Source: Naegleria gruberi
Taxonomy: Eukaryota
NCBI GenBank assembly: GCA_000004985.1
Contig: GG738858.1
Strand: one strand, 5' to 3'
DNA length: 64,000 bases
Shown: positions 1-64,000 of the stretch, piece after piece
How positions within the stretch are numbered: the stretch's first letter is position 1
How the letters are laid out: each line of letters opens with the position of its first letter
The notes under the pieces: model-generated
Told to the model about the DNA's origin: nothing
Databases searched by the model: none
Seen by the model: the letters and a program-made list of their open reading frames with translations, nothing else
Made by a program: the position numbers and the translations under genes

Positions 1-2564
1 CCAGTAGTGGTATATCTTTGATGGAGTTGTATTTTTACCAAATAAATTTTTCAATTTGTGAACTTGGTTCTTTGTTGAAGATTCAGTGGCAGTACCACCA
101 GTAGTTTCATTCTCCATAGATGTAATTTCATCACTGATATCACACATTTCATCTGATATTTGTTTAGATCTAAAATCCAAGCGCAAATCTACAACAAAAA
201 CTGTAATCACACAGGCCATGAGTGAAATCATTATCAGGAAATGAGATATGGACCCTGCTAATGAGTACTGTCTGGCATCAAATACCTCTGTGGCTCTAAG
301 AATGACTAACAATACAAAGTAAAGAGCAATAATAACACCAATAATAGCCAATAATCCAAATAGAAAGGCATTACTCTTGAGCGTATGGATCCATTTCCTT
401 CCAATACTTCCCTTGTTCTTGGAATCAACAAATGTCATCCACTCATAATAGTATCTGTAAAACATGTATCTGAGACACACGAACAGATAGCAGCAAACAG
501 AAATAGATACTAAACTGGATGTGACAACCACTTGGATATTGTTAACTATTGAAGTAGGGCTACTGCTTGAGGGACCTTGTGGTGGACTAGATCCCAATTT
601 GGCGCCATTCGATGCAATTGTAAAGGCCAACCAAATGAATAAACTTGCAAGGCCAATGTAAGGGAAGAATTGTCTACTCTTTACGGGTTGCTTGTTTCTG
701 AAAATTATTAATCCAACCACTACAGCACAAATACTAATCAAAAATAAGGATGATATTACAATTTTGACAATCATTAATCCACTATCAATTGCTGAAATCT
801 TTTTCAAATTAGTATCAGGGCTAACTAGTTGTGAAATAGGAATATACTCCAGGAAGGCAGAGAAGCTAGTAGTATGGTCACAACGACATTGTACTTGATA
901 ATTTCCCAATACAACTGCACTGCATCCGTAATTGTCCCAAACCTTTGTGACAGTGTTCCAATATCTACAACTAACGTTCTTTGAGTATAGACTTTCATTG
1001 AAGCCTGCTAAGCTTATAGTATCCACATTTTGTGTGTTGAAAACAAACTCGAGAGCATTTGGCAATCCGCTCAGAGGCACATAGTTTCCACCAATGAATG
1101 TTTTAAAACTCATCACGTTACTTATGGAAGTAATGTTTGGATTGGTATTATTTTCAGTTGAAAACCATACACCAATATTATAATTAATAACACCAAATGA
1201 AACATCATTTCCAATATTTTTTACAGAGTCTGGTATGGATATAGAAACTCCAGAGGTGAAGCTTGTTTGATTGGTAACTATTACTTCAAATAATTCAAGA
1301 GCAACCCTAACCAATTTTCTATCAGACCTTATCAGGGAGAGAGTGGATACAGCTTCCATAAGTGTGGTTTGAATATTTGATTCATGTCTGTTGGAATCTG
1401 ATATGACTGGAACTGACAACAAGTTCGAGGAAATATTAAAGCAATCATTCAATACACCTTCTACAAAGAAGGATTCATTGAAAATATTGGCTTTCACTTC
1501 ATCTAGTAATGTAGCAGTCAGATTTGAAACACCGGCTCCTACAAGGAGAGATAGTTCTTCATCAGTTGAATTCCTATTTTCATAAGAACTAATCAAATAA
1601 ATTGTAGAAACATCCTTTGCCTCGAATATAGATTTGATTGATCTATTTGATGCTTCTTTAACAATATTCTTAATTTCAGTCTTGTTCTTCTTTCCCATAT
1701 TTTCTGTAATATCTTTCAAATTACGAGTTGACAAATGTTTCAAATCAGAAACACTCAAACTATTCAAATCAAGTACCATAAAATCAAATTTTGCATTGAA
1801 TAATTTCGTATAATTATACTTTGTTTCAAATACTGTGGCATTCACAAAGTAATCACCAAGTTCAAAAGTGGCAGCTCCAACACTCCAAGTAGAAATATTC
1901 GATTCCAATCTCTCTGCAATCAATCCGCTACTATTATACAATCCAAAACGAAATATTAAATCAGAAAACTTGTCCTGAGCCAATTTGCTCACATCCACCC
2001 ATGCATCCAAGTTTGTTTGTTTCAACAATAAGACAGAACTATCCACTTGCAAATTAAACCATGATCTATTAATTGTTGTCGAAGGATTAACATCACAATT
2101 TAATCCAACATACGGACTCTGACAATCACACACATCTTGCGAACTACATACACCATTCCCTGAGCAAACAGTTGGCACGTTATATCCCTTTCCAAAGCAA
2201 GTATACGAAGGTTTAGCTGGTGTTTCCTCCCTTTCCAAATTTTCAAACGGAACCAGCTTTCTATTATTCTTGTTATTATTACTATCATTATTTATCAATA
2301 TTAAATTATTCTTCTCTTCATCGATCAATCCAATATTTAACGATGATCGTTGCCTTTCGCTACATGTTGTCCTCCGATGCAACAATGATGATGAAGAAAA
2401 TTACAGTGCTCGTTTTTGTGGTTAATTTTTTGGAGGGAAATTAAATTTGGTGCGTTGAAGATTATTTGTTGTTGATTCTGCTGCTGATAGGATGTTGTTA
2501 GCAAAGTATCAAAGACGAGGAGCAAGAGAAGGATTGTGTTCAACAAGATTGTTGTGATGCTCAT
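1..2564 (-). CDS. 5'-partial paralog of the EGF/GPS/7TM receptor at 37180. It has a signal-peptide exon (about 2397-2564), at least one short intron near 2340-2400, then a long open frame running off the window at position 1
   Basis: The minus-strand ORF 2337..2564 starts MSITTILLNTILLLLLVFDTLL, a signal peptide. The downstream frame reads ...PAKPSYTCFGKGYNVPTVCSGNGVCSSQDVCDCQSPYVGLNCD (one EGF-like repeat). It continues to CRYWNTVTKVWDNYGCS...CRCDHTTSFSAF (GPS-like motif, same pattern as CKYWDESSQLWSSKGCSF...CSCVHTTMFTTF in the 37180 gene), then several hydrophobic helices and a cytoplasmic tail that is still open at base 1. The exact splice site was not resolved; the frame shifts by +1 between the signal exon and the body. 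Confidence 0.55.
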
Positions 2565-2769
2565 GGTTGCGAGGTTGATGATGTTTTTAAAGATGTTCCA
2601 ATGTACTGAACTTTTTTTTTATTGTTCCTGTTTGATACAGCGTGACTAAAGAGTTTGCATTTGAGAAACAGGAATCAAAATAAGAGTAGACAGGTGACAG
2701 AGCCTTAATCGACTTTATTGGAGATGAAGAAGGCAGAAAATATGTTTCATCCCACAGGGTTTATTTATG

Positions 2770-4563
2770 TTATCTATGCATCAGATTGAGTGTTTCTTCT
2801 ACAATTAGATTTGGACTGGTAAGAGCCATATCAAAATCTGCATCAATTATCTTCCATGCCATTTTGGTGGAATTGTAGTAGGTAGCTAAATCTTGGTGCA
2901 TTGATAAAAAGGCGTTTGCACGTTCTTGTTGATAAATAAGAAAATCATTGCATAGAGCTGTTCCAAAAGAAAGGTAATTGTCCTCGCAAGATCCATAAAG
3001 TAATTTCTTTGATGTGAGTATACTGACTGGAATAATTGTTGAATTTGAAGAATGGAATTGCTGTCTCTTTGCTCTAATATTTATAATATTGCCTGTCGTA
3101 TTTTTCATGTCATCAAGCTCACCCCAAACAGCATTATTGAACTTGTTGATATTTGTTGTATGTTGGTTGTATTTCAGTAAAAGTTGAACAGCTGTTGAAT
3201 TTGGGAAAGATGAAAAATACGTCTTCCAGCCATTCAAGTAATATCGTTCATGGATTGTTCCTAAGGTGGAAGGGAGTTTTTGATAGAAATAATTTGAGAA
3301 ATATCTAGTAAATCCAATAGGTGTTACGAATCTAATGGTATTGGCCATATAGGCTTTCTCTTCTAACATATTGCTTATTTGAGTATCAGTTAAATTATAC
3401 ACACTACCAAGATGATATGTGTCTTGCTTTTCATGAGATGGATGCAACAAGATAACACCCCTCAAGAGTTTTCTGTGATATTCCATGACTGTTCTGGCTG
3501 TGAATGAGGCACTTGAATGTGAAATCAAAATGAATGGTGTTTTGAAAGATGCCTCTTTCACAAGTGCAATCATTTCATTCATTGTTGTATTGCTCAAATC
3601 TCTTGGAAATGGTCCCGAATCGCTGAATCCATATCCTGCTCTCTCAATCACACAAGCTCTCATTCCCTTCTTTGCCAACAGAGTGATTAAACTCTTCATA
3701 TAAGCATATGGTGATGCAACTCCAATATCTGAATCGAGAAGCACTGCATCTTCACTTTCAGAATCTCCTTCACAATACATGTGCATATTCAGTGTTTGAG
3801 CACTCGAGGGTTTAATGCTGTACATGGTTCCAGGGACTTTATATTCATCCTGTGTTATCGAAACTGATTGGACTGTAAACATGATGAATAAGGCACAAAC
3901 TAAAGCCATAAATGTATAGACTAGAAGCTTGATGACTGTTGTAACTCGACAACAAATTCTGGTTCTGAAAAAGCTTTCTTCTCCATACCATTTTTCTTCC
4001 TTCAAATCGAATATTATTGTATTTGATTTTCTAAATTTCTTGAATTGATGATATGCAATTACAAGATATGAAATTGGAGAGATGACAAAAAACAGGCAAA
4101 GCCAACCAGAAAGTCTCTCTCTATTCTCACTATAAAGTCCATAACAAACCCAATTAATCAAACTAGAGATGAAAATAAGTACTCCCCAAAATATTCTCGC
4201 AAAGAGAGCCATGCTATATCCGTCAATATTAATTTGACGAGTTAAATTATCCTTAATAAGTCCTTTCTTTTCAATAAAAGATACAATCCTCTTATACCAT
4301 CTCAATAAAAATAAAGGTCCGAATAGATCAAAAATGAATGTTAATGAAAAAACCATTTGAAATGCACTTGTCCACACAACAGTAGTAGGAGAACCTGCAG
4401 TAAAATATCCTATTTGATCAGAATTACTATTATCCATTGAAATTCCAAACACTACTATGGAGGATAATGCACAAAATAATATTGTTAGAATTGCAACTTT
4501 GTAAATTGCTCCAATTATTCCCTTCTTGGTCTTTTTAGTCTTCTTCTTTGTTGGCTTTTCCAA
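2770..4563 (-). CDS. multi-pass membrane protein with a C-terminal alpha/beta-hydrolase-fold domain (paralog A)
   Basis: 597-aa ORF. The N-terminal ~250 aa contain about 6 hydrophobic helices. The C-terminal half has CVIERAGYGFSD (a D-x-R-G-x-G-x-S-like AB-hydrolase motif) and ILISHSSAS (a nucleophile-elbow-like motif). The first codon is TTG with no in-frame ATG upstream; a possible acceptor lies at ttaatag near 4585, so a small upstream exon or a non-ATG start is possible. Confidence 0.55.
   Translation of the reverse strand: MEKPTKKKTKKTKKGIIGAIYKVAILTILFCALSSIVVFGISMDNSNSDQIGYFTAGSPTTVVWTSAFQMVFSLTFIFDLFGPLFLLRWYKRIVSFIEKKGLIKDNLTRQINIDGYSMALFARIFWGVLIFISSLINWVCYGLYSENRERLSGWLCLFFVISPISYLVIAYHQFKKFRKSNTIIFDLKEEKWYGEESFFRTRICCRVTTVIKLLVYTFMALVCALFIMFTVQSVSITQDEYKVPGTMYSIKPSSAQTLNMHMYCEGDSESEDAVLLDSDIGVASPYAYMKSLITLLAKKGMRACVIERAGYGFSDSGPFPRDLSNTTMNEMIALVKEASFKTPFILISHSSASFTARTVMEYHRKLLRGVILLHPSHEKQDTYHLGSVYNLTDTQISNMLEEKAYMANTIRFVTPIGFTRYFSNYFYQKLPSTLGTIHERYYLNGWKTYFSSFPNSTAVQLLLKYNQHTTNINKFNNAVWGELDDMKNTTGNIINIRAKRQQFHSSNSTIIPVSILTSKKLLYGSCEDNYLSFGTALCNDFLIYQQERANAFLSMHQDLATYYNSTKMAWKIIDADFDMALTSPNLIVEETLNLMHR
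3422..3777. repeat. ~350 bp tract identical to 6327..6682, with a single mismatch (gene-conversion tract within paralog A)
   Basis: Direct comparison of the two plus-strand stretches: cttgcttttcatgagatggatgcaacaagataacacccctcaagag ... ttcactttcagaatctcc is identical in both genes, with one mismatch at 3769/6674. The flanking sequence is only about 40% identical at the protein level. The identical antisense ORFs 3485..3703 and 6390..6608 are by-products of this tract. Confidence 0.85.
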
Positions 4564-4620
4564 ATCAAAGAAAGTATATCTATTAATATGAAAATGTTAT
4601 AAAATCATGCAAAATAAAAC

Positions 4621-5340
4621 CTACACAACTGGTTCTTCATCTGCTTGTTCCGTAGTATTTTGAAAAACAGAGAAGAGGGTTTTCTTTTTTGGTTTTTTTA
4701 CAATGGTACGAGTTGAACATCCATCCAAGTCAATGCTGTTAGTACTGTGAAAGCCATGATCAAAGGGGAATTTATGATGTTTTTGCATTTCATTTCTTCC
4801 TTCTCCATGTTCGACAATATCCGATAGTGGTGAATGTGTTTCACCTCCTATTTTAACTCTCAACAACTCTTTTGCTGTAATTATTGCATTATCCTCTAAA
4901 GGATGAGAATTATTTGGCACACGTACGACAGTGTCGCTCAATCCAAGAGAAATTGGTGAAAGGCCTTCAGGTAAGGATGTATTGGATGTATTCTTTTGAT
5001 TATTATTTAAATTGCATGTAATGTGCGTATCATGACACCCCTTCTCAGATGTTGGAGTAAAAGAAACACCATCACTCCTATTGCAAGACTCACTATCACC
5101 ACTTGGTGTAGAATTACTACTATTGCTATTACTATTACTACTGTGTGTATTGATAATAATTTGTGGAGGAAGTGTGGTTTCCATCATGATCATAGAGTCA
5201 TGATGTTGAGTGATATTGGTTATTCCTTCATCATGATGATGATGCTGAGGTAACGGAGAGGAGGAATGCCTTCTAGTCTGTTGTTGTCCTTCTGATGATG
5301 AAGATGAAGAAGAGGAAGGTGTTGAAATTGAATTGAACAT
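4621..5340 (-). CDS. hypothetical S/H/N-rich low-complexity protein
   Basis: ORF 4621..5346 has a first in-frame ATG at 5340 (MFNSISTPSSSSSSSS...). It has poly-Ser, His and Asn runs and no recognisable domain; coding status is uncertain. Confidence 0.3.
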   Translation of the reverse strand: MFNSISTPSSSSSSSSEGQQQTRRHSSSPLPQHHHHDEGITNITQHHDSMIMMETTLPPQIIINTHSSNSNSNSSNSTPSGDSESCNRSDGVSFTPTSEKGCHDTHITCNLNNNQKNTSNTSLPEGLSPISLGLSDTVVRVPNNSHPLEDNAIITAKELLRVKIGGETHSPLSDIVEHGEGRNEMQKHHKFPFDHGFHSTNSIDLDGCSTRTIVKKPKKKTLFSVFQNTTEQADEEPVV

Positions 5341-5701
5341 TTTCAAAGATGTAGTAGTAGACTTGTTGAATACAACAACACACTAATAATTCAGCTATAA
5401 TTTTATGCTTTAATGATGGAAATGCTATTCTTGATGATGCTTGCCAAACAATAATGGCTCATATCATCTATGATATTGGTGAATGGCTGGTTTTTTTGAG
5501 TGGATTTATTTGGTGGTGAGAGGAAAACGAACTGTGATCAGCCACAAACTGATGCGGTTAAGGCATTGAAGAATTGTGAACGAAAAATTTCATTTCAAAG
5601 CCTTCTTGCAAGCTGTGTTGTGCTGAGAACGAAAAATCAACAACAAAAAATATAAGAAGAGGAAACGCCCCTTCAATATCTATGACTGCCCTTTGAGTTT
5701 T

Positions 5702-7570
5702 TCAAAAATCTTGAAGAAAAGGAAGTATTAGTTCGGGATGATGTAAAGCAATATCATAATCCGAGGGGATGTGTTTCCAGGAGACGGAGTAGAGCTTGGG
5801 TTGATTTTTGTAAAAATTGAAGAGATCTTGATGGAGGAGTTGGATGATGAAAGATCTTTGGAATTGTTTTTGGAGGAAATCTTGGCAAATTGATGAACCT
5901 TCTGGAAAGAAATTTTGGCTACAATTTCCATTGAGAAGATAGCTTGATGTGAGGATGATTAGAGGGAGTGGTTTTGTTGAATTGGACATTGTTTGTGGAT
6001 TTTCTCTATTATGGATGATCTGCTTATTATTGAATGGGATGGATTTCAACTCACTCCAAACAGTGTTCGTAAATTTGTTGCTATTGAGAACACTATCGTA
6101 AATTTTCAATAATGTTGAATTAGTGAAAGATGGATAGAAGTACTTTTTCACACCATTCATATAATATCTATCATACCAATTATCCTTTTCATTTTCCTCC
6201 AATAATCCAAAAACTCGAAATATTCCAATAGGAACCAGCATTCTAATGGTATTCACATGGCTTACTTCAGTATTGTAGTGTTCCTCTACTGTTTCATTCT
6301 TGACAAATGTTCTCAGTAATGATTCTTCTTGCTTTTCATGAGATGGATGCAACAAGATAACACCCCTCAAGAGTTTTCTGTGATATTCCATGACTGTTCT
6401 GGCTGTGAATGAGGCACTTGAATGTGAAATCAAAATGAATGGTGTTTTGAAAGATGCCTCTTTCACAAGTGCAATCATTTCATTCATTGTTGTATTGCTC
6501 AAATCTCTTGGAAATGGTCCCGAATCGCTGAATCCATATCCTGCTCTCTCAATCACACAAGCTCTCATTCCCTTCTTTGCCAACAGAGTGATTAAACTCT
6601 TCATATAAGCATATGGTGATGCAACTCCAATATCTGAATCGAGAAGCACTGCATCTTCACTTTCAGAATCTCCCTCACAATATAGATGAAGGTTAATTGT
6701 CTGTGTGTCTTTGGAATATAAGGGCACCTGAACTGTTTGACCTGGCATGCTTTGAATTCCTGCCAAGATAGATACAGCCTGAATAACACAACCTATTAGT
6801 ACCACAATTAGTAGAGTTGTAAATATTAACACTGAAATATGGGCTGCTTTCATGAAGTATTTCATTATGGTTGATCTTTTAGAATACAAAAACAGATAGA
6901 TTTCATGGCAATTTTGTGTCTTTTTGTGCTTATGCTTTCCAAATTTTTCCTCATAGTATTCCTTGACATACCTTCCTTTAACAAACTGGTAATATTTTGT
7001 TAACAAATCAAAGATTACATTACTTACTTGATATACAATCACTAGAATATATGCAATCATTGGAATTAATCCAGAGAATGCAAACCAACCAGTCAATCTA
7101 TCTCTACTCTCCTTTACAGTATATGAAATCCAAATAATGGAAAGCAATAGCATTGTTACAATGGTAATTAATAATTTGATAATTAACATCAGAATAGAAG
7201 TATCCCATGATAGATACATGTAATTTGTATAATTAGTAACAAAAATCTTTTTCCTTTTAATACTAAATCCCATCATACAGCCCATAATTGGTATGAAATA
7301 TGAATCAATAATTAATAATCCAATGTAAAATAGCATTACAATAGAAATCCAAAATATTGTAACTGGTGATCCACTTGTATAAAATCCACTATTCGACACT
7401 ACATTAGCAGCACTAACAGACATTGTAACTATATATGAAATCAAAAAGAATATCAGTGTTATAGTGCTAATTTTGTACAGTGAATGAAAAATCTTCTCCA
7501 CATGTTTGAGTTCACTCGGCTTGGAAACAATTTTTGGACTTGTACTAATTGGAGAACCTTGCATTTCCAT
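5702..7570 (-). CDS. multi-pass membrane protein with a C-terminal alpha/beta-hydrolase-fold domain (paralog B)
   Basis: 622-aa ORF starting at ATG 7570 (MEMQGSPIS...). It has an N-terminal multi-TM region and the same hydrolase block as paralog A, including 136 identical residues. An 80-codon in-frame ORF (7571..7810) lies directly upstream, separated by a single TAA. Confidence 0.6.
   Translation of the reverse strand: MEMQGSPISTSPKIVSKPSELKHVEKIFHSLYKISTITLIFFLISYIVTMSVSAANVVSNSGFYTSGSPVTIFWISIVMLFYIGLLIIDSYFIPIMGCMMGFSIKRKKIFVTNYTNYMYLSWDTSILMLIIKLLITIVTMLLLSIIWISYTVKESRDRLTGWFAFSGLIPMIAYILVIVYQVSNVIFDLLTKYYQFVKGRYVKEYYEEKFGKHKHKKTQNCHEIYLFLYSKRSTIMKYFMKAAHISVLIFTTLLIVVLIGCVIQAVSILAGIQSMPGQTVQVPLYSKDTQTINLHLYCEGDSESEDAVLLDSDIGVASPYAYMKSLITLLAKKGMRACVIERAGYGFSDSGPFPRDLSNTTMNEMIALVKEASFKTPFILISHSSASFTARTVMEYHRKLLRGVILLHPSHEKQEESLLRTFVKNETVEEHYNTEVSHVNTIRMLVPIGIFRVFGLLEENEKDNWYDRYYMNGVKKYFYPSFTNSTLLKIYDSVLNSNKFTNTVWSELKSIPFNNKQIIHNRENPQTMSNSTKPLPLIILTSSYLLNGNCSQNFFPEGSSICQDFLQKQFQRSFIIQLLHQDLFNFYKNQPKLYSVSWKHIPSDYDIALHHPELILPFLQDF
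6327..6682. repeat. gene-conversion tract, copy 2 (identical to 3422..3777)
   Basis: see 3422..3777. Confidence 0.85.
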
Positions 7571-8003
7571 TTAGTTATTATTCTCAAAGAACATACTATT
7601 TTCAAATTGATCAGTTTCCTTGACTACCTTTGGATTTTTAAGTCTAGGAATATTCCACAGACTTTTCCACCTCCTCAATCCTTTATTATTTGGTTTTACT
7701 GCATTTTCCTCTTTATTCGGAGTGATTTCTGTCTGCACACTTGGTGTTCCGAGAGTTGCATCCGATGAACACTCTTCTTGATTCTTTAAAGTATCAACAC
7801 TTCCAATCATTCTATTTTTTGTCGATTTGGCTTATAAGTTTAATCGACAAATTTGGAAATTCTCTTTTTGGAAATGCAAGAGAACATTGTTAGTAATTCT
7901 AAAAGGAACTTAACTTTAATGTAACTAATTCTATTTGAACAACAGTATCCAACCATATTTAAGGATAGCAATTTTTAGATTCTCTGGATAACAACAAAAC
8001 AAA

Positions 8004-9629
8004 ATGAAATTAATTCTCATAGCTTTATTTGCAGTACTTGCATGTTTAGTTGCATTGACAAGTTGTGAACATACTATCAAAACCAAGCAATTATCCAAAG
8101 ATTCTCTTGTTTTGGAATCAACCAACAGCAATGAAGATACAATTGAATTCATGTTCAATAATGCCGAGCATTTTCCATTGATTGGAGTTAAGCTTGTTCG
8201 TCAAGCTCCAACCAGCACCAATCAATCATCCAGTCAACAAGCTAGTCAGAGCGGATCTCAAAGTCAACAATCTGGCAGTCAATCTTCTTCACAAACAACA
8301 CAACCTCAACCTCAATCATCCACCAGTCAAATGCAGCAAGAACAAGCAAATGGTACTGTTTCAGCCTCCCAACAGCAACAGCAACAATCCAATGCTTCTT
8401 CACAAGCAGCAAGTCAACAATCTTCTCAATCATCTAATCAAACTCAAACTGTCGAGAAGCAAGACAATCCTCAAGCACAAAGCACTTCACAAGCAGGAAG
8501 TCAAGGTACAGGCAGTTCATCCCAAGCTACTACTCCTCAATCTGGTAATCAAAATAGTACCGCAAGTTCCACTTCCACTTCACAAAGCTCTCAACAAGGA
8601 TCCAGTAGTTCTTCCCAATCCACTGCTCAAACTAATCCTGTCTCTCAAGATAACTCTTCAATTTCTGGCGATACTCACATGGACTTGACACCAAACGTTA
8701 CTCAATCTGTCGGTCAAGGCAATGTTTCATCTACACCATCTGTAACTAACGTCAATACTACCTTGATTAATGAAACTCTCCAAAATATTGGTATCAGTAA
8801 TTCTACTGCATCAAAGGATATTAATATTACAGATATAATCGGAAGAATAATTAGTGGAGAGAACATTACTGAGATTATCAATAGTACCTTAAGAAATTTA
8901 ACTCAATGGCTTAACTCTACACTGAGCAATGATACGGATGACAGCTCTCAAACATCTCAACAATCCAAGAGAGGGTCACTTCGTAGAAGACTTCTTTCCC
9001 TCCTTGAAGAAAATGAAGAAAATGAAAACTATGCTCAATATCTCAAATTTAACAAGCTCAAGCTTATGTCAAGTGAAGGTGAAACTGTCAAGGAAATTCC
9101 ACTTTCAGATGCAAATATTCACTGGAATTATGGCCACTCCGTTGTAGTCAATAATGAGCAAGCATTTAAGGTTCCTCACGTTGATGTTGAAATTCCTCTC
9201 TCATCTTCCAGTAATAGACCATCACTCAAGATTAGAACCATGATGACTGAGGCACCATCTCATATTGAAAGAAATGGTAGGGATATTCAGTTGAATCCAA
9301 GATCTATGGATATTCAAATTACTTTGAACAACCTCCATGATTTATTATCTGAAAAAGAGAAGAAGCTATCAGGTGCTAAATGGACCATAGAAACTGAATT
9401 GACATCCACAACAAATTCATTGCACTTGATGCAAACCAAGAACCTGAACGGTGTTCAAAGAGTTGTTGTAATGGGTAACAATTTCACTCCAAAAGGCCAA
9501 TTTACTTTTAATTCTTCCCCTAATATGAAAGTTATCCAAGATTCTGACAATGACGACCTTATCTCTATTCAAATTCAAGACTCATCCAACTCAATTCAAC
9601 TCAACCCAATCAAATTTGGTGTGCAATAA
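8004..9629 (+). CDS. secreted S/Q/T-rich mucin-like protein with a structured C-terminal domain
   Basis: ATG at 8004; signal peptide MKLILIALFAVLACLVALTSC. About 250 aa of SQ/ST low complexity are followed by about 230 aa of non-repetitive sequence. Many N-x-S/T sites. Confidence 0.5.
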   Translation: MKLILIALFAVLACLVALTSCEHTIKTKQLSKDSLVLESTNSNEDTIEFMFNNAEHFPLIGVKLVRQAPTSTNQSSSQQASQSGSQSQQSGSQSSSQTTQPQPQSSTSQMQQEQANGTVSASQQQQQQSNASSQAASQQSSQSSNQTQTVEKQDNPQAQSTSQAGSQGTGSSSQATTPQSGNQNSTASSTSTSQSSQQGSSSSSQSTAQTNPVSQDNSSISGDTHMDLTPNVTQSVGQGNVSSTPSVTNVNTTLINETLQNIGISNSTASKDINITDIIGRIISGENITEIINSTLRNLTQWLNSTLSNDTDDSSQTSQQSKRGSLRRRLLSLLEENEENENYAQYLKFNKLKLMSSEGETVKEIPLSDANIHWNYGHSVVVNNEQAFKVPHVDVEIPLSSSSNRPSLKIRTMMTEAPSHIERNGRDIQLNPRSMDIQITLNNLHDLLSEKEKKLSGAKWTIETELTSTTNSLHLMQTKNLNGVQRVVVMGNNFTPKGQFTFNSSPNMKVIQDSDNDDLISIQIQDSSNSIQLNPIKFGVQ

Positions 9630-10192
9630 TCAAAAGTGTTATCCCTTCACCTTTTGAGAATTTTGAGAGCAAACAACTACACTTGTGAGCAATATTCTAA
9701 TAAAACTACTTGCCATTACTTACACATTTATTTTTTGAATTCACATCAACCTCAATAATTTCATAATAACATGTGTCCTGGTTCACTCAACCTTTCCACT
9801 TTGTGAACAGTCTCTTGTAAATGGCCTCGAGTGAACAGTTTGGAAACCTCACAAAGCAGCTGTATCCTGACAAAAAAATCCTCTTCGGTAAACTGCTCCC
9901 AAACATATCAACTCGCATACTTCATCCTGTCACCTAACCGTCTCCTGTCAACGCCCATCAATAATTTCGTTAAAACATTTTTAAAAAAAATTCACCTCAC
10001 GTGAACCAAACACACACAGAGTGAAAACCTAACTTTCTCTAGATAAAAAACCTATCGAAGATTCTATTTGTTCCTGTTGATTAGCTTCTTCACACTATAA
10101 AGAAAACAAAACTTTGGAACCTCCTTTTATTTACCGCCAAAATTTACAATTTCTCCTTTCCTTTCTATTTGCTCCAATAACAACAAGAAAAA

Positions 10193-10420
10193 ATGGCCAA
10201 CCGTATGAATGACTTTGTCCTGCAGCAATTATTAGCTGAAAATCAGAGACTTCAACAAGATTTGGATTCCTGTCGAAAGGCTATACCCATTTCTGAGGCT
10301 TGTAAAACCCTGATTGAATATACTAATGAACACAAAGTTAAGGATATGTTGGTTACCTCTGATCCAACCAATCCATATCTGAATCCTCCAAAGGATGGAG
10401 GTTGTTGTATGATCATGTAA
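10193..10420 (+). CDS. heterotrimeric G-protein gamma subunit
   Basis: 75-aa ORF. It has a coiled-coil N-terminus (LLAENQRLQQDLDSCRK), a GGL-like core (SEACKTLIEYTNEHKVKDMLVTSDPTNPY) and a C-terminal CaaX box, CMIM-stop, which is the typical prenylation signal of G-gamma. Confidence 0.65.
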   Translation: MANRMNDFVLQQLLAENQRLQQDLDSCRKAIPISEACKTLIEYTNEHKVKDMLVTSDPTNPYLNPPKDGGCCMIM

Positions 10421-10747
10421 TTTTATTATAATAATAATAGTTGAAGAAGAAGGAGAGCACGTTGTTAATGTGTACTCACATTATTGCAAGATTACCTATG
10501 TTACTTCTTTAATATTACTATTACTATTATTATTTATTTTACATGTTATCATTCCATATATTCTACTACTTTTGTAAAACTGACAATTAGTTTTACTTTT
10601 TCCACCTTGCTAATAGTTTTTCACATCTCTCAGTTGTACACATAATAATATTAAAAAACTCACATTATAATTTCTTCTCTTGATGGATATTACGAGAATA
10701 ACATTCGATGAGAGTTTAGCGATGCCGAACCTATTCGAAACTTTATT

Positions 10748-11383
10748 TCACTTAAAGTTTTTTCTTGGTCTACCAACTCCTCTCTTCCCAACCAAACGAC
10801 ATTTGTCCCTCATCATATCGACTGTATCATTACAGAAAGTTGTGGTAGTCATGGTGAAGAGCATTGAGTTCATCTGGTTGGCGTTTTGCTTTCTTGTCTT
10901 GAATTGTTTAGAGATTTTCGAGTTGTTGACACTTCCACAGCAACTGCTGTCATCAGAGGATGATATCATGGCAGGAGAAGTTCCAACCGATTGCTTATTA
11001 ATTTCTGGTGTTAATGTACAAGTTAACCCAATTGGGTAATCAGGAATTTCGTTATTATTTTCGTTAGTTTCTGTTGAGTCGGTTAAGAAATAATTAGTCT
11101 GCTGTTGTCGTTCAGTAGTTTCAAAATAGTGATGATCTGGTAATGACCAAGGAGTAGATAATTGCTCTTGTGCATTCAACATTTGGAAACCATCATTGAA
11201 AGCAGTTGAACTGTTTGGAAAGTATTTCATCAAAACAAACTGCTGTAGTATTTCAATTGTATGGGGAGGAAGATTTTCTATGAGCTGTTGGAGAGTTGAG
11301 CTGTCCAACGAAGTGAATGTGGAATCTGTTGAGCTTGATTGCATTTGATTTAATGACAATTTATTTGCTTGTTGAATGGTCAT
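10748..11383 (-). CDS. low-complexity nuclear-type protein with a C-terminal AT-hook (KRGVGRPRK). It is probably the 3' exon of a larger gene
   Basis: ORF ends ...FCNDTVDMMRDKCRLVGKRGVGRPRKNFK. The frame stays open for about 70 codons upstream of the first Met with no ATG, and CAACATCAG is a candidate acceptor near 11470, so an upstream exon is likely. Confidence 0.4.
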   Translation of the reverse strand: MTIQQANKLSLNQMQSSSTDSTFTSLDSSTLQQLIENLPPHTIEILQQFVLMKYFPNSSTAFNDGFQMLNAQEQLSTPWSLPDHHYFETTERQQQTNYFLTDSTETNENNNEIPDYPIGLTCTLTPEINKQSVGTSPAMISSSDDSSCCGSVNNSKISKQFKTRKQNANQMNSMLFTMTTTTFCNDTVDMMRDKCRLVGKRGVGRPRKNFK

Positions 11384-12059
11384 ACTTGAACTGAGAATGT
11401 TTTCATCATAACATCTTTGCTCATTATTGTAAAAGTAACTTTCGAAAGTTGATAATTCGATGAAAATGGAAATACTGATGTTGGTTGTTAATGCACGTGG
11501 GAAGACACAAAGTGAGAGATCTTCCTTTGTATTTTGATGGATGTATTGAGAAAATAAACGTGGTTGAGGAGAGATATCATGAAGTTCTCAGATAATGATG
11601 GAGCAAATAGAAATTGGTCATGCTGAGCAGAAAATGATAATCGGATTTCTGTTTAAAAGATAGTAATGCTGTTTATCAATTAAACACGAAACTCATAAAA
11701 TCTACTTAACAAGAAAGATTCCAAACGAATGACAGAAAAATAGCCATAACAAGATTTTAGATGTTATTCTCTCGATGGAACTCGAATTAGGGTTATTTCT
11801 TGCATGTTGGAATACATAAGAAGAGAAGTTTCAACTGGTTCAACTCTTCGACATGTATATAACCTGAAAGCTTTTCATTTTGTTGTATTGAAAGCCTTCC
11901 AATTTCTCTTTCAATGATGTAAAAGATTGGCTAGAGATTTCTTCCTTGGTTTATGAATTGAATGATTGCCAATGATATTGGTGATGAGATAATTTCGTCA
12001 AGTTTGTACATACTTTAATATAACCAAATATAGAACTTGTGTAGATTCACTCAAAACAG

Positions 12060-13109
12060 TTATTGTTTATTAAAATGTACATGATGAAAAGCGCTTTTCA
12101 TGTAAAATGAATTTGTCGATGATTGATTTTGAGATTGTAAAGTTTCGTCTGGTTGTTTTCTTGGTCTTCCTCTTCCTCGTTTCTCCGTGTTAGTTAGTTT
12201 CTTCTTGAGGGTGTCCACAGTATAGTTACAAAACTGATTCAGTAGCAATTCCTTATTGTTGTTATTGTTAGTTTTTAAAGGAGTTATTAAACTATTAGAA
12301 TGTATATCTGAATGGTTTTCTGAGAGAGTTTGTTTTGATATCTTTCGTTTCTGATGGATTTCTTCGTGATTACTCTGTTGTATTGTAGCGGATTGTTCTG
12401 TTGTGGTCGGCGCTTCGTCAATTCTCTTTCTCTTCTTGGTGCTCTCATTATTAGAGTCTGAAATCTTATTCGAAAGCAACGAAGAATGGGAGGAATCAGA
12501 GTGATGTCCCTCCTTAACAGCCATATGAACTGTGTTACAAAATTCTTCCTTAACAGGAATATTCGATTCATGATTTTCAGGTTTAGTCTCATGTTTCAAA
12601 TTCGAATTTAAAGAATTCAAATAGATAATCTGATCAATCAAATCAACCAGTTGAGCAATCATTAACTGATTATTCAATGCATCTTCTGAATTGGAAATAT
12701 ATTTCAAGGTACTTTTTAAACGATTCGATTCGATGCAGTTCAAAATTTGTTCAAAATTGGAATTACTGAATATTGGAGTGGAGAAATTGTTTGTTGTAGG
12801 TGGAGAAATTAATGTAGTGGAATGACTCGAATAAGGTTTCGAATAGTTTTGATCAGTGTTTGTAGAGATGTTGGAAGATGAGCTCGTGCATGTTTGGTGG
12901 GATAACATGGAAGATGTTTGAATACAATAGTTATTGGAAATGTTATTGGAAGGTTGTGGAAAGGATAATTGATTCGGCAATAAGAATTGTTGTGGAGGAG
13001 GTTGGATAACAGGAAGACTTGTTATTGGGCCACATATTTCGTCCATTGAATTTTGTTGAAGTAATTGTTTCATCATTTCCATGACTAGTTTCGTACTAAA
13101 ATCGTTCAT
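12060..13109 (-). CDS. paralog of the 10748 gene: S/N/Q-rich protein with a C-terminal AT-hook (KRGRGRPRK)
   Basis: ORF 12060..13136 has a first ATG at 13109 (MNDFSTKLVMEMMKQ...). It shares the FCNYTVDTL...KRGRGRPRKQP module with FCNDTVDMM...KRGVGRPRK in the 10748 gene. Confidence 0.4.
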   Translation of the reverse strand: MNDFSTKLVMEMMKQLLQQNSMDEICGPITSLPVIQPPPQQFLLPNQLSFPQPSNNISNNYCIQTSSMLSHQTCTSSSSNISTNTDQNYSKPYSSHSTTLISPPTTNNFSTPIFSNSNFEQILNCIESNRLKSTLKYISNSEDALNNQLMIAQLVDLIDQIIYLNSLNSNLKHETKPENHESNIPVKEEFCNTVHMAVKEGHHSDSSHSSLLSNKISDSNNESTKKRKRIDEAPTTTEQSATIQQSNHEEIHQKRKISKQTLSENHSDIHSNSLITPLKTNNNNNKELLLNQFCNYTVDTLKKKLTNTEKRGRGRPRKQPDETLQSQNQSSTNSFYMKSAFHHVHFNKQ

Positions 13110-13616
13110 ATTGTAAAGGAGCTGTTTCTTGATCAAGAAAAAGTGATACAGTTAGTGTGTATTGTCGAGTAAATGCTCTTTGTGTGGTTTTTTTGTTGAT
13201 GTATTTTACTACTACACTGTTTGAGCTCCTGTTCTTGAGATTTGGAAATAATATTAATTAAGATGCAAACTTTAAAAATTCCAAAAAAGAAACATGAAGA
13301 TCAAAAATGAATCAATGCAACTTTTTTGGATGAAAAAGCAAATTTTTTTTAAATATTGATAAGGAAGGCATTATGGTAAATGGCTATCAGGATTTCCAAG
13401 ATTGTATTTTTGACGAAACCACACTAAACCTCAGAAAATAATGAGCTGAAGTGCAATCTTAATTGATGTTTCACTTTTCTGAATGACATAATCGATTGTT
13501 TAGGAAATTGCCTTCTCCAGTTTTAAATTTGTTATTTGGTAAGGTTAATATTCTGATTACAATTAATTTAATAGTTACAATAACAAATAATTGAATGTAA
13601 TAAAATTAAAAAAAAA

Positions 13617-14882
13617 ATGTTAAAATCACTCCAAGAATCAACCTGTTGTGCCTCAGCAGAGGACATTTCCCGTCTGATTGAGGCCCTCGAATCCGACGAT
13701 CATCAAACCCTTAAACAAATTCACGACTCTTATCCAACCCTTGAATTTTACAAGAGAATTCCCTCACATCACAACGATACAATTCTTCATCTCGTCTATC
13801 GATATACAGGCAGGGTTATGTATGAATCATTCGAGGTGTTGTCCATCTTTTCCACTCCAAGTGATGAACTTCAACTCTCCGATCATGAATTTAAGGAAGC
13901 CCTCTTTCAACCGAATTTATATGGATTTACTCCTATTCACTATTGTATGATGTATGCTACCTTTGAGGATTCAGCTAATTTAATTTGTCAATTCCTTAAT
14001 GATGACGATGATGATGATCAAGATGATGATAAGGATGAAAAGATGAAGAATTCATCCTGTGGTTATTTAGAAAGAATTTTAGCCTTGGAAAAGATTGGTA
14101 CTCTCATACAACAATGTAATGATCGAGTGGAAGACTCGGAAAAGTTGAGTCAAGAAGAACAACTGGTGTTGGTGAAGGAAATTTCCGAAGGTTTGAATCA
14201 AAAGTTTAGGGAATGTTGTGTTTATGATCAATATTTGAACTTGTTGAGGGTTTTACACATGTTGGGAAGTGATAATTCATCAGGTCATGCCAATAATATG
14301 ATTAATGTGGAATCTGTGGATTTAACTGGTTCAACTCCCTTGTTGATTGCCATGCAAAGAGAATGTGAAGAGATTATTCAATATTTGGTTGATCATGGAG
14401 CTAATATTAATGCTGTGGATATTAGATTGAAATCAACCCTATCGTATTGTATCAGATTTGAGGAGACGATTGCTTGGTTGCAATACTTTTTGGAGAAGGG
14501 AGCTCAAGTGAATGTTGGAGATTGTATTCATGTTGCTTGTGAGGAAGGTTATGCAGAGGCTGTTGAAATGCTTCTAAACTGGAGAAGTGATTTGGATGTT
14601 TGTTCATTCGATAGTGAAGGAAACTCTGTGTTTATTTGTTTGGTGAAACATAAACATGAGAAAATGTTTGAGATTTTGAATATGATACTTCCACAAGCTC
14701 TGAAGAATTTAGATAATGATAAGGAAAAGCTGAGATGTTTGCTTCTTCTCCCTTGCCAGCCACCAAAGAGTTTGAATGGAGAAGATTTGGATGTGGAATA
14801 TGAAGCATTTACACTTCATGGAAAGTTAACAGAATATGGTTGCAAGGATGCTTTACAATTAATTGATGCATATTCAAGCTAA
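13617..14882 (+). CDS. ankyrin-repeat protein
   Basis: 421-aa ORF. Repeats fit the ankyrin consensus, for example DLTGSTPLLIAMQRECEEIIQYLVDHGANINAVD and VGDCIHVACEEGYAEAVEMLLNWRSDLDV. An acidic D-rich linker is present. Confidence 0.6.
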   Translation: MLKSLQESTCCASAEDISRLIEALESDDHQTLKQIHDSYPTLEFYKRIPSHHNDTILHLVYRYTGRVMYESFEVLSIFSTPSDELQLSDHEFKEALFQPNLYGFTPIHYCMMYATFEDSANLICQFLNDDDDDDQDDDKDEKMKNSSCGYLERILALEKIGTLIQQCNDRVEDSEKLSQEEQLVLVKEISEGLNQKFRECCVYDQYLNLLRVLHMLGSDNSSGHANNMINVESVDLTGSTPLLIAMQRECEEIIQYLVDHGANINAVDIRLKSTLSYCIRFEETIAWLQYFLEKGAQVNVGDCIHVACEEGYAEAVEMLLNWRSDLDVCSFDSEGNSVFICLVKHKHEKMFEILNMILPQALKNLDNDKEKLRCLLLLPCQPPKSLNGEDLDVEYEAFTLHGKLTEYGCKDALQLIDAYSS

Positions 14883-15065
14883 ATGAATTAAATAATATAA
14901 CAGTATTCTAAAGCCAGATACTATTTAAATAATTTGCTCTTGTCTTGAAGAAGTTATTTTTGAAATACTTGAAACAACCAAAGAACTTATTTCCTTTTTC
15001 AAAATCTTTAAATAGCAAAAAAATCTGGAGCCAATCAATGAATTCAACAAAGAAAATAACACAAC

Positions 15066-15443
15066 ATGAATAATAATAACTTTAATAAAAGCATGATGAA
15101 TAACAATAGAAGAGTAGGAGAGCAAGATTTGAATCCATTGCCTGGGTTTCAACCTTTACAAGGAAATGCTCCTTCCTCAATGAGTATTGGATTTGGTGGC
15201 AATCTCGTTGGACCAAATAATCCAATTTTCAATGGCTCGAATATTCCTTCTGCTTCTTCAATGGGAGGAGGTATGAAACCTCAGATGTTACCTGGTTCTA
15301 GATTTGATCCAGTTTATCCTATCATTGGGCCATTTGGAGGTTCTGTAAGTGGAAATAGAGGTGAAAGTTCTTCATCGTCTTCATTTGGAAATATTAATCC
15401 AGATCATCACAAACCTCCACAATTTGGAGATGAAGATTTGTAA
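15066..15443 (+). CDS. small protein resembling the proline/glycine-rich C-terminal region of proteasome inhibitor PI31
   Basis: GNLVGPNNPIF...GGGMKPQMLPGSRFDPVYPIIGPFGG...NINPDHHKPPQFGDEDL matches the PI31 C-terminal motifs (RFDP.GP, PDH..PP). No N-terminal FP domain was found in the upstream sequence. Confidence 0.35.
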   Translation: MNNNNFNKSMMNNNRRVGEQDLNPLPGFQPLQGNAPSSMSIGFGGNLVGPNNPIFNGSNIPSASSMGGGMKPQMLPGSRFDPVYPIIGPFGGSVSGNRGESSSSSSFGNINPDHHKPPQFGDEDL

Positions 15444-15559
15444 TTTCGATAACGAGTGAAACAAGAGTTTCAATAAATATAGCCCGAGTTTAATGTGAAT
15501 AAAATTTGCTTTCAAAGATTTTCAATATTCTTTATATTTATTGTGTTAAGGTAATGAAT

Positions 15560-15680
15560 GGCTACGGCCATATCACGATGAATGCACCTCATCCCGTCCG
15601 ATTTGAGAAGTTAAGCATCGTCGAGCCACATCAGTACTGAGGTTGGAGACAACTTGGGAACCTGTGGTGCTGTAGTCTTT
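15560..15680 (+). rRNA. 5S ribosomal RNA gene, copy 1
   Basis: ggctacggccatatcacgatgaa...ccgtccgatttgagaagttaagcatcgtcgagccacatcagtactgaggttggagacaacttgggaacctgtggtgctgtagtc fits the eukaryotic 5S consensus (GCCATAC-like 5' end, CCGATCTCGTCTGATCTCGGAAG-like core). It is followed by a T5 Pol III terminator. Confidence 0.85.
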
Positions 15681-15790
15681 TTATCACACATTAATTTCGA
15701 TAAATAGATGATTCACAGCACCAAAAAAAAGGAAATTCAACTTTTTCAACACTCATTGGAATTGCTGATTTACAGAGCTCAACAGCCAAT

Positions 15791-16927
15791 TTAGAAACAC
15801 TTTCTATGAACAAAACCTGGACCAGCCTCCTCATATTCCTCTTTCGATATCCACATCTGCTGAAAGGTTGCAAGACTCGCGAGGATACTACCTCCAATCC
15901 AAACTGAATACTTTCTTTCAGGTGGGGCGACAACCTTTATCTTCATTGAGGCTGGTGCCAAAGCAGTCAATTCCTTGGTCATTCTTTCAGCAATACCTTC
16001 GAACATGGTATTACCACCTGACAAGACAACATTTCCATACAATTCCTTTCTAATGTCAATGTCACATTTACCAATTGAGTTGAATGCCATTTCATGAACA
16101 CCAGCAGCCTCCATTTTTTCAACCAAATTAGGTTGGAATAAAACTTCTGGACATCTGAATCGTTCGTTACCAATTGTTATCACATTACCATCTGGTAATT
16201 CGTATAACTTTTCCACGGAGGATGATTCAGCAGCAACTTTCATTTCAGCTTCGAAATCTAAAGCAATATAACAGAGCTTTTCCTTAATACCTCTGACAAC
16301 TTCTCTTTCAGCAGTAGTATTGAATGAGTAACCTCTTTCCATCAAAATATTCATCAAACAATCAGTCAAGTCACGACCAGCCAAATCCAATCTCAAAATG
16401 GCATGTGGCAAGGCATAACCTTCATAAATTGGAACAGTGTGTGAAACACCATCACCAGAATCCAAAACTATACCAGTACTTCTACCAGAAGCATACAATG
16501 ACAAGACAGCTTGAATGGAAACATACATGGCCGGAACTGAGAAGGTTTCAAACATGATTTGACTCATCTTTTCTCTATTTGGCTTTGGATTAAAAGGAGC
16601 TTCAGTCAACAAGACTGGATGTTCCTCAGGAGCAACACATAATTCATTGTAGAAGGTGTGATGCCAGATCTTTTCCATATCATCCCAATTAGTAACAATA
16701 CCGTGCTCAATTGGATACCTTAAAGTCAAGACACCACACTTGTATTGAGCTTCATCACCAACATAGGCATCCTTACCAAACATTCCAATCATGATTGACT
16801 TTTGCTTTGGTCTAGCAACAATTGAGGGAAAGACAGCTCTTGGAGCATCATCACCAGCAAAACCAGCTTTACACATACCAGAACCGTTGTCAACAACGAG
16901 AGTTTGAACGTCTTCATAGAAAGACAT
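15791..16927 (-). CDS. actin (conventional, slightly divergent N-terminus)
   Basis: Translation from ATG 16927 is [40 protein letters not shown]...[40 protein letters not shown]. This is near-identical to canonical actin over about 375 aa. The longer listed ORF (start 16990) adds 21 non-actin residues. Confidence 0.9.
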
Positions 16928-17219
16928 TTGATTTGTTTTTTTTAAAGTTTGTTCATCTGGACAACATTTGACAATTTGAAGTTGACTCAAGTCTTCATAT
17001 CAGAGCTATCAGTCATATCCGTCAAGTAAATGAAAAAAGAACTTTTGAATTTTTGCTGGTTCCTAAATTTAGAAAATATTGAAATGATATGGAGTTGGAT
17101 TGTTCTTTGTTCGATAGTAATTCAAAATAATTCAAAGATTGTTGTGAACATCCCTTGTTGAAGATCAATAGGTAAGAATGCTTACCATTCCCCAAATGAT
17201 TTCATCTATATTTCAGTTT

Positions 17220-18218
17220 TTATTCAAATATTCTAATGGAAAAGGCCTGTTGATCAGCAATGAACAATAATCCACTTTTCTCATCAAAATCCATTCCAAA
17301 TGGGCTTAGTGTAGATGTAGAATCTTGTATGTGTGAATGTATTAAATTTCCATCCAAATCAAACACTAAAATTCTCTTATTATCATAATCTGAAAGGAAG
17401 AATTTCTTGCCAGTTCTATCAATTGCAAATCCTAATGGTTGACTACAGGGAATATTATCCACTTGGTTAATTGTTCGAATTAATTTCCATTCATTTGGAT
17501 TAATCTCATCATAAATAAAGCAGGCATTAACAGCAAGATCTGAAACAATCATCCTATTTGGTCTAAGAAATTTAACATCCACTATTCTACTGAGATTTTC
17601 AAGTTTGAGCTGGGCAATAATTTTGCCATCTGTGGTATCTATGACATCCATCTCTTTGCTCATATTGTTAAATCTGAATAATTGTTTCCGATTTCCAATT
17701 TCTCTGATGGCCATTCCATATTGATGATTAGTCTCAATACTCCAAATACATTCAGCTTCATTTCCCAATTTCAATAAATCCTTAACTCTATATTTCCCTA
17801 AACCATTTGAGCATCTAAAGTAAATGGCGTCATTATTAAAATTTTCTTCAATCACTAAACTCATACATCTGCCAACAATTGGAAATGCTGTCAAATATTC
17901 TAAACTAGTCAAATCAAAAAATTTAATTTCCTTATTCGCATCATCAGCCACACAAACAAAGTTATGGGTGTGAGAAATCTTTACATCGGATGGAAAGCGA
18001 AGACCATGATTCTTGTTTGAATCAATTTTTTTAATTTCATTAAACTTCATTGCAAACGGAATTGTTTTCTGATAATTTCTCATCTTGTTTTTTAATTGAT
18101 CAAATAAAACATGATCGGATTTTAATTGATCAAAATCGAGCAGGGAAACATTTAGAGAGCGTGTGTCCTCTTCCTGCAATAATTGGTGAAGAAGATTCGG
18201 AGAAGGTTGTTGCGACAT
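17220..18218 (-). CDS. NHL-repeat (six-bladed beta-propeller) protein
   Basis: 332-aa ORF with repeated NHL-like units, for example KFFLSDYDNKRILVFDLDGNLI and SGLLFIADQQAFSIRIFE. Confidence 0.55.
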   Translation of the reverse strand: MSQQPSPNLLHQLLQEEDTRSLNVSLLDFDQLKSDHVLFDQLKNKMRNYQKTIPFAMKFNEIKKIDSNKNHGLRFPSDVKISHTHNFVCVADDANKEIKFFDLTSLEYLTAFPIVGRCMSLVIEENFNNDAIYFRCSNGLGKYRVKDLLKLGNEAECIWSIETNHQYGMAIREIGNRKQLFRFNNMSKEMDVIDTTDGKIIAQLKLENLSRIVDVKFLRPNRMIVSDLAVNACFIYDEINPNEWKLIRTINQVDNIPCSQPLGFAIDRTGKKFFLSDYDNKRILVFDLDGNLIHSHIQDSTSTLSPFGMDFDEKSGLLFIADQQAFSIRIFE

Positions 18219-18405
18219 TTTTTTTTAATTTATTTTTACAACAGTTTCAATCTTTGTAACCAAACTGTGCAAGAAACACTGGAATTTGAGAGTTTTTAGT
18301 ATTCTTTACAATATAGGTCCAGCCTTGTTTAATATATAACATGAATAAATTTTGCTTTCGGAGATTTTCAATATTCTTTATATTCATTGTATTAAGGTAA
18401 TGAAT

Positions 18406-18526
18406 GGCTACGGCCATATCACGATGAAAGCACCTCATCCCGTCCGATTTGAGAAGTTAAGCATCGTCGAGCCACATCAGTACTGAGGTTGGAGACAACT
18501 TGGGAACCTGTGGTGCTGTAGTCTTT
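18406..18526 (+). rRNA. 5S ribosomal RNA gene, copy 2
   Basis: Differs from copy 1 at one position (gatgaaAgcacc versus gatgaaTgcacc) across 119 nt. It shares about 60 bp of upstream flank with copy 1 (ttttgctttc..agattttcaatattctttatatt.attgt.ttaaggtaatgaatg). T5 terminator follows. Confidence 0.85.
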
Positions 18527-18704
18527 TTAATTAAGTTTTAAGACACATGAATCTTTAAAGTTGTTCATGTAGTCTTTTTGAGGAGAATTTTACTCCCTGT
18601 TCAAAGTATTAACATTTGATATTTGGGCATTTAATTAAAGTAGTACCACAACATCTTTCTCGGCCAATTGGCTTTGATCGAGTGAAGTTTCTGTTCTTTT
18701 CAGT

Positions 18705-19094
18705 TTAATAGCTGAAAGCAGCCCAAGGGTTGCCTCCTCTCAATCTCAATACTAAATGCACAGTTGAGTCCTTTTGAAGATTGTAATCATTAATGGTTCT
18801 GCCATCTTCCAATTGTTTTCCTGCATAAATCAATCGTTGTTGATCTGAAGGAATACCTTCTTTATCAAATATCTTTTGTTTCATATTCTCAACAGTATCA
18901 CTCGATTCCATTTCAATTGTAATTGTCTTTCCAGTTAAGGTTTTTACTTGTTTTCCAGCAAAGATGAGTCTTTGTTGATCTGGTGAAATTCCTTCCTTTT
19001 CTTGAACTTTTCTTTTCACATTTTCAATTGAATCATTAGATTCAACTTCCAAAGTGATTGTTCTACCAATGAGTGTCTTGACGAATAATTGCAT
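18705..19094 (-). pseudogene. ubiquitin-derived ORF with an internal partial duplication or deletion (likely a polyubiquitin remnant)
   Basis: [18 protein letters not shown]...RLIFAGKQV, then the reading restarts at [16 protein letters not shown]...[35 protein letters not shown], followed by NPWAAFSY. That is Ub residues 1-48 fused to Ub residues 6-76 plus an 8-aa tail. The two parts are about 65% identical at the nucleotide level. The ATG overlaps the stop of the upstream actin fragment (TAATG). Confidence 0.55.
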
Positions 19095-20477
19095 TATGTT
19101 TGTTGTTTTTTTTTCTTATTGTTTTTCTTTGAATTCAAAGCATTTCTTTGCATTTTATTCTTGTAAACCTCCATTCCAATAAGATTTGGTTGAAATAATA
19201 TCTCAGTAGTTTTGAATCTTTCATTCCCAAGTGAAATTACATTTCCATCTGGCAATTCTAGACCGTGGGAGGTGAGAAGGATTGACAAATATTTTAAAAA
19301 AAAATTAAGAAGTCACTCAAAAAACAATTTGTTAAAGTCGAGCCGAAGGTTTATTGGACCAAGAGTGAGACAGTGTGTTCAAAGTATCAATTACCACTTG
19401 TTCTTCTAGAAACAAGTACTTCTGGGTTCTTGTACATGAACCTTCGCTTTAATGTACCAACAATTTCAAGTAAATGGGCAGGCACTTATCTAGATGATGT
19501 TTTGGTGAGGTGAATGTAGTAATGGCTGGTGAGGAAGGAAGCAAAGGGAGAACTCTCCTCATGGTGGCTTCTCAAGGTAGCATGCTGAAGGTGGGAATAC
19601 CAACCAATATACCTATTTAGCAGGGTGATGATGAAATCATGATGAGTAATTGTTGTTTGTTGTTTTTTTTTGTTGAATATTTAACGGTCAGAACAGACAA
19701 CTTTCAGCGGTTATTGGTTGGCGCGAAATTACCGTGATGTAACATTTTTTAGCTCACCTCCCTCGGTCTAGGCAATTCATATAAACTTTCTTTCGCTGTT
19801 TCTGCCAAAAAATTACTGGCAACATAACCAGTTTTTTCCTTCATATCCCTGACTAGTTCAGTTTCACCCATCGTGCTGAAATTATATCCTCGTTCCATTA
19901 ACATTTTCTTCAAATAATCTGTCAGGTCTTTGCCTCCTAATTCCAATCTTTTGGTGGCATGTGACAGGGCATATCCTTCATAAACAGGTACTGAATTAGT
20001 GACGCCATCACCTGATTCCAATACTACACCTGTCATTCTACCATTTGCAAATATTGACATGGCACATTGATTTGCCAAACACAAACCTCTCACCTTAAAA
20101 CTTTCAAACATGATTTGTGTCATTTTCACTTTCACATCCTTTGAATTTAGTGGCATTTCCATCAGTAATACTTCATGCTCCTCAGGAGCAACTCTTAACT
20201 CATTGTAAAATGTATGATGCCATATCTTTTCCATATGATACCAATCTGAAATTAATCCACGATCAATTGGATATTTGTAAACATTAATACCCCTCCTACA
20301 CAATGCATAATCTCCAACGTAAGTTTCGATAGAGCCCATTGAAAGGAGGAAGGGTGCTACTTTTCGATGTGAAGTTACTGTGGGAAAGACTGCTCGTGGA
20401 GCATAATCACCAGAAAAACCAGCTTTCATTTGAGAGGAACCATTATCAATGATGAGTGGTGGATTTTCATCAGTCAT
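19094..20477 (-). pseudogene. actin-like gene fragment (residues ~1-275 only), interrupted by a 512 bp TIR element and ending in a K-rich tail
   Basis: ORF 19749..20477 is MTDENPPLIIDNGSSQMKAGFSGDYAPRAVFP...ESLYELP-RPREVS-stop. ORF 19094..19288 is ...[31 protein letters not shown]...KKKKQQT-stop. Removing 19259..19778 restores a continuous [16 protein letters not shown] actin frame. The fragment is about 55-60% identical to actin and lacks the C-terminal ~100 residues. Confidence 0.6.
19259..19770. mobile_element. non-autonomous DNA transposon (MITE-like) with 18 bp terminal inverted repeats and an 8 bp target-site duplication
   Basis: Left end: ggcaattc|tagaccgtgggaggtgag. Right end: ctcacctccctcggtcta|ggcaattc. 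The TIRs are reverse complements with 1 mismatch. A perfect 8-bp direct repeat ggcaattc lies at 19251-19258 and 19771-19778. The interior (about 475 bp) has no ORF. Excision exactly restores the actin reading frame. Confidence 0.6.
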
Positions 20478-20575
20478 TTTTTTTTGTAAGTTTTAAATTG
20501 GGAACTTGGAACAATATTTCACTTGCATTAAAAGTTCAAAATTTTTGTGATTATCTCAATAATATAAAATCTTAA

Positions 20576-20646
20576 CTCGAACGCCGGGAATTGAACCCGG
20601 GTCGCCAGAGTGACAGTCTGGAATGCTACCACTATACCACGCCCGA
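20576..20646 (-). tRNA. tRNA-Asp (anticodon GTC)
   Basis: Minus strand reads TCGGGCG-TG-GTAT-AGTGGTAG-CATT-CCAGA-CTGTCAC-TCTGG-CGAC-CCGGG-TTCAATT-CCCGG-CGTTCGA-G, a cloverleaf. The anticodon loop CTGTCAC gives GUC, and the T-loop is TTCAATT. The overall pattern is like eukaryotic tRNA-Asp. A T-run follows the 3' end. Confidence 0.7.
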
Positions 20647-20851
20647 TTACATACCTTACGAAATCTCACCTTAATTCACCTTAATAACAAATCTCACTCA
20701 ATTCTGGCTAATTTGTATTTATTCAAAGGTATTTATGTTTTTAAAAGCTCCATGAACTTGGCTGGAAATTCAATTAAATGTGGAAACTTCTCTATTTGTT
20801 TCAGATGTGCATTTTCGAAAATGCATCTTTTTTTTCAAATATGAATCACAA

Positions 20852-22060
20852 ATGGACAAAGTTGATGGAAACACAACCAAAAAAATGGATCCACAACTAA
20901 CGTTCAAGGCATACAGCAAGATTGAAAATCATCATCAGGAGAGTTTCGTTTCAAAGTTATTGGAAAAGGAAACTGAAGATTCGGATAAGAAATTGGAATG
21001 GGTTTGCTTGGAGAAAGTGCATGGTAGCAATTTCAGCTTTATTGTTGTTCCTAAAGAAGGATCACAAGATAAAGTTGAAGTATTGAAAGCAAATCGTACC
21101 AATGTTCTTACCATATTAAGTAATTTCTTTGTGGAAGCTCAAAAAGAAGTTTACGAAAGATATTACAAGAGTTGTGTTAAATTATTCGAAATTATTTCTC
21201 AAAATGCAGAAAAATTCAAACGAAAGACTATGGAAACTGAAAGTGAAATTACAAAAATTCACATATTTGGTGAATTATTTGGTGGATACTTTCCAAAATT
21301 GAAAAATGATCAAGATTCGAATGGTATTCGTAAAGCACACATTCAAAAAGGTGTTTACTATTGTCCACATTATGATTTTTACGTATTTGATGTGGCAGTG
21401 ACATTTGGCGACCAAGATACTTGGTTACTTTTCGATGAGGCAGATCCAATTCTTGAAGAAGCAGGATTTAGAGTTAGAGCTAAACCACTTTTTAGAGGTT
21501 CATTGAAGGAATGTTTGGATTTTGATGTGGAAATTAACACGATAATTCCACAAACTTTTTATTCTGACATTTTGACAGAAAATGATATTTTATTTAAGGA
21601 AAAGGAAAATATTTGTGAAGGAGTGGTGATTAAACCTGCTAATGGTACTGTATTTGTCGGATCGAGGGCAATTATTAAGAAGAAGAATTCAAAATTTACT
21701 GAAGTCAATCCTGCCAAAGATAAATCTAAACGAATGAAGAAACAGGAAAAATCTGTGGATCAAGACGAACAAGAAATGATTTCTAATGTGTGGAATGAAA
21801 TTGAGCGATATTTGAATAATAATCGTCTTGATAATGTCGTTTCCAAAGTTGGAAATATTACTAGAGAAAATCTTTCACTTGTTTTGAAGAATTTTGTGAA
21901 CGATGCCATTGAGGATTATGATAAAGATCAACAAGAATTGGGAGAAGAAGGAGCTACCCTATCATCCCTTCCAGTCAACATTCAAAAATCAATCAAGAAG
22001 AAATTGGGATCCACCTGTCAAGCAATTCTTCTAAAATACATGAACGAAAACAAACAATAA
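20852..22060 (+). CDS. Rnl2-family (T4 Rnl2 / kinetoplastid REL-like) RNA ligase with a C-terminal extension
   Basis: First ATG at 20852 (MDKVDGNTTKK...). WVCLEKVHGSNFSF matches nucleotidyltransferase motif I (K-x-H/D-G) of the Rnl2 family (KIHGTN). HIFGELFGGYFP matches the Rnl2 motif III/IV region. YVFDVAV and a K-rich tail follow. The listed ORF start 20780 is GTG. Confidence 0.55.
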   Translation: MDKVDGNTTKKMDPQLTFKAYSKIENHHQESFVSKLLEKETEDSDKKLEWVCLEKVHGSNFSFIVVPKEGSQDKVEVLKANRTNVLTILSNFFVEAQKEVYERYYKSCVKLFEIISQNAEKFKRKTMETESEITKIHIFGELFGGYFPKLKNDQDSNGIRKAHIQKGVYYCPHYDFYVFDVAVTFGDQDTWLLFDEADPILEEAGFRVRAKPLFRGSLKECLDFDVEINTIIPQTFYSDILTENDILFKEKENICEGVVIKPANGTVFVGSRAIIKKKNSKFTEVNPAKDKSKRMKKQEKSVDQDEQEMISNVWNEIERYLNNNRLDNVVSKVGNITRENLSLVLKNFVNDAIEDYDKDQQELGEEGATLSSLPVNIQKSIKKKLGSTCQAILLKYMNENKQ

Positions 22061-22308
22061 ACCCAGATTCTAACACTCTTACCTTAATAAATTCCCATCT
22101 TTAAATCAGTTAATGTACTTCACTTGCATGAAGATGATCTTTTTGAGAGAGAGATTTAAAAAGTTCATCAAAACTCAATCTCTGAAATTTTATTTCATCG
22201 TAATGAACCAGAAAAAAATATTATTTTTTTAATCATCAAAAAAAAACCTTAATAACAAACTCTGTCGGGAACAGATAGCAATTATCATTATTATTGTTAT
22301 CAATCAAT

Positions 22309-23649
22309 ATGAAGGAAATAATAACAATTCATGTCGGAGGGGCCGGATGTCAAATAGGCGATCAGTTGTGGGAGTTATATTGTAAGGAACACGGTATACA
22401 ACGTGCTGCAGATCATCATACCAATAATACAACCTCCATGATGGAATCATCAGCTGCCTTTTCATCAGCAGAGAGTTTGTTCTATGAAACGAGTCATACA
22501 GAAAAGCAACAATATGTTCCATTGGCTATCTTTTTCGATAACGACTCATCAAGAGTGCACGAATCGAGGAAGAGATTTGGTAACTTAATGTCCTCAGACA
22601 ATATGATTGGAGGTAAGGAAGATGCTGCCAATAATTTTGTGAGAGGATGCTACACGATTGGAAAGGAGAATATGGATACAGTCTTGGAGAGGATTAGAAT
22701 ATTGAGTGAGAAGTGTGATAGTTTGCAGGGAATTAATGTTGTGAACTCGTTGGGAGGAGGAACAGGCTCTGGATCAGGAACATTATTGCTTGATAGAATG
22801 AGTATAGACTTTGCAAAGGTTCCAATTCATTTGAATACTGTTGCACCATCTCCAAAATTGTATGATACAGTTGTGGAACCATATAATTTTTGTTGGGCTA
22901 TGGAACCAATGTGTGAAAAGGGATGCACAGCAACTTTTTATGATAATGAGGCCTTGTACAATGTTTGTGGAAATCATTTGGGAATTAATGATCCGAAATT
23001 AGCTGATATTAATCAAATTATTGCACACCACATTTCCACAAGCTTTTCCAGTTGTAGAATTGGATCTAATTGTGCAATGCCTGTTTCATTTGGAGATGTA
23101 AATCAGACACTTGTTCCAATTCCAAACTTTGAATTACTTACCCCTTCATTTGTACCATTTGGTTCTGCTCAGAACGAGTTGAGTATGGCAGAGAGGGGCA
23201 AACTTGCATTTAGTCCTTCCAACACTTTGATTTCTTACAACATCTTGGAAGGAAAAATGCTGAGCTCACTGTTAAGTTATAGAGGAAATGTAACTATGGG
23301 AGATAACTTTGAATGTTTGAGTGCTGTCAAAAAGATGGAGGGTATTTCTATGGGCCCTTCTTGGATTCCAAATACTTTCAGTTGCCACATCTCCAAAGCT
23401 CCAACAACTCTTTTGGATGATTCAGTTCTTGGGGTTGTGCCAAGTGAAAAGATGCTTGCAGTAACAACCAACACAACTGCCATCACCAAAAAATTGAATC
23501 AAATTATGGTAAACTTTGATAAAATGTATGAAAAGAGAGCATTTGTTCATTGGTATGTTGGAGAGGGCATAGAAGATGAATATTTTAGATATGGAAGATC
23601 TATACTCGAAGAAAAGGTTGCCACCTATGGAGAGTTGATTTCACAATAA
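22309..23649 (+). CDS. highly divergent alpha-tubulin-like protein
   Basis: First ATG at 22309. [30 protein letters not shown] corresponds to the alpha-tubulin N-terminus (MREVISIHVGQAGIQ..WELYCLEHGI). It carries the tubulin signature GGGTGSG and a C-terminus [27 protein letters not shown] (compare alpha [24 protein letters not shown]). The middle region is very diverged, with insertions. Confidence 0.7.
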   Translation: [446 protein letters not shown]

Positions 23650-23656
23650 ATTTCTC

Positions 23657-25363
23657 TTACTGTACAATTATTTCAATATCTGATAAGCAGTTCTCATTAG
23701 CACTCATAAAGTATAATCTGTTAAAGAAATCAAATGATCCACATTTTGGTCTCATCCATATCTTTCCAAAATCCAAAAAGTCAATTGTGGCAATGTTCAA
23801 ACTTCCATTAATCATAAAATCACAAATCAATTTTCTACTGTTACTGTTAAAGGTGATCTTGCCATAAAATAATCCATTTTGATTTTCCTTATTATGAGAA
23901 GGTGTTACAACATATTCAGACATTCCATTGTTGGTCATGTTATCAAAATTAAGGATTGGAATCTTTCTCTCATTTGTGATAAAATAGTTCAGTAGCAAGT
24001 GTTTCAATTGGTGGGTGGTCTCTGTGGAACAGATTTGATTTCTGTGAAACTTAAAATCTCCAAATCCAAACATTAATGGGAATTTTCTTTCTCCACTTTC
24101 ATTCTTTGATGGCTTGAATATTGACTTGTATGCTCCTTCTTTGTTTCTCTTGAAAGTAAATAATCCAGGTGGACACCAACCAAAGCACTTTCCCACACCC
24201 TTATAGCTTAATTTGGCAGAGCTTCCCTTGGTATAGATTAGATATCCTCTCAAGTTATTGGCCAAGCAATTGTATCCAGATATGAATTCTGATAGAGAAA
24301 GGCTTGTTGCACTATTCTTTTCATCACTATATATTATCTGACAAGCATCAATGTAAGAAATATTATCAATTTCTACTGTTACGAATGGTTTCTTCTTCTT
24401 TACAGTAAAATAATTGTATTGAATATGTTGCAACTGAATGGTAGAGTGATTTAGTTGGATGGAAAATCCACCAGGTCTGAAATCCAATTGAGCAGTCCCA
24501 TGATACAGACAATTATCCTCCATTTGTAGATAATTATTAAATTTTAGAGAGTAATCTTGTTTTTCCTTTCTTCCAAAATACTTTTCAATTTTGGATAAAT
24601 CCAAGCTTGAATTTCTAAATTTTCCATAATAATTCGACATGAAATCATTAAAGTCTTTCAAGGGATTATCACTCGAAAGGTTGTAAACTCTTGTCTGATT
24701 TACAAAGATTACAAATTTCTTGCAAGTCCAAATTGCTTTTGCACTCACTCCACATTCATTATCAGCTCCGTAATAAATTTTCCCTTTCATCTCCACTTGA
24801 AAATCAACAATATCTGACTGTTTGCAATAATCAATTTTAAATACAATGCTAGAAAACTCAAAATTCACATCGTGTAATTGAATGTCATATAATTTACAAT
24901 TCATACAGAGGAGATATTTAGTGTTCGCTGTGATTTCAATGCATGAATCGTACTTTTCCGACCAAATATCTGTTTTACATTCGATACTTTCAAATTCCAC
25001 ACTATTCCTATCAAAATCGAATATTTCTCCATCTAGAAAATTGGCAAATTGTTTAATGTAAGGAGAAACCTGAGAATGTTCAGCCATAATTTCTATCAGT
25101 TTGTCCAAGCTTGAGTTGATATCCGAATTGTGAATTTCTTGTGAAAATAAAGAACACAATTTCTTCTTAATCCGAGCTCTTTTACTCTTGTTTCCAATAT
25201 TTTTACTTGTTACAAATTCAACAATTTGTTTTTGGTAAGTAACAAAGTCCAATTCCAGTAGTGGTGTTGATAATGCGGTGTTGTCCTGATCTGCATCTGC
25301 CAGCAAAATATTATTCGAATCTGTTCGGCGAAGCCATGTAGGCCTCAGCACGTTTGGACACAT
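23657..25363 (-). CDS. hypothetical protein (568 aa, no recognised domain)
   Basis: Long uninterrupted ORF with an ATG start and protein-like composition. No motif I can assign. Confidence 0.4.
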   Translation of the reverse strand: MCPNVLRPTWLRRTDSNNILLADADQDNTALSTPLLELDFVTYQKQIVEFVTSKNIGNKSKRARIKKKLCSLFSQEIHNSDINSSLDKLIEIMAEHSQVSPYIKQFANFLDGEIFDFDRNSVEFESIECKTDIWSEKYDSCIEITANTKYLLCMNCKLYDIQLHDVNFEFSSIVFKIDYCKQSDIVDFQVEMKGKIYYGADNECGVSAKAIWTCKKFVIFVNQTRVYNLSSDNPLKDFNDFMSNYYGKFRNSSLDLSKIEKYFGRKEKQDYSLKFNNYLQMEDNCLYHGTAQLDFRPGGFSIQLNHSTIQLQHIQYNYFTVKKKKPFVTVEIDNISYIDACQIIYSDEKNSATSLSLSEFISGYNCLANNLRGYLIYTKGSSAKLSYKGVGKCFGWCPPGLFTFKRNKEGAYKSIFKPSKNESGERKFPLMFGFGDFKFHRNQICSTETTHQLKHLLLNYFITNERKIPILNFDNMTNNGMSEYVVTPSHNKENQNGLFYGKITFNSNSRKLICDFMINGSLNIATIDFLDFGKIWMRPKCGSFDFFNRLYFMSANENCLSDIEIIVQ

Positions 25364-25737
25364 TTTTTTCGAATGGTGTTAACTTGCCGAGGATTCAAAA
25401 AGGTTGATTAAAAAGGAAACATGGTACATTCTTGTTTTTCTAAAGTCAAATGTCGTTGTAAACTAAAATTTTTAAACTGTAGTATTTATGTTACAATTTT
25501 CCAATGTCAATACAGTATAATGCAATAAAACATCAAGGTCCCAAAATAGAGTTATATTGTATGCTGAAAACTTCAAAAGATTTCAAAACTCAAACTTCAT
25601 TCTAAATGAAATCTTTCAATAAACATCCAAATTCAAATACAAAAAAATGAATGGTGTTGCTATTACGTAAGTTTTCTCTTTGATCTACTGATATGAAATC
25701 TACTATTATCAAAACAATAGAGGATCTGTCGCCTCAA

Positions 25738-26336
25738 TGAGCACAATGATGCTCTATACTGGAGGAATGGCAACTTGGGGATGTAAGTATTTGCTCTCCT
25801 CCAATTAAATTAAATCCATTCTAATAGTTTTGGTTTGGTCCGAGTTCAGTACTACCAAGGTCGATAAAGATTCCCTCCTCTGTCAGGGAAGTACAATCCT
25901 CAATCTACTTCTCTCCTTCAATATCATTCTAGTTGTTCAGTGTGTTCTAGTCATCCTAGCTCTCCTCTCATCAGCTCTCTTCTCCTATAAGAAAGATTCC
26001 AAAGCTTTGGTCATTATGAGCTATTTCTTCTCGAGACTTTCCACTTGTTTCGTCGTCCTGTGCTATAAGGCCATGTTAGGTCTTAACATTGCCATCACAG
26101 TTCTTCTCTACTCTAAGAGTTGCAACATGAGTGCTCCTAAAATGTTGGCCAAATTGGAGCCTTTCATCATTACTCAATTCGTTCTTCTACCATTCAGTTT
26201 GTGTTGTATTGGATGTTGTGTTGCTTGCAATGGACTTGTTGGTGCTCTGAAGGAGAATGAATATTACAAGTCGAGCAAGAATAAGGATGAAGAAATGATT
26301 CAAACCAAACTTCTTGAATATTCCGATGGTCAATAA
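25738..26336 (+). CDS. small multi-pass membrane protein (2 exons, tentative)
   Basis: Candidate exon 1 is ATG 25738..25783 (MSTMMLYTGGMATWG) with donor gtaagt. The acceptor is ctaatag at about 25828 and is in frame with ORF 25830..26336. The product has 3-4 hydrophobic helices and a CCIGCCVACNG Cys cluster. Confidence 0.3.
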
Positions 26337-26727
26337 GGATTAAAAATCGAATCCATGGATCATTATTGAGTGTGTTTTCCTTTTGAGTGATATTAAATAG
26401 TAAATACTTTAAAAAACCTTATTTAATTTCATACTTCAACATTATCATCTTATCGCCTTTTTAAATTCTCCCCTAATCATTTTTTTATTCTTTACAATTT
26501 TCCAATGGAAGAAAAGAGTGAATTATTAATAGCCTTTGGTGTTTCTTAGCAATACTCCTTAAGAATCAAGTCTTTGAGGGTGTATTTGAGGAGGCGAAAT
26601 AACCCATCCATTTATGCGTCCTGTTTACGTTCTCTCGTTTTTTTCTAGTTGAAATCCTATTAAAAGAGCGGATTTCCTTACCTTGAAATTCTCAAAAAAA
26701 AAGAATCACAACAATAATCATACAAAC

Positions 26728-27132
26728 ATGTCCTTGAAGAATACCATTCAACAACTTGTCTCATCCAACAAGGTTACAATCTTCTCCAAGACTTATTGTC
26801 CATACTGTACAAATGGTAAGTTTTTTGAAAGATCGGAATGATTAATATTAACTTGGATTAATTGGATTAATATAATAATAATATTATTATTAATATTGTT
26901 GGATTGGAATATTCAAATAGCCAAGAAGCTCTTTGCTGAATTAGGAGTTGATTATAAAGCAATTGAATTGGACACAATGAAGGAAGGAACTGAATATCAA
27001 AATACTCTCAAGGAAATGACTAATCAATCAACTGTTCCATCTGTGTGGGTTAATGGTGAATTCATTGGAGGATTCAGTGATACATCAAAGCTCCACCAAC
27101 AAGGAAAGCTCGTTTCCAAGCTCGGATTGTAA
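26728..27132 (+). CDS. glutaredoxin (2 exons: 26728..26815, 26921..27132)
   Basis: Exon 1 is MSLKNTIQQLVSSNKVTIFSKTYCPYCTN, carrying the CPYC active site. The donor G|gtaag is at 26816 and the acceptor aatag|CC at 26920. Exon 2 reads AKKLFAELGVDYKAIELD...TVPSVWVNGEFIGGFSDT, with the conserved TVP and GG glutaredoxin motifs. Confidence 0.75.
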
Positions 27133-27213
27133 ATAAAAGTTTAATTTATTTAAATAAAAATCATAGAACTATTTTGAATTGTTACAAAATTAATTTACAA
27201 AATTGTTTTTTGG

Positions 27214-27825
27214 TTACCAATAGGATTCATGAACAGCAGCTGCTTCTTCTTCCATAATTGGACCAATTAGTGGAATGTTCAAACCTTCGGAACGTTCCTC
27301 GAATATTTCTCTACAGGCAATAGTCAAACTACCACTATTCTTCAAATTATTTCCATCTTGCTTTCTTCTGACAATTTCACGAAGTCTACTTGCAGGACAA
27401 GCATAAACAACCTTTCCAATTCCAACCCAGAAAATGGCACCTGCACACATAATGCAAGGTTCAGTTGAGGTGTACATTGTGCAATTAGTGAGATAGTCAC
27501 GAGGGTATTTCTTTGATGCCATACTAGACAAGTTCAATTCAGCATGTCTTGTACGATCATTTTCAGTGTGGACTGTATTGTGAGCTTCAAGAATAATTTC
27601 ATTAGTATCATTATCAATCAAGAGAGCACCAAAAGGATGATTACCGTGATCATTACAAGATTCCTTTGACAAATCAATTGCTCTCTTCATCAATTTTTCA
27701 TGCAAATGCTTTTGTTCATCAGATTGTTGTGAAGAACAACCTGAACAACAACGAATAGTGGTGACCAATTCTTGTGGAGTTGTTTCTGTTGTTGTTGATG
27801 TAGTTATGGTTTGTGTTGTAGACAT
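27214..27825 (-). CDS. CMP/dCMP-type zinc deaminase (TadA/ADAT2- or guanine-deaminase-like) with an S/T-rich N-terminal extension
   Basis: KRAIDLSKES...HPFGALLID, then H-A-E (RHAELNLS), then TEPCIMCAGAIFW (PCxxC). Together these form the CDA-fold zinc-binding signature. Confidence 0.65.
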   Translation of the reverse strand: MSTTQTITTSTTTETTPQELVTTIRCCSGCSSQQSDEQKHLHEKLMKRAIDLSKESCNDHGNHPFGALLIDNDTNEIILEAHNTVHTENDRTRHAELNLSSMASKKYPRDYLTNCTMYTSTEPCIMCAGAIFWVGIGKVVYACPASRLREIVRRKQDGNNLKNSGSLTIACREIFEERSEGLNIPLIGPIMEEEAAAVHESYW

Positions 27826-28395
27826 TTTTTTGGATACTCCTCACTAATTCATGAACTGGAAAGGTGTACTCCCGATAATCGTCAAGATAACAAGAAGATT
27901 CTCTATTCATAACAACCAATTTGGCTATGAAGATAGAAAGTGGTTTCTCCTTGGTTTGGTATCAAAATAAAGTCTCATGCTGATAATACCAATATTAAGT
28001 CTACCAAAATCTTTAAATTTTAAATAGAATATTTTTGGTTCCTTTGGTTGTTGAAATTCTGATTGAAAATGTTTTCTTGTCTTTTCTTCTTGTTAGATTG
28101 TTGTTAGAAAGCAAGTCACCATCCAATCAGCGAGGAAAACATTTGATGTAAAATTTCCAAGTTGGTATTTTGATAATTTTTTTAAAAATAAATTTGATGA
28201 TTTTTTAAATTTAAAAAAAATAGCAAACACCTAGATTGAGTGCGGACGAGTTTTTATTCTTCAAAGATACGGAATCGTCCACTACTGATTGTCATCATCT
28301 TTGGATACTTAGTATACTAGTCAAACTCGAGTAGTAAATAGTTTTTCCTAAACAAGTGAGGAGGATTTGGATATTCTAATATTTAAATCCGTTTA

Positions 28396-29991
28396 ATGTG
28401 TTGTTTTGGTTGTGTATTTTCCAATTTTTTCAGAGAAGTAATGGGAGTAAGAGAATTTACGATCCGTCTGTTTAAGAGCGAAGATCGTTCGAAAACATAC
28501 AAACCACTGATTGATATCCTTCCGTGGTGGGCTGTTTTAGTCCTTTTTATTATTGCAACAGTATTATTTGGTATTGCTATCATTGTGGGTGTCTTTGCAG
28601 GCCCAGTCGTATTGGATTCACACTATGTGGAAATGGATACAAGAAAGAACACAACAACAAGTTCACGTGGATCTATTGATTTTGTGCCAAGAACATCATC
28701 ACATTTGAGATATGCTCAATATACTTTGGATGGAGATCATGATGATCTCAAGCCACTTTTCTATGGTCAAGAACAAGTCTTGGCTACAGCACCAACAACA
28801 TTTAGTGCCATTAATCAAGAGATTAATTTTCTCTGTTATTTGAAATCTAATACTTCAACATTTTCTGTGGAATCTGAAAAGGCCTTTGGTTTCCAAAAGT
28901 CTAACCTCCAGTTCTTCTTGCAACTTTTTGGTAAGGATGAAGCTGATGGTGATTGGGAGCTTATTGTGAATGGTACCTATTCCAGACCATTGGTTTGTAC
29001 TTCCACTAGTGAACTCTGTGATCCAATTACACTATTCTATGAATCACATATTAGACATCCATACTATCGTATTGGTGTGAGCTTCCTCAACTCTCGTGAA
29101 TTATATGATAATACTCTTATTGATCCACATTTCGTCAAGATGGAATTTGAAAGCTACAATGCTGCTTATTCAAATTGGGAATTGGGCTGGAGATATAGTA
29201 TAATCTTTATCACTGCTCCACTCTGTATTGCTTTCATTATTGCCAATATTATTAGAAGTCACTTTGTAAATTGGGCTACTGAACAAAAGTGGATTGGATT
29301 GTTGCTCATTTTCCTTGTACTTTACAATAATCCTATTTTTGCATTGATTTTCACAGCAGGTAACTGGGCTTTCTCCTTTATTAATATTGTATTTATTATT
29401 AGTTTCGTTTGCTTTTTAATGTTTGTGGTGCTGGTTTTCACTGATTCTCTTGTCATTCCACAAAAAGATAGATCATTCCTGTGGTTCTACATCCCAAAGA
29501 TTGTATTGGTTGGCATTCTCTTTGTATTTGTCATTACTACCTTTACCTACGTCAGACTTCAAGAACAAGAAGATCCAGGTTACAATTTGGGAATTGTTCA
29601 AGGACTTTCCTCATATCAAACATTGGGCATTATTGTTGTATTGATTATGCTTGTCTACATCTTTGTTCTTATTTATTATTTGATGAGAGTTATTGAAAAG
29701 CACAGAATGAACTTGTTACCAAAGAGAAATGCTTGGCGTAGTAAGGTTATTTGGTTCTTGACCATTACAATGGTTATTGGTACTATTGTGGAAATCTTCC
29801 TCTACGTTTTCAGTAAGGATTGGAATAGCTCTGCTCAATTCTTGTCCTACTTTATGTTCTACAGTTTGTACGTTTGGCTCATTACCATTCTCTATTGGCC
29901 AAGCTTTACTGCCGTTCAACAAGAAGAATTCGACGAAGAAAATAACACCCAAGCCAAAGAAGATGATTACTTTGATGAAATGGATGAATAA
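28396..29991 (+). CDS. multi-pass membrane protein with Wntless/TMEM181-like topology (N-terminal TM, ~200-aa luminal domain, 7 C-terminal TMs)
   Basis: The topology is read from hydrophobic segments. The assignment to the Wntless/TMEM181 family rests on architecture only, with weak sequence support. An alternative start is ATG 28441 (MGVREF...), preceded by ttttttcag. Confidence 0.3.
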   Translation: MCCFGCVFSNFFREVMGVREFTIRLFKSEDRSKTYKPLIDILPWWAVLVLFIIATVLFGIAIIVGVFAGPVVLDSHYVEMDTRKNTTTSSRGSIDFVPRTSSHLRYAQYTLDGDHDDLKPLFYGQEQVLATAPTTFSAINQEINFLCYLKSNTSTFSVESEKAFGFQKSNLQFFLQLFGKDEADGDWELIVNGTYSRPLVCTSTSELCDPITLFYESHIRHPYYRIGVSFLNSRELYDNTLIDPHFVKMEFESYNAAYSNWELGWRYSIIFITAPLCIAFIIANIIRSHFVNWATEQKWIGLLLIFLVLYNNPIFALIFTAGNWAFSFINIVFIISFVCFLMFVVLVFTDSLVIPQKDRSFLWFYIPKIVLVGILFVFVITTFTYVRLQEQEDPGYNLGIVQGLSSYQTLGIIVVLIMLVYIFVLIYYLMRVIEKHRMNLLPKRNAWRSKVIWFLTITMVIGTIVEIFLYVFSKDWNSSAQFLSYFMFYSLYVWLITILYWPSFTAVQQEEFDEENNTQAKEDDYFDEMDE

Positions 29992-30564
29992 ATTCATCAT
30001 CATGATTTTTCACACAACAAGAATGATTCAAATTTTCACACTCAATCTTTCCATTAGTTATAAAGTTACTGAAATATCGAGGAGAATAAAGAAAACTATT
30101 GATTGTAAACAGCATTCCTGATCCATCACCATTCCAAGCCATTCTATAACAACATGTTTGGAAAATTCACCAAACAAGAGCTCTGTTTTCGCTTTTCATA
30201 TTTCCCGCCAAATTAATAACGGAGAATTTTAAAAAGAAAAAAACAAACAAATTCTTCGCTCATTTTGGCTTTCGAGTAATAAGAAAAAACTCAACAACAA
30301 TAATTCACCACAACTCCAGAAGAATATATTATAGCATTGCATTTGCAAATCATTGTAACAACATTAGAGCCTTTTTTCTCTTTTCCGTTTCAGCAACTTT
30401 ACAATTTTAATTAATTAATTATAATAATTTTTATATTAGAGGCCAAAACTTCATCATTAATGAGTGAAAATATCAACGTATCATCATTAATTAACGAGTA
30501 TAATTATACACAACAAGATTTGAATTATTATAGACATCAATAGAAAAAGTTTTTCATCATCATC

Positions 30565-31744
30565 ATGGAATCGACAACAACAGGACAACAAACAACAGAA
30601 TTCAACATTAATAATACAACAAGTGTTAGTGAGGATGTTGATAATGTTAAGAAGGCTTCGTTTATGGAAATTATGAAACAATTTTCAAAGGAATGCTTTG
30701 CTGGAAGTATTGCTGGTTCTTCGGGACTTATTGTTGGCCATCCATTGGGTATGTTGCAATTAATAATTAATTGAGAGAAATTAATTTAATTTGTTTACTT
30801 TTTCACAAATTAATGGAATTGTGTTCAAATTATGTGATTTTGAAAATAATATAGACACTATTAGAGTGAGAGCTCAAACTAGTACTAGCAGTAGAGGAGC
30901 AATGTATTTATTCAGAGAAGCTCTTGCAAAGGAAGGACCTCGTTCACTTTTTAAAGGATTACTCTCACCACTCATTGGAGAATCAATTAATAATTGCATT
31001 CTCTTTGGTGTCTACAATGGCTTGCTTCCATTCCTCTTTAGAACTGCTCTTGGAAACCAAACAGTTGAAGAAGAGACTGAAATGAGAAGAAATTCAATTC
31101 CACTCCAATTCGTCAGTGGGTCCCTTGCAGGTGCATGCATTGCTTTTGTTGTGTGCCCAACCGAGCTCATTAAAATTAGACTTCAAACCTCAACAGATCC
31201 AATCAAGACAAGAGCTACTGACGGAGTTGCTGGAAGAAGAGGATTTAAGGATTGTGCCAAATATATTTGGAAGAATGAAGGAGGATTGAGAGGAATCTAC
31301 CATGGTTTATCTGCAACCATGATGAGAGAATTAACATTTAATGGAATTTACTTTGCCACCTACGAACAAGGTAAAACTAGATTATCTAAATATTTTGCTT
31401 CAAGACAACTTGGAGAAAATGCTTCTGAAAAGGAAGTGAATCAATTGACTGAGGAACTTCGTTCTAACTGGAAAGTTGTCATGACCAGTGGTGGTATGGC
31501 TGGTTTAGCAGCTTGGGGATTTACCTATCAAACAGATGTCATTAAGAGTGTAGTTCAAGCAAGATCTCCTGTTCTTGCTAGAAATGGAACTTACAATGTC
31601 AAGATTGCAGATGTTTTTGCAGAATGCAGACAATCCAAATCTCTCTTCAAAGGTATTGGACCAACACTGGTGAGAGCTGTTCCTGTAAATGCCACAACCT
31701 TCATGGTTTATGAATTAATAAGTGGATTCCTGAACAGAGAATAA
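30565..31744 (+). CDS. mitochondrial carrier family protein (2 exons: 30565..30748, 30855..31744)
   Basis: Exon 1 ends ...GLIVGHPLG with donor gtatgt at 30749. The acceptor aatatag|AC at 30854 restores PLDTIRVRAQ, the mitochondrial-carrier signature P-x-D/E-x-x-K/R-x-R. Three carrier repeats follow, including PTELIKIRLQ and QTDVIKSVVQ. Confidence 0.75.
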
Positions 31745-32107
31745 TTTAATTGCATTAAAAACAACTCGAGAGAAACACAATTTTCAAATAATACCGAATT
31801 TATTTGCTAATAAAATCCAAGAATTGAGAAATAATTAGGTGCTGCACTTAGTGAGGAAACCTCCTCAATTGAAAGATGGAAAACTGGAATGGATTATCAA
31901 CAATAATAACACAGTCGCAGTGTTACTAGTAATTTGATAATAGAAAGTGGTGGTAGTAGAAGATGGGAAAGGAACTATGTACAAAGGGAAAAAGTGATTG
32001 TTATAGATCTCTCTTGTCAGTGAATTGACCAAATCATGTATTGAAGAACATTGGTCAATTCTCTTTTAAAGATGAAAAATGCAACCAATCAACTAATTAC
32101 AACAAAA

Positions 32108-32920
32108 CTAATCACCAGTAACAGTAATTTTCAAACCTTCAACTACCGTATTTGAAAATGCCTTGTTAAACACCTGTTCACTTTCTTGCTTTTCCTTATC
32201 TGAGCATGCATATCCATCATAGTCCAAATTTTTCAAAACTAGAGAAATTTTCGTAATGTGATTGCAATTGACCGACTCGAACTGTATAGAAATTTCCCAC
32301 TCAAATTTATACTTGCAAATGAGTGATGACTTGTCTTCTGAAATACTATACACTTGTTCAATACGTCTCTGAGTAATCACAGGTGTTTTGTTATCCTTTC
32401 CAGTGTGAAAATCCAAGAACTATTATTCAGTTGGCCTCTAATTTTGAAATAAATAAAAAAAACATACCCACATTCCTCTACAATCTTTAAATTCAATTCC
32501 ATGAGCTTTCAAACACTCTCTCACATGAAACAAGACAGCAATAACAGGACTCTGATTACAACACTTTAACAATTTGATAATTGGATGATTTTCACCATAA
32601 TATTTCAATAAATACTTGTCAAATGTCGTTGGAATATTTGTATTCACTTCAGAGTCGAATATATCTTGAGTGGCAGATACTTGTTCTAAACCCATCTCAC
32701 CTAACAATGCACCCATCAATTCAAACAAGACAATATTAATTTTATCTTTGGCCTTGTCAGCTGTAAAGTTTCTTTCTGTCATTTGTTGTGAATTAAAACG
32801 AAATAATGTAAATTTACGTGCTAGACGTGGAATATCCTTCGAAACTGGTAGAGTTTCAAGTTTATGTTGCGCGACTTTTGTCAGCTCGTCCACAACATTT
32901 GACATGTTAATATTGGCCAT
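32108..32920 (-). CDS. hypothetical protein, 2 exons (32468..32920, 32108..32419)
   Basis: Exon 1 starts at ATG 32920 (MANINMSNVVDELTK...) and ends DCRGMW, with donor GTATGT at 32467. A 48-nt intron follows. The acceptor AATAATAG| at 32420 is in frame with ORF 32108..32416 (FLDFHTGKDNK...). No domain recognised. Confidence 0.45.
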
Positions 32921-33377
32921 AGTTTTTGATATGAAAATAATTTCTAGAAAGAGGATGATGAAAAGGGTTGTTATTCTTGCTGCCACAGAACAATTTCCAA
33001 GTTGATGAGTTTGACCGTTGACAGCAATTTTTTTTTTAAAATTTTATTTTAATTTTTTTAATAGAACGACAGAAAACTGACAACTGCAACAAAGAAGAGT
33101 GATGGTTTTCCAAAATGGAGTTGATAAGGGAAGTCGTTGCCAAATTGTATTCTTCAGTTACCACCTTTCGAATACAAAAGAATACCATTGGAAGAAACTT
33201 GTTTTATTAGAAACCTGCCGGCAGTGATAAAGACGTTGGGTGATAATGAATTTAATTTTATTGAATTTTATTGAATCAACAATTTCTATATTTCTAATGT
33301 TTTGGACATTCTATTTTCGATTTAACACTGAGGTTGATATTGTACTGATTGGTTCTTCATTTGGTCAAAGGATAAGA

Positions 33378-33448
33378 AGGGAGATAGTTCAGTGGTAGAA
33401 CATGGGATTGTGGTTCCTAAGATCAGGGTTCGATTCCCTGTCTTCCTA
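33378..33448 (+). tRNA. tRNA-His (anticodon GTG)
   Basis: AGGGAGA-TA-GTTC-AGTGGTA-GAAC-A-TGGGA-TTGTGGT-TCCTA-AGAT-CAGGG-TTCGATT-CCCTG-TCTTCCT-A. The acceptor pairs 7/7 counting one G-T wobble. The anticodon loop TTGTGGT gives GUG. A T-run terminator follows. Confidence 0.65.
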
Positions 33449-33531
33449 CACCTTTTATTTTATTTTTTACCCAATAAGAATATCTGGTATTTTATAATTC
33501 TTGTTCGATTTTTTTAATAAGAACATCGTAA

Positions 33532-33603
33532 AGCAAATTGGCGCAGCGGAAGCGCGATGGGCTCATAACCCATAGGTCCTAGGATCGAAACCTAGATTTG
33601 CTA
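33532..33603 (+). tRNA. initiator tRNA-Met (anticodon CAT)
   Basis: AGCAAATTGGCGCAGCGGAAGCGCGATGGGCTCATAACCCATAGGTCCTAGGATCGAAACCTAGATTTGCTA is near-identical in pattern to eukaryotic tRNAi-Met (AGCAGAGTGGCGCAGCGGAAGCGTGCTGGGCCCATAACCCAGAGGTCGATGGATCGAAACC...). It includes the initiator-specific A54/A60 T-loop ATCGAAA. A T6 terminator follows. Confidence 0.8.
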
Positions 33604-33791
33604 TGTCTTTTTTATTCCCCTTTCCATTAATTTTGGCAATTATACATTTATCCAAAATATTTCTTTTTTGATCAAAATCCAAGAAACGCGTACTGGATTC
33701 GGCTCATTCTACTTCAAGTTGACCACCTTGACATTCATACAAAAAATTAGCCACAAATCACCACAAATTTTCCAATCTCATTCACAACATC

Positions 33792-36773
33792 ATGGGTTCA
33801 AGTGTTTCGGATTCTAGAAATGACAAGAGTGCACTTCAAAAAGCGTATCAAGAAGAAGCAAATGATGAAGAGGACGATGGTTCTGATCAATACCCTATTG
33901 ATGAATTATCTAAAACTGCAGTTGATCAACAACAACTGGAAGGTGGCCGAAACCTGTCGAATTATTTTTCTGAATTTGAAATTGTTTCTTCACAAAAATT
34001 CAAAAACAAAAAGCAGTACACTTTTCGATATAGGATTATTCAGAAAAGTGATCAGATTGGGTGTCTAGGAAGTGCATTCAAGTGTACAGAAAGCATTGTT
34101 GGATTTTCACCAAATCGAGAACGAGTTGTGATTGTGAAAAAATTAAAATATTTACCAGATTTACATCATTCGATGGATTTGATTGGAAACATGTTGGAAG
34201 AAAGTTTGGAAATGCATTATTGGCATATGGGGAGAGTTTTAAATTGTTTCAAAATTGAGAATAATAATGCGCAGGATTGGTTTTTAGTGTCAGAATATTA
34301 TCCTTTGGGAAATTTGACAGATTTGAGAAAGTCAATGAGTGAAGTTTCGATTTCTTTAATGTTACAACTTGTTTATCAAGCAGTAATGGCTATTAGATAT
34401 TTAAATTCCAGAAATTTGGTTCATAGAAATATCAAAATGGAAAATATTCATGTCAGATATTTTACAAATGACAGATTGACAATTATTTTGGGAGATTTAG
34501 GAACGTTATGTCAATTGAATGGAGATTCTATGGAAATTCCGCTCACCAGTGTTTCAACCTTTGAAGATTCTGACAAACTCATAGACAATTCCATAATAGG
34601 AACTTTAGGATATCGAGATCCTTTATCCATTAACAAACGAAGAATTCACATCAAATCTGACATTTGGAGTTTGGGAATAACCTTACTGAAATTCCTATTC
34701 TTTACAGATCTCCCAGCAACTGTCAATTTGGAAGAAGATTCTCAAGAAAATATTGAAGAATTATTGGATTATTTATTTTCTCCATTGGAAATCAAAGATC
34801 ATGCTTGGGCTTCTGTAAAACAGTTGATTTCTGGCATGTTGAGGATTAATATTTATGAAAGATATGGAACGAATAGAATTTTGACTGATATTTTTGATAT
34901 TGAACAAGTTTCGAATGTCGAAAATTTGGATTCGAATTACTTTTTACTGAAACAAGTATTCAAGAATCATGAATCAGTAATTTCGACTCTTTTATCTCAA
35001 AATGGAATGATGCTACCACACATGCCAGATTCTATTCGAAGGAATAAGAAATTTGTAATGATTGCAATTCAGAACAATCCATTTTCATACGAATTCATAT
35101 CTGAAACCTTAAAGAATGATTCTGAAATAATGATCAGCACTTATTTGAAAGATAGCAGAACAAAATACTTATTTACAAGGAAATTTACTGAACAGGAGGA
35201 GAAACAATTAAAGATTCGAGCAATTCCACTTGAAAGAAACTTATCTGAAAGTGAACGAAACGATTTTACTTTCATTTCGAATCTAGTTACCAAGGATGGA
35301 AGATATTTGGCACTGGCATCACCAAAACTGAGAAGCAACTTTGAAATTGTCAAGAAAAGTCTACTTTCGAATGGTTTAGCCCTCGAATTTGTTTCCCCAG
35401 AATTGAGAAAGGTCAAGGAATTTATGGAAATTGCAATTGACCAAAATCCACTTTCTCTTGCCTTTGTTGATTATTCATACAAGAATAGCTTTGAGATTGT
35501 CAAGAAGGCAGTTCAGCAAAATGGACTAGCTCTGGAATTTGCATCAAATCAACTCAAGCTTAATAAGGAAATTGTCAAAATTGCTGTCAGTCAAAATTGT
35601 AAGAGTTTGGCATTTGTTCCAAGTGCTCTGATTAGCAATGATCCAGAATTATTATGTTCTCTCCTTTCTTATGATTCAGATTCTATAGAAGAATATGAAA
35701 AACATTGGATTGCGACATTTGACATTTTCAATTGGATTATTTCACAATTCAGAAACAATACCAAATCGACATTCTTCAAAAATTCAAACCTCCTAACAAT
35801 GTATTGCATCTTGGAAGAGAACGACCTCATCCAAGTTGATCCTAAAATTCTATTCGAAATGTATGTCGAATCTTCCAACAAGAAACAAATTTATTCACTT
35901 TACAAAATGGGAATTTTATATTTCCATGGAGAAGATTTAATGGGAATTGAGAGGAATTTGGAAATGGCAGTTCAATATTTTGAACAAGCAGCTCAACTGG
36001 GATTAATTGATGCCTACATGTCACTTTATTCAATATATTCGAGTGATGACCAAGATGTCAAAAAGGCAGTTCAGTATTTGACAAGTGCTGCAACGAAGGG
36101 AAATGCTCAAGCTCAATGGAATCTTTGCGAATTGTATGCAAAGGGAGAGGGCGTTCCAAAAAGTAGTGAACTGTCAATGAAATGGATGAAAAAATCAGCT
36201 CAGAATGGAAATGTTGAAGCACAGCTGTCACTTGCCAATTATTATGAACAGGATGCCACTAAGGATGTTATACTAAGCTTTGAGTGGTGTCTGTTAGCTG
36301 CTGATCAAGGATTTCCCGAAGCACAATTTCAGTTAGGTGAAAAACTAATGAATGGAATTGGATGTCAACAAAATGTGTCACTTGCCATTCAACATTTTGA
36401 AAAAGCAGTTAAAGAAGGACATGTCCTCTCAATGCTCAATCTCGGTCTCATTTATTTCCAATCATCAACTTTACAAAATCATGAAAAATCTTTAAAATTC
36501 CTTTTACTAGCTGCCGAAAATGGAAATATCGATGCTCAACACAATATTGGATACTTTTTCGCATCTAAGAATGAATTTGAGAAGGCCTTTACATGGTACA
36601 TGAAATCTCATCTTGCCAATCATCCAAATTCATTCTCTGAAATTTCACAAATGATTTTACGAAATGAATTGAAATTCAAAAAAGTTTCTGGATTTATTGC
36701 CAAGGAAGCAATGAATGGAAATGAACAAGCAATTAAATTATTGCAAGAATTGAAAGAAAGAGGTGAGGAATGA
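33792..36773 (+). CDS. protein-kinase-like domain + C-terminal Sel1/TPR-like repeat array. A probable pseudokinase, with an N-terminal MGSS myristoylation-type start
   Basis: The kinase fold appears at residues ~70-370: VVIVKKL, LVHRNIKMENIHV (HRN instead of HRD), ILGDLGTL (GDLG instead of DFG), IWSLGITLL. The C-terminus has about 8 Sel1-like repeats, for example GNAQAQWNLCELYAKGEGVPKSSELSMKWMKKSAQNGNVEAQLSLANYY. Confidence 0.7.
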   Translation: MGSSVSDSRNDKSALQKAYQEEANDEEDDGSDQYPIDELSKTAVDQQQLEGGRNLSNYFSEFEIVSSQKFKNKKQYTFRYRIIQKSDQIGCLGSAFKCTESIVGFSPNRERVVIVKKLKYLPDLHHSMDLIGNMLEESLEMHYWHMGRVLNCFKIENNNAQDWFLVSEYYPLGNLTDLRKSMSEVSISLMLQLVYQAVMAIRYLNSRNLVHRNIKMENIHVRYFTNDRLTIILGDLGTLCQLNGDSMEIPLTSVSTFEDSDKLIDNSIIGTLGYRDPLSINKRRIHIKSDIWSLGITLLKFLFFTDLPATVNLEEDSQENIEELLDYLFSPLEIKDHAWASVKQLISGMLRINIYERYGTNRILTDIFDIEQVSNVENLDSNYFLLKQVFKNHESVISTLLSQNGMMLPHMPDSIRRNKKFVMIAIQNNPFSYEFISETLKNDSEIMISTYLKDSRTKYLFTRKFTEQEEKQLKIRAIPLERNLSESERNDFTFISNLVTKDGRYLALASPKLRSNFEIVKKSLLSNGLALEFVSPELRKVKEFMEIAIDQNPLSLAFVDYSYKNSFEIVKKAVQQNGLALEFASNQLKLNKEIVKIAVSQNCKSLAFVPSALISNDPELLCSLLSYDSDSIEEYEKHWIATFDIFNWIISQFRNNTKSTFFKNSNLLTMYCILEENDLIQVDPKILFEMYVESSNKKQIYSLYKMGILYFHGEDLMGIERNLEMAVQYFEQAAQLGLIDAYMSLYSIYSSDDQDVKKAVQYLTSAATKGNAQAQWNLCELYAKGEGVPKSSELSMKWMKKSAQNGNVEAQLSLANYYEQDATKDVILSFEWCLLAADQGFPEAQFQLGEKLMNGIGCQQNVSLAIQHFEKAVKEGHVLSMLNLGLIYFQSSTLQNHEKSLKFLLLAAENGNIDAQHNIGYFFASKNEFEKAFTWYMKSHLANHPNSFSEISQMILRNELKFKKVSGFIAKEAMNGNEQAIKLLQELKERGEE

Positions 36774-37179
36774 ATCTGCCACAAGTCATTTCCAATTTAG
36801 CAAGTTGGAAAATGAAAGATTTTTAATATCATTAGCAATATTGCTATTTTAATGCAAAATTAAACGTTGCTATTCATTTTCTCAATAAATTTATACGAAA
36901 TCGAATACATTTGTCTCAACTTTAATTGTAAAACATCAATTTTCAAAGTTTCATTAAGAAAACTTCGTTAAAACTAAAAAACGACCTTGCTCTCTGCTGA
37001 AGTAAATTTTCTGTTGAGTTCGGGTGATTAAATTTTCTGAATTGCATGCTGCCCATCCTAATTAATATCGAGCATGTGTCAAAAGTCAAGAATTCAGCGA
37101 AAGGTTAATGAAAAGTTTGATGGAAATACGAGAAAGGTAGGATACTCAAGATTCAATTTACGATATCATATTAAAAAAA

Positions 37180-40100
37180 ATGACTCGATTATTACTCACG
37201 ACAGTTGTCATTTGTATTTCAATTTTGTTAGCCCTGACAGGATATATCAGTGCCGCGGTTACATGCAATGGTGTAGATCAGACAGATCCTTCAACCTGCA
37301 GTGGTCATGGTCTATGTAAAAGCAACAATAATTGCGCATGTCTTGACATGTCACCTGCCAATACATTAATTTCACAAACTGGAGGATACAATGGCATTCC
37401 AACAACATTAAATACCTCACGAACGCTAACTTCATCAAATGGTCAATATCAAGCATCATTAGATCCATCAACAGGTCGTTTACAAGTCCAAGATGTCACC
37501 AACTCGACCATCGTTTATCAAAGTGCAACTTTATTATCAGCAGCTTTATTTGCACCTTTTGAATTAAGATTATTTGTACCTTCATCTACTACCTGTCAAA
37601 TATCAATTTATGGAAATAATGTATTAGGTTTGACATTGACAGGTACAGTAAGTGCAATTTTGCCATGCAGATTGGTCATGAGAAATAATGGAGAATTAGT
37701 AATGTACAGTTCCGCTGGGTTTGTTTGGTGGACAACAAATCCATCACTGTCAACTGGCACTGAAGATTTAATTTATCAAGGTGTCAATTGCGCTTCACCA
37801 ACTTGTTATGGAATTTTGGCAGAATCTCCAAATGTTTGTTCTGGAAATGGAACTTGCACCTTTACTAATTCATGTTCTTGTAAAAGTGGACATTTCGGAG
37901 ATTTATGTGATGCTTTTAAATGTTTTGGAAATTTGGCAAATGACACGTTGAATGTTTGTTCAGGAAATGGAAATTGCATTTCTCCAAATGTTTGTTCGTG
38001 TAATTCTGGATTTTATGGACCTAATTGTGATTTAATCAAGTGTTTTGATGTGCTCAGTAATGAAACATCGAGTGTTTGTTCTGGACATGGAATTTGTTCG
38101 AGTACTGACAATTGCACTTGTGCAAACGGTTATTTGGGGAGTAAATGTAATCAGTTCGAGTGCTTTGGAATTTCAAATTCAGTAACTTCAGGACTCCAAT
38201 TGCCATGCTCTGGAAATGGAACATGTACTGGAATAGATCAGTGTGTATGTCAATCTGGATTTATTGGAAATGAATGTGAAACATTTAAATGTTCTAATTT
38301 TCTCAAGAATGACACTTTGAATGTTTGCTCTGGTAATGGATCATGTATTGCTCCTAATCAGTGTTCATGTCAATCTGGATTTTTCGGTTCGACATGTGAA
38401 GCTTTCAAATGTGGAAATGCATTATTCAATTCGAGTTCAGTATGTTCTGGAAATGGATTTTGTAATGCTCCAGATCAGTGCATTTGTAAGAATGGTTATT
38501 CTGGATCATTGTGTGATAAATTCACTTGCTTTGGAATTGCCAATGATTTAACAAGTGGTGGTCCATTAGCAGTTTGTTCTGGAAATGGAACATGTTCTGC
38601 GTTGGACAAGTGCATTTGTAATTCTGGATTTTTGGGTGACAGCTGTGACACTTTCAAATGTTTTAACAAGTTGAAGAATGATAGTTTGGTTTGTTCTGGT
38701 AAGGGAAGTTGCATTCTTCCAGAAACTTGTTCATGTTCGTTGGGATATGAAGGATTGAATTGTGACGGTTTCAAATGTTTTAACAAATTGAAAAATGATA
38801 GTTCAGTATGTTCAGGAAATGGATTATGTACTGATATTAATCAATGCTCGTGTAAGAATAATTGGTTAGGTCTTGATTGTTCTGTCACTTCTTGCTTTAA
38901 TTTACTGTCAAATGACACAACTGTTTGTTCTTCGAAAGGAAGTTGCGTTGGATTTAATCAATGCTCATGTCAATCTGGATATTTTGGTAGTCTATGTGAT
39001 GTTAAGAAATGCTTCTCCTACCTGTCAAATGAAACTTCACTTGTCTGTAATGGACAAGGAACATGTACTGATCTTGACACTTGTTCCTGTAACTCTGGAT
39101 TCCTTTCGAATGACTGTAGTGTCAATACGAATCCATTTTCCATTTCTTTGAACGTTTCTTCACTTTCCATTTATCAAGCTACTTCTTGGAATAGTGTGAA
39201 AATTTCCCTGTCAGAAGTTTTAAATGTCAATTTAATTAATTTCAATTGGTATTGCTTGGATTGTGTCACCAGGACAAGTTCTAATCTCCAGAAGGGACTT
39301 GTGAGTTCTTCACAAATTTTACAATTTAGAACTTCAGATTTAGTGGCAGGAACTTTTACATTTATTGCAAATGCAACATTTTCGAATATTTCACCATATC
39401 CAAAACGGGTTTCGAATAGTGTTTCATTTAAATTGACTGTATTGGATATTAATGTTCCTACTTTGGATGTTTTTGGACTTCCTTCAGTAATTATTTCAAA
39501 AATTGATCAACCAATTTCTAGTATAGTTTCTAGCATGACTTTAAATCAAACTTTGATTCAAAGTTTTATTGGAAAGTGTTCGAATGTTAGCTGTTCAACG
39601 CAGGTCACTTATTCTTGGACTATTTCATCTGCCGATAATACATTCAAGGCATCTTCTGATGGAATTACTAATATTCTCAACTTGGTTGATTCTACTATTA
39701 CAATTTCACCTCCAATTCAATTGACCACAAATTTATTGTCACTACTCAATAGTACTTTGACATTTTCTTTGAGTATTGTCAATCCATTACTGAAATCATT
39801 AACTTCATTGATCCAAATCCCAATTGTCTCTCCAGCTTTACCACCAACAGTTAATATTCCTGGATGGACAAGTGACGTTTACGGAGCTAACACGACCATT
39901 TCAAATGTCATGAGAGTTAGCCCAAGTCAAGGTATTTCACTCACTAATTTATTCACTATAACTATTGAATCATGGAGTGCTGATTCTAGACTCCTTCCTC
40001 TCAAGTATGCTGTTGGATTTTATGATAAAAAGACGAGTAAGCCAATTAGAGTAACTGAATATTCGAATCAAACCGAAATTTCAATTTATTTACCTTATAT

Positions 40101-42939
40101 GAAGTCATCTAGTTCAAAGAGATCTATTACTGCTGATTTGGAGAGTGTTGAATTGGTTGTGTTTATTATGGATGTGATTGGAAATATCGATTTCAGAAAG
40201 TCAGCAACTGTCTACCTGTCACCTTTTAGTGGAACAGCTACTCAATTGACAGAAAAGATTAATTCATTGACAGGATATGCAATTACTGTTGCCTCCTATG
40301 ATCAATCCTTGTCATTATTGAGTAGTACAGTTAGTGATTTAACTCTCAGTCTGATTAAGAACATTACAATTGATCCAAAATTCCCAACAGCTGCTCTTAA
40401 TAGTTTACAATCTTTGACAGCTGATGTCAATTCATTGACAAGAGAAATTGTTATTGAGGTGAATAGCAAATTGAATGGATTTATTACATCTGTGAATGGC
40501 AGCTATGCTGATGATAAGAAGAATTACGGATTTGTCAAGAGCAAACTAGCAAATTCTGATGTGACTTTGACAGTTTCTGTCAGTTCTAATTTATTGCAAA
40601 GTGTATTCGAAAGTGAAGGTACCAAGAATGTTGTCAATCAATTGGTTTCTACTATTTTATTTGGAGAAATCGCTAACATGATTCAATCAAGTCAAAAAAC
40701 ACTTAGTTCAGTTTCGTATAGTTCCAATCTAATTGACTTTGCAGTTTCCAGCTTTATATTGTCCAATCAAGTGAAATCGAATCAAACTCAATCTATCCTT
40801 ATGGGTAACTACACCAGTGTCTCTATGAATATTTCAAATATCATGAGTCAATATAATGCATTCTCAAAAGATTGTGGAATTTCTCTAATTGTCTATTCCA
40901 AGAATACTAACTTTGACAATTCTACTAACAAATTGAAACTTGTTTCAAGTGTTAACGATTTCAAGTTCAGCGTTGATTCATCTGTTGTGCCTCTCTCAGA
41001 TTTGACTCAACCAATTATTCTTCAATTTGAGCTTGTGGACGAATTGACTACAATTTTAGAATCTTTGAAAAATGAAACTCTGAATGTAACTCAAAATGAT
41101 CCAACTCAATCCCTCTCAACCAATGAACAAAAGTATTTGTGTAAATATTGGGACGAATCAAGTCAATTGTGGAGTTCTAAAGGATGTTCCTTCAAGAGTG
41201 TGAATTTACAATCCAAAACAATTGAATGTTCATGTGTTCACACAACCATGTTTACAACATTCATTGAACAGAACAGTACATTTATCAGTAATCTTAAAGA
41301 TCAAGTATCAGCTCTCTATTCAGTCCAAATAGCTTTTGGCATCATCTATGCAAGTGTTGCTACTGTAATTTTAATTGGATTAATTGCATTCAGAAAGGAA
41401 CAACCAGTTTCCTCCAGATTAATGACTCCATATTTTGGAATGGTTGCCTTGATCGCAGAAAGTGTTTTGATTTACATTATTCAGAGAAGTATTTTGGCTG
41501 ATCAATTGTTGAATTCTTCACCATCTGTATGGGAAACTGGTGATACAGCTGCTAATATTATTGCCAATGTAGTTGCTATCGTTGTCAATACTTTGAATTT
41601 GACAGCTATTTTGAGCTATGTCATTCAAGTGACAAGATTCCAATTAATGAAATACTTGTATCAAATCTTGTCTTCCAGTAGAGGAAATGAACAAAAGAGT
41701 GAACATACAATTAATGTTATCAGATTTTTGACAGCTCCAAGTTTGTCAAATTCAATTCTTTCAGCATTTGCTGGTGTGAATGTAATTTATTGGTTATTGT
41801 GGGTAATTTTGAGAAGAACCAATGCAATTGAACCAGCCACCTATACTTACATTGTTTCCATTTCGTATACAGTGTGCATTCTTGTATTCAGTGTCTTGAT
41901 TACTATTGTGGCTGTTTTAGATTTTATTGGCTCTACAAAGAAACATTTGGACATGAATACAAAGAGAAGAACAGCTATGGATCACTTAGTTGAGAATCCA
42001 AGCTCTAGTTTCAAGAAGGATAAGAAGAAATTCGTTGGAAATCCAGCCAAAATTTTCAGAGATTGGCTTATTACATTGGACGGTCCTCTCTACTTTAGAA
42101 TGGAAATGATCTTGTACATTATTTGCTTTATTTTCTTAGTTTTGAATCAAGGTATTGGATTGAGTAGTTTACCATACAGATATGAAAGTGTTGATTCATT
42201 TAGAAAAGCTCTCCTTTCTGATGGAATTTCGTTTATCTTTGAAGTTTTATATGTAGTGAGCTATATTTTCGTATTTGGTGGATATGCACTGATTATCACA
42301 CTCAAATACAAGTATCAAAAGTGGAAATATCAACAAGCACTCAAGGCAGCAGCTACAGAACCTCAAAATGAGGAAATTTGGATTGATGAGGCAGTTGATG
42401 AAATTCTCTCATCCCAAGAAGGAACAAGTCTATTCGAAACTTTTTGTGTCAAGGAATTCTCATGTGAAAATCTCTATCTCTATCAAGATTTACATGCCAA
42501 TAAGGAAATTATTGATGGAAACAATTTCAAGGACCTTCCAAGATTCATGTCCTTTGTTTTCCACAACTATGTCAAAGTGGGAGCTCCATCAGAAGTCAAC
42601 CTACCTTCCAGTAGTAGAAACTCATTCCTATTCCTCTTCAGATCAGCACTCTCTCAAAAAGAAACCTTCTCCTCCAGCCAACAAATTAAATTGGATTCGA
42701 ATCTGTTGCGAGATTTCGAAGCAGTAGAAAAGGAAATTCACACCGAAAATATTCCAATTGTCGAGTTGAATGCAACAAATATTAAGGATTGCTTTGAAAA
42801 TTTGGATAGAAATGTTTTGATTAATATTGGAGATACCTTCTCTCGATTTGTTTACACTCCGGAATATAAGATTTTTAAAAAGGCAAAGGAATTGCAAAAT
42901 GCAATGATTCAAAAGGCAAATATTGTGTATGGATTGTAA
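37180..42939 (+). CDS. giant receptor: signal peptide, ~15 EGF-like repeats, long S/T-rich extracellular stalk, GPS-like motif, 7TM domain, and C-terminal RGS domain
   Basis: ATG 37180 with signal peptide MTRLLLTTVVICISILLALTGYISA. The EGF-like repeats have the pattern CSGNG.C....C.C..G..G..C (about 37830-39125). The GPS-like motif CKYWDESSQLWSSKGCSF...CSCVHTTMFTTF lies immediately before the first TM helix. Seven hydrophobic helices follow. The RGS-box sequence FETFCVKEFSCENLYLYQDL...FHNYVKVGAPSEVNL is at the C-terminus. Single exon, 1919 aa. Confidence 0.75.
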   Translation: MTRLLLTTVVICISILLALTGYISAAVTCNGVDQTDPSTCSGHGLCKSNNNCACLDMSPANTLISQTGGYNGIPTTLNTSRTLTSSNGQYQASLDPSTGRLQVQDVTNSTIVYQSATLLSAALFAPFELRLFVPSSTTCQISIYGNNVLGLTLTGTVSAILPCRLVMRNNGELVMYSSAGFVWWTTNPSLSTGTEDLIYQGVNCASPTCYGILAESPNVCSGNGTCTFTNSCSCKSGHFGDLCDAFKCFGNLANDTLNVCSGNGNCISPNVCSCNSGFYGPNCDLIKCFDVLSNETSSVCSGHGICSSTDNCTCANGYLGSKCNQFECFGISNSVTSGLQLPCSGNGTCTGIDQCVCQSGFIGNECETFKCSNFLKNDTLNVCSGNGSCIAPNQCSCQSGFFGSTCEAFKCGNALFNSSSVCSGNGFCNAPDQCICKNGYSGSLCDKFTCFGIANDLTSGGPLAVCSGNGTCSALDKCICNSGFLGDSCDTFKCFNKLKNDSLVCSGKGSCILPETCSCSLGYEGLNCDGFKCFNKLKNDSSVCSGNGLCTDINQCSCKNNWLGLDCSVTSCFNLLSNDTTVCSSKGSCVGFNQCSCQSGYFGSLCDVKKCFSYLSNETSLVCNGQGTCTDLDTCSCNSGFLSNDCSVNTNPFSISLNVSSLSIYQATSWNSVKISLSEVLNVNLINFNWYCLDCVTRTSSNLQKGLVSSSQILQFRTSDLVAGTFTFIANATFSNISPYPKRVSNSVSFKLTVLDINVPTLDVFGLPSVIISKIDQPISSIVSSMTLNQTLIQSFIGKCSNVSCSTQVTYSWTISSADNTFKASSDGITNILNLVDSTITISPPIQLTTNLLSLLNSTLTFSLSIVNPLLKSLTSLIQIPIVSPALPPTVNIPGWTSDVYGANTTISNVMRVSPSQGISLTNLFTITIESWSADSRLLPLKYAVGFYDKKTSKPIRVTEYSNQTEISIYLPYMKSSSSKRSITADLESVELVVFIMDVIGNIDFRKSATVYLSPFSGTATQLTEKINSLTGYAITVASYDQSLSLLSSTVSDLTLSLIKNITIDPKFPTAALNSLQSLTADVNSLTREIVIEVNSKLNGFITSVNGSYADDKKNYGFVKSKLANSDVTLTVSVSSNLLQSVFESEGTKNVVNQLVSTILFGEIANMIQSSQKTLSSVSYSSNLIDFAVSSFILSNQVKSNQTQSILMGNYTSVSMNISNIMSQYNAFSKDCGISLIVYSKNTNFDNSTNKLKLVSSVNDFKFSVDSSVVPLSDLTQPIILQFELVDELTTILESLKNETLNVTQNDPTQSLSTNEQKYLCKYWDESSQLWSSKGCSFKSVNLQSKTIECSCVHTTMFTTFIEQNSTFISNLKDQVSALYSVQIAFGIIYASVATVILIGLIAFRKEQPVSSRLMTPYFGMVALIAESVLIYIIQRSILADQLLNSSPSVWETGDTAANIIANVVAIVVNTLNLTAILSYVIQVTRFQLMKYLYQILSSSRGNEQKSEHTINVIRFLTAPSLSNSILSAFAGVNVIYWLLWVILRRTNAIEPATYTYIVSISYTVCILVFSVLITIVAVLDFIGSTKKHLDMNTKRRTAMDHLVENPSSSFKKDKKKFVGNPAKIFRDWLITLDGPLYFRMEMILYIICFIFLVLNQGIGLSSLPYRYESVDSFRKALLSDGISFIFEVLYVVSYIFVFGGYALIITLKYKYQKWKYQQALKAAATEPQNEEIWIDEAVDEILSSQEGTSLFETFCVKEFSCENLYLYQDLHANKEIIDGNNFKDLPRFMSFVFHNYVKVGAPSEVNLPSSSRNSFLFLFRSALSQKETFSSSQQIKLDSNLLRDFEAVEKEIHTENIPIVELNATNIKDCFENLDRNVLINIGDTFSRFVYTPEYKIFKKAKELQNAMIQKANIVYGL
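37830..39125 (+). repeat. tandem array of EGF-like coding repeats (~120 nt units) within the 37180 gene
   Basis: Repeated tgttctgg(a/t)aatgga...tg(t/c)...tgt...tctggattt...tgtga units, visible at both the nucleotide and protein level. Confidence 0.7.
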
Positions 42940-43075
42940 ATAAACTAAATGAAACTAATCTCTTTAGAATGTGTTGAAATATGAGATGAAAATTATTCGA
43001 AATAAAAGATTGAAATACGTGTTTCTTACAAAATACGTCTATGATTTTTAAAATCAGAAAAATATTCAGTTTCGA

Positions 43076-44767
43076 ATGGAAGGAAACTTTTCGAATCTTC
43101 CTTCCGAAGTTTTATTCTTCAAAATTCTTCCACATTTCGAATACAAGTGGATTTTGAATGTGGGAAGATTAGTTTGCAAGGAATGGAATGAAAATTACAA
43201 ATCAATTCCAACTTTTTACTTTCCGATAAAATATTGTGGAAACGAGACGAAACTAAAAAATTTGATAAAGCATTCTGATGAATTAGCAAAAGTAACATCT
43301 CTTTATTTAGAAAGAAAAGAAAATCACCTAATTTCGAATAATGAATTAGAAAGTGAATTTGTGTTAAAATTGAAAAATTTGAAAGAATTGAATATTACAC
43401 GTTATAATTGTTCATTCTTGTTGGAAGATTTTGCAAAATTGAAAAAATTGGAAGAAATTAATTTAACTTTGATAACATTCGAACAAGTTACTGAGATTGT
43501 GAAATATCTGTCACATGCCAAATCATTTTCTTTTTGTCATATTTCACGATTGAATGAATTATTTGTTATTCATGATTCAATACCTTTGAAAAAACTAACT
43601 GTTAGTCCATCGTCATCCAATGAGCTAATTTCAATATTAGAAACTAAACCTGTCAAAAGTCTAACTGAACTTTATTGTTTCAATTGTGGTCAATTATCAT
43701 TGAAAAATATTGGATCACTTGGTAATTTACAGAAATTAGACATTTCTGGGACCAGTTTCAAAGATGAAGAATCCTTGAAATATTTATTGAATTTGACAGA
43801 ATTGGATGCAAGTAGTACTAACATAAATGGAAATGGACTTTCCAATTTAGGAAAATTACAAAATTTGAAAGTTTTAAAACTTGCAAGTAATCATATTGAA
43901 AATGAAGGAGCTAATTACTTGAATTTACTTTCAAATTTATCAAAATTAGATCTTTCCAATAATTGTATTAGCGATGAAGGTTTACAAAATTTTCCCAAAC
44001 TTTACAAATTAGAATATTTAAATTTATCCAACAACAAAATTAAAATTATGGGAGCAAATTATCTTTCCCAAATGGAAAATTTAATTTTTCTTCACTTGCC
44101 CAAAAATTGTATTGAAGAGGAAGGTTTGAGAAATTTTGGAAATTTGAAATTTTTAAAGGAATTATTTTTGGGTTCTAATTTCATTGGAAGTGGAATTCGT
44201 CATCTTGCCAAATGTCATTCTTTAGAGAGATTATATGTCAATTCTAATTTAATCAACGATCAGCAAGCAGTTGATGAATTTTGTGGAAATTTGAATCTAA
44301 GAGAATTGGAAATTTTCAAGAATGATTTAACTGAAACCTGCTGTGAAAGTATTTCAAAATTAAGCAATTTGAAAAAGTTGAATATTTCAGAAAATCCAAT
44401 TGGTAATGGAATTTCCAATTTGGGAAAATTACAAATTTCAAAATTGGAAGCAAAAAATTGTAAAATTACAGATGAAGGAATTATTGAATTTTTCAAATCC
44501 TTCCAAAGAAGTGAAAAAAGTGAAAAATTGGATCTTTTTCTGGAAGATAATGAATTTACAAATATTTCAATAATTCAATTTTTGGAAATAGCTGACAAAC
44601 TCAATAGTCTTTCGATTTCTTATTCACAGAATTTTAATTTAGAAGAAACTCAAAGATTACATTACAAATTGAAAAATTTGAATATCCAAGGTGAACCCAT
44701 CCAAATCTCGAAAAGGAAGGAGATGCCTTTTGAATTCAATTGGTTTTTTAAATTTTTTAATGATTAA
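43076..44767 (+). CDS. F-box-like / leucine-rich-repeat protein
   Basis: The N-terminus LPSEVLFFKILPHFEYKWILNVGRLVCKEW is an F-box-like motif. It is followed by more than 12 LRRs of the L..L.L..N.I...G type (LKVLKLASNHIENEGANYL, LEYLNLSNNKIKIMGANYL ...), the ribonuclease-inhibitor-like LRR class. Confidence 0.6.
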   Translation: MEGNFSNLPSEVLFFKILPHFEYKWILNVGRLVCKEWNENYKSIPTFYFPIKYCGNETKLKNLIKHSDELAKVTSLYLERKENHLISNNELESEFVLKLKNLKELNITRYNCSFLLEDFAKLKKLEEINLTLITFEQVTEIVKYLSHAKSFSFCHISRLNELFVIHDSIPLKKLTVSPSSSNELISILETKPVKSLTELYCFNCGQLSLKNIGSLGNLQKLDISGTSFKDEESLKYLLNLTELDASSTNINGNGLSNLGKLQNLKVLKLASNHIENEGANYLNLLSNLSKLDLSNNCISDEGLQNFPKLYKLEYLNLSNNKIKIMGANYLSQMENLIFLHLPKNCIEEEGLRNFGNLKFLKELFLGSNFIGSGIRHLAKCHSLERLYVNSNLINDQQAVDEFCGNLNLRELEIFKNDLTETCCESISKLSNLKKLNISENPIGNGISNLGKLQISKLEAKNCKITDEGIIEFFKSFQRSEKSEKLDLFLEDNEFTNISIIQFLEIADKLNSLSISYSQNFNLEETQRLHYKLKNLNIQGEPIQISKRKEMPFEFNWFFKFFND

Positions 44768-44832
44768 AAAAATATTCTTTTTTTTACAATTTGTGAATTT
44801 TATTTAAATTTTGAATGAAAACCAATTTTGGT

Positions 44833-46311
44833 TTACAACACGAATGAAAGACAAATGAAAAGCAAAGCAAAGACAAATGGCAAGCTAGTGGTAATGAAAG
44901 TTGCTTCACTTGCATAGAAAACCAAAGAAACTGAAACAGCAACTTTAGGTGATGGTGAAGTCAAATTTCTACCAACAACTGGAAGTGTCAAGTTTGTAGG
45001 AATTTGAGGTTGACCAGTGACATCTAGACCAGAAAGAGTTGTCAATGCAGAAACGTCAGCCATTCCAGCATCAGTCCAAGCTTTCTTATAACACTTAATC
45101 ATATTAGCATATTGCTTTGAACACAACTTGGTAATGACAGTTGAATTGGCATCAACAGGTTGATATGAAATAGTTGATGTCATGCCACTTGTCAATTCAT
45201 CAACTCCATTATTATAGGCACAAGCATAAAAATCTTCTCTAAAACCATTACATGGTTGAACACAAGTTCCATTGAATGGACTAGCACTAGACAAACCACC
45301 ACATCCACATTTCAAATCAGATGAGCTAGGACATGCTTTGGCAGTTGAACATGTGACAACTGTCGATGAACATTTAAGATTTTCACAATAATTATTGAAA
45401 CAGTCATCATTCTTATCACATGCTTCACCATCAAGAAGATGCCATCTTCTAATACACTTATTCTTAGCACATCTCATTTGAAGAATTGGCAATTTGTAAC
45501 AATCTGAAGGAGTTTCACAAAATTCACCATAGACAGATGGCTTTTGACAGGTCTTGGCAGCACTATCAATATTTTCCTTTCTACAATACAATCCATCTGC
45601 ACAAACAGTTGAAACTGGAAGTCCAGAACAATTTTGACCTAATTGTAAAATTGTTGGTTTGTAACAAACGTTACTGATACAAGTCAACCCAGAATTTTCT
45701 TTACAAAAAACACGAACGCCACCTGAAATTGTTTCACAAGGACCTCCTTCATCGCTATTATATGCCATCTTGAGACAGGCGCCTTGATAACAGTAGAAAC
45801 CTGTTGCACAATCGTTTACAATATTTGTTGTTTCGTTCAATGATTTTTCCAAGCAGGCACCACCTTCAACATTGACAACTGGCAGGACTTTGAAACTGAC
45901 ACATTGATTATTAACACAATTAGTGTAAGCAGAAGCACTTCCAAAACTACCAACGCAATTTTCTCTATGAGTGCAATAATCACCTAAAATTCTAGTTCTA
46001 CGATATTCACAAGTTTGAGTTCTGGCAGCACAACCCAACCAATTGGCTTGACAAGCAGAAGAACTGCCTGCACAGGACATACCAACGTAATTTGGAAGGA
46101 TAGTATTAGGAATTGAAATACAGGTACGATTTCCTGTAAAACTGAAACCATTAATTGAACCAGTTGGGCAAACGAGTGAGGAAGCTTTTGATGAGGCAGC
46201 ATCAGCAGCTGTAATACCCGAGACATAGTTGGAGGTACATTGCTGGCCAACTACTGTGGATAGCATCAGATAGAGAGATGCTAATGTGAAGAGGAGAAGG
46301 TATGGTTTCAT
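44833..46311 (-). CDS. cysteine-rich secreted surface protein, probably GPI-anchored
   Basis: N-terminal signal peptide MKPYLLLFTLASLYLMLSTVVG. About 60 Cys residues in repeated C-x-n-C spacing. C-terminal S-rich stretch followed by a hydrophobic tail (FITTSLPFVFALLFICLSFVL), typical of a GPI signal. Confidence 0.5.
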   Translation of the reverse strand: MKPYLLLFTLASLYLMLSTVVGQQCTSNYVSGITAADAASSKASSLVCPTGSINGFSFTGNRTCISIPNTILPNYVGMSCAGSSSACQANWLGCAARTQTCEYRRTRILGDYCTHRENCVGSFGSASAYTNCVNNQCVSFKVLPVVNVEGGACLEKSLNETTNIVNDCATGFYCYQGACLKMAYNSDEGGPCETISGGVRVFCKENSGLTCISNVCYKPTILQLGQNCSGLPVSTVCADGLYCRKENIDSAAKTCQKPSVYGEFCETPSDCYKLPILQMRCAKNKCIRRWHLLDGEACDKNDDCFNNYCENLKCSSTVVTCSTAKACPSSSDLKCGCGGLSSASPFNGTCVQPCNGFREDFYACAYNNGVDELTSGMTSTISYQPVDANSTVITKLCSKQYANMIKCYKKAWTDAGMADVSALTTLSGLDVTGQPQIPTNLTLPVVGRNLTSPSPKVAVSVSLVFYASEATFITTSLPFVFALLFICLSFVL

Positions 46312-46695
46312 GTGTTGATTGTTTTTTTTGAGTGTGGATGACTTTCGAATAATGTTGTGATATCTTGTTTAAGAGCTTTCTAGCTCCTTGGTGTGCGATG
46401 AGGTTATTTGGCATCTTGGTTCAATGTTTGGAAGTTTGTTGACAGAATGGGTTGTGGTAACTTGTTTCTCTATTGAGAATATCGCGGCCATCAATGTTTG
46501 TCAAACTGTTACTAAACTTGCTCAAGAAACAAGATTGGAAGAATTTTTCAAAATTGTTGTAGAACACTTGTCTGTCATCGTTTTTGATTTGGTATTGTAT
46601 TTAACGAGATTCTATTGGTGATTATCCAAACGACATGTATGGAAGATATTTTTGTGGGTTTACAATTATTGATTTACAATTGAAATTTACAGTTT

Positions 46696-48324
46696 TTATT
46701 TTCTCTTTTTCTTTTGTTTAATTTCTTGTTTGAATTTCATAAATGGTTCTGCCATTGATTCGCAAACACTCTTTTGCAATTCATCAAACAAGTCGTCTTC
46801 TAAAATGCTAGAAGATGAGAATTCATCCAATCTTGTTTTAACTCGTTCTTGAAGAGCAGTGCTTGTTTTGAATGGTGTTTCTCCATTTACATCAATGAAT
46901 TCAGTAAATATCTTGAAAGCAACTTCGTATTTGTTTCTTTCCAATTCCTCAACTTTCTCAATTTCCTCAATATCGCTAATTTTCGTATTCTTGCTCTTTT
47001 GTTCAGCAACACCTCTCAAGTAGTGGGCTTCCTCACAGAGTTCCTTGTAAGAGTGGCAATTGTCCAACAAGGTAAATGAATCCAAACAATTTTCTCTATC
47101 ACAGAAAGCTCTGAATAAAGCATTATACTTATCACTTCCAACAGTTTCCATTATCATAATATGAGCAGCTTTTCGGAGTTTTCTTGTGCTTGTAACTTCA
47201 GTAGTCAATGCCATGGCAAAGATTAAAATAACTATTGGAACACTAACAATTACACCAAACAAAACTAAACCCATGTTCACAGCGCTTGCCATCCTTAAAT
47301 ACTCTTTCTTCTCATTTGCAAGTTTGACAATTTCTTTTTGTACTTTGATTAAGAAAAGTTGGGTTATAGTATCTGCTGAATAGTATTGGAATGATTTTCT
47401 TTTTTCCCTTGCAGATATCATGTCTCCAATAGCCACATAATCCATAACTAGATCATTCAAAGTAGTTATTTGCGTATTCAAATATTCGGATGGTTTCACA
47501 GTTCCATTAGGCAAAGTTAGTGCAAGCTCTACTAGGGTGGTATTGGCAAGGGCTCGCTTTATATAATATTCCCCAACCAGACTCTGGTTTCCAGTGGCTG
47601 CAGCTACTCTTACAGTACAGTCAATATCGTGATAGAGTTGCAAGTAGTCTGTTCTCTTGAGGAGCATATAGGTTTCCTTCTGGGCATCCAATTTGAAAGC
47701 ATTTCCAACAATTACAGCCACAGCTATAAAAGCAGCAATATTGATAAGCATACCAAACAGTGAGAGAATTCTGACAAGATTCAGTTCTATTATACCACAA
47801 CATGTAGGAATACGAAATGTCACCGAAGAGACGGTAGACTTGCCCGACTTGGCTGTTGTCTTACTGAATATTGATTCAACTGTAGGTTTTTGTGGTTGAG
47901 CAAACGAGACTCTTTTATCACCTGGTGTTTGTGGAGTATTGTTTTGGGCTCTACTCATTCTATATTGTTGTTGTTGTGGTTTAATTGAAGATAAGGTTAA
48001 TGGTTTAGTGACAAATCTTCTAGCAAAGTGTACCACAATACTATCGGCATCACTACAGGCATCGTCATCTTCGTCGTCTTCATCCTCAATTTTAGTTTGT
48101 TCCTCATTGTGAGTATTGACAGTGATACAAACTTTCTCTTGAGCTTGTTCTTCGTCAATCTTTTTCAAATCCTTTAGTTCAATAGATGTTGAAGTAGAAG
48201 GATTGTCTTGATGATTCTGAATGGTTTCAATTGTTTGTGATGGGGGTGTTGAAGATGGATGATCACCTTCAGGCGACGAAGTAGAAGATAACGAAGAAGA
48301 CATTTTTTGTGTGTTGGTATTCAT
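46696..48324 (-). CDS. membrane protein (2 predicted TM helices) with a C-terminal RGS-like domain (paralog 1)
   Basis: S-rich N-terminus. TCCGIIELNLVRILSLFGMLINIAAFIAVAVIV is TM1 and MGLVLFGVIVSVPIVILIFAMAL is TM2. The C-terminal NALFRAFCDRENCLDSFTLL...EVAFKIFTEFIDVNGETPFKTSTALQERV resembles the RGS box (F..F...E...E.L.F...AxxIYxxFI...A...VN). Confidence 0.5.
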   Translation of the reverse strand: MNTNTQKMSSSLSSTSSPEGDHPSSTPPSQTIETIQNHQDNPSTSTSIELKDLKKIDEEQAQEKVCITVNTHNEEQTKIEDEDDEDDDACSDADSIVVHFARRFVTKPLTLSSIKPQQQQYRMSRAQNNTPQTPGDKRVSFAQPQKPTVESIFSKTTAKSGKSTVSSVTFRIPTCCGIIELNLVRILSLFGMLINIAAFIAVAVIVGNAFKLDAQKETYMLLKRTDYLQLYHDIDCTVRVAAATGNQSLVGEYYIKRALANTTLVELALTLPNGTVKPSEYLNTQITTLNDLVMDYVAIGDMISAREKRKSFQYYSADTITQLFLIKVQKEIVKLANEKKEYLRMASAVNMGLVLFGVIVSVPIVILIFAMALTTEVTSTRKLRKAAHIMIMETVGSDKYNALFRAFCDRENCLDSFTLLDNCHSYKELCEEAHYLRGVAEQKSKNTKISDIEEIEKVEELERNKYEVAFKIFTEFIDVNGETPFKTSTALQERVKTRLDEFSSSSILEDDLFDELQKSVCESMAEPFMKFKQEIKQKKKRK

Positions 48325-48837
48325 CTATCTCCCACCTCCAAATGTCCCCTCTCTCTACGTAGTTAGATCCAAACATCACTCGGCATTGGGATTTGGTTTC
48401 CTTATATTGAATTTGCCTTTTTTAAACGTTTTGAGCTTAATTTTGTGAACCATCCGTTCAACTAGCAAATCTCATATTTAGGAACTAGATGCTAATAACA
48501 CAACAGGAAAGTGTTGCTCAAATAATATCACAAGATACGGTATACAGTAGATTCTACTCGGAAAGACATTTGCTTTTCTTCTGCAGACTAACCGACATTT
48601 GTATTCAACCCACACTGTAGATAGAAATTATAATGAAAGTTAACCTAGTCTTCATCATGTATTAATTGTTAGGTTGTATAATAAGATGTGAAGATCATCA
48701 ATTAAATTTTAATTCATGCAAAGATACGTGCCCAAATTGAGGCTTTGCAATTAACGGTTTTTTTAAGCAGCAAGAATTCACCCTCATTCATCTTGGCGCC
48801 TTTTTTTTAAAATTGTAATAAAACAAATTTTATTTAT

Positions 48838-51507
48838 TTAAAAGAAGAAGAAAATGATCATCATTGCAATCACCAAGTATGAGGCAGTGAAGTTGTGAAT
48901 GGATGAGGTATGACTAAGGACAGGTTCTGGAGGAATTTCAACAGAGGAAACTTGCAAATTATATCCACTAATTAAGAGAGCAAAGTTTTGAGAACCAACA
49001 TTCTTCTCCGATGATCTGATATTAATAATAATCGATGAGGATGAATTGGAGGTGTTTGGAGGAATGTTAATGGTGAGTGATTCGACATTGTTTCTATCAT
49101 CAATTAGGGAGGAATCTTGAATGTTTCCATAGTTACATTGTTGATTACCGTAGCAGAGAGTATGAATTGGTGAGGAGGAGGAATCATCCTTGATGGAAAC
49201 TGAGAGATCTAAATTGTTGATTAGCACTTTGGCTGAGTTGGTGGATGAGCTAACAGGTGTACCTTTCAAATCAAACCAGGTGAGTGTAACTTTCAATGGA
49301 TTGGAGCTTGCCAAATTATTGGTCAACTTCATTGTGATGGTAATGTTTGAGGCAACATTGATTTTCTGTCTATTGATTGTGAATAGATCTGGATTGGAAT
49401 CCTTATCTGAAAACTTCATTGTATTGGCAATATTCACTCTACCGTAACCTGTGTACTTGTTTGGAGTTTTCTCTTTGGATAGATCACGATAATTGTTTTC
49501 GTTTGTGAAAACACCATCCAACTTGACTGTACCCATCAACTTCTCTCCAGAGTGAATAACAAAACCCTTTACAAGCATGCCACTCAATGTTTGATTTGGA
49601 TTCTTATTAATCAAATCAAGGTTGACCAATCTTTGCTTGCTATTTTGAAGGAAGTATTCTCTAACCAGAGCAGAAACACCTGAGATAGCTGGACAGGCCA
49701 TACTAGTTCCTGTCTTCTGAGTTAGCCCAGTTGAATCACAGAATGGAATATAACTTCTAGCACTCCAAATTTTCACTCCAGGAGCTACAATGTCAGGCTT
49801 AAATCTATTATCAAATGTTGGACCTCTTGCTGAAAAATAGCCCAAATTGTCATGATTGTAAAGTGTTGTATTGATATTTGGTTCATATCTGGTGTATTCA
49901 TCAGATGTGGCATAGGCAGCACCAACTGAGATACAATTCTTGGCAGTAGATGGAGCTAGTTCAAAAATTGTTACAATTTACCAAGTGAACAATATACTTA
50001 CAAATAACAGACTTTTCCTGTCCATAGTAACCACTATTACCAGCAGCAAAGACAACTAACATTTCATCATTGGCATTGGTGAATTCATCAATTTGTGCAG
50101 AGAGTGTTTCATAAGTGTTACCAAGTTCACAACATCTTAAACCATATTGTTGAAGACAATACTCATCCTTCACTGGTTTGGAAAGATTGGATTTGGCTTC
50201 ATAGCAATCACAATCAAATTGGCAATCTAAATTATTGGTATTTCCCCAACTGTTGCTGGAAATTCTTGCACCACTGGCATAAGCCCTAATCAAGTAAGAT
50301 GTCATGTTGGAAACTGAGAAGAAAAGTGTAATACCAGAATCAATCATGTGAATTTTAGCATCTTTGGCAATACCCATATCATTATCAATTCCTGAAGTTG
50401 AACTTGGTTGACCAGCAACTATTATTAAGGTAAAATAACAAAGAATGAAAACAACAACTTACTAATTCCAGAACAGTGAGTACCATGACCATTGGCATCG
50501 TAAAAATCTCCTGTTGTACCTCTCTCGTAAAGTACAACCTTTCTATTTTTGGTATTCAAAGTAGAATAATCTTCATTTGGAGAAGAGAAGAAACAATGAC
50601 TGTAATCAAGACCTGAATCAACAATATTCACAATCTCACCCTTTCCAGTTACACCATTATCCCAAGCAAATCTCGAAACATTAACCTTACGATTGTATTG
50701 AACAACATTATTGGAGCCGTACAATAATAATGATTGAGAAAATTCTCTTTCAACATAGTCTACATCTTCATTATCTAAAATGTTGCTCATTAAGAAATCT
50801 GACATGTGACTCATCAAGGCACTCCTTTTACCATTGTTATTCCACAAGCTTGCATCTCCATCAACCAAGGAAATTGAAAACATTCTTCCTCTTTCTTCAA
50901 TCAAAATTGAAGAACTTGCAAGAATTTCATTAATACTCTCAGAACTTCTTCTCACAGAACTTTCAATCAATTGAGTAGCAAACTCATGATTGAATTTGGT
51001 ATTCATCTTGGAAAGGAAGAGTGGCAATTTTTCTTCAAATTCACTATTCATTACAACTCTGAGTTTGGAAAATCTCAAACTGTCCATAGAAAATTGAGGA
51101 AACAAAATTCTCTTCTCATTGCTAACTCTTTCAATTCTGTAAATGTATTGTCTGTAGGAGGATTCGCTTTTAATTTCATCAATTCTTTGTAATGAGAGTC
51201 TAGTTCTAAACACTCTGTTATCTGTTCCACTGACAGTTTCTAATCTTTCGGTACGAATGTTGCTGCTACTTGGACCGAAAACAATTCTATTTAATTGGTC
51301 TAAATGAAAATCGGAAAGGATGACATTATCATGAATTTTAATGTCTACAAGAAGTTTTGCATTATTCGAAAGTGTTCTTGCAGCTGATGATGATGGTTTA
51401 TCCAACAAATTTAAACCATCCAATGTATGAGGAAATCTGCTATGAGCAACAACTGAGAATGCCAAACCGAGGAGGAATAGGCATACCACCAATATTGTTC
51501 GCTGCAT
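48838..51507 (-). CDS. subtilisin-like serine protease (S8), 3 exons: 50463..51507, 50002..50418, 48838..49955
   Basis: Signal peptide MQRTILVVCLFLLGLAFSVVA from ATG 51507. The pro-domain is followed by DSGLDYSHCFF (Asp) and HGTHCSGI (His). The first donor is A|GTAAGT at 50462, giving a 44-nt intron, and the acceptor restores IAGQPSST. The second donor is T|GTAAGT at 50001, giving a 46-nt intron. Exon 3 carries GTSMACPAISGVSAL (the Ser catalytic motif) and a C-terminal S-rich domain. Confidence 0.75.
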
Positions 51508-51743
51508 TATTTTTTTGTAAAGTATCGAATAATTGCATAGTAGACATGTCATTCAATAAGATTTATCACCAAGTTTAAATACCGAATCTATTGATGTTGG
51601 TCAAATTTCGAAAAGGAGATTAGATAACGTTCAAGGAGTAAGAAACTTAACAAAGAATGCAGATACCAATATAAAAATTATTCTAAACCTGAACCCGACA
51701 TTCCATACATGGAAGTTGACAAAAGAATGAAAGTGGCGATAAG

Positions 51744-53258
51744 ATGATATGGAATTGCCGTCATGGAATCGGTATACCTTCAACATCTCAAGACCAATCC
51801 TTTAATCGTTCCCATTGTCATTCGTCTACTTTCGATATCTTTCAAAAAATGTCTCAAGACCATCACCACCATGCTTCTGAGCTACAAATAATCGTATCTC
51901 CAGAGACCACTACCAACACTCTAACAAGTGATTCCCACAATCCAATGATAACGAGTCACCAAACTTCCAATACAGAATCATCAACTCAACCTCCACTTAA
52001 AAAGAAGACAACTTTCGCATCACGTGATGAACACATAGCTACAACCATAGCCATTCAAGAAGATAAAACAGAAAGTACAAGTATTTTCAGTAAGACTACT
52101 AGTGCTCAATCACTTTCATCTCAAACTAAACTCAGAATTAAAACATGTTGTGGAATAATCAAGTTGAATACTATGAGATTATTGTCAGTGGTGGCCATGT
52201 TTGTCAATTCCATTGCTTTTATTGCTATTGCTGCTGTTGTAATTAATTCGTATACGTTACAGACTTCGGTTGATACTGATCTGTTATTGAATAGAGGTGA
52301 TTTAGTTTCGTTTACTGAAAAAACCGAATGTGCTGTTAAACTGACAGCTTATGAAAATAGAACAGCCTATACAGAATCATATTATGTTAATTATCAGAAT
52401 GTTACTAATCTACTTTCCACATTGAAACAAGTTTTACCTTCAAAGATTTATACTCTGAATGGAGTTGACGTTCCAACTAAGAAAATGGATGATGAAATTC
52501 TGACACTTGTTGGCAATGGTTATGGAGGTCAAGCTCTGAATATTCTCAAGTCATCTGAATATATCAGTCAACAAGTTGCTTACGATACTTTCTTACAATC
52601 CATGTTGGATTATTCGAATGATATGGCCGAATCTAAGAATTCTTATATTTTCATTTCTAGTATTGTAAACTTGGTTTTGGTTGTAATTGCCTTGGTAGTT
52701 GTCGTGCCAACTGTCTTTGTTGTCTTTGCAATGGCCATCAAGAAGGAAGGAAACACATCAAAAAAGTTAAAGAAGGCAACTGCATTCATGTTGTTAGACA
52801 CAATGGAAGATGAAGTAATGAAATCAAAATTCAAAGAGTTTTGTAAGATGGAAGGTCACGGAATTGACCTTTTCCATTTTATTGAGAAAACTGTTAGCTA
52901 TACTCATTTGTGTGAAAAACAAAATGAAATGATGGATAAACTTGCCAAGAATAAGGGAGATCCAAAGGCAGTAAGAGATTTTGAAAAGGAAAAGTACATT
53001 CTTGCCTTTGAAATATTTGCCGAATATTTGGATGAAGATATTGGTGAGTATCCAATTCTTGTCAGTGGTGCATTGCATGAATGTTTGAAAAATAGAATTG
53101 ACGACTTTTCAATTAATGAAGCAGAGACCTATCTCAAGGAAAATCTCTTTGAAGATATTCAAAAGGAAGTTGCAATGACTTCGCTCAATGATTTGCACTT
53201 CAAATTTAAACAATTCTTGATGGCTAGTAAGAAGCTTCAAGTCAAAACACAACAATAA
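51744..53258 (+). CDS. membrane protein with a C-terminal RGS-like domain (paralog 2; likely true start ATG 51849)
   Basis: KTCCGIIKLNTMRLLSVVAMFVNSIAFIAIAAVVI is TM1 and IFISSIVNLVLVVIALVVVVPTVFVVFAMAI is TM2. MKSKFKEFCKMEGHGIDLFHFIEK...ILAFEIFAEYLDEDIGEYPILVSGALHECL is the RGS-like region. The architecture is the same as 46696..48324, with about 30-35% identity. Confidence 0.5.
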   Translation: MIWNCRHGIGIPSTSQDQSFNRSHCHSSTFDIFQKMSQDHHHHASELQIIVSPETTTNTLTSDSHNPMITSHQTSNTESSTQPPLKKKTTFASRDEHIATTIAIQEDKTESTSIFSKTTSAQSLSSQTKLRIKTCCGIIKLNTMRLLSVVAMFVNSIAFIAIAAVVINSYTLQTSVDTDLLLNRGDLVSFTEKTECAVKLTAYENRTAYTESYYVNYQNVTNLLSTLKQVLPSKIYTLNGVDVPTKKMDDEILTLVGNGYGGQALNILKSSEYISQQVAYDTFLQSMLDYSNDMAESKNSYIFISSIVNLVLVVIALVVVVPTVFVVFAMAIKKEGNTSKKLKKATAFMLLDTMEDEVMKSKFKEFCKMEGHGIDLFHFIEKTVSYTHLCEKQNEMMDKLAKNKGDPKAVRDFEKEKYILAFEIFAEYLDEDIGEYPILVSGALHECLKNRIDDFSINEAETYLKENLFEDIQKEVAMTSLNDLHFKFKQFLMASKKLQVKTQQ

Positions 53259-53728
53259 AAATGTTTGTAACATATTTAATTCAAATAATTAAAGAACTCT
53301 TCTCGTAATTTAATTTCAGCAATAGAAAAGTTTGGAGAATTAAGAGAAAATACCTTTTTAATTTCTTAAAAGGATGTTGGAGCTAGTTTTTATTGGTAAG
53401 GCAATAGTTGCAAGTGAAGAGATAAGCATCAAGATATGTAATTGCATTAGGCTATTAATGTTAAAACTGTTAAGACAGTTTGTGACCACAGTTGACAGTA
53501 TCTCTCAGTCTCTATTCAATCATCAGGTTGCTCTATCTAAATGACAAAACACAATTTCAGTGTTTGTCTCTTTAATAATAATAAATAAAAACTAACAACC
53601 TCAATTCGTGTCATACAGTCAATCAGTACACATTCCAGTCACAACCAATACTTGACAACTATTCACACATTTTTCTTTAACGGTTTATCTTGTGAAACAC
53701 ATTCCACAAACTAAAAAAACTAATCAAG

Positions 53729-55126
53729 ATGGGTAATAGACAATCGAATAGAACTCACAATGAAAGCTCGCCAAGACATGGTGCTAGCTCCAGTAGAATG
53801 AATAGCAGTAAGAATAGAGTAAAGCATTTGAGGGACCAAGAAGTAAAAGATGCTAACATTCATGAACGTAGTTTCTCCTCATCAATGTCAGACTCGTTAG
53901 ATTTCACTCACATGTTTTCTATGGGTCAAAATGATAAAGGTCAATTAGGTAGAGGAATAATAAGTAAGGATGATATTGATAGCTATCCTATGGGCCCAGT
54001 AACGGAAGTCGAACAGAAGAACACTGCTGATTTAGATGAAGATGAACAAGCAGAAATTGCATCTCGTGTGCTGAAGGATATCAAATTTGTTGCAACAGGC
54101 AGGTCTCACATAATCATGGTAACACACTCCAACAAGTTATATGGAATGGGTTTTAACAATTATTCACAACTTGGTTTCCCAGAAACTGAAGAAAATATTC
54201 CAAGATTAAGAGAAATTCAACTTCCAGAAGATGTCAAGACCATTGATGGACTTGCTGCTGGTTGGTTCCACTCTGTTGTTGTTTGTGATGGTAATAAGGT
54301 ATTCTGTGCAGGACATTCATTCTTTGAACAAACATTTGATGTTGCAATGGACAAGGGCTTTAAAAGATCTGTCAAGATGGAATTCCTACAAAGAGATAAT
54401 TCCAAGATTACTGTTGTGAGTGCATCCACATTCTCCAGTTCACTTGTTGTTGATAATTGGAAGATTTTTGCTTGTGGTGAAATGAATGCCAATTCCAATC
54501 CAGCCAATTACCTCGTTCCAGGATGTGAAATTTTCAAACGTGATGAAGTTATCAAAAAGTTTAAACATGCTGATAAGGGACTTGTTGTGTTAGCAGAAAG
54601 TGGTAATGTCTATTTTGCAACAAAGGAAAGACCATTCCACATCCTCATGGACTCTGTTCATTCCATCACACCTTCCCACATGTATGAAACAACCTACGCA
54701 ATGAAAGACAAATCAACAATTTTGAGTGAGTGTGATTTGTCTCCTCTGACTGTTCGTGCACAAGTCAATGTGCAAGCCTTTGTTGAAAAGTATGGAATGG
54801 AGAATATTCAACTCTATTGTGGCTACTCCTTCTACTATTTGGTTGTTAATAAGAGAAGAGTTTATACCATCAATGGTTCCGAATTGAATGAAATTTTGAA
54901 TTTGGATGGAGTGACCACTACTGTAAATATCAAGGAAGTTGTAGCTACATCCGATTGTTCATACTTTATCTTTGAAAAGTGTTTGTTTACAGCCTCCGAA
55001 TTGTTGATGAAGTCGAGATTACTTTCCTGCGAAATGTATAAGGACGTTTCTATTATTGCCTCTGATGAGGATTATTATTATTCACGTGGAAGTATCATTT
55101 CCAATGAAGAATCAGCTTGTATATAG
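53729..55126 (+). CDS. RCC1-repeat (regulator of chromosome condensation-like) protein with an MGN N-terminus
   Basis: Repeats of the RCC1 type are present: ATGRSHIIMVTHSNKLYGMGFNNYSQLG, AAGWFHSVVVCDGNKVFCAGHS, CGYSFYYLVVNKRRVYTINGSELNE. Confidence 0.5.
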   Translation: MGNRQSNRTHNESSPRHGASSSRMNSSKNRVKHLRDQEVKDANIHERSFSSSMSDSLDFTHMFSMGQNDKGQLGRGIISKDDIDSYPMGPVTEVEQKNTADLDEDEQAEIASRVLKDIKFVATGRSHIIMVTHSNKLYGMGFNNYSQLGFPETEENIPRLREIQLPEDVKTIDGLAAGWFHSVVVCDGNKVFCAGHSFFEQTFDVAMDKGFKRSVKMEFLQRDNSKITVVSASTFSSSLVVDNWKIFACGEMNANSNPANYLVPGCEIFKRDEVIKKFKHADKGLVVLAESGNVYFATKERPFHILMDSVHSITPSHMYETTYAMKDKSTILSECDLSPLTVRAQVNVQAFVEKYGMENIQLYCGYSFYYLVVNKRRVYTINGSELNEILNLDGVTTTVNIKEVVATSDCSYFIFEKCLFTASELLMKSRLLSCEMYKDVSIIASDEDYYYSRGSIISNEESACI

Positions 55127-55338
55127 TATTAATAAATTATTGATTTAAATTACGTGATCATGGTGCTTGATGATGAAAATATTTTCAAGGAACATTTTTT
55201 GTTTTTTTTTCTAGAGTTTACAAAAACTGGCATTTTTGAGAGGGAAAACCAACAAAAAAAATTAAATGGCTTGAGACATCATTTTCGAGCTTGATGGCGA
55301 AGGGGTAAAAGAATTGAAAAGGAGAAAATATTATCATC

Positions 55339-56013
55339 ATGATGAAGGAGGAATTACTCAACAAACTTGTTGTGAGAAGTTGCGATTTGAGAGTGGAATC
55401 TAAATCTGCTCTTCAAATTTTCTCTCTTGTTGAAAAAGCCTTTGAAAAGGAACCACATAGTGATCATAGAGAACAATTCCTTGTTGAAAAGTTGTATCAG
55501 GCACCTCCAGAGGAATCTTCCTTTATTCCAGAGTTGTCCTTGGTAGCAGAGTTGGAGGATGAAATTGTTGGATTTGCCTTGTTGACTAAATGTCTGCTTG
55601 TACCTCATCATCAGCAACAATCATCATCGGAATGTTCTACTAATAACAATCTAACATCATTAACAACAAGTACAGAGGAAAAACAACAACAGGAATCTAT
55701 TATTTCACTGTGTTTGGCTCCCCTGGCCATCAAACCACAATATCACAAGATGGGAATTGGAAGTTTATTGATGAGGGAGGCTCACAAACGTGCCAAAGAA
55801 CTTGGTTTTACTTCTGTGGTCCTGGTTGGTCACGAACACTATTATCCAAGATTTGGATATCGTCTGATGAGGGAGTTTGGAATTAGTGTTCCCTATCAAG
55901 ATATCCCTGCCCAATATTGTATGGTGATCGAGTTGGTAGAAGGTTGTTTATCATCGGATTCTCGTGTGAATGGATCTATGGTTCAATTTGCTAAGGAATT
56001 TTCAAATTATTAA
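55339..56013 (+). CDS. GNAT-family N-acetyltransferase
   Basis: IVGFALLTKCL, then QYHKMGIGSLLMREAHKRAKELGFTSVVLVGHEHYYPRFGY, which is the acetyl-CoA-binding Q/R-x-x-G-x-G/A motif and GNAT core. Confidence 0.55.
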   Translation: MMKEELLNKLVVRSCDLRVESKSALQIFSLVEKAFEKEPHSDHREQFLVEKLYQAPPEESSFIPELSLVAELEDEIVGFALLTKCLLVPHHQQQSSSECSTNNNLTSLTTSTEEKQQQESIISLCLAPLAIKPQYHKMGIGSLLMREAHKRAKELGFTSVVLVGHEHYYPRFGYRLMREFGISVPYQDIPAQYCMVIELVEGCLSSDSRVNGSMVQFAKEFSNY

Positions 56014-57289
56014 ACAATAATTTGAAATTAATATTTATTTTTATTATCATCACATCAAAACCTTTGGTCATTCTGAATCCATTCTTAAACTCAAAGACAA
56101 CTGGTTGGGCACACATTCCAAGATTGGTCTCGGTACTGGAATCAATCTTTACCAAAGAATTACAATAAATTATTTCTAAATTATTTAAAATTACTTGATC
56201 AATAATTTCATCAACTTCCAAGACAATCTCAAAACTCTCAAACCATCACATGATTCATCCATTCCATTGACTCACTGTATGTTCAACCATTGAACTTCTG
56301 CAGAAGGATCATATTTTCAGGAGAGAAAAATTGGAATAATTTGGAAGTTCTCTTATTGGTCGTCGACACTAATTCATCCTTCTTGGCTACAACAAAACTA
56401 ATTACATTGGTATCGCCATTGATAAAGAAAGTTTTGGGCAGTTTTCTGATTGCTCTTCCAAATATTGCTTAGTCTTGATGGAGTGGAGAATAATGGAACC
56501 TAATCCCTTGAAATCGAATCCAATCACCTTAGAAGTGAGCCAAGTTACCAAAGCTCCACCAGCTGCTCTTTCTCTCCAGCCTTTCATATCCCTTCTGTGA
56601 TCAAAACCTTCCTGCAAGACCATCTTGATGCAAATGATGGTCTTGAAGGTTGTTGTTTCCTCCTCCTCCACCAGCAAACATGTTGCTGAACGACGATGAT
56701 GATGTAGTAGCTGTGGTCATGTTGTGTGAGTTATTATTGAGGTATTTGTTTAAATTTGGTGATGTTGTTGAATGTTGAGGCGATTTATTTGCTTGTGAGT
56801 GCGTTCTGGTTGTAACATCAAGTTCAATCAAATTTGGATCCAATTAACCTCCCTTCCTTAATTGACCTCTCATTTGAGAAAAAAGCTACAAATTAAGGCA
56901 AATGTACTTCTCAACCATTTGGGACACGACCTAAAATTTTCAATATTCACTTTCTAATGTTTGAATGTTTGTGTGAAAATTGTTATCAACACCTGTGTGA
57001 GGCACAATAATTTGATGAATGTTTGATTCAAGCTTCGAACAACGGATACATCACAAGGAATAATCTGTATTTCCTGTTGAGTATGAAACTAACAAAATGC
57101 TGGAAATTCTTGAACCCTTTTGGAAGGAAATATTGAATGTTGTGAAAAATTGTTGATTTGAAAATTCACAATAAAAATTTCACACATCTCTAATCTATTA
57201 AATTGTATTAAATAATTTATTATAATTATATCATTACAATACATTTATTTACAAAACAATAAATTTACAAAATTCTCATTCTCCATATA

Positions 57290-59383
57290 ATGGAAGGAAA
57301 AATCTTTCGGACAACAATAAACTCCTCAACTCCACCAATTAATAGTTCTAAAAAAATGGAAGAAAATTCTCTGCTGTTATCCACAAGAATGAACTCTTCC
57401 GAAGAGGTCTCTTTAAATCATGATCATTATGAAAATTACAATGGAATTGCATCAAATAATCATCACGATGAAGGAAACTTTTCATCATCGGAAGCAAATA
57501 TTAACGGTGATGAAAAGTTTATAAGTGTTGATGATGCCATTGAATGGATGGGGTTTGTATTCTTCTGATGTATGAATGTGAATGAATGAAAATTAATTGT
57601 GTGCACAGAGTTGGAAAATTTCAAATTATCTTGTTGTTTGTGTGTGGAATTGCTTGGATGGCTGATGCATGTGAAATTATGTTATTGAGCTTTATAATGC
57701 CTGCTGTGAGGGATATTTGGAATTTGGGATCGGCTGAAGAGGCAACGATTGGTGGCATTGTGTTTGCTGGCATGTTGATTGGTTCATCATTTTGGGGATT
57801 TATTTGTGACAGATTTGGAAGAAAGATTGGTATTGTGGCAATTTTTACAATTTGTTCGATATTTGGATTAGGAAGTGCATTCTGTCCTAATTTCTGGTCA
57901 TTGGTAGTGGTTAGATTCTTTGTTGGATTTGGAGTAAGTTTTGTTGAATTGTGTGAATTATTTGAATTTGTTTTATATGAATTTTCTGAATTTTCTTGAC
58001 TTTTTGACAGGTTGGTGGAAGTCATGCCCCATTTTCATTATTTGTAAGTTTTCTTCATTGATATTTAGATTAGATGATTTAATTTTGTAAAATATTTGTA
58101 AATGTGAACCAAATTTGTTATTGAAAAATTAAGACTGAATTCTTGCCAAACAAATCGAGAGGTTTCTTCTTATTATTGATTGAAGTTTTCTGGACTGTGG
58201 GAACTGTGTTGACCTCAGTGATGGCTTTGGGTGAGTTTTGAAATTTACCACATTTTTAACATGTTGTGAAAATTAGTATTCTTGGGATTTCCTGAAATAT
58301 TTGGAGATTATGGTTGGAGATATCTTGTTGGAGTCAGTTGTTTACCAAACGTAATCATGTTATTTTTCGTTCCATTTCTTCCAGAATCACCTCGAGTTTT
58401 GGTATTGAAAGGAAATGTTGAAAAGGCAGAACGAGTTTTCAAACGTCTTGCTTGGTGGAATAATCGACCAATGTTTGAAGGAAAATTGAAAGTTGATGAA
58501 AATGCAACCAAGAAGAAGGGAGGATCTATCTTACTCTTTTTCACAAAACCATTGTGGTTCAGTAGTCTTCTCATTTTAATCTTGTGGTTTATTGGTGTGA
58601 GTTTTGATTGATTTTATTGAGATTTTAATGAGTTTACAATTATGATGATGATAATTTGTGGAAAATTAAATCACTTGATGAATTGGAAATGTGAATTGTG
58701 GAAATAATCAACAAATTATTGGAAACTTTGAAAATTTAAGGCATTGGCTTATTATGGAGTTGTGGTCATTACTCCAAATTATTTTGGAAACAATACTAGC
58801 AAGCTCTCTGTCTACATTAATACCATTATTGTTTCTGGAGCTGAGTTACCAGGATTATTATTTGCCTATTCTGTAATTAACACATTTGGAAGAAAGAAGA
58901 CAATTAGTTTACTTTTCCTTTCGACTGGTTTATTCCTAGGATGTTTAGCCATTCCAACAGAAACCTGGTTATTAACCATCTATGCAGTTGGTGCAAGAGC
59001 TTCAATTATGGGTGCAACTGTAAGTATTTTACAATTCACATTTGTGAAATTCAAACAAAATTACAATTTTTGTAAAGTGTGCTCTTTGGGTCTATACTCC
59101 TGAGGCTTTCCCGACCAATATTCGATCTCTTGGAACAGGAATGGCAAGTGCAAGTTCAAGAATTGCAGCTATTGCCACTCCATACATTGCAACCATGCTG
59201 TCAAAAATCAATCCAGTCATTCCAGTAGCTATTTATGGTGGCTCATGTCTGATTGCTTTCGTCATGGGACATATTTTGCCATACGAAACAAATGGCAAAT
59301 CATTGGCTAATGATGTAAGTGAGCTGGTGAATTACTCAACCAAGAGAAGAAAAAAGACTGAAAAAAGCATAACTGATAATTAA
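57290..59383 (+). CDS. MFS transporter of the SV2 / organic-ion type. It has 7 exons: 57290..57552, 57609..57933, 58011..58043, 58134..58230, 58277..58596, 58741..59019, 59078..59383
   Basis: Splice sites (GTTTGT, GTAAGT, GTAAGT, GTGAGT, GTGAGT, GTAAGT donors; AG acceptors) join into one frame. The joined product reads ...DDAIEWMGVGKFQIILLFVCGIAWMADACEIMLLSFIMPAVR...GFICDRFGRKIG...VGGSHAPFSLFTEFLPNKSRGFFLLLIEVFWTVGTV...ALAYYGVVVITPN...CALWVYTPEAFPTNIRSLGTGMASASSRIAAIATPYI. These are the MFS signatures D-R-x-G-R-K and PESPR. Exon 1 and its first splice are the least certain. Confidence 0.6.
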
Positions 59384-59618
59384 ATAAAGTTATTATTATT
59401 TAACTTATTATTGGAAGAAAGAACAAAGACAACTCCAAAATCTTTGAAGATATGAGTTTGTAAACTCTTCACTGTCACACTTTAGGTCTATTCAATTTAT
59501 TGATAAAGTTGAAAAATCAATTGAATGGAAAACCAAAATGCTAAGGATAAAGAGGCAACCAATCATTTGGATGGAAAATCCTGAGATTACAATTTTCATT
59601 AGGATAAATTAAAAAAAA

Positions 59619-60254
59619 ATGTCACAACTCAAAACACTTCTCTTGACACTTTTGATTGCTTCGATCGTTGTTCTTGCCTCCAGCTATGAGCCAACATTGG
59701 ATCTCCTTGATCAATACTGTATGCGCATGTTCACCTATTCAAAATCATCAAAATACGAAACTAACATTTACGTCGACCATTCGAAAGGTCAATATTCACA
59801 CAAACTCACAACACCACAAGGATTACGTCAAGAGTACTTTTACTTCCAATCCAACGACACTCTCTACACCTTCTCTGAACAATCCAAATTAGGACAATGG
59901 ACATGTGTCAAAAAATTAAAAGCAAATTTAAAGAATTCTGAAATGGACCCTTGGAGATCTCAAATTTTCACAGGAATGAAATATTCTGGCATTGAAAAGA
60001 ATTGCCTCAATGTCCTTACTCGGAATATTGCTCTCTGTAATCGATATGATAACAAAATTGTGACTAATATGGTAATTGATTATTATGTGGAAACTAATCA
60101 CACGAGTGAAATTCAAATTCCATTGCAAATGTATAAAATTGTTGGAGAGAGAGTGAAGGCAGAGTTAATTTATGTGTATGAATATAGAAGAAGTCCAATG
60201 GCTAGTGATTTTATGTTTCCATTTTCGGAAAATATTTGCACATTTGGAAATTGA
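59619..60254 (+). CDS. hypothetical secreted protein (211 aa)
   Basis: ATG 59619 with signal peptide MSQLKTLLLTLLIASIVVLASS. Six Cys residues; no recognised domain. Confidence 0.4.
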   Translation: MSQLKTLLLTLLIASIVVLASSYEPTLDLLDQYCMRMFTYSKSSKYETNIYVDHSKGQYSHKLTTPQGLRQEYFYFQSNDTLYTFSEQSKLGQWTCVKKLKANLKNSEMDPWRSQIFTGMKYSGIEKNCLNVLTRNIALCNRYDNKIVTNMVIDYYVETNHTSEIQIPLQMYKIVGERVKAELIYVYEYRRSPMASDFMFPFSENICTFGN

Positions 60255-60430
60255 AATTTTATATTTAATAAATTCTGAATATTTATTTTACAATAAATTG
60301 AAGGATTTACAATCCAATCAAATTAAACTTTCTTTAAAATTCTTGAAATAATTTTGATTGATATGAAATTTTGCCGCCAAAATTTTAACAAGCTTCAAAG
60401 CAAAAACCAAGTTAAAAAAAATTCCGCAAT

Positions 60431-63400
60431 ATGAAATATGCACAAATCCTCCTTCTCATCATTATTATCATAATTTGTTTTCTTTCTTCTCTTTCTTCCG
60501 CTCAAAATTCGATTCTTTTTGTTGAACCAAAAATTGGACGAAACCAAACTAATTGTTCCAATCCGAATCTTCCCTGTGATTCAATATCCAATGCACTGTT
60601 ATCAGTTCTGCAGAATAATAACACAACAATAGTGAGGATAATTTTACTTTCCGATATTACAAAATGTACTTTGAAAAATATTCCAACTTTCGTCAAGGAA
60701 TTGGAAATTATCGGAAACAATGAAACTCTAAAATTTACATGTAATATTGATACACACTCATCCTATTTGAAATTAACAGTTTCTAATTTGACATTAATTG
60801 GAGATTTCTCTGTTGATGGATCACAGGAAAGTGTCATTTTGGAAAATGTAGTTTCTTCCAATTTCATGATTATTATTTCGAAACAAATCGTATTTAACAA
60901 TGTGAGGACCACTGGTTATTCTACAGTGTTCGTAATAGCATCATCTTCTTTAGAAATTGATAATTGTCAAATTAATGGAAGATTTTCTGTTCAGACTGAT
61001 GGTTTGAAATATCCGAAAACATTTATTAGAAACTCAATATTTAGAAATAGTTTATTGACTATTGGACTTGAAACTGTCTTTGGAGTATCAATTAATTACA
61101 GACAATTGTTTGTAATTTCATCATCTTTTTATGATTCAATCTTGTTGGTGAAGGATAATTCAATAATAAGTATAAGAAACTCTATTTTTGATGGATATTT
61201 CTCTTCAGTGAGTAAGGATCAGGGAAGTATTCTGTACGTTTCGTCATATTCCCCTTCAGCTCTTACTGTGTATGATTCAGTTTTTAGAAATAACATTGTG
61301 GATGGAGCTGTACGATTGATTGGAGCAGGAATCAATTCATACTTTAAAAATTGTTCATTTTCTGATAATGCCAATCATTCTGGAGGTCCAGCTCTCTACT
61401 TGGCCAATATTTATGCAGCTGTCATTGAGAATTCAGTTTTTATTAATAATGAATTTGTAAGGTTGAATGTCTCTAATGTACAAAATAGAGAGGAGTTGGG
61501 TGGAGGAGCAATTTTTCAGAGACAATCCATTCTGACCACTGCTAATTGTTCCTTCATTAATAATAGAGCTAATCAAGGTCTTGGTGGAGCAATTTTGACA
61601 AGTCATTCGACGATTTATAATAGTAATGATGATGTAAGTATTCTTGAGCTAATTGAAAGTTGACCATTCATGTAATTAGGTATTTTTTAATAATACAGCC
61701 AAGATTGGTGGAGCAATAGCCACATTAGACACAAGTTCATTCCTTGCAGCTTCTATTGAGAGTTCTAAATTCCTAAATAATTCAGCAACCATGTTGGGAG
61801 GAGCTATCTTTTCCTTTAAAAGTAAATACGTTAGCATTCCAGTTCTAACAGATTTTATTGGAAACAGAGCTCATTACGGAGGAGCCATTTATTCAGTTTC
61901 TACTTATTTTAGAGTATACGATGTTGAACTTGTTGATTTTCAAGATAATTATGAAACTGGACCTAATGGTGAGAAATTATTAAGTAATTACAAATCATTT
62001 CCTGACAATTTTAAGTTGAATATTACAAATTCCAATAATATTAAGGAAAAGACATTCAATGTAAATTTTGGAGAACGTGTAGAGATTCAATTCTCTCTTT
62101 CAGAAACGTACAGGTATTTGCACAGCGATTTCATAGACAATAGTCCAATAAGTATTGATATTAAGGTAGATGGAGCTGTCATTGATTTTGAAGGATCTTC
62201 ATATAGAAAAAATATCATGGCAACATTTTACAGTAATTCCAAAGAGAGAAAGAAATTTACATTTACTATTACCTTGAGTTTTGATGTGTTAAAATCATTC
62301 ACCTATTCAGTTTCAGAAACTTTCACAGTCGAACCAATGGAATGCAAACCTAGCTATTGGTATGACATGGTAGTTAAAAATCAAATCAACAACCAATCAG
62401 TGTATGGATGTGGTTTCAGTTGGTATAGCATTCTACCATTTATTTTCTTTGGATTTTTAATAATTTCAGTAATTGTTATTGTAATTTCCTTGTTTGCCTT
62501 TTTCAAGATTAGGAAAATGAAGAGCAAACTCAAAATATTAGACAAGAAGGAGCAAGCAGAAGTGGAATTGAATCAAAGATTGATTGAATTGGAACAATTA
62601 TACACCTCTGAATTACAAAACAAGTTTTACATGAAGGATTGGATGATAAAGGTAGAGGATATCAAAATCATTTCAAAAATAGGAGAAGGAGGAATGGGAG
62701 TTGTTTATCGTGGAATGTTTTCAATGCACGAAGTTGCTCTTAAAACTGTCAAGATTGACAGCGACGATCTTGAATCCAATGAATTTGAAAAAGAAGCAAG
62801 CATCCTTTCATCCATGAGACATCCCAACATTGTTGGATTCTATGGGGTTTGTGTTACTGACACAACCAGATTCATGGTCACTGAGTACATGTCTGGTGGA
62901 AGTTTGGATTCTTTCATTTACAATTGTAAAATCAAAACTCGACACATTACAATCCCAATGAAAATCTCAATCTTGATAGGAATAGCCAATGGAATGAACT
63001 ATCTACATACTGGAAAGGGTGACATTGTCATTCATCACAGAGATTTAAAACCAGCTAACATTCTCCTTACAAATGATTTAATTCCCAAAGTTTGCGATTT
63101 TGGATTATCGAAATTATCCAAAGATTCTGGAAAGAGCTCCAAAACAACCAACATAGGAACTCTGTATTTCATTGCTCCTGAAATGTTACTTGGAAAGGAT
63201 TACAATCAAACAATTGATGTTTTCAGTTTTTCAATTATTATGTGGCAATTAATATTTGACGAAACTCTTCTCTACGATTCTTCCTATTCCACTAATCCAA
63301 AGTTTACCAGATTTATGAAAAGTGAGGAAATCAAACAATTTGCCACATTGGTTGACTCTTCTTATATTCTAGTTCCAAAATTGGTTACAGAAGGATTACG

Positions 63401-63644
63401 TTTGCCCATTCCAAAGATTTCTTTGGATTCGACTGAATTACGTGAATGGATATTTGAATATTTCATTAATGATGATGCAAAAATTGATATGCAATACAGA
63501 GAAGACTCATTTGAAAGATATTCGAATGGTTTGAGTGCTCTATTCGAATTGATGGAAAAATGTTGGCGAGAATCAATTGTTGAAAGACCTTCCTTCAGTG
63601 TAATTTCGAAAGAATTATTAACCATTAGGAATATGTTCAAGTAG
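60431..63644 (+). CDS. receptor-type protein kinase (2 exons: 60431..61633, 61680..63644) with a signal peptide, parallel beta-helix (pectate-lyase-like) ectodomain, one TM helix, and a cytoplasmic TKL/tyrosine-like kinase
   Basis: Signal peptide MKYAQILLLIIIIIICFLSSLSSA. The ectodomain has repeated N.xxN.......GGAI / SxF.NN units (parallel-beta-helix style). A 46-nt intron (gtaagt...aattag) joins ...NSNDD|VFFNNTAKIGGAIA. TM helix is ILPFIFFGFLIISVIVIVISLFAFF. The kinase carries IGEGGMGVVYRG, VALKTVK, HRDLKPANILL, DFGLS and APE. Confidence 0.7.
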
Positions 63645-64000
63645 AGATTATCTATTACTACTTTCTAATAAAGCCAATGAATTATGTTGAATTCATTTTT
63701 TGTTTGGTAAAAGTACTGCATCTTCAGCTCTTTCAGCTCTGTGAGTGTCCGAGGAAAGTTGATTTGGGTAGCATCTATCAAAAGCAAAGTAAAGTCATGG
63801 CACTCCTATGATGCATCATACAGTGCTAAATTAGTTTTTTAAGTTTAAAGGTATTTTTGGAGCCTACCGATGCCATAATGGTTGATTCTGCCACAATTTC
63901 AAGAACCTTCAATTTCCGCCAATCAGAGTAGCTTGAAACATTGTGCAACAGTGAACTTAGACCTAAACCTATAGATATGGAGTTCTCAGTGGAAGATTAT

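Follow-up and report, generated by a model that had tools for sequence, protein, structure and literature searches.

Two tandem membrane-protein genes of Naegleria gruberi, referred to in the following as A and B, share a block of 347 identical nucleotides. We consider this block to be a real and recent tract of interlocus (ectopic) gene conversion between old paralogs, a reading to which we assign a probability of about 85%. All positions refer to the window, i.e., the whole 64,000-nt stretch of DNA that was analyzed.

Genes A and B

Both genes lie on the minus strand, 2905 nt (2.9 kb) apart, and are collinear homologues over their full length (BLASTP E = 3e-140). Each product has five predicted transmembrane (TM) helices followed by an α/β-hydrolase-fold domain; we infer that the hydrolase-fold domain faces outside the cytosol.

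2770–4579, minus strand: gene A, exon 2, encoding five TM helices (predicted; aa 23–231, roughly 3871–4497) and, after them, the α/β-hydrolase-fold domain
4580–4624, minus strand: gene A, predicted 45-nt intron, GTAGGT...TTAATAG; the sole frame-preserving GT..AG combination
4625–5340, minus strand: gene A, exon 1; Ser/His/Asn-rich low-complexity N-terminal extension, ATG at 5340–5338
5702–7570, minus strand: gene B, encoding 622 aa from an ATG and lacking an N-terminal extension; five TM helices are predicted (aa 34–263, roughly 6782–7471) ahead of the α/β-hydrolase-fold domain

Gene A had initially been annotated as 2770–4563. This is indeed an ORF of 597 aa on the minus strand, but it is not the full extent of the gene: the TTG "start" at 4563 is a by-product of the way ORFs were listed, exon 2 reaches 4579, and the 45-nt intron separates it from an upstream exon (5340–4625). 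Removal of the predicted intron restores the family motif FFDLEKP. The N. lovaniensis homologue has a 2784-nt span for a 909-aa product, implying one short intron there as well. Exon 1 has its counterpart in the extended N-terminal regions of the homologues from N. fowleri and N. lovaniensis, and in upstream ORFs at two related loci, L001 and L003. Gene B retains 62 of the 62 family-invariant residues, including those in the flanks of the block, showing that it is not decaying. Neither A nor B turned up among the public N. gruberi proteins, and the locus needs annotation in this species.

Extent of the identical block

Letter-by-letter comparison of the window showed that 3422–3768 equals 6327–6673 exactly, at a constant offset of 2905. 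Past the block there is a single mismatch (3769/6674), followed by eight matches (3770–3777) and then identity at random level; below 3422, identity is at random level immediately. Self-BLASTN of the window gave the same result, 356 nt at 99.7% identity without further extension. The two approaches thus confirmed the block as it was first described, and the peptide landmarks listed with it (CEGDSESED, YGFSDSGPF, ISHSSAS and LLHPSHEKQ) are correct in the block translation.

3422–3768, minus strand: identical tract, copy A; A residues 266–380 (GDSESED...HPSHEKQ), as well as bases 1 and 2 of codon 381
6327–6673, minus strand: identical tract, copy B; B residues 300–414
3769–3777 (A) and 6674–6682 (B), minus strand: Y-C-E codons of the invariant YCEG motif adjoining the tract; one synonymous mismatch (GAA/GAG), 8 matches

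Both copies are in frame (phase 0) and without indels, and both edges lie inside both ORFs. Within the block, all 115 codons are identical between A and B. Outside it, nucleotide identity is 48% on the N-terminal side and 53% on the C-terminal side, and third-position identity is 40–45%; amino-acid identity is 30% and 42% on the two sides, so the initial estimate of about 40% was roughly right. Among codons capable of synonymous change, 110/110 are identical in the block, versus 76/152 among conserved flank residues. This contrast excludes selection at the protein level; third codon positions in the flanks are saturated. A chance origin can be excluded as well: the probability of an exact 347-nt run is ≈1e-92 at a background identity of 0.53, ≈1e-40 at 0.75, and ≈1e-13 even at 0.9. 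In practical terms, unique short-read mapping is impossible in the interval 3422–3777/6327–6682.

A second candidate conversion island in the window (15496–15683/18342–18529) was rejected, as it proved to be a pair of 5S rRNA genes, each with its upstream region.

The tract and the hydrolase fold

The hydrolase-fold domains of A and B match Pfam PF00561 (Abhydrolase_1) with 31.3 and 32.9 bits, respectively, above the gathering threshold of 25.8. An AlphaFold2 model of the domain (pLDDT 90, pTM 0.92) has the canonical β-strand order, with eight strands (domain residues 25–32, 35–44, 52–56, 81–85, 123–128, 146–152, 292–297 and 348–352) and a cap insertion after β6, whose helices occupy domain residues 159–277. 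Foldseek matched the domain to many solved hydrolases with probability 1.0 and TM scores of 0.5–0.58. In the model, the identical block spans the end of strand β2 through β3–β6, including the nucleophile elbow, to the junction between core and cap.

3514–3516 (A, Ser350) and 6419–6421 (B, Ser384), minus strand: nucleophile-elbow serine, in S-H-S-S-A-S in place of G-H-S-x-G-G; inside the tract
2830–2832 (A, Asp578) and 5753–5755 (B, Asp606), minus strand: Asp where the catalytic His would canonically stand, in the loop that follows β8; outside the tract

The elbow S-H-S350-S-A (Sm-x-Nu-x-Sm, between β5 and αC) lines up with GHSxG in the canonical homologues and with the serine of 4uhh, an esterase. 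Asp578 and Asp606 are part of a D-[FY]-D motif that aligns with the S-[SG]-H of canonical homologues and the G-H of 4uhh, and the catalytic His position is an invariant Asp throughout the A/B clade, which comprises Naegleria and Willaertia proteins and environmental contigs. In one family member, P0003, the elbow serine has been lost as well as the catalytic His. The acidic member of a triad usually follows β7, or β6 in some dehalogenases; a candidate for it is Glu378 (in HPSHE, directly after β6), which is family-invariant and common in bacterial homologues. The block had been described as encoding the presumed catalytic core, which holds insofar as the nucleophile elbow lies inside it; the canonical triad His lies outside and is replaced by Asp in both genes. 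A catalytic triad of the SHSSAS serine with downstream acidic and His residues, which the initial annotation had put forward as a point to check, is not borne out, since the canonical His is Asp in A, in B and in the whole clade. The locus thereby brings into view a group of TM-anchored α/β-hydrolase-fold proteins, a heterolobosean clade in which the catalytic His has been replaced.

Origin of the identical block

A two-sided, in-frame, indel-free island of 100% identity between synonymously saturated flanks points to non-reciprocal copying. The loci are collinear and homologous, identity in the block is far above that of the flanks, and copy number is unchanged, unlike after an unequal crossover. 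The sharp edges on both sides, the saturated flanks, the identical synonymous codons and the chance expectation of ≈1e-40 all support the original proposal of a recent non-reciprocal exchange between A and B. Here, "recent" applies to the last homogenizing event, as suggested by 0 differences in 347 nt.

Near-identity is not typical of this segment across the family: in A's closest homologues, P0001 and P0002, the equivalent DNA is only 63% and 60% identical to A, respectively, with longest exact runs of 10–11 nt. A single family member without a tandem partner is present at each of the related loci elsewhere, namely the environmental, A-like L001 and L002, L003 (encoding P0002), L004 (from N. 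lovaniensis) and L035 (encoding P0003), so they provide no comparative timing of the exchange.

The mechanism was presumably repair. After a break or gap in one copy, repair would have drawn on the other one as its template, transferring 347 nt (at most 356) and so replacing the end of β2 through β3–β6 with the nucleophile elbow. The exchange would have been resolved at pre-existing local homology, TAT TGT GAR GG (YCEG) upstream and CAT GAA AAx CAA GA (HExQ) downstream. Both tract ends adjoin such motif-encoded microhomology (YCEG and HPSHExQ), conserved in P0001 too, and the local nucleotide homology at both ends stems from the invariant protein motifs. At the YCE codons, TATTGTGA is also present in the 63%-identical P0001, which means that the matches there reflect older conservation (microhomology) and not necessarily converted sequence. 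RAD51, DMC1, MSH2/6 and related proteins of DNA repair are encoded by Naegleria (PMC9928731). Homologous recombination of the canonical kind works poorly at the ≈60–65% identity that would have preceded a one-step conversion, and the flanks offer no homology; a first event would therefore need either microhomology or cores that were still more alike at the time.

The alternative that fares best is repeated exchange of this segment between A and B ever since the duplication: divergence would then have been confined to the flanks, and the edges would mark the end of homology and not a single recent event. We regard this as possible, though clearly less probable than one recent conversion. It removes the difficulty of starting recombination at ≈60% identity, it is consistent with the perfect identity without scattered differences, and it fits the way the edges fall at conserved motifs and match a structural module that runs from β3 to β6 and ends at the core/cap junction. 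On the other hand, neither edge shows a gradient of decaying identity. Base composition and GC3 gave no sign of GC-biased conversion in the tract (GC3 0.32, versus 0.28–0.35 in the flanks), as might have been left by a long-term process, and the related loci in other heteroloboseans, being single-copy, give no evidence of persistence. An elaboration, which we consider doubtful, is that the island is self-perpetuating: the β3 to β6 module with the elbow, in a histidine-less, probably non-catalytic ecto-domain, would be kept identical in two otherwise freely diverging membrane proteins, the process having been started by microhomology-anchored template switching at ≈50% identity. If true, this would imply unusually permissive homeologous repair in Naegleria and perhaps selection for an identical core, such as a shared ligand or heteromeric partner surface.

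Under the preferred reading of direct conversion between A and B, we lean slightly toward B as the donor. Identity matrices, bootstrapped trees, base composition and GC3 did not single out either gene. In the neighbour-joining trees, built for the tract and for the flank on each side of it, A's flanks grouped weakly with P0001 (42–60% of bootstraps) and the position of B was unstable, while the tract grouped with P0003 in 73–76% of bootstraps, weak support obtained on 114 columns. That the tract did not group with A's closest relative, P0001, could also be explained by a third, unsampled paralog elsewhere in the genome that donated the segment to both genes, or to one that then converted the other. 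At least one more family member exists in N. gruberi, and an annotation that misses A and B may have missed others. We nevertheless think a third donor improbable, considering the weakness of the P0003 grouping and the lower parsimony of two independent events with identical end-points. NAEGRDRAFT_75551 (P0014), the one further paralog known from N. gruberi, was ruled out as the donor because its identity in the tract is no more than 57%.

The block could conceivably be a repeat collapse, a chimeric clone or a product of mis-polishing, the real copies being different; the evidence for two copies does come from the one assembly of the window. Exact-protein look-ups for B and for two neighbouring ORFs revealed no second copy of the locus, nor did a metagenome scan, which returned bacterial relatives only, at ≈30% identity; an exact-protein look-up for P0014 likewise gave no match. 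On the other hand, a Sanger read exceeds 347 nt in length and would reach unique flanking sequence on either side of the block. The window, which has a 100% match to NAEGRDRAFT_47789 of N. gruberi, presumably derives from the published N. gruberi NEG-M assembly, which is Sanger-based (PMC9928731), making collapse of a 347-nt repeat unlikely. Moreover, an artefact would require an exact in-frame, indel-free swap of the homologous segment at both ends in a ≈50%-identical gene, and reads from sequences that are roughly 60% identical should not be confused in mapping. We consider an artefact very unlikely.

Selection at the nucleotide level, with a functional DNA or RNA element (an embedded non-coding RNA, antisense transcript or regulatory element) kept identical in both genes, was considered only since the identity reaches synonymous sites and can practically be dismissed: it has no positive support, the tract has no Rfam match at E ≤ 1 and folds no better than shuffled sequence (z = +1.38; 93 of 100 shuffles fold at least as well), the segment has drifted to 60–63% identity in P0001 and P0002, and such selection does not yield 347/347 identities beside flanks at random level.

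Comparison with known systems

With their neighbours in PF00561, which include haloalkane dehalogenases, epoxide hydrolases (Cif) and esterases (e.g., 4uhc, 4mj3 and 4mea), A and B share the fold, the strand order, the helical cap and the serine between β5 and αC. They differ from these in the elbow, S-H-S-S-A-S and not G-H-S-x-G-G, and in the Asp at the canonical His position of the A/B clade. They also add five N-terminal TM helices, a very large cap (≈120 aa) and, within the domain, four invariant cysteines and N-glycosylation sequons. A canonical sister subfamily in heteroloboseans, represented by N. fowleri FDP41_004857 (P0163) and Willaertia magna ABK040_011385 (P0018), has the same TM-plus-hydrolase architecture. 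This subfamily and a group of ≈340-aa bacterial hydrolases share with A and B the motifs R-x-C-V-x-x-R-A-G-Y-G-x-S, PxPR and, after β6, HE-x-Q, but both retain GHSFGG and the catalytic His in S-[SG]-H, whereas the A/B clade has neither. The bacterial relatives carry the label "pimeloyl-ACP methyl ester carboxylesterase" in one source.

Gene conversion between tandem duplicates is textbook biology, and A and B provide a clean example that does not overturn current understanding. A literature search found no paper on gene conversion between paralogs in Naegleria. Well-known cases of interlocus conversion include the human γ-globin and opsin genes, RHD/RHCE and CYP21A2/CYP21A1P, and such tracts are detected by GENECONV-type tests. 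Like these, the A/B tract is short (a few hundred bp) and identical at synonymous sites, with edges inside collinear paralogs in the same orientation a few kb apart and constant copy number. In the classic cases the flanks are usually 85–98% identical, whereas those of A and B, at 48–53%, have no detectable DNA homology. This extreme contrast makes the pair an unusually clean instance of conversion between paralogs without homologous flanking DNA, one that could be used to study how much homology repair in Naegleria needs.

Identical Tract in Two Tandem Paralogs

By direct sequence comparison, the tandem paralogs A and B, both on the minus strand, share a tract in which 347 of 347 nucleotides are the same (3422–3768 in A, 6327–6673 in B; offset 2905). 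A single mismatch adjoins it (3769/6674) and the next eight bases match, while past 3778 and below 3422 the similarity between the genes is at random level only. Self-BLASTN on the whole window returned the pair as 356 nt at 99.7% identity with no further extension. The run reported in the initial annotation is confirmed. The A and B ORFs (597 and 622 amino acids) are collinear homologs (BLASTP E = 3e-140), and both copies of the tract are in frame, in phase 0.

Gene bounds had been proposed as 2770–4563 for A and 5702–7570 for B. Those of B were retained, but A is larger. Its TTG “start” was rejected as an ORF-listing artifact: a predicted 45-nt intron (4624–4580), the single frame-preserving GT..AG, joins exon 2 to an upstream exon, and FFDLEKP, a motif of the family, is regained on splicing. 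Comparably long N-termini occur in the N. lovaniensis and N. fowleri homologs, and an upstream ORF occupies the position equivalent to A exon 1 at two related loci (L001 and L003). B starts with an ATG, 433 nt away from a gene in divergent orientation, and has no such N-terminal extension. The 541-residue ORF divergent from B (8004–9629, plus strand) has no Pfam match; its N-terminus resembles a signal peptide, and it includes a very long low-complexity stretch rich in Ser, Gln and Thr.

Features of gene A
ATG at 5340, minus: low-complexity upstream exon, with a frame-preserving splice to exon 2
3514–3519, minus: residues 349–350, within the nucleophile elbow
2830–2832, minus: Asp578, at the catalytic-histidine position by alignment

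Public N. gruberi proteins gave no match to A or B, though the database contains N. gruberi proteins; A (2770–5340) and B (5702–7570) thus appear unannotated. The search with B did return N. lovaniensis and N. fowleri homologs. N. gruberi has at least three paralogs: A, B and NAEGRDRAFT_75551 (P0014), on another scaffold. P0014 is annotated as a 371-residue protein beginning exactly at MYCEG. Its nearest relatives, P0002 and Willaertia P0013, have a transmembrane region that it lacks, so the annotated model probably misses N-terminal sequence. An exhaustive profile search found only 12 proteins at E ≤ 1e-30, from Naegleria, Willaertia and environmental or sequencing-run contigs, plus thousands of bacterial hydrolases that matched in the core only. 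The related loci retrieved carry a single family copy each, so that N. gruberi is to date the only species with the A-B tandem.

Origin of the Tract

In a codon-threaded alignment, the flanks of A and B are 30% identical in amino acids and 48% in nucleotides on the N-terminal side, and 42% and 53%, respectively, on the C-terminal side. Their third-position identity of 40–45% is saturated for a 34% GC genome (34% GC in the window; 35% in the published NEG-M genome, PMC9928731). Codons are shared at 76 of 152 conserved residues in the flanks, compared to 110 of 110 in the tract. An exact run of 347 nt has a probability of ~1e-92 at flank identity, ~1e-40 at 75% and ~1e-13 at 90%. The tract encodes the best-conserved part of the family (55–65% amino-acid identity), but its DNA in A is merely 60–63% identical to that of the nearest homologs, with longest exact runs of 10–11 nt; protein conservation therefore cannot produce the block, and copying of DNA is required.

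Since one chromosome carries both identical copies, the edges are two-sided and in frame, and copy number is unchanged, this copying must have been non-reciprocal. A reciprocal swap was rejected because identity would not arise from it, and an unequal crossover because it predicts one junction and altered copy number. Together with the saturated flanks, these results support the initial annotation's interpretation of the confirmed block as gene conversion. Most likely, one paralog would have served as template to mend a DNA break or gap in its partner. Genes for RAD51, DMC1, MSH2/6 and related repair proteins are present in Naegleria (PMC9928731). Both tract ends adjoin patches of nucleotide identity derived from invariant motifs, TATTGTGA(R)GG (YCEG) and CATGAAAAnCAAGA (HExQ), which are also common to the distant homolog P0001. 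As the motifs are invariant, the patches would have pre-existed at both ends, and the endpoints fit resolution at microhomology.

Because the flanks lack DNA-level homology, either the first event was inefficient (homeologous or template-switch) or the core was homogenized repeatedly. We consider repeated homogenization possible but clearly the less probable of the two, as the edges show no identity gradient and GC3 does not rise in the tract. The tract groups with P0003 in 73–76% of bootstraps, not with P0001, the nearest relative of A; these 114 columns give only a slight lean toward donation by B or by an unknown copy. It is improbable that a third paralog served as donor, and P0014, only 57% identical to the tract, was not. 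There is a slim chance of an assembly artifact, which would have to swap in just the homologous stretch and keep the frame at either end. The published NEG-M genome was Sanger-sequenced (PMC9928731). Reads of an assembly of this type would span 347 nt. A functional RNA or DNA element keeping the block identical can practically be discounted: the tract has no Rfam match, its RNA fold is not stable (z = +1.38) and its nucleotides are not conserved in homologs.

Hydrolase Domain

As initially proposed, A and B combine a multi-transmembrane region, with five predicted helices each, and a subsequent α/β-hydrolase domain, matched above threshold by Pfam Abhydrolase_1. An AlphaFold2 model of A residues 222–597 (pLDDT 90, pTM 0.92) has the canonical strand order and a large helical cap; Foldseek matched it to haloalkane dehalogenases, esterases and epoxide hydrolases (TM 0.5–0.58). 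The domain probably lies on the non-cytosolic side of the membrane, judging by its four invariant cysteines and several N-x-S/T sequons. The tract spans the end of β2, β3, αA, β4, αB, β5, the nucleophile elbow, αC and β6, its end coinciding with the core/cap junction. It includes the elbow serine (Ser350 in A, Ser384 in B; S-H-S-S-A-S) and an invariant glutamate in HPSHE (Glu378/Glu412).

The expectation that a downstream histidine completes a catalytic triad was not borne out. We aligned the clade (A, B, P0001–P0005, P0013 and P0014, which are proteins of Naegleria, Willaertia and environmental contigs) with canonical relatives: FDP41_004857 of N. fowleri, ABK040_011385 of Willaertia, a number of environmental sequences, and ~340-residue bacterial hydrolases. 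The canonical S-[SG]-H column is D-[FY]-D in every clade member, with Asp at the catalytic histidine, and a profile alignment places the G-H of the solved esterase 4uhh on the same column. The clade elbow is [SA]H[SA]xAS, versus GHSxGG in all canonical relatives aligned; P0003 has also lost the elbow serine, to alanine. Given the His-to-Asp change throughout, the clade would be either a pseudoenzyme lineage or one using a non-canonical catalytic arrangement. His556 (MHQDL), invariant in the histidine-less clade only, is a candidate alternative catalytic residue. A canonical sister subfamily (GHSFGG plus His) coexists with this clade in N. fowleri and Willaertia.

Other Genes in the Window

Protein-coding genes in the window are interspersed with small-RNA genes.

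Other features
15560–15678 and 18406–18524, plus: 5S rRNA genes (Rfam, 105–106 bits)
18651–18773, plus: U2 snRNA gene, directly downstream of the second 5S gene
20576–20646, minus; 33378–33448 and 33532–33603, plus: tRNA genes
15791–16990 and 19749–20477, minus: actin genes
20780–22060, plus: T4 Rnl2-type RNA ligase with Rnl2 C-terminal domain
22294–23649, plus: divergent tubulin-family protein
28396–29991, plus: Wntless-like transmembrane protein, 100% identical to N. gruberi NAEGRDRAFT_47789

A candidate second conversion island beside a diverged paralog pair (15496–15683/18342–18529; 188 nt, 96.8% identity) was rejected, as it consists of the two 5S rRNA genes, 2.8 kb apart, with ~64 nt of conserved upstream sequence. 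The two actin genes are 67.7% identical in DNA and, unlike A and B, have no conversion tract in their coding sequence. The second actin ORF covers only actin profile positions 2–266 and is thus intron-interrupted or truncated. A 1919-residue ORF (37180–42939, plus) contains internal tandem repeats of ~120 and ~370 nt, 64–71% identical, at ~37.8–38.9 kb.

Significance

In practice, the result is mainly an annotation and mapping caveat at the A/B locus. It is also a clean example of conversion in a pair of paralogs that lack flanking homology at the DNA level, and a fresh instance of a well-known process.

Follow-up and report, generated by a model that had tools for sequence, protein, structure and literature searches.

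Broken copies of actin, di-ubiquitin and U2 snRNA genes in an interval of Naegleria gruberi DNA flanked by 5S rRNA and tRNA genes

Unprocessed pseudogenes and relics of multigene families are redundant genes that have been disabled by truncation, internal deletion or transposon insertion while keeping their native flanks. A different class of composite sequence is represented by chimeric retrogenes, in which U6, U3, 5S or U2 sequences are joined to mRNA copies and which reportedly arise through template switching of a LINE reverse transcriptase; U6-, U3- and 5S-mRNA chimeras occur in mammals. 5S rRNA genes are reported to be linked to other multigene families in some organisms, for example to ubiquitin in Tetrahymena pyriformis, and linkage of 5S to snRNA or spliced-leader repeats also occurs. 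Miniature elements of the hAT type are short and non-coding, carry terminal inverted repeats (TIRs) that usually begin with YARNG and are flanked by 8-bp target-site duplications (TSDs). Naegleria gruberi itself encodes at least seven intact 152-aa di-ubiquitin genes (XP_002670147.1 and at least six paralogues), which are dispersed and end in GG followed immediately by a stop codon.

The locus analysed here lies in a 64-kb window, the term used for the whole stretch of DNA under study, and consists of about 2 kb bounded by a 5S rRNA gene on one side and a tRNA gene on the other. This interval is made up of broken copies of actin, di-ubiquitin and U2 snRNA genes and a small transposon. Read 5' to 3' on the minus strand, the order is tRNA-Asp, an actin fragment split by a TIR element, a di-ubiquitin leader, a di-ubiquitin remnant, an antisense U2 piece and 5S rRNA. 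Every piece could be identified, each junction could be placed to within 1-3 nt and the transposon insertion could be delimited. Of the genes within 18.3-20.7 kb, probably only 5S and tRNA-Asp, both of which appear intact, are functional. The two open reading frames (ORFs) of the locus are exact matches to NAEGRDRAFT_65595 and NAEGRDRAFT_32234, two “predicted proteins” with consecutive accessions; the junctions leave open frames, which is why the reference annotation calls these two relics proteins.

Table 1 Features of the locus and of the neighbouring 5S rRNA unit and actin gene.
Feature	Coordinates	Strand	Evidence and remarks
5S rRNA unit, copy 1	15491..15683	+	Gene 15560-15678; Rfam 105.4 bits; repeat
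Intact conventional-type actin NAEGRDRAFT_44432, 378 aa	15791..16927	-	Exact match to XP_002679406.1; convergent with 5S copy 1
5S rRNA unit, copy 2	18337..18529	+	Gene 18406-18524; about 70 nt conserved upstream; T5 terminator; appears intact
Spacer, presumed U2 upstream region	18530..18650	+	Putative promoter
U2 snRNA 5' fragment, 83 nt	18651..18733	+	Rfam RF00004, 74.2 bits (cut-off 46), E=9.5e-13
Di-ubiquitin remnant ORF, 129 aa	18705..19094	-	NAEGRDRAFT_32234 / XP_002679408.1, 100% identical
8-codon read-through into antisense U2	18731..18708	-	Stop 18707..18705
Di-ubiquitin unit 2, residues 5-76	18947..18732	-	
Di-ubiquitin unit 1, residues 1-49	19094..18948	-	
Native di-ubiquitin 5' leader, 70 nt	19095..19164	-	Homologous to 70 nt preceding the ATG in L001, L002 and L004
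Actin fragment, distal piece	19166..19258	-	Residues 234-264 of NAEGRDRAFT_29917-type actin; 96.8% identity by tblastn
Non-autonomous TIR element, MITE-like, 512 bp	19259..19770		Inverted repeat and sequence inspection
Actin fragment, proximal piece, residues 1 to about 236	19771..20477	-	NAEGRDRAFT_65595, 242 aa; ends at a stop inside the MITE
tRNA-Asp (GTC), intact	20576..20646	-	ARAGORN; Rfam tRNA 54.4 bits

A preliminary description had called this a mosaic pseudogene locus, and that view is upheld: the actin has lost its last ~104 residues and runs into a stop in the TIR element, while in the ubiquitin 31 codons are missing, along with the stop codon, the 3' flank and the promoter region upstream. 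The elements named in that description (5S, tRNA-Asp, actins, ubiquitin ORF and MITE) were all recovered at or close to the positions given there, far above chance. Like other unprocessed pseudogenes, the locus comprises redundant genes disabled by truncation, internal deletion and transposon insertion, and native flanks are kept in the form of the actin 5' flank, the di-ubiquitin leader and the U2 upstream DNA. Unlike ordinary representatives of this class, it holds three unrelated relics head to tail within 2 kb. The protein clusters of NAEGRDRAFT_65595 and NAEGRDRAFT_32234 have one member each, and the same truncated architecture is absent among the matches listed in protein searches with either ORF. 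A search for an orthologous locus via the flanking NHL protein returned only that protein itself as homologue, and the literature search yielded nothing specific on the locus tags or on Naegleria U2, 5S organisation or MITEs.

The actin fragment is encoded by a 242-aa ORF at 20477..19749 (-), 100% identical to XP_002679409.1, and its reading frame resumes at 19258..19166 after removal of the 512-bp insert and one TSD copy. The Pfam Actin profile (PF00022) matches with E=2e-73 and 247.8 bits over profile positions 2-300 of 410. The fragment corresponds to residues 1-264 of a 368-aa paralogue, NAEGRDRAFT_29917, which is located on another scaffold, is 90.2% identical over 264 aa and belongs to a subfamily whose specific 7-residue deletion is also found in the fragment. 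Homology to NAEGRDRAFT_29917 stops at ...LIGMEV; the preliminary description had given the frame as residues ~1-275. Identity to the conventional-type actin of Table 1 had been put at about 55-60%, and the measured value of 54.6% over 260 aa falls just below that range. The actin fold is incomplete in the fragment, as the C-terminal ~100 residues completing subdomains 3 and 1 are absent, and the MITE additionally interrupts the ORF. The missing C-terminal third is found nowhere else in the 64-kb window. Private substitutions at otherwise invariant columns number three in the fragment and three in intact NAEGRDRAFT_29917, and polarised differences amount to 9 versus 11, with no excess in the fragment; owing to this lack of asymmetry, the substitution data provide no independent sign of decay.

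A MITE-like element at this locus, initially proposed as a MITE, is supported by 18-bp TIRs, TAGACCGTGGGAGGTGAG and its complement, matching at 17 of 18 positions, and by the 8-bp TSD GGCAATTC at 19251-19258 and 19771-19778. Excising the element together with one TSD copy restores the actin frame and a conserved 12-residue motif exactly as found in NAEGRDRAFT_29917. In its length of 512 bp, lack of coding capacity, 18-bp TIRs and 8-bp TSD, the element resembles hAT-type MITEs; it differs from them in that its TIR begins with TAGAC instead of YARNG and in being represented by one copy in 64 kb, as no second copy was found in the window. The idea that the 512-bp segment is a spliceable intron was considered and rejected, the best GT...AG pair leaving 20 extra nt and shifting the frame.

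The 129-aa ORF is matched by the Pfam ubiquitin profile (PF00240, E=1.4e-45) in two stretches, and the C-terminal RLRGG is present. Compared with the intact genes L001 (a related environmental contig), L002 and L004, the remnant shows 92-94% nucleotide identity, a 93-nt in-frame gap, and replacement of the stop codon and 3' flank. The ORF had been described as Ub(1-48) joined to Ub(6-76) with the loss of about 33 codons and an added 8-aa tail. The internal deletion is confirmed, but the exact join is between residues 1-49 and 5-76, corresponding to 93 nt or 31 codons, and the tail, though present, had gone unrecognized: NPWAAFSY is antisense U2. Comparable internal deletions are seen in a few polyubiquitin entries of unrelated assemblies.

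With the 152-aa di-ubiquitin genes of N. gruberi the remnant shares the same two non-identical units and the 70-nt leader with ACATAATG, a motif found in the leader at three of the four further di-ubiquitin loci examined, and in pairwise alignments it is 93-98% identical to them at the protein level. Unlike them, it has neither the stop codon nor the 3' flank and promoter region, 31 codons are deleted, and it carries 3-4 private amino-acid changes. The family features missing are two complete 76-residue units, a stop right after GG and the conserved upstream region; specifically, the remnant is not preceded by the conserved box or the TATA-like CTAAAAATA that lie upstream in L001, L002 and L004. 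Among intact di-ubiquitin pairs, two of three comparisons yield 16-19 synonymous and 0 non-synonymous codon differences and the third (L002/L004) yields 3 and 0, whereas the remnant differs from intact copies by 17-23 synonymous and 4 non-synonymous codons, a small non-synonymous excess (4 versus 0). AF2 modeling of the 129-aa ORF gave a mean pLDDT of 58.5, with values below 50 around the junction.

The junction between the actin fragment and the di-ubiquitin leader lies at 19165. The overlap of the actin-frame stop with the ubiquitin ATG (TAATG) noted before is real. However, this overlap and the K-rich tail of the actin frame, both part of what had been described as a head-to-tail fusion of actin and ubiquitin, belong to the native A-rich di-ubiquitin 5' leader, and because the tail is leader sequence, actin and ubiquitin are not directly fused. 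All three oddities of the reading frames are accounted for in this way: the K-rich tail results from translation of the leader, TAATG is native and the 8-aa tail is antisense U2.

The U2 snRNA fragment, which the preliminary description had overlooked, is oriented opposite to the di-ubiquitin remnant. It contains stem-loop I, the branch-point recognition region and stem-loops IIa and IIb, of which IIa and IIb fold, and it lacks the Sm site and the 3' stem-loops III and IV. The Rfam U2 alignment is real only over model positions ~1-90 and collapses after ~100; past 18733, the opposite strand encodes di-ubiquitin. Both the point of U2 truncation and the origin assigned to 18530-18650 are derived solely from the Rfam model. 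The spacer has no Rfam match at E<=1 and no homology to the di-ubiquitin 3' flanks of L001, L002 and L004. A 15-nt similarity between the U2 upstream DNA (18598-18612) and the interior of the MITE (19376-19390) was judged to be due to chance. The remainder of U2 was also sought at the far side of the block (20478-20575), a candidate that was rejected as only an AT-rich run without stems is found there. Searches of metagenome, prokaryote-genome and viral collections with the 5S-spacer-U2 arrangement, the U2 core and the Naegleria 5S core returned 0 hits.

The 5S copies, the tRNA-Asp gene flanking the locus and the second, intact actin next to 5S copy 1 were confirmed with Rfam, ARAGORN and Pfam. 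5S copy 2 matches Rfam RF00001 over its full length (model positions 1-120, 106.3 bits), and the two 5S units are 96-97% identical, with homology stopping sharply on both sides. At the single base that distinguishes the two 5S copies, copy 2 agrees with the N. fowleri 5S gene. NAEGRDRAFT_44432 covers the full Pfam Actin profile (477 bits) and is 90.5% identical to NAEGRDRAFT_55094. As in known 5S-linked multigene families, 5S is found beside di-ubiquitin, both in the window and in L001, where an intact di-ubiquitin gene has a convergent 5S gene ~170 nt downstream, and beside U2 in the window. Unlike tandem co-repeats, these are dispersed single 5S units, and at the polyubiquitin locus of N. 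fowleri no such linkage exists, neither 5S nor U2 being present there. In this analysis, 4 of 4 5S units followed an apparent rule of lying directly behind a protein gene in convergent orientation. No 5S gene lies near conventional actin on contigs from environmental samples (L005-L011). Among five N. fowleri actin loci, one has 5S 1.4 kb upstream, but there the convergent partner of the 5S gene is a different small ORF.

Based on these data, the actin, ubiquitin and U2 pieces are probably dead copies of multi-copy genes and not a working fusion gene, left behind by three deletions and one transposon insertion. The ancestral order was likely co-linear, with 5S and U2 on the plus strand facing di-ubiquitin, a divergent actin and tRNA-Asp on the minus strand (5S(+) > U2(+) > < di-ubiquitin(-) < divergent actin(-) < tRNA-Asp(-)), and the pieces are all arranged and oriented as neighbouring genes would be. 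Three DNA-level deletions would then have eroded this cluster. At J1 (~19165), the last ~104 actin codons, intergenic DNA and the di-ubiquitin promoter up to 70 nt before the ATG would have been removed; at J2 (18948|18947), 93 nt within the di-ubiquitin gene; and at J3 (~18734|18733), the 3' half of U2, the di-ubiquitin stop codon and the spacer. Subsequently, the 512-bp TIR element would have inserted into the actin remnant, generating the 8-bp target duplication.

As the three breakpoints (19165, 18947/8 and 18733/4) cluster within ~450 bp, one complex event could also have produced the locus. A double-strand break, or a fork that stalled close to the Pol III genes, might have been repaired by end-joining or replicative template switching (FoSTeS/MMBIR-like, with filler DNA), stitching together actin, di-ubiquitin and U2 copies that would still be pseudogenes. 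The lack of microhomology at J2 and at most 1 nt at J1 fit such blunt joins, the U2 piece is inverted relative to ubiquitin, the closest actin paralogue and the other annotated di-ubiquitin genes reside, to judge from scaffold lengths, on other scaffolds, and no second actin/di-ubiquitin tandem is known. We nevertheless consider this origin unlikely, given that the pieces are ordered and oriented like simple neighbouring genes, that di-ubiquitin with a convergent 5S occurs independently in L001, and that further small deletions are neutral and expected once a gene has died. The preliminary description had instead suggested that a local segmental duplication copied an “actin + 5S” unit, after which one of the copies decayed and took up a polyubiquitin fragment and a MITE. 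It is true that each 5S copy lies in convergent orientation on the downstream side of a minus-strand actin-family sequence and that identity between the 5S units reaches 97%. However, nucleotide alignment of the two regions recovers only the 188-193-nt 5S unit (97%) and actin coding sequence (67.7% over 600 nt), with no intergenic homology, and the lack of non-coding homology outside the 5S unit means that a recent duplication is not supported. In addition, the two actins, at 54.6% identity, represent different subfamilies, each with a ~90% identical relative on another scaffold. Capture of ubiquitin is likewise doubtful: the di-ubiquitin carries its own leader, and with at least seven dispersed di-ubiquitin genes and an intact one beside 5S in L001, the pairing in the window need not reflect capture. 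Duplication followed by capture is therefore highly improbable. Equally hard to credit is an assembly artefact through mis-joined reads of the multi-copy 5S, di-ubiquitin and actin families. All components do come from repeated families, and some polyubiquitin entries of other assemblies show comparable internal deletions, but the junctions join non-homologous positions, which is not what repeat collapse would produce. Unique sequence is found within one Sanger read length of all three junctions, the TSD of the MITE is clean, and private substitutions are spread along the whole length of the di-ubiquitin copy.

Two further origins appear extremely unlikely. Template switching by a reverse transcriptase among ubiquitin mRNA, actin mRNA and U2 snRNA would yield a chimeric retrogene. 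As in LINE-made chimeras, an snRNA sequence directly abuts an mRNA-type sequence, here exactly where the coding sequence ends, and the di-ubiquitin piece begins close to the probable transcript start. The locus departs from such retrogenes in that U2 is oriented opposite to ubiquitin and retains its 5' end and non-transcribed upstream DNA while lacking its 3' end, whereas template switching would give the opposite pattern. A 3' UTR is missing, sequence inspection and a repeat search found neither a poly(A) tract nor flanking direct repeats or a TSD around the block, and the actin piece is the 5' part of its gene, joined upstream of ubiquitin. Alternatively, a Pack-MITE-, Helitron- or hAT-type element could have picked up the actin and ubiquitin fragments and carried them along. 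The locus does contain a TIR element with an 8-bp TSD, whose interior holds a leader-like A-rich segment and an ATG. Yet the TIRs do not enclose the gene fragments, the element has simply inserted into the actin remnant, and the repeat search found no TIRs or direct repeats bounding the whole block. It is also conceivable, though very unlikely, that something still works, in that the 129-aa ORF might yield a GG-ended ubiquitin variant after trimming of the tail, or that the presumed U2 promoter might drive a transcript antisense to the di-ubiquitin genes. The ORF is open with its internal deletion in frame, the ATG, leader and C-terminal RLRGG are kept, only 3-4 residues differ from intact paralogues, and U2, with its 5' end and upstream DNA intact, runs into the ubiquitin remnant. 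Conversely, the upstream box and TATA-like element of di-ubiquitin genes are deleted, unit 1 lacks strands 3-5 and GG, and in unit 2 the first four residues of strand 1 are missing. AF2 assigns low confidence, the single-member cluster and the absence of the exact junction and tail among the other matches listed likewise argue against function, and at least seven intact copies make the remnant dispensable. In a similarly far-fetched scenario, the relic would not be inert: the putative U2 promoter and the 5' 83 nt could drive a chimeric transcript that acts as a source of antisense RNA or siRNA against the at least seven active di-ubiquitin genes (92-94% identical), or the product could be a conjugatable GG-ended ubiquitin variant with a half-ubiquitin N-terminal extension. 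A related speculation would have 5S units behave as ~190-bp cassettes that land repeatedly just downstream of highly expressed genes and seed rearrangements.

Serial decay in place, the reading we prefer, makes the locus ordinary genomic debris, and it does not challenge current understanding. Its main value is a correction of the annotation, with NAEGRDRAFT_65595 and NAEGRDRAFT_32234 probably being pseudogene fragments. In addition, a truncated U2 snRNA gene absent from the annotated pair comes to light, and the N. gruberi genome is shown to contain a TIR element with an 8-bp TSD. The locus offers a small, well-delimited example of redundant multi-copy genes (actin, di-ubiquitin and U2) decaying beside Pol III genes, and it hints that the dispersed 5S units of Naegleria may tend to sit convergently just downstream of protein genes.

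The locus at 18.3-20.7 kb lies in an AT-rich (~34% GC), gene-dense eukaryotic window, and its 242-aa actin-like and 129-aa ubiquitin-like ORFs exactly match the Naegleria gruberi proteins XP_002679409.1 (NAEGRDRAFT_65595) and XP_002679408.1 (NAEGRDRAFT_32234). Both are encoded on the same 782,252 bp scaffold as the neighboring 378-aa actin (XP_002679406.1, NAEGRDRAFT_44432). The comparison set comprised protein records of N. gruberi, loci of Naegleria fowleri and four contigs of environmental or contaminant origin with near-identical di-ubiquitin genes (L001-L004); no mention of these loci was found in the literature searched. The elements listed in a preliminary description, including the bordering 5S rRNA and tRNA-Asp genes, were correct except in a few minor figures and in lacking one component, a U2 snRNA fragment. 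Its reading as a mosaic pseudogene is supported: judged by sequence, the actin, di-ubiquitin and U2 pieces are all considered pseudogenes; both the 5S gene and the tRNA-Asp gene appear to be intact.

Features of the locus and its surroundings (window positions)
Feature	Position	Strand	Details
Direct repeat	3422-3721 and 6327-6626		300 nt, 100% identical
PI31 proteasome-regulator C-terminal domain protein	15066-15443	+	flanks locus
5S rRNA copy 1	15560-15678	+	Rfam, full-length, 105-106 bits
Neighboring actin	15791-16927	-	NAEGRDRAFT_44432
5S rRNA copy 2	18406-18524	+	Rfam, full-length, 105-106 bits
U2 snRNA match	18651-18773	+	Rfam, 74 bits (cut-off 46)
Ubiquitin ORF	19094-18705	-	Pfam ubiquitin, E=1.4e-45
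TIR element (MITE-like)	19259-19770		512 bp; 18-bp terminal inverted repeats, 17/18 matching
Actin-like frame	20477-19166	-	broken at 19770-19259
tRNA-Asp(GTC)	20576-20646	-	Rfam
T4 Rnl2-type RNA ligase	20780-22060	+	Pfam RNA_ligase and T4_Rnl2_C
Divergent tubulin-family protein	22294-23649	+	Tubulin domain, 161 bits; flanks locus
Protein with Wntless-like transmembrane domain	28396-29991	+	200 bits; flanks locus
tRNA-His(GTG)	33378-33449	+
tRNA-Met(CAT)	33532-33603	+
1919-aa ORF	37180-42939	+	~120-nt tandem Cys-rich, EGF-like-looking repeats (37832-39039), 60-75% identical mutually

Around the locus, the RNA ligase gene starts ~130-200 nt from the divergently oriented tRNA-Asp gene, and the tRNA-His and tRNA-Met genes, 83 nt apart, form a second small Pol III gene cluster. 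Each copy of the direct repeat sits within a long minus-strand ORF (2770-4563 and 5702-7570), and their identity suggests that tandem paralogues underwent duplication or gene conversion very recently.

Excision of the TIR element and one 8-bp duplication leaves the actin frame open, yielding a 264-residue N-terminal part (Pfam Actin, E=2e-73, profile positions 2-300 of 410) followed by 23 more residues and a TAA overlapping the ATG of the ubiquitin ORF. The actin is truncated, as had been described, with an extent of 264 residues. Its closest relative is NAEGRDRAFT_29917, a 368-aa actin on another scaffold (90.2% identity, residues 1-264), and the two have in common a 7-residue deletion and other signatures of a divergent subfamily. 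Homology ends at ...NLIGMEV, where NAEGRDRAFT_29917 goes on AGIHEN..., and the absent C-terminal ~104 residues are encoded nowhere else in the 64 kb. Identity to the neighboring actin, which is conventional-type and 90.5% identical to NAEGRDRAFT_55094, is only 54.6%, against the about 55-60% first given. At columns that do not vary among five other Naegleria actins, this "intact" neighbor has 8 private substitutions, two of them R>C and others Y>C and G>K, and it may be a divergent or relaxing isoform in its own right.

The 512-bp insert is bordered by identical 8-mers (GGCAATTC) and represents a MITE-like, hAT-style insertion; its excision recovers a 12-residue actin motif exactly as in NAEGRDRAFT_29917. 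The annotated actin model is 242 aa long because the insert introduces a stop after codon 242. On the minus strand of its interior (19640-19680), an A-rich stretch followed by an ATG resembles N. gruberi 5' leaders: it matches that of di-ubiquitin at 95% identity across 21 nt and that of ORF 12060-13136 at 79% across 33 nt, and may represent the captured start of a gene.

Di-ubiquitin genes encoding 152 aa occur in N. gruberi as at least seven dispersed copies, each made of two distinct units with a stop directly after GG. The window copy, 92-94% identical to intact copies at the nucleotide level, lacks 93 nt (unit 1 L50-G76 and unit 2 M1-F4), and its homology stops within the last Gly codon. 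Two ubiquitin units joined in frame had been recognized previously, but the breakpoints and the loss of about 33 codons need correction. The 70 nt at 19164-19095 are homologous to the 70 nt before the ATG of the intact genes on L001, L002 and L004, whose leaders all read ...AACAAACATAATG, which argues that the previously noted K-rich tail of the actin frame, those 23 residues, is the translated A-rich leader and that the TAATG overlap comes from the ubiquitin gene itself. The upstream box TTTGTGTCCAGAAACAAAA...GTTCA and TATA-like CTTTCTAAAAATA common to N. gruberi-type di-ubiquitin genes (L001 540-672, L002 40-193, L004 205-366, L003 135-296) are absent at the window copy, where actin coding sequence is found instead. 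All differences between the intact copies compared are synonymous (16-19 codons in two of the three pairs and 3 for L002 versus L004, with 0 non-synonymous codons in each), and the window copy differs from them at 17-23 synonymous and 4 non-synonymous codons, which hints weakly at relaxed constraint. AlphaFold modeling of the 129-aa ORF, based on a shallow alignment, gave a mean pLDDT of 58.5, unusually low for ubiquitin, with values <50 around the junction. Both units of N. gruberi-type di-ubiquitin differ from canonical ubiquitin by 15-20%.

Only the 5' ~83 nt of the U2 match are U2 proper, comprising stem I, the branch-point recognition region and stems IIa and IIb in the Rfam alignment, without the Sm site and 3' stems; from 18734 on, the sequence is di-ubiquitin coding sequence of the opposite strand. 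The 8-residue ubiquitin tail noted earlier, NPWAAFSY, and its stop codon are U2 stems IIb and IIa read in antisense. The U2 fragment is a new component of the mosaic.

BLASTN of 15300-17200 against 18220-20700 returned only two kinds of match, a 188-nt 5S unit (96.8%; 193 nt by repeat finder) ending at ~-70 and the T5 terminator, and actin coding sequence (67.7% over 600 nt, 72% over 94 nt), with no intergenic homology. As the actins also belong to different subfamilies, the recent segmental duplication of an 'actin + 5S' unit proposed initially is not supported. The two 5S copies differ at one base, where copy 2 has the N. fowleri state, and the confinement of their homology to these limits suggests that Naegleria 5S units may be discrete dispersed cassettes. 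On L001, a convergent 5S gene lies ~170 nt downstream of an intact di-ubiquitin gene; such a pairing thus exists in at least one other place, and no "capture" of the ubiquitin has to be assumed. With the 5S genes at L001 1301-1403 and at 6504-6622 of an N. fowleri locus (L018), the Naegleria 5S genes seen number four, each of them 100-210 nt 3' of a convergent protein-coding gene: an actin, the di-ubiquitin remnant, an intact di-ubiquitin gene and, in N. fowleri, a 100-aa ORF.

We infer that 5S(+), U2(+), di-ubiquitin(-), actin(-) and tRNA-Asp(-) were most likely ordinary neighbors in this order and orientation. Three deletions would then account for all junctions, joining actin codon 264 to di-ubiquitin position -70 (J1, ~19165), removing the internal ubiquitin segment (J2, 18948|18947) and joining U2 nucleotide ~83 to the last Gly codon (J3, ~18734|18733). 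Once the di-ubiquitin gene was disabled, later deletions would have been neutral, and loss of the affected genes would be tolerable because all belong to multi-copy families. The MITE insertion, probably the latest event at the locus, would have followed the deletions. The main alternative is a single complex repair event creating all junctions, since all three breakpoints fall in a stretch of 450 bp and have little microhomology or none.

Retroposition or template switching is disfavored by the antisense U2, which lacks its 3' rather than its 5' end, and by the absence of poly(A) and of a target-site duplication. Capture of gene fragments by a transposon is likewise disfavored, as the TIRs do not enclose the fragments and nothing bounds the block. 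Misassembly appears unlikely because the joins connect non-homologous positions.

Neither protein cluster (actin fragment or ubiquitin ORF) has a further member and no other listed match has either architecture; similar internal deletions occur in a few polyubiquitin entries of unrelated assemblies. An actin-ubiquitin fusion protein could not be made from this sequence, as the actin frame meets one stop at the MITE and another at TAATG, and any activity of the ubiquitin ORF, or of an antisense transcript driven by the U2 promoter, is highly improbable. The locus is real but ordinary: a cluster of gene relics carried in the annotation as two proteins.

Follow-up and report, generated by a model that had tools for sequence, protein, structure and literature searches.

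A probable non-autonomous DNA transposon inserted in a truncated, divergent actin gene copy of Naegleria gruberi

What interrupts the reading frame of an actin-family gene on contig GG738858.1 of Naegleria gruberi, and does the interruption record an act of transposition? The gene lies in a 64,000-nucleotide stretch of that contig, here called the window, which is compact, about 34% GC, mostly intronless and read with the standard genetic code. The window holds two 5S rRNA genes, one U2 match and three tRNAs. Of ten open reading frames from it, seven are exact matches to GenBank proteins of N. gruberi, all encoded on a single scaffold, among them an actin (EFC46662) and an alpha-tubulin (EFC46543). 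The open reading frame of the host gene starts at position 20477 on the minus strand. Its 5' part (19779-20477, minus strand; Pfam Actin, 2e-73) encodes residues 1-233 of a divergent actin paralogue up to a set of duplicated ELP codons, and its 3' remnant (19094-19250, minus strand) carries paralogue residues 238-264 followed by an unrelated tail. We propose that what separates the two is very probably a 512-bp copy of a non-autonomous DNA transposon of the cut-and-paste type (class II), inserted in a truncated and divergent actin copy.

The insert occupies positions 19259-19770, has a GC content of 39% and is non-coding. It is bracketed by two identical copies of the 8-mer GGCAATTC, one at 19251-19258, which on the sense strand of the actin gene reads GAATTGCC and encodes E-L-P, and the other at 19771-19778. 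Immediately inside these lie terminal inverted repeats of 18 nt, the left at 19259-19276 on the plus strand (TAGACCGTGGGAGGTGAG) and the right at 19753-19770 on the minus strand (TAGACCGAGGGAGGTGAG in the minus-strand reading), which are complementary at 17 of 18 positions. A first-pass annotation of the locus had described both the flanking 8-mers and the inner 18-mers with their single mismatch, and both were found as it described them.

The boundaries allow a second parse. C19258, just outside the left repeat, is complementary to G19771, just outside the right one, so the same letters can just as validly be parsed as an inverted repeat of 19 bp (beginning CTAG) with a 6-bp duplication (GCAATT), and the repeat search does report 19-nt arms for the insert ends. 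The 8-bp parse needs one coincidence (~1/4); for 6 bp, two bases of the flanks must agree with the ends of the element by chance (~1/16). Counting coincidences in the letters in this way, before any priors, would favour the 8-bp parse by about 4:1.

The effect on the host gene is clear at the level of the reading frame. Deletion of 19259-19778 (520 bp, the insert plus one 8-mer) yields an uninterrupted minus-strand actin frame. The closest relative of the host gene is P0013 (NAEGRDRAFT_29917), a 368-aa N. gruberi protein encoded on another scaffold and 90% identical, which is continuous across the insertion point; over the junction the restored host sequence is identical to it at the protein level. 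Two to three further actins of N. gruberi likewise read through this point without interruption, as YELPDGNVI. The earlier claim that removing the insert and one 8-mer rejoins the actin sequence is thus borne out, with the paralogue as witness. Because both 8-mer copies encode ELP, the tblastn matches of the two gene parts overlap at residues 234-237. As a consequence of the insertion, translation from the actin start enters the inverted repeat for six codons and stops (RPREVS*), and P0012, the 242-aa public model for the gene, does run into the inverted repeat, ending in YELPRPREVS*. A search for near-identical matches to the repaired 287-aa protein, which might have represented an empty-site allele, returned none beyond the reference model and the paralogue. 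The gene model of a further N. gruberi paralogue on another scaffold, P0039 (NAEGRDRAFT_44350), lacks exactly the 25 residues (SNF...LGNE) around the position of the insertion; an intron, a deletion or a further insert might account for this gap.

Such a structure might instead have arisen by chance similarity, as an assembly artefact or as filler DNA from break repair, with no transposition at all. This account draws on the single copy seen and on the surroundings, since the neighbouring 2 kb are a rearranged patchwork of gene fragments (5S, the 5' part of U2, a deleted di-ubiquitin and the truncated actin) that points to a locus with a history of illegitimate joining. The frequency of the repeat structure argues the other way. 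With up to three mismatches allowed, the inverted-repeat motif occurs at only two sites in 64 kb, which are the two ends of the insert, against an expectation of 0.01; shuffled sequence contained 0.01 matches on average, and none of 100 shuffles gave two. When the window was scanned for inverted repeats with flanking duplications, only the insert, of all candidates, had an arm rich in GC (63%), and its duplication was the longest; the other 11 were AT-rich, of low complexity and as frequent in Markov-simulated sequence. A rough calculation (~1.2e8 position pairs, multiplied by 8e-10 for an 18-mer with at most one mismatch and by 1.5e-5 for an identical 8-mer) gives an expectation of ~1e-6 per window for a GC-rich 18-nt repeat with identical 8-mers, found here where the paralogue is continuous. 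Break repair, moreover, makes no inverted repeats with a target duplication, and in this Sanger-era assembly normal, unique sequence spans both junctions, which speaks against an artefact. We therefore consider chance, artefact or filler highly improbable. Elsewhere in the window, a 533-bp intergenic stretch (27834-28366) lies between the arms of an imperfect inverted repeat of 11 nt (TACTCCTCACT / TCCTCCTCACT), with TTTGGA as a direct repeat; this stretch was rejected as a second element, being unrelated to the insert and no more frequent than in simulated sequence.

An alternative that would leave the gene intact takes the insert for a spliceosomal intron derived from a transposon, or for a sequence that behaves as one. 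Introners, which are introns of transposon origin in some algae and other protists, are likewise short, have inverted repeats and a duplication in coding sequence, and end in splice-site-like termini. Maize Ds elements are partly spliced from transcripts. The insert has some of the required signals: on the sense strand one inverted repeat contains a donor-like GAG/GTGAGC, the other end is acceptor-like and pyrimidine-rich (CTCACCTCCCACGGTCTAG/), and eight frame-preserving GT/GC...AG combinations lie near the junctions. None of the eight, however, restores the paralogue sequence, as each either deletes residues or adds 6, and splicing at the GTGAGC...CTAG pair that belongs to the element itself leaves 20 additional nt, a frameshift and a stop after 7 codons. 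Unlike introners, then, splicing here would restore neither frame nor protein, and the other genes of the window showed no family of such inserts. The public annotation leaves the insert unspliced, with P0012 ending inside it, and the host gene is without its last 104 codons in any case. With no GT-AG or GC-AG pair that recovers both the frame and the conserved protein, we reject the intron reading, to which we assign very little probability. Cryptic splicing of the insert in the manner of Ds may occur.

The content of the insert fits a non-autonomous class II element. No open reading frame wholly inside it exceeds 46 aa, and a query of 477 aa, concatenated from all stop-free stretches of at least 22 aa in its six frames, found no protein homologue at E <= 10 among 5.8 billion protein clusters; the proposal that the element is non-autonomous is upheld by both results. 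An Rfam search at a permissive threshold gave no match inside the insert, and a weak snoR31 match spanning the left junction (E = 0.18) fell below threshold and was dismissed. In the predicted single-strand DNA fold both termini are paired (z = -3.7), and since the two sides are unalike beyond the 18-nt ends, the insert is not a foldback element. The motif CGGT/ACCG occurs three times in the right subterminal region (19685-19752), at 19689, 19712 and 19735, 23 nt apart, with a further copy inside the terminal repeat; its density is 9.8 per kb in the insert vs 0.83 per kb in the window (~12-fold). From their placement, these motifs are candidate subterminal repeats for transposase binding. A 42-nt stretch of similarity (79% identical, E = 6e-4) also links 19637-19674 of the insert to 19076-19117, the A-rich leader and first codons of the adjacent ubiquitin open reading frame. 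This likeness may reflect the A-rich leaders that are typical of N. gruberi genes, or it may be a promoter-like remnant in the insert.

To which superfamily does the element belong? No other superfamily supplies nearly as many non-autonomous elements with short repeats and 8-bp duplications as hAT, whose termini commonly begin TAG or CAG. On the strength of the 8-bp duplication and the TAG termini, hAT would be the likeliest assignment, a best guess in which our confidence stands about midway. The features that define hAT families divide on this point. The duplication is of the usual 8 bp (PMC12730594), though the 6-bp parse GCAATT fits the same sequence, and the terminal repeats, at 18 nt, fall within the range of about 10-25 bp. 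Typical hAT families combine 8-bp duplications with YARNG termini (PMC3014272); both ends of the insert read TAGAC, in which Y, A and R fit and position 5 is C, not G. Nor do GGCAATTC / GAATTGCC match either nTnnnnAn (the Ac/hobo type) or nnnTAnnn (the Buster/Charlie type), although the target consensus is a statistical feature for which one insertion carries little weight. Membership in hAT is not established: the length of the duplication (8 bp) and the shortness of the inverted repeats fit, and the YARNG motif and the target consensus do not.

The same deviations lend some support to an origin in another superfamily of DNA transposons, namely Zisupton/KDZ, P, Merlin or Mutator-like, or, under the 6-bp parse that C19258 and G19771 permit, hAT6 or IS3EU. 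Duplications are of 8 bp in Zisupton and of 6 bp in hAT6 and IS3EU (PMC12730594). In the literature searched, MuDRF is the one DNA transposon of N. gruberi that is given a name (PMC3164196). It shares with the insert the host genome, class II membership and inverted repeats; MuDRF differs in being a full-length coding element and in making duplications of 9 bp, not 8. Zisupton/KDZ elements resemble the insert in their inverted repeats and 8-bp duplications and are patchily distributed across eukaryotes, but those described are large and autonomous (PMC12730594), and nothing in the insert is like a KDZ transposase. The heavier demand that the 6-bp parse makes on coincidence (~1/16 vs ~1/4) and the predominance of hAT among elements of this build, with its TAG or CAG starts, further lower the case for a non-hAT source, which we regard as a serious but lesser possibility.

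Within hAT, the nearest likenesses are non-autonomous elements such as maize Ds1 and the hAT-N and hobo-N elements of Anolis (PMC3014272). These too are a few hundred bp long, are without transposase and make 8-bp duplications; they have short repeats (11-18 bp, starting TAG or CAG) and motifs near their ends, and they share insertion in genes and possible partial splicing. The insert departs from them in the fifth terminal base, in an 8-mer outside the hAT consensus, in subterminal motifs at one end only, and in being known here as a single copy.

That single copy bears on the label MITE, which stands for miniature inverted-repeat transposable element. In length (512 bp, below ~800 bp), inverted repeats, target duplication and absence of coding capacity the insert has the features of a MITE. 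Our searches covered the window and the metagenome, viral, prokaryotic and protein collections, and within these sequences the insert is not established as a member of a multi-copy family. The window holds no second copy of the termini at up to three mismatches, and BLASTN of the whole insert against it gave A/T-rich, low-complexity matches only. The matches to the termini in metagenome contigs (14), viral contigs (6) and prokaryotic genomes (17) are all attributable to chance; they share at most 24 nt with the insert, and the contigs are 42-72% GC. No open reading frame of at least 120 aa in the window carries a transposase or reverse-transcriptase domain, in agreement with the earlier view that the insert is the only clear transposable element there.

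The genus Naegleria is regarded as nearly transposon-free. In published surveys, repeats make up ~5% of the Naegleria genome (PMC6125883), transposable elements 0.28% in a recent survey (bioRxiv 10.64898/2026.06.24.734286), and DNA transposons are present at low abundance (PMC6125883, PMC3164196, bioRxiv 10.64898/2026.06.24.734286). Our literature search found no Naegleria hAT or MITE family described. A more ambitious reading places the insert in an undescribed family of Naegleria DNA transposons that was active recently and whose copies in live genes might be tolerated through splicing; in a heterolobosean, this would be transposon-to-intron conversion at an early stage. In either orientation the inverted repeats carry GGTGAG, which resembles a donor site, and a pyrimidine tract with CTAG, which resembles an acceptor, and the 25-residue gap in P0039 might point to a second insert that is spliced over. 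We consider this reading very improbable.

The host gene has suffered a second lesion. It follows P0013 only as far as residue 264 (...NLIGMEV), and residues 265-368 are absent from the window; the missing 3' part, the last 104 codons or the 3' third, is replaced by ubiquitin and U2 fragments. The stop codon of the host remnant overlaps the ATG of the ubiquitin open reading frame (TAATG). The 3' loss is a lesion independent of the insert. Because the host gene carries this separate 3' lesion, the insert cannot date the inactivation of the gene. The first-pass annotation had claimed that it does, and that claim falls, given a missing 3' third with a ubiquitin fragment in its place.

Downstream of the host gene, 18337-19260 is a patchwork of fragments that comprises a 5S gene, a piece of U2, a di-ubiquitin open reading frame and the actin remnant. 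The U2 snRNA piece (18651 to about 18735, plus strand) corresponds to the 5' ~85 nt, without the Sm site and the 3' stem-loops. The di-ubiquitin open reading frame (18705-19094, minus strand) is internally deleted, joining residues 1-48 to residues 5-76, and is 82% identical to canonical ubiquitin; its RGG codons abut the U2 piece in antisense, and the 5S gene follows. The patchwork may have come about through illegitimate recombination, or else through switches of template between abundant RNAs.

Several neighbouring loci deserve mention in their own right. The two 5S rRNA genes (15491-15683 and 18337-18529, each taken with an upstream flank of ~70 nt) show 96% identity, and each lies tail-to-tail with an actin-family gene, one full-length (15791-16927) and the other the truncated host gene (19094-20477). 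As these two actins are mutually only about 56% identical, the 96% identity of the 5S units suggests homogenisation of the 5S genes. Two neighbouring alpha/beta-hydrolase paralogues on the minus strand (2770-4563 and 5702-7570) share a 300-nt block (3422-3721 vs 6327-6626) that is 100% identical, which suggests recent gene conversion between them. The annotated alpha-tubulin EFC46543 (22309-23649) is unusually divergent, with a Pfam Tubulin_C match of only 1e-8, and its gene adjoins one for a T4 Rnl2-type RNA ligase (20780-22060).

Taken with the exact break in actin-family coding sequence, the inverted repeats and the target-site duplication sustain the interpretation of the insert as a cut-and-paste element. 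In the mechanism that we propose, a transposase encoded elsewhere in the genome would act in trans, binding the terminal inverted repeats of 18 bp and, probably, the CGGT repeats that adjoin the right end as well. The element would then have been excised from a donor site and joined to staggered cuts made 8 bp apart at GGCAATTC, and repair of the two single-stranded gaps would have produced the flanking duplication. The insert likely persists since the host copy probably was dead or dispensable, either already or soon after the event, in a compact and transposon-poor genome.

The insertion is a textbook one, ordinary and well formed, and a new instance of a familiar type of element. For annotation of the locus, it corrects a public gene model whose 242-aa protein ends inside the insert, and it flags the host gene as a doubly damaged actin pseudogene. 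For the biology of the organism, it provides one clean case of class II transposition, in a genome that is compact and in which transposons are very scarce. If no other copies exist, its value is that of routine repeat annotation; if they do, the family and its transposase could readily be probed for with the 18-bp termini.

Follow-up and report, generated by a model that had tools for sequence, protein, structure and literature searches.

A single-exon open reading frame (ORF) of Naegleria gruberi, located at positions 37180-42939 of the 64,000-nucleotide stretch of contig GG738858.1 that we analysed (the window), codes for a receptor of the GPS-7TM-RGS family of heteroloboseans, the '7TM RGS' proteins of Naegleria. 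We propose that it is probably a receptor of the adhesion type, with a GTPase-activating (GAP) domain of its own as output. A 7TM core homologous to that of the family, an RGS domain after the seventh helix, and the GPS end motif are all present in the protein. The protein opens with a signal peptide, followed by a degenerate region of the bulb-lectin type, 12 EGF units and a stretch resembling REJ. A GPS-bearing GAIN domain then precedes the seven-helix bundle, and the RGS domain forms the C-terminal end.

The initial annotation presented this architecture as unusual, which overstated its novelty. The EGF/lectin-GPS-7TM-RGS design is already known from N. fowleri: Bosch et al. (2022, J Biol Chem, PMC9283941) described 28 '7TM RGS' proteins of this species, several of which bear GPS motifs as well as EGF repeats and lectin domains. 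These proteins (Nf 7TM RGS1-4 and 24 others) resemble the N. gruberi protein in having EGF repeats, a lectin-like region, a GPS, seven transmembrane (TM) segments and a C-terminal RGS domain. The passages of that paper considered here call the GPS only 'reminiscent of adhesion GPCRs', and they contain neither the term 'GAIN' nor a REJ-like module, an H-T↓T-x-F-x-x-F motif (the arrow marks the predicted cleavage point) or a class for the 7TM domain. What is new relative to the published N. fowleri work is the full GAIN fold, the near-invariant H-T↓T-x-F-x-x-F motif that resembles a tethered peptide, and a 7TM domain that resembles adhesion GPCRs no more than it does other classes.

The receptor gene and its extracellular modules

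The translation of the ORF is letter-for-letter identical to N. gruberi EFC46548.1 / XP_002679292.1 / UniProt D2V990 (gene NAEGRDRAFT_79129), which carries the UniProt name 'GPS domain-containing protein', so the protein was already public. The frame is uninterrupted over 5757 nt, and 1919 stop-free codons would occur by chance with a probability of about 1e-63 at the window's 34% GC. The exact database match and this figure bear out the initial description of a single open frame. The features of the gene are listed below.

37180..42939, + strand: whole single-exon ORF, ATG to stop, 1919 aa plus stop, from the ORF listing
37180..37254, + strand: signal peptide (aa 1-25), hydrophobic core at aa 9-27 with a Kyte-Doolittle peak of 2.42; predicted cleavage point
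37255..37794, + strand: N-terminal EGF-like half-unit and degenerate bulb-type-lectin-like region (aa 26-205), from paralog similarity
37804..39117, + strand: 11 tandem six-cysteine EGF-like units (aa 209-646), from Pfam; 12 units including the N-terminal one
39118..40236, + strand: spacer rich in Ser/Thr/Asn and in beta structure, part of which resembles REJ (Pfam match at aa 911-977, nt 39910-40110)
40237..41271, + strand: GAIN domain (aa ~1020-1364), with helical subdomain A (~1020-1162) and beta-sandwich subdomain B (~1178-1364)
41140..41265, + strand: GPS motif (aa 1321-1362), C-K-Y-W..W..G-C..C-S-C-V-H-T-T-M-F-T-T-F, from Pfam and a residue-by-residue alignment with the ADGRF1 GPS
41239..41247, + strand: predicted autoproteolysis triad H1354-T1355 / T1356 (canonical H-X-S/T), aligned to H-L↓T of ADGRF1
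41245..41268, + strand: final beta-strand of the GAIN domain, T-M-F-T-T-F-I-E (aa 1356-1363), resembling a tethered peptide (Stachel); modelled as a strand (model residues 378-385) just ahead of TM1
41275..42351, + strand: seven-helix transmembrane domain (aa ~1366-1724) with long ICL2 and ICL3
42382..42915, + strand: RGS domain (aa ~1735-1912); ~50 aa are inserted between its EVNLP and DTFSRF motifs

The ectodomain is secreted and rich in Cys and sequons. Its first part (aa 26-205) aligns with the N-terminus of an N. gruberi paralog, P0009 ('B-lectin domain-containing protein'), at 31% identity (E 3e-13). Pfam B_lectin gave no match in the N-terminus of D2V990, and lectin motifs of the QxDxNxVxY type, read from the sequence, are degenerate, so that the proposed lectin-like origin rests on the similarity to the paralog. 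The EGF array claimed in the initial annotation was recovered by Pfam EGF_2 in 12 stretches (E 6.7e-48) and by EGF_Teneurin (E 1.2e-40). Nine units of the tandem array were counted by a strict regular expression, and the other two (about aa 328-366 and 450-489), which have longer first loops, were read from the sequence. The spacer that follows matches Pfam REJ (PF02010) with 34.5 bits (cut-off 25) over profile positions 319-385 of 452 only, that is 67 positions; the REJ matches of the homologs P0001, P0007 and P0061 are longer, and that of P0061 is near full-length (61.9 bits).

The GAIN domain and the seven-helix bundle

The GPS-like Cys/Trp motif that had been noticed ahead of TM1 proved to be detectable by profile. 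Pfam GPS was filtered out of the full-length scan and was recovered above its cut-off of 22.5 bits when aa 941-1373 were scanned alone (27.6 bits, E 4.3e-6). The motif, C1321-K-Y-W...W...G-C1336...C1350-S-C1352-V-H1354-T-T-M-F, ends about 20-30 residues ahead of TM1. A GAIN domain, comprising subdomains A and B with the GPS in its last strands, was found immediately N-terminal to TM1, which is one of the criteria for an adhesion GPCR. In the structural models, the GPS lies within a complete, bona fide GAIN fold that is set directly on a bundle of GPCR fold.

The family conserves the residues around the predicted cleavage site. The GPS end motif C-x-C-x-H-T-T-x-F, which reads C-S-C-V-H-T-T-M-F at aa 1350-1358 of D2V990, occurs 82 times across the retrieved family proteins. 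Among these instances, chosen by a pattern in which His and Phe(+3) are fixed and +1 may be T, S or C, Thr was found at +1 in 82/82 and at -1 in 79/82. Farther upstream, Gly-Cys was present in 50/50 and the aromatic residue of C-x-Y/F in 49/50 of the instances that fit a stricter upstream pattern, and the listed instances outside this pattern also keep both. Efficient GAIN cleavage at the motif H-X-S/T needs an aromatic residue at position S10.49 and the Gly of the Gly-Cys motif (PMC13062082). The sequence determinants associated with self-cleavage, H1354, T1356, Y1323 and G1335-C1336, are present and conserved in D2V990, with Y1323 as the presumed S10.49.

The strand that begins at T1356 (putative tethered peptide, TMFTTFIEQNSTF) follows the family pattern T-x-F-[SAT]-[TAS]-F-[ILV]-[EQ]. 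Phe(+6) is found in 80/82 instances; Phe(+3), which the search pattern fixed, is invariant in alignment A3 of 23 sequences as well. We infer that T-M-F-T-T-F-I-E may act as a tethered agonist. In an AlphaFold2 model of the C-terminal fragment (CTF) alone, residues 1-13, the putative tethered peptide, had a pLDDT below 50 and no confident docking, and the residues of the strand also build the GAIN core.

Hydropathy analysis located seven hydrophobic segments, at aa 1384-1402, 1416-1439, 1460-1478, 1526-1544, 1565-1583, 1643-1661 and 1689-1707, and AlphaFold2 models placed seven long helices at the same segments in a bundle of GPCR fold, in agreement with the seven helices initially proposed. 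The best-conserved residues of the bundle lie mostly on its cytoplasmic face. They include QPxxSR (1408-1413) in ICL1, R1486 at the end of TM3, D1581 at the end of TM5 and PLYFRxE (1636-1642; PLxFRxE in the family) before TM6, where invariant or near-invariant residues are found. FGG (1699-1701) in TM7 is conserved too. We tried to assign the bundle to a known class, and the attempt failed. The Pfam 7tm_2 signature (secretin/adhesion-type) was absent from the 7TM domain of D2V990, no Pfam 7TM family was matched either by this segment or by 23 family members, a search of PDB sequences with a family 7TM profile returned noise only, and structural comparison showed no preference of the D2V990 bundle for class B2.

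The RGS box, its family and competing readings

The C-terminal RGS box that had been annotated was confirmed by profile, structure and motif. Pfam RGS matched aa 1739-1816 with 29.1 bits in the full-length scan (cut-off 23.9), where the alignment covered profile positions 2-76 of 117, the first two-thirds only, and with 36.3 bits (E 8e-9) when the domain was scanned alone. The Foldseek matches of the domain included RGS8, RGS1 and RGS16, with TM-scores of 0.6-0.77 normalised to the target. By phmmer the domain matched RGS16 (E 1.8e-4), aligning FSCENLYLY with FSEENLEFW, APSEVNLP with APKEVNID, and GDTFSRFV with KDSYPRFL. In this alignment the residues that contact the G-alpha switches are kept (E1763, N1764, N1807, D1885 and R1889), and the contact positions are conserved in the consensus across paralogs. 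The RGS domain begins about 25 residues past TM7, and the protein ends about 7 aa after the RGS box without a C-terminal tail.

A phmmer search with aa 1351-1740 found 93 clusters at E<=1e-3 among 1.84 billion representatives. The best N. fowleri match of the 7TM core was CAG4715528.1 / FDP41_005437 (57% identity, E 6.9e-123). Among the 97 family proteins retrieved, 88 had an RGS match, downstream of the 7TM domain wherever that match was complete, and the ectodomains varied (EGF, REJ, RCC1-like, NHL, B-lectin). The initial annotation had called for a genome-wide paralog survey; the wider search showed the colinear GPS-7TM-RGS core in about 90 clusters, which represent at least four species of Heterolobosea. 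Named members came from N. gruberi, N. fowleri, N. lovaniensis and Willaertia magna only, and others from environmental assemblies. This exhaustive phmmer search gave no 7TM hit outside the family: all hits were either family-type (GPS end motif and/or RGS) or short fragments, and the named ones were heterolobosean.

Compared with the animal and holozoan adhesion GPCRs of class B2 (ADGRG6, ADGRL3, BAI3, CD97 and ADGRF1), D2V990 likewise has its GAIN domain directly before TM1. It is unlike the animal receptors in that it lacks the 7tm_2 signature and a HormR domain, has Thr instead of Leu at -1, and carries a C-terminal RGS (GAP) domain; we know of no animal adhesion GPCR with a C-terminal RGS domain. 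Arabidopsis AtRGS1 and the Trichomonas 7TM-RGS proteins resemble D2V990 in having seven TM segments with an RGS box close behind, which in D2V990 has contact residues of the catalytic type. AtRGS1 has a short N-terminus without GAIN/GPS or adhesion modules, and it is switched by tail phosphorylation and endocytosis. D2V990 differs from AtRGS1 in having no tail beyond the RGS box, and a switch of this type is therefore not simply transferable to it. The single-sequence phmmer search, which would miss remote kinship, detected no relationship between the 7TM cores of D2V990 and AtRGS1. Both AtRGS1 and the Trichomonas proteins have been proposed to act on self-activating G-alpha subunits (PMC3971589, PMC9283941).

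The receptor-GAP reading that we prefer would work as follows. The RGS box, held at the membrane, would accelerate GTP hydrolysis on Naegleria G-alpha subunits and so keep them off or sharpen their cycle. Binding to, or pull on, the ectodomain would be relayed through the GAIN domain to the helix bundle; the relay may include cleavage at H-T↓T and the exposure or repositioning of the T-M-F-T-T-F-I strand, and it would alter the engagement of G-alpha by the RGS box and possibly also by the bundle's own cytoplasmic face. For the N. fowleri relatives, PMC9283941 reports that Nf G-alpha2, 3, 5 and 7 hydrolyse GTP faster in the presence of the RGS domains of Nf 7TM RGS2, 3 and 4, that these domains also bind the transition-state form, and that this GAP activity is sensitive to a switch-1 G-to-S mutation. 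Some observations sit less easily with this reading: the Thr at -1 departs from the usual Leu of animal GPS sites, the putative tethered peptide has no confident placement in the CTF-only model, and the RGS domain contains the insertion of ~50 aa and is aligned by Pfam over its first two-thirds only.

We consider it unlikely that D2V990 is instead a true adhesion GPCR of class B2, that is, an exchange factor acting through a tethered agonist, with the RGS domain acquired as a terminator and the GAIN-7TM unit homologous to that of animals by common descent. This account draws on the position of the GAIN domain directly before TM1, as in all adhesion GPCRs, on CD97 as the best Foldseek match over both GAIN and 7TM (E 1.6e-9, 707 columns), on the resemblance of the T-x-F-x-x-F-hydrophobic strand to the T-x-F-A-V-L-M agonist, and on the invariant Arg at the cytoplasmic end of TM3. 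Because its 7TM domain is not detectably 7tm_2, D2V990 is adhesion-GPCR-like in layout only, and it is not a demonstrable member of that family. Somewhat less probable still is an RGS-like domain that serves as a non-catalytic scaffold and signals by partner recruitment, as do the 'RGS-homology' domains of GRKs, axin and RGS-RhoGEF proteins. The partial Pfam alignment and the large insertion would suit a scaffold, whereas the R4-type contacts to the G-alpha switch (E1763/N1764, N1807, D1885...R1889) align and are conserved across paralogs, the domain is structurally closest to catalytic R4/R7 RGS proteins, and the related N. fowleri domains are active GAPs (PMC9283941).

Polycystin-1 and the sea-urchin REJ proteins also have a REJ module followed by a GAIN/GPS that adjoins the first TM helix (PMC3321182), and the REJ match adjoining the GAIN domain of D2V990, together with the near full-length REJ of P0061, would fit a receptor of this type (REJ plus GAIN ectodomain) that works with ion channels and not with G proteins. 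We regard this as very improbable: D2V990 has seven TM segments and not eleven, Pfam found neither a PLAT nor a polycystin-channel (PKD_channel) region in it, and nearly all family members, D2V990 included, carry a G-protein-directed RGS box as an output domain. That the long ORF is an artefact, with two genes run together through a faulty assembly or an overlooked stop, is hardly credible. The orthologous region of N. lovaniensis is indeed annotated as two adjacent genes, C9374_004465 (EGF, REJ and the GPS end) and C9374_004464 (7TM remnant and RGS); this split falls inside the conserved 7TM core, and for that reason it is more likely to be a break in the annotation. Against an artefact stand the uninterrupted frame and the order GPS, 7TM, RGS in dozens of proteins of N. 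gruberi, N. fowleri, N. lovaniensis, Willaertia and environmental assemblies. This recurrence of the core in about 90 clusters, the named ones all from Naegleria or Willaertia, excludes a fusion artefact.

Work on the evolution of adhesion GPCRs restricts the GAIN/7TM module to holozoans, with the linkage arising in stem holozoans (PMC12716839). The discoban GAIN-7TM family of about 90 clusters is set against this holozoan-only claim, and it either has been overlooked as a counter-example or arose by convergence. More tentatively, and with considerable doubt, we suggest that the family represents a GAIN-7TM mechanosensory module outside Holozoa, either assembled by heteroloboseans or handed down from a very early eukaryote. 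Here the N-terminal fragment would come off in a force-dependent manner and expose the T-x-F-x-x-F tethered peptide, which would control the GAP activity of the intramolecular RGS domain rather than, or besides, G-protein exchange, making the protein an 'inverted' adhesion GPCR. If true, this would contradict the origin of the GAIN/7TM linkage in stem holozoans. The near-invariant self-cleavage determinants and the tethered-peptide-like strand predict that the activation logic of adhesion GPCRs is tied to a receptor-GAP output. The N. fowleri relatives are candidate drug targets in an infection that is nearly always fatal.

A second copy and other G-protein genes in the window

1..2564, - strand: 5' part of a distant paralog, with ATG at 2564, a signal-like start, one EGF unit, GAIN/GPS (C-R-C-D-H-T-T-S-F), TM1-TM5 and part of ICL3
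10193-10420: G-gamma gene
46696-48324, - strand: membrane RGS gene with 2 TM segments
51744-53258, + strand: membrane RGS gene with 2 TM segments

The initial annotation described a second copy at the start of the window, with the same GPS motif and the same 7TM arrangement. The first part of this description stood, as the open frame at 1-2400 on the minus strand contains a GPS motif (Pfam GPS, 35.8 bits). The 7TM arrangement is only partly visible because the window holds just TM1-TM5 (five hydrophobic segments); TM6-7 and the RGS domain would fall beyond base 1, where the window edge removes the 3' part of the gene. A full-length protein that is 97.5% identical, P0055 (1122 aa), has TM6-7 and an RGS domain at 962-1113. 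The paralog shares 25% identity with D2V990 in the 7TM domain and 31% around the GPS. Relative to P0055, its frame is broken near 2397-2400. A short GT..AG intron was tried as a bridge, and the candidate leads to a stop. A plus-strand reading of 1-2564 was also rejected, as all three plus frames are full of stops.

The other G-protein genes named in the initial annotation were also recovered. RGS genes of the window were sought by Pfam scans of all ORFs of at least 150 aa; a tblastn search of the window with the D2V990 RGS domain as query turned up no further RGS gene. One of the two membrane RGS genes, at 46696-48324, was identified by Pfam RGS (26.6 bits). The gene at 51744-53258 gave no Pfam RGS match at E<=0.001 or at E<=10, and it was assigned by paralogy alone (32% identity, E 2e-51). 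Each encodes two TM segments and not seven. The G-gamma gene was matched by Pfam with an E-value of 9.5e-15.

The receptor encoded at 37180-42939

The main ORF (37180-42939, + strand) is a single uninterrupted frame of 1919 aa, as the initial annotation had read it; with the window's GC content of 34%, a run of 1919 codons free of stops would arise by chance with a probability of ~1e-63. The translation matches N. gruberi EFC46548.1/XP_002679292.1 (NAEGRDRAFT_79129) from end to end without a difference, which identifies the window as N. gruberi nuclear DNA; its gene-dense, mostly intron-poor layout fits this. The UniProt entry, D2V990, carries the automatic name 'GPS domain-containing protein'.

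Hydropathy placed an N-terminal signal sequence at aa 9-27. Residues 26-205 comprise a truncated EGF-like unit and a region resembling the N-terminus of a B-lectin-annotated paralog (31% identity, E 3e-13); Pfam did not detect B_lectin in the main ORF, and the sugar-binding motifs of this region, as read from the sequence, appear degenerate. Eleven six-cysteine EGF units follow in tandem (aa 209-646), or 12 by Pfam with the N-terminal unit included (EGF_2, E 6.7e-48), bearing out the EGF array first noticed. Residues 647-1019 are rich in Ser, Thr and Asn, with a partial REJ match at aa 911-977 (Pfam, 34.5 bits) that is longer in relatives. Of the 89 cysteines, 83 fall in the ectodomain, along with 31 N-glycosylation sequons, a distribution consistent with the predicted topology.

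A GPS motif had been proposed before TM1. When this sub-region was scanned, Pfam gave 27.6 bits against a cut-off of 22.5, and phmmer paired C-K-Y-W-D-E-S-S-Q-L-W-S-S-K-G-C...C-S-C-V-H-T-T-M-F-T-T-F-I with the ADGRF1 GPS (C-V-F-W-D...W-N-D-A-G-C...C-Q-C-T-H-L-T-S-F-S-I-L-M). In the AlphaFold2 model of aa 980-1919 (18-sequence alignment, mean pLDDT 75.5), a helical subdomain precedes a beta-sandwich, whose final strand, T-M-F-T-T-F-I-E, leads directly into TM1. Foldseek matched this model best to inactive CD97, over GAIN plus 7TM (E 1.6e-9), and next to the BAI3 GAIN (3e-9). The motif thus belongs to a genuine GAIN fold. Ranks 4-7 among PDB matches were chains of the axonemal doublet-microtubule 96-nm repeat (8j07_k3, 9fqr_Hn, 8glv_AE and 9y6s_9K; E 4e-6 to 2e-4).

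Seven hydrophobic segments within aa 1384-1707 appear as seven long helices in the AlphaFold2 models, and aa 1356-1730 modeled by itself reached a pLDDT of 79.1 and a pTM of 0.77. The seven-helix part of the initial reading was thereby recovered; a profile assignment was not, as no Pfam 7TM family matched the main ORF or 23 diverse relatives at E<=10. The family profile found no GPCR among PDB sequences. Most of the invariant or near-invariant positions in this domain are cytoplasmic (QPxxSR following TM1; R1486 and D1581 at the TM3 and TM5 ends, respectively; PLxFRxE before TM6), suggesting a conserved intracellular interface.

The C-terminal 199 aa contain the expected RGS box (Pfam, 36.3 bits), matched in Foldseek by RGS8, RGS1 and RGS16 with target-normalised TM-scores of 0.6-0.77. 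Against RGS16, phmmer aligned F-S-C-E-N-L-Y-L-Y with F-S-E-E-N-L-E-F-W, A-P-S-E-V-N-L-P with A-P-K-E-V-N-I-D, and G-D-T-F-S-R-F-V with K-D-S-Y-P-R-F-L. In complexes of R4 RGS proteins with G-alpha these three segments contact the G-alpha switch regions, and we take E1763/N1764, N1807 and D1885/R1889 to be the equivalent contact residues. An insertion of ~50 residues separates motifs 2 and 3, and the protein ends ~7 residues beyond the domain.

Family, published relatives and proposed mechanism

Word-indexed protein searches returned Naegleria proteins only, many of which share GPS and RGS together with EGF, REJ, NHL or lectin ectodomains. Exhaustive phmmer with the 7TM region against 1.84 billion cluster representatives found 93 clusters at E<=1e-3 (79 at E<=1e-10); named members come from N. 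fowleri, N. gruberi, N. lovaniensis and Willaertia magna, the others from environmental assemblies. RGS was matched in 88 of 97 retrieved proteins, and distant members retain Pfam GPS and RGS with the ectodomain exchanged for an RCC1-like propeller (Willaertia) or a full REJ (P0061). A fusion of separate genes through a missed stop or assembly error, which could have produced the main ORF, is therefore ruled out by the family-wide recurrence of the GPS/7TM/RGS layout. In N. lovaniensis, C9374_004465 and C9374_004464 are annotated as two genes with the boundary inside the conserved core, most likely an annotation break.

The motif C-x-C-x-H-x-T-x-F directly before TM1 was found in 82 instances among the retrieved proteins, picked with a pattern fixing His and Phe(+3) and allowing T/S/C at +1. 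Their logo reads H, T (79/82), T (82/82), x, F, S/A/T, T/A/S, F (80/82), I/L/V, E/Q, Y/F; F(+3), fixed in the pattern, is also an invariant column of the independently built 23-sequence alignment. Upstream, instances matching a stricter pattern have Gly-Cys (50/50) and the aromatic of C-x-Y/F (49/50), and the listed instances outside it retain both.

According to Bosch et al. 2022 (PMC9283941), N. fowleri has 108 RGS genes (28 + 79 + 1), of which 28 encode '7TM RGS' proteins, several carrying GPS motifs, EGF repeats and lectin domains. Three of them, Nf 7TM RGS2, 3 and 4, have RGS domains that act selectively as GAPs on Nf G-alpha2, 3, 5 and 7 and depend on switch 1 in the canonical way. Architectures of the 7TM-RGS kind across many bikonts were noted by de Mendoza et al. 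2014 (PMC3971589). The initial observation was correct and its interpretation is supported; its suggestion of an unusual architecture overstated the novelty, because the N. fowleri report and public database entries make the architecture already known. The main ORF is already annotated and belongs to a Naegleria receptor family that has been published, and is thus no new feature. For Naegleria 7TM RGS proteins, the searchable literature neither assigned a GAIN fold nor described a REJ module, a conserved cleavage/tethered-peptide motif or a class for the 7TM. A 2025 eLife study derives the GAIN/7TM module from stem holozoans and confines it to holozoans, with no mention of Naegleria (PMC12716839). 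What remains of interest is the bearing of the main ORF on how GAIN-7TM receptors evolved, together with the testable possibility of a receptor GAP under the control of a tethered peptide.

From the biochemistry of its relatives, the RGS box, held at the membrane, would act as a GAP on Naegleria G-alpha subunits. By analogy with adhesion GPCRs, the GAIN domain may cleave itself within H1354-T-T1356, just before T1356, the two fragments remaining associated, and ligand binding or force on the EGF/lectin/REJ ectodomain would alter or remove the N-terminal fragment. More speculatively, the T-M-F-T-T-F-I strand and the helix bundle might then alter G-alpha access to the RGS box or to the bundle's cytoplasmic face. 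A model of the part C-terminal to the predicted cleavage site posed the putative tethered peptide without confidence, and strand conservation could be explained by a structural role within the GAIN sandwich alone.

The second copy and neighboring genes

Features around the receptor gene
1-2564 (-): second copy; signal-like start, one EGF unit, GAIN/GPS (Pfam, 35.8 bits), TM1-5 in the window
10193-10420 (+): G-gamma gene; 75-aa ORF, G-protein gamma (GGL) domain (Pfam E 9.5e-15)
15791-16990 (-): actin, full gene
19749-20477 (-): second actin-like ORF, partial (profile positions 2-266 of 410)
20780-22060 (+): T4 Rnl2-type RNA ligase (RNA_ligase + T4_Rnl2_C, E 2e-25)
22294-23649 (+): divergent tubulin-family ORF
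28396-29991 (+): Wntless-like ORF; strong transmembrane domain match (E 6e-59)
33792-36773 (+): protein kinase fused to five DUF4116 repeats and Sel1 repeats, 993 aa
44833-46311 (-): Cys-rich ORF, 491 aa; hydrophobic N-terminus and C-terminal tail
46696-48324 (-): 2-TM RGS gene
48838-49845 (-): subtilase (Peptidase_S8), C-terminal half
50425-51552 (-): subtilase, N-terminal half, adjacent ORF
51744-53258 (+): 2-TM RGS gene, paralogous to 46696-48324 (32% identity, E 2e-51)

The second copy, which shares just 25-31% identity with the main gene, had been credited with the same GPS motif and 7TM arrangement; the GAIN/GPS is present, and the arrangement can be followed in the window to TM5. P0055, a full-length protein of 1122 aa that is 97.5% identical to it, supplies TM6-7 and the RGS domain. 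The ATG-containing segment at 2380-2564 (-) (MSITTILLNTILLLLLVFDTLL...) is out of frame with the long ORF (1-2400), parted from it by a T-run near 2397-2400 that is one base shorter than in P0055; the two also differ by one Gln codon, missing here, and a 5-aa indel in ICL3. An allelic frameshift or a pseudogene, an error in the homopolymer, or divergence between strains could account for the break. Bridging it with one short candidate intron did not bring the segments back into frame.

The G-gamma gene and the two membrane-RGS genes of the initial annotation were likewise recovered. Both 2-TM RGS proteins have a disordered N-terminus, a conserved T-C-C-G-I-I-x-L-N motif, a loop of ~150 aa between the TM segments and a C-terminal RGS-like domain, which Pfam matches only in 46696-48324 (-) (26.6 bits). 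The pair stands on either side of the subtilase gene in divergent orientation; the subtilase halves are probably a single gene split by an intron or frame break. Four RGS-domain genes among ~32 window ORFs look like enrichment, with the caveat that two are a local duplication and that Naegleria RGS genes are very numerous. The G-gamma gene lies within 64 kb of all four.

The kinase fusion is immediately upstream of the receptor gene. The Cys-rich ORF had no match in Pfam, and its ends may be a signal peptide and a GPI-anchor-like or TM end. To our knowledge N. gruberi is without Wnt signaling, and the window holds the Wntless-like ORF. The RNA ligase is of a phage/kinetoplastid-like type, here in an amoeboflagellate genome, and the two actin-type ORFs and the tubulin-family ORF are clustered at 15791-23649.

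Follow-up and report, generated by a model that had tools for sequence, protein, structure and literature searches.

Gene structure

Positions 60431-63644 (+) of the window (the entire 64,000-nucleotide stretch of DNA that was analysed) constitute, with good probability, a single two-exon gene for a 1055-aa type I receptor-like Ser/Thr kinase with a TKL-like catalytic domain, acting by the mechanism proposed below. Its parts are the following.

60431..61633 (+), exon 1, codons 1-401, from the start ATG through the signal peptide and N-terminal cap into the beta-helix, the greater part of which it encodes (ORF list, splice reconstruction)
60431..60502 (+), signal peptide, residues 1-24 (MKYAQILLLIIIIIICFLSSLSSA): hydropathy peak at 3-24, putative cleavage site
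61274..61937 (+), canonical Pmp-type rungs, residues ~282-487, interrupted by the intron (motifs, Pfam Chlam_PMP, AF2 pLDDT 80-97)
61634..61679 (+), 46-nt phase-0 intron, GTAAGT...TAG (splice reconstruction, paralog introns, P0251 read-through)
61680..63644 (+), exon 2, codons 402-1055 and TAG stop: last beta-helix rungs, stalk, transmembrane (TM) helix, juxtamembrane helix and kinase
61944..62420 (+), membrane-proximal region (stalk), residues ~490-648 (alignment with paralogs; pLDDT below 50; no Pfam match)
62430..62504 (+), single TM helix, residues 652-676 (ILPFIFFGFLIISVIVIVISLFAFF) (highest hydropathy window; AF2 helix 653-708)
62505..62660 (+), juxtamembrane helix, residues 677-728 (KKEQAEVELNQRLIELEQLYTSELQNK...) (paralog alignment; BLASTP against P0251)
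62661..63617 (+), protein kinase domain, residues 729-1047 (Pfam, motifs, PDB sequence matches, conservation in P0251)
63667..63672 (+), AATAAA hexamer, candidate poly(A) signal 23 nt past the stop codon (read from the sequence)

The ORF list breaks this locus into ORF1 (60431-61663) and ORF2 (61791-63644). The in-frame stop that terminates ORF1 sits inside the 46-nt intron, whose donor GTAAGT begins at 61634 and whose acceptor TAG ends at 61679; the ORF2 frame reads without a stop from 61680 itself, the base directly behind the acceptor, and removal of the intron joins the two ORFs in one frame as a CDS of 3168 nt. Other candidate introns in the window are of similar make, 44-59 nt long with the same GTA[AT]GT donor. 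The intron had already been proposed in a preliminary description of this DNA, and comparison with paralog loci and with a metagenomic homolog supports the predicted splice and a single two-exon gene. Two paralog loci (L001 and L002) have phase-0 introns of 43 nt (GTGAGT..AAG) and 53 nt (GTAAGT..TAG); both sit at the homologous codon, and past each of them the ectodomain resumes with its next FxNNTA..GGA rung. The metagenomic homolog, P0251 (contig L003), carries the whole architecture in a single uninterrupted 1039-aa ORF; BLASTP aligns it with residues 277-1047 of the spliced product at 36% identity (E 7e-157) with no gap at the splice junction, where intronless P0251 reads through as DDVFYFNTAKYGGAIA and the spliced product has DD followed, across the junction, by VFFNNTAKIGGAIA. 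Beyond the gene itself, contig L003 and the window share no synteny.

Exon 1 does encode the signal peptide that the preliminary description had given it; the ~450 aa of repeats that were to follow do not fit in an exon of 401 codons, signal peptide included, and the beta-helix (about residues 25-480, ~450 residues) is encoded across both exons. Neither the spliced product nor ORF1 nor ORF2 has an exact match in a 15-billion-protein collection. Elsewhere in the window, an actin ORF matches NAEGRDRAFT_44432 at 100% identity over 378 aa, in keeping with N. gruberi as the organism.

The ectodomain

The canonical part of the beta-helix is built of about 8 units, 25-38 aa in length, that bear FxxN and GGAI/GGPA motifs. 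In beta-helical adhesins, FxxN/GGA motifs are buried elements of the rungs (PMC10715098). The repeats of the form N..N....GGAI and S.F.NN that had been noted at the outset are present, as Pmp-type repeats, although their canonical form is limited to residues ~282-487, and the rungs upstream are degenerate. Paired FxxN...GGA units number five (at residues 310, 375, 403, 432 and 460), far above chance: 99.1% of 20,000 composition-preserving shuffles contained none, and the maximum was two. Pfam Chlam_PMP (PF02415) matches in 3 stretches, scoring 29.1 bits against a cutoff of 20.6. The Beta_helix HMM search that had been suggested for this segment gave no PF13229 match at E<=1, nor did the pectate lyase and GH models match at that level; the matching family is Chlam_PMP. 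Of the initial label "pectate-lyase-like", the fold class stands, and the enzymatic connotation, for which no signature was found, does not. The Pmp middle domain and the autotransporter beta-barrel (PF03797) likewise have no Pfam match at E<=1.

Foldseek searches with a full-length AF2 model, in which the kinase domain is poorly modelled, were dominated by kinase matches on that domain, and the ectodomain was therefore modelled alone. The resulting model has a pTM of 0.73 and a pLDDT of 80-97 over residues ~124-474, values to be read in the light of the tendency of AF2 to over-predict confident beta-solenoids from repeat sequences (bioRxiv 10.1101/2024.10.30.621056). Its Foldseek neighbours are exclusively beta-helix proteins, at 6-15% sequence identity. 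The AF2 model and the Pfam family jointly support the prediction that the Pmp repeats fold as a right-handed parallel beta-helix.

Membrane anchor and kinase

The stalk that follows, ~160 residues long, is rich in beta-strand; its Cys623 and Cys645 are conserved in an alignment with the paralogs, while residues ~490-648 have no Pfam match and an AF2 pLDDT below 50. Hydropathy picks out only two strongly hydrophobic segments in the entire protein, residues 3-24 and 652-676, which bears out the single TM helix of the preliminary description and indicates a type I single-pass topology: signal peptide, ectodomain, one TM helix and a predicted cytoplasmic kinase. In the full-length AF2 model the TM helix continues into the juxtamembrane helix (653-708), and the latter (677-728) is the best-conserved segment of the family outside the kinase.

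All of the kinase motifs that had been read from the letters are in place (GEGGMG at 736, VALK at 753, HRDLKPAN at 854, DFG at 874, APE at 900), and the subdomain XI Arg is legible in CW..RPSF. Two Pfam families score above cutoff, PK_Tyr_Ser-Thr (167.9 bits) ahead of Pkinase (161.8 bits). The Pkinase envelope takes 311 residues (731-1041) for 253 profile positions; a family-specific stretch of ~60 aa between subdomains IX and XI, conserved in P0251, is unmodelled by Pfam Pkinase. The domain belongs to the RD kinases, and its activation loop is rich in Ser and Thr. Its catalytic loop, HRDLKPAN, is of the Ser/Thr type and differs from the HRDL(A/R)A(A/R)N loop by which receptor tyrosine kinases are recognised. 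The closest kinase sequence matches are Entamoeba TMKs annotated as "tyrosine kinase, putative", CTR1 and SymRK; the best relatives of solved structure mix TKL kinases (CTR1, 2.8e-35; SymRK, 2.5e-34; DLK; TAK1) with TK kinases (EGFR, Eph, Abl). Best matches and motifs together point to a TKL-like kinase, and with all catalytic motifs intact it is predicted to be active. Splice comparison, Pfam and kinase similarity thus support the overall reading first offered for this locus, a single-pass receptor-type kinase that combines a beta-helix ectodomain with a TKL-like kinase.

The family in Naegleria

By sequence comparison, the gene is a member of a small Naegleria-lineage family that numbers at least four paralogs across N. 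gruberi-like genomes and has more distant metagenomic relatives. The members include at least two annotated and uncharacterised paralogs in N. gruberi, NAEGRDRAFT_80536 (UniProt D2VMG6, "Uncharacterized protein FM172") and NAEGRDRAFT_48784 (D2VE07), as well as P0245, P0249 and P0251. The two annotated paralogs resemble the gene of the window from end to end: signal peptide, Pmp-type beta-helix, stalk with its Cys pair, TM helix, a juxtamembrane helix with the motif KKEQAE...LY.SEL, a kinase with the same C-lobe insertion, and an intron at the same codon. They are nevertheless separate loci with diverged ectodomains (~33% identity, against 55% in the kinase, the latter figure holding for NAEGRDRAFT_80536), and they have a second intron, directly after the G-loop, that the window gene lacks.

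The family was recovered only by an exhaustive representative search combined with local hmmsearch; word-indexed searches, whether with the full protein or with a three-paralog profile, returned only generic Pmp proteins and kinases. A scan of JGI metagenomes with the kinase region gave as its best loci L004 and L005, which encode unrelated dual-kinase proteins devoid of Pmp repeats and were set aside, and the weaker matches L006-L008, at 22-28% identity over part of the kinase. Literature searches on Naegleria receptor kinases, Pmp proteins and the kinome yielded no description of this family.

Comparison with Pmp proteins and receptor kinases

Chlamydial Pmps, which function as adhesins (PMC10715098, PMC11166332) and of which Pmp21 is presented as an adhesin/invasin (PMC3635982), share with this gene product the use of FxxN paired with GGA(I/L/V) ~25-30 aa apart as beta-helix rungs on a cell-surface protein. 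They belong, however, to the type V autotransporters of bacteria and possess a Pmp middle domain as well as a beta-barrel at the C-terminus; the Naegleria protein has neither, and has instead a eukaryotic signal peptide, an anchor of one TM helix, and a kinase. Nearer in layout are the Pmp-like proteins of trichomonads (e.g., TvPmp of Trichomonas vaginalis), with N-terminal FxxN/GGA repeats and a single C-terminal TM segment; they are TM-anchored and promote adherence (PMC6701047). Their short cytoplasmic tails carry endocytic motifs and no kinase, a word that occurs 0 times in the same paper.

Pmp repeats and a kinase are joined in three further proteins: P0003 of Protostelium nocturnum, CFRG3155T1 (P0008) of Creolimax fragrantissima, and P0015 from a JGI metagenome. 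In each, Chlam_PMP lies N-terminal to PK_Tyr_Ser-Thr in one polypeptide, with Pfam scores above cutoff, and a hydrophobic TM-like stretch is legible ahead of the kinase. These proteins are longer than the Naegleria product (about 1760-1830 aa) and have extra TNFR/EGF-like Cys-rich modules; their kinase domains are only 25-35% identical to it, and their catalytic loops are HRDMAARN and HRDVAARN (tyrosine-kinase-like) and HRDLKCAN (TKL-like). Taken together, the differences in length, modules, kinase identity and catalytic loop speak against orthology and for domain fusions that arose independently. A paper on holozoan phosphotyrosine signalling (PMC4342544) makes no mention of Pmp or beta-helix ectodomains.

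Like the Entamoeba TMKs and the plant RLKs (SymRK), the gene product is of type I layout and combines a TKL-like Ser/Thr kinase with an ectodomain specific to its lineage. What sets it apart is an ectodomain that is a Pmp-type beta-helix and not LRR, lectin, CXXC-rich or EGF-like, together with a kinase C-lobe insertion that is specific to the family and a juxtamembrane helix that is conserved, both of which distinguish it from protist and plant receptor-like kinases, including the Raf-like CTR1 domain. The ectodomains of protist TMKs are highly lineage-specific in general, ~40% of them having no Pfam annotation (2023 cross-kingdom survey, PMC10463195). It was fair to describe the architecture as non-standard for animal, plant or fungal receptors; the paralogs in N. 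gruberi and the proteins of Protostelium, Creolimax and the JGI metagenome show that it is not unique.

Alternative readings

That the locus holds two genes and no splice, one for a secreted 410-aa Pmp-repeat protein (60431-61663) and one for a TM-kinase starting at Met 61791, is very improbable. ORF1 and ORF2 are each intact when taken alone, and for the paralogs on ENA contigs prokaryote-style gene callers report just such a divided pair. However, reading from the very base that follows the AG acceptor meets no stop, and the codons ahead of Met 61791 spell a perfect Pmp rung; ORF2 by itself would also have ~210 aa of extracellular beta-helix and stalk but no signal peptide to export them. 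The position and phase of the intron have been kept in two paralogs even though the intron sequences differ, and P0251 has everything in one uninterrupted ORF. A different kind of objection is that the gene, however spliced, makes no functional product and is a pseudogene within the 80536/48784 family, either in decay or silent. We give this very little credence: 1055 codons run uninterrupted after one canonical splice, and although ectodomain identity to the paralogs is only ~33%, the gene has kept every catalytic motif, its juxtamembrane helix and the Cys residues that the family conserves. The family is indeed multi-copy, and two of its paralogs are annotated while this product is missing from the protein collection, an absence that may merely reflect how the collection was assembled.

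The remaining alternative accepts the receptor kinase and reinterprets its ectodomain as a membrane-tethered polysaccharide lyase, hydrolase or epimerase, on whose activity the kinase would report or which it would regulate (processing of cyst-wall or prey glycans would be examples of such a role). Many glycan-degrading enzymes are found among the structural neighbours, but their identity to the ectodomain is that 6-15%; no Pfam enzyme family, Beta_helix or pectate-lyase model matches, and the Pmp repeats, the sequence family that does match, are characterised in the literature as scaffolds of adhesins (PMC10715098, PMC6701047). An enzymatic ectodomain is consequently unlikely, if somewhat less so than either of the two preceding alternatives.

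Proposed function

For the two-exon receptor kinase, the most likely role is that of a surface adhesion or glycan-sensing receptor, its ligand and activity being predictions from architecture. The glycosylated beta-helix would present an adhesin or lectin-like surface to an extracellular ligand, most plausibly one that is polymeric or surface-bound, such as a glycan or protein of bacterial prey, substrate or another cell surface. Multivalent binding would cluster receptors and allow their juxtamembrane helices to pair; paired receptors could then trans-phosphorylate the activation loops of their kinase domains, and the phosphorylated kinase would pass the signal to Ser/Thr targets in the cytoplasm.

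To our knowledge, the means by which Naegleria and other free-living amoebae perceive prey, surfaces or one another are very poorly understood. A gene family in which the Pmp beta-helix, recognisable as an adhesin scaffold, is joined to a predicted-active kinase offers a heterolobosean candidate, open to experiment, for the sensing of contact or glycans, and exemplifies the recurrent fusion of a bacterial-type surface module with eukaryotic kinases. The domain combination is unusual and unstudied, yet not unique; it is a variant within the theme of protist receptor-like kinases, and no new signalling principle is implied by it. A broader and distinctly speculative proposition is that Pmp-type beta-helix adhesin modules, which plausibly come from bacteria, became receptor-kinase sensors through separate captures in three distant supergroups of eukaryotes, Discoba (Naegleria), Amoebozoa (Protostelium) and Holozoa (Creolimax). 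We regard this as rather doubtful; if true, it would mean that convergent "adhesin-kinase" receptors in bacterivorous or osmotrophic protists turn contact with prey or with a surface directly into a phosphorylation signal.

The same comparisons bear on existing annotation. The public models of NAEGRDRAFT_80536 and NAEGRDRAFT_48784 each lose one beta-helix rung at the intron of the conserved codon, which they appear to mis-splice; the model of NAEGRDRAFT_48784 also breaks off past the G-loop and has unrelated sequence fused to its N-terminus. Because the paralog models appear mis-spliced and the product of the window gene is missing from the protein collection, the Pmp-kinase family needs re-annotation.

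Gene structure and splicing

The candidate receptor kinase is divided between two open reading frames that differ in frame and that excision of a 46-nt intron joins in phase 0, generating a CDS of 3168 nt (1055 codons):

Open reading frames and intron of the kinase gene
60431-61663 (+): ORF1, 410 aa, frame different from that of ORF2
61634-61679 (+): intron, 46 nt, GTAAGT donor from 61634, TAG acceptor to 61679
61791-63644 (+): ORF2, 617 aa, frame different from that of ORF1

The frame of ORF2 is open from the very first base past the acceptor and there yields a perfect repeat unit, VFFNNTAKIGGAI. The preliminary description had proposed this in-frame intron, and its donor, acceptor and phase-0 joining are all present; it had also assigned the 5' exon a signal peptide, which is borne out, and about 450 further residues, which are not: the whole of exon 1 codes for 401 aa.

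The splice was assessed by comparison with paralog and homolog DNA, which agrees with it. The paralog-bearing ENA contigs L001 and L002 have an intron at the homologous codon, also in phase 0 (43 nt, GTGAGT...AAG, and 53 nt, GTAAGT...TAG, respectively), and the next rung (one beta-helix repeat unit with FxxN and GGA motifs) directly follows each: SSSN/MFENNTAVYGGA and SSVD/YFYNNTASYGGA, versus NSNDD/VFFNNTAKIGGA in the window. A distant metagenomic homolog, P0251 (ENA contig k141_916086, locus L003, 39% GC), is an uninterrupted 1039-aa ORF comprising ectodomain, transmembrane (TM) segment and kinase; its BLASTP alignment with the spliced window protein covers residues 277-1047 of the latter at 36% identity (E 7e-157) and is gap-free across the splice junction (SVDDVFYFNTAKYGGAIAS). 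The retention of intron position and phase by introns of unrelated sequence, together with an intronless homolog that reads through, constitutes strong comparative evidence that ORF1 and ORF2 are one gene. Its product has no entry in a 15-billion-protein collection.

A mechanical scan of the window for introns of 44-59 nt with a GTA[AT]GT donor and an AG end, each linking long open frames, yielded further candidates:

Candidate introns from the donor scan
50462-50419 (-): candidate intron
50001-49956 (-): candidate intron
59020-59077 (+): candidate intron, 58 nt

The last lies in a run of short same-strand ORFs, hydrophobic and transporter-like (57290-59383, +), that appears to be one multi-exon gene split by several short introns, the candidate 59020-59077 among them, and so further supports a short-intron style in N. 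gruberi.

The ectodomain

Pfam Beta_helix (PF13229), the test of the repeats put forward in the preliminary description, finds no match in the window protein; Chlam_PMP matches instead (29.1 bits; gathering cutoff 20.6). In chlamydial polymorphic membrane proteins (Pmps), paired FxxN and GGA(I/L/V) motifs are the buried parts of beta-helix rungs, and proteins with such pairs are also known from Trichomonas, archaea and other bacteria (PMC10715098, PMC11166332). The window protein has five paired FxxN...GGA units; of 20,000 composition-preserving shuffles, 99.1% had none, and the maximum was two. Canonical rungs span approximately residues 282-487, with degenerate rungs N-terminal of these.

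The full-length AF2 model, based on an 8-sequence family alignment, is weak overall (pLDDT 57.5); it places a beta-solenoid over residues 25-475 and an unbroken helix at 653-708, running from the membrane into the juxtamembrane region. The ectodomain-only model, with 33 input sequences (pTM 0.73), has three-stranded rungs and pLDDT 80-97 over residues ~124-474. The final ~150 ectodomain residues, which have no Pfam match, are below pLDDT 50 in both models. Structural matches to the ectodomain model are right-handed parallel beta-helix proteins only (Foldseek: a weak match to the fold class, best E 6e-4), its neighbours being adhesins, phage receptor-binding proteins and glycan-active enzymes. 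AF2 may yield over-confident solenoids for repeats (bioRxiv 10.1101/2024.10.30.621056); here the predicted fold agrees with the independent sequence-family assignment, and the two together uphold the parallel beta-helix originally proposed.

In the paralog alignment, Cys42/Cys49 in the N-terminal cap and membrane-adjacent Cys623/Cys645 are conserved; the window-protein ectodomain carries 14 N-glycosylation sequons. Chlamydial Pmps are autotransporters, defined by a middle domain and a beta-barrel; Pfam finds neither in the window protein, which is thus classed, by its domains, as a Pmp-repeat protein rather than a Pmp.

Membrane segment and kinase

By hydropathy, just two segments are strongly hydrophobic: residues 3-24 (the signal peptide) and 652-676, the single TM helix that had been described. 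The juxtamembrane helix is strikingly conserved among the paralogs (KKEQAEVEL.Q.L..L..LY.SEL..K). The kinase scores 167.9 bits with PK_Tyr_Ser-Thr and 161.8 with Pkinase, and each of the motifs first quoted for it is found: GEGGMG (736), VALK (753), HRDLKPAN (854), DFG (874) and APE (900). It is of the RD type, with a Ser/Thr-rich activation loop and a family-specific stretch between subdomains IX and XI that is kept in P0251. Its best solved-structure relatives by sequence are CTR1 (2.8e-35), SymRK (2.5e-34), DLK and TAK1, of the TKL group, with EGFR, Eph and Abl interleaved among them; because its HRDLKPAN loop is of the Ser/Thr type, the kinase is predicted to be TKL-like, not a tyrosine kinase.

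The Naegleria family and its parallels

With the exon 1 product as query, an exhaustive HMMER search across 1.8 billion representative proteins brought up only a few full-length ectodomain relatives: N. gruberi NAEGRDRAFT_48784 (P0246), NAEGRDRAFT_80536 (P0307) and ENA metagenome contigs, of which L001 and L002 are near-identical in DNA to the 80536/48784 paralogs. The window gene is a member of a small Naegleria family, its nearest relatives on sequence comparison being uncharacterised N. gruberi paralogs. NAEGRDRAFT_80536 (UniProt D2VMG6, 1081 aa) shares its architecture, with 55% kinase identity; the model of NAEGRDRAFT_48784 (D2VE07) is truncated past the kinase G-loop and fused at its N-terminus to unrelated sequence. 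Unlike the window gene, the paralogs are interrupted by a second intron past the G-loop. Comparison with contig DNA (L001 2775-2817, L002 1924-1976) reveals that both public models omit one complete FxxN/GGA rung at the conserved intron; short canonical introns in that DNA would keep the rung, making the proteins more regular. D2VMG6 bears the UniRef name 'Uncharacterized protein FM172', in which 'FM' presumably refers to the catalogue of flagellar-motility-associated genes in the paper on the N. gruberi genome; a literature search for the FM172 designation found nothing.

In Pfam scans, Chlam_PMP repeats also precede a kinase in P0003 (Protostelium nocturnum), P0008 (Creolimax fragrantissima CFRG3155T1) and P0015 (JGI metagenome). 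Unlike the window protein, these are ~1760-1830 aa long, with extra Cys-rich modules; their kinases are 25-35% identical to the window kinase, with catalytic loops HRDMAARN, HRDVAARN and HRDLKCAN in place of HRDLKPAN. Judged by these differences, the Pmp-kinase fusions outside Naegleria, in Protostelium, Creolimax and the JGI metagenome sequence, are likely to have arisen independently. Trichomonad Pmp-like proteins resemble the window protein in repeats and TM anchor, but their tails are short and lack a kinase (PMC6701047).

A survey of transmembrane kinases across kingdoms emphasises the lineage specificity of protist ectodomains, ~40% of which are unannotated; it makes no mention of Naegleria, Pmp or beta-helix domains (PMC10463195), and no description of a Naegleria Pmp-repeat kinase family was found in the literature. 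The window protein fits best among the protist receptor-like kinases, its Pmp-type beta-helix ectodomain being unusual and undescribed; a specialist would find it interesting and not very surprising. The preliminary reading as a beta-helix receptor kinase was thus essentially right, and the feature is real.

Proposed function and alternatives

The topology and domain order of the window protein are established, and we hold its gene structure and assignment as a type I receptor-like kinase with high confidence. The glycosylated Pmp-type beta-helix, on the cell surface, would bind an extracellular ligand, probably polymeric or surface-bound; binding would cluster the receptors, the juxtamembrane helices would associate, and the kinases would then trans-phosphorylate. 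In Chlamydia, Pmp-repeat proteins are adhesins (PMC3635982), and in Trichomonas they promote adherence (PMC6701047). By analogy, a specific adhesin or glycan-sensing mechanism is a tentative proposal whose chances we put a little short of even. The broader notion that kinases of several protist supergroups convergently acquired bacterial-type adhesin beta-helices with which to sense prey or surfaces strikes us as rather unlikely.

Were ORF1 and ORF2 separate genes, ~210 extracellular residues would have no signal peptide; intron position and phase are, moreover, conserved in the paralogs and the junction is spanned by intronless P0251, so that this arrangement is highly improbable. A silent pseudogene is just as improbable, since the frame and every motif are intact. 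An ectodomain that is itself catalytic and polysaccharide-active is somewhat less improbable than either, but no enzyme family is among its Pfam matches, and we consider it quite unlikely.

Other features of the window

The window is AT-rich (34% GC) and gene-dense. An actin ORF (15791-16990, -) matches N. gruberi NAEGRDRAFT_44432 at every one of its 378 residues (100% identity), which marks the window as nuclear DNA of N. gruberi. Rfam finds two 5S rRNA genes, one U2 snRNA and three tRNAs; both dispersed 5S genes and the U2 gene interleave with protein-coding genes near the actin paralog:

RNA genes flanking the actin paralog gene, 15791-16990 (-) (Rfam)
15560-15678: 5S rRNA
18406-18524: 5S rRNA
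18651-18773: U2 snRNA

Minus-strand ORFs 2770-4563 and 5702-7570 are tandem paralogous multi-TM alpha/beta-hydrolase-fold genes that share a 100% identical block of at least 300 nt (3422-3721 versus 6327-6626), and hence an identical protein segment of ~120 aa, the remainder being diverged; the block suggests recent gene conversion or assembly collapse.

An intronless 1919-aa ORF (37180-42939, +) encodes a signal peptide, a Teneurin-type EGF repeat array (EGF_2, 161 bits), a multi-pass hydrophobic region seen by eye and a C-terminal RGS domain (29 bits). This too is an unusual architecture of receptor-like type, reminiscent of a GPCR-like/RGS fusion. Nearby lie a smaller TM-RGS protein (46696-48324, -) and its apparent paralog (51744-53258, +). 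A 993-aa protein with a kinase domain, five DUF4116 repeats and Sel1 repeats (33792-36773, +) and an LRR protein (43076-44767) make the 30 kb upstream of the receptor kinase gene rich in signalling-type genes.
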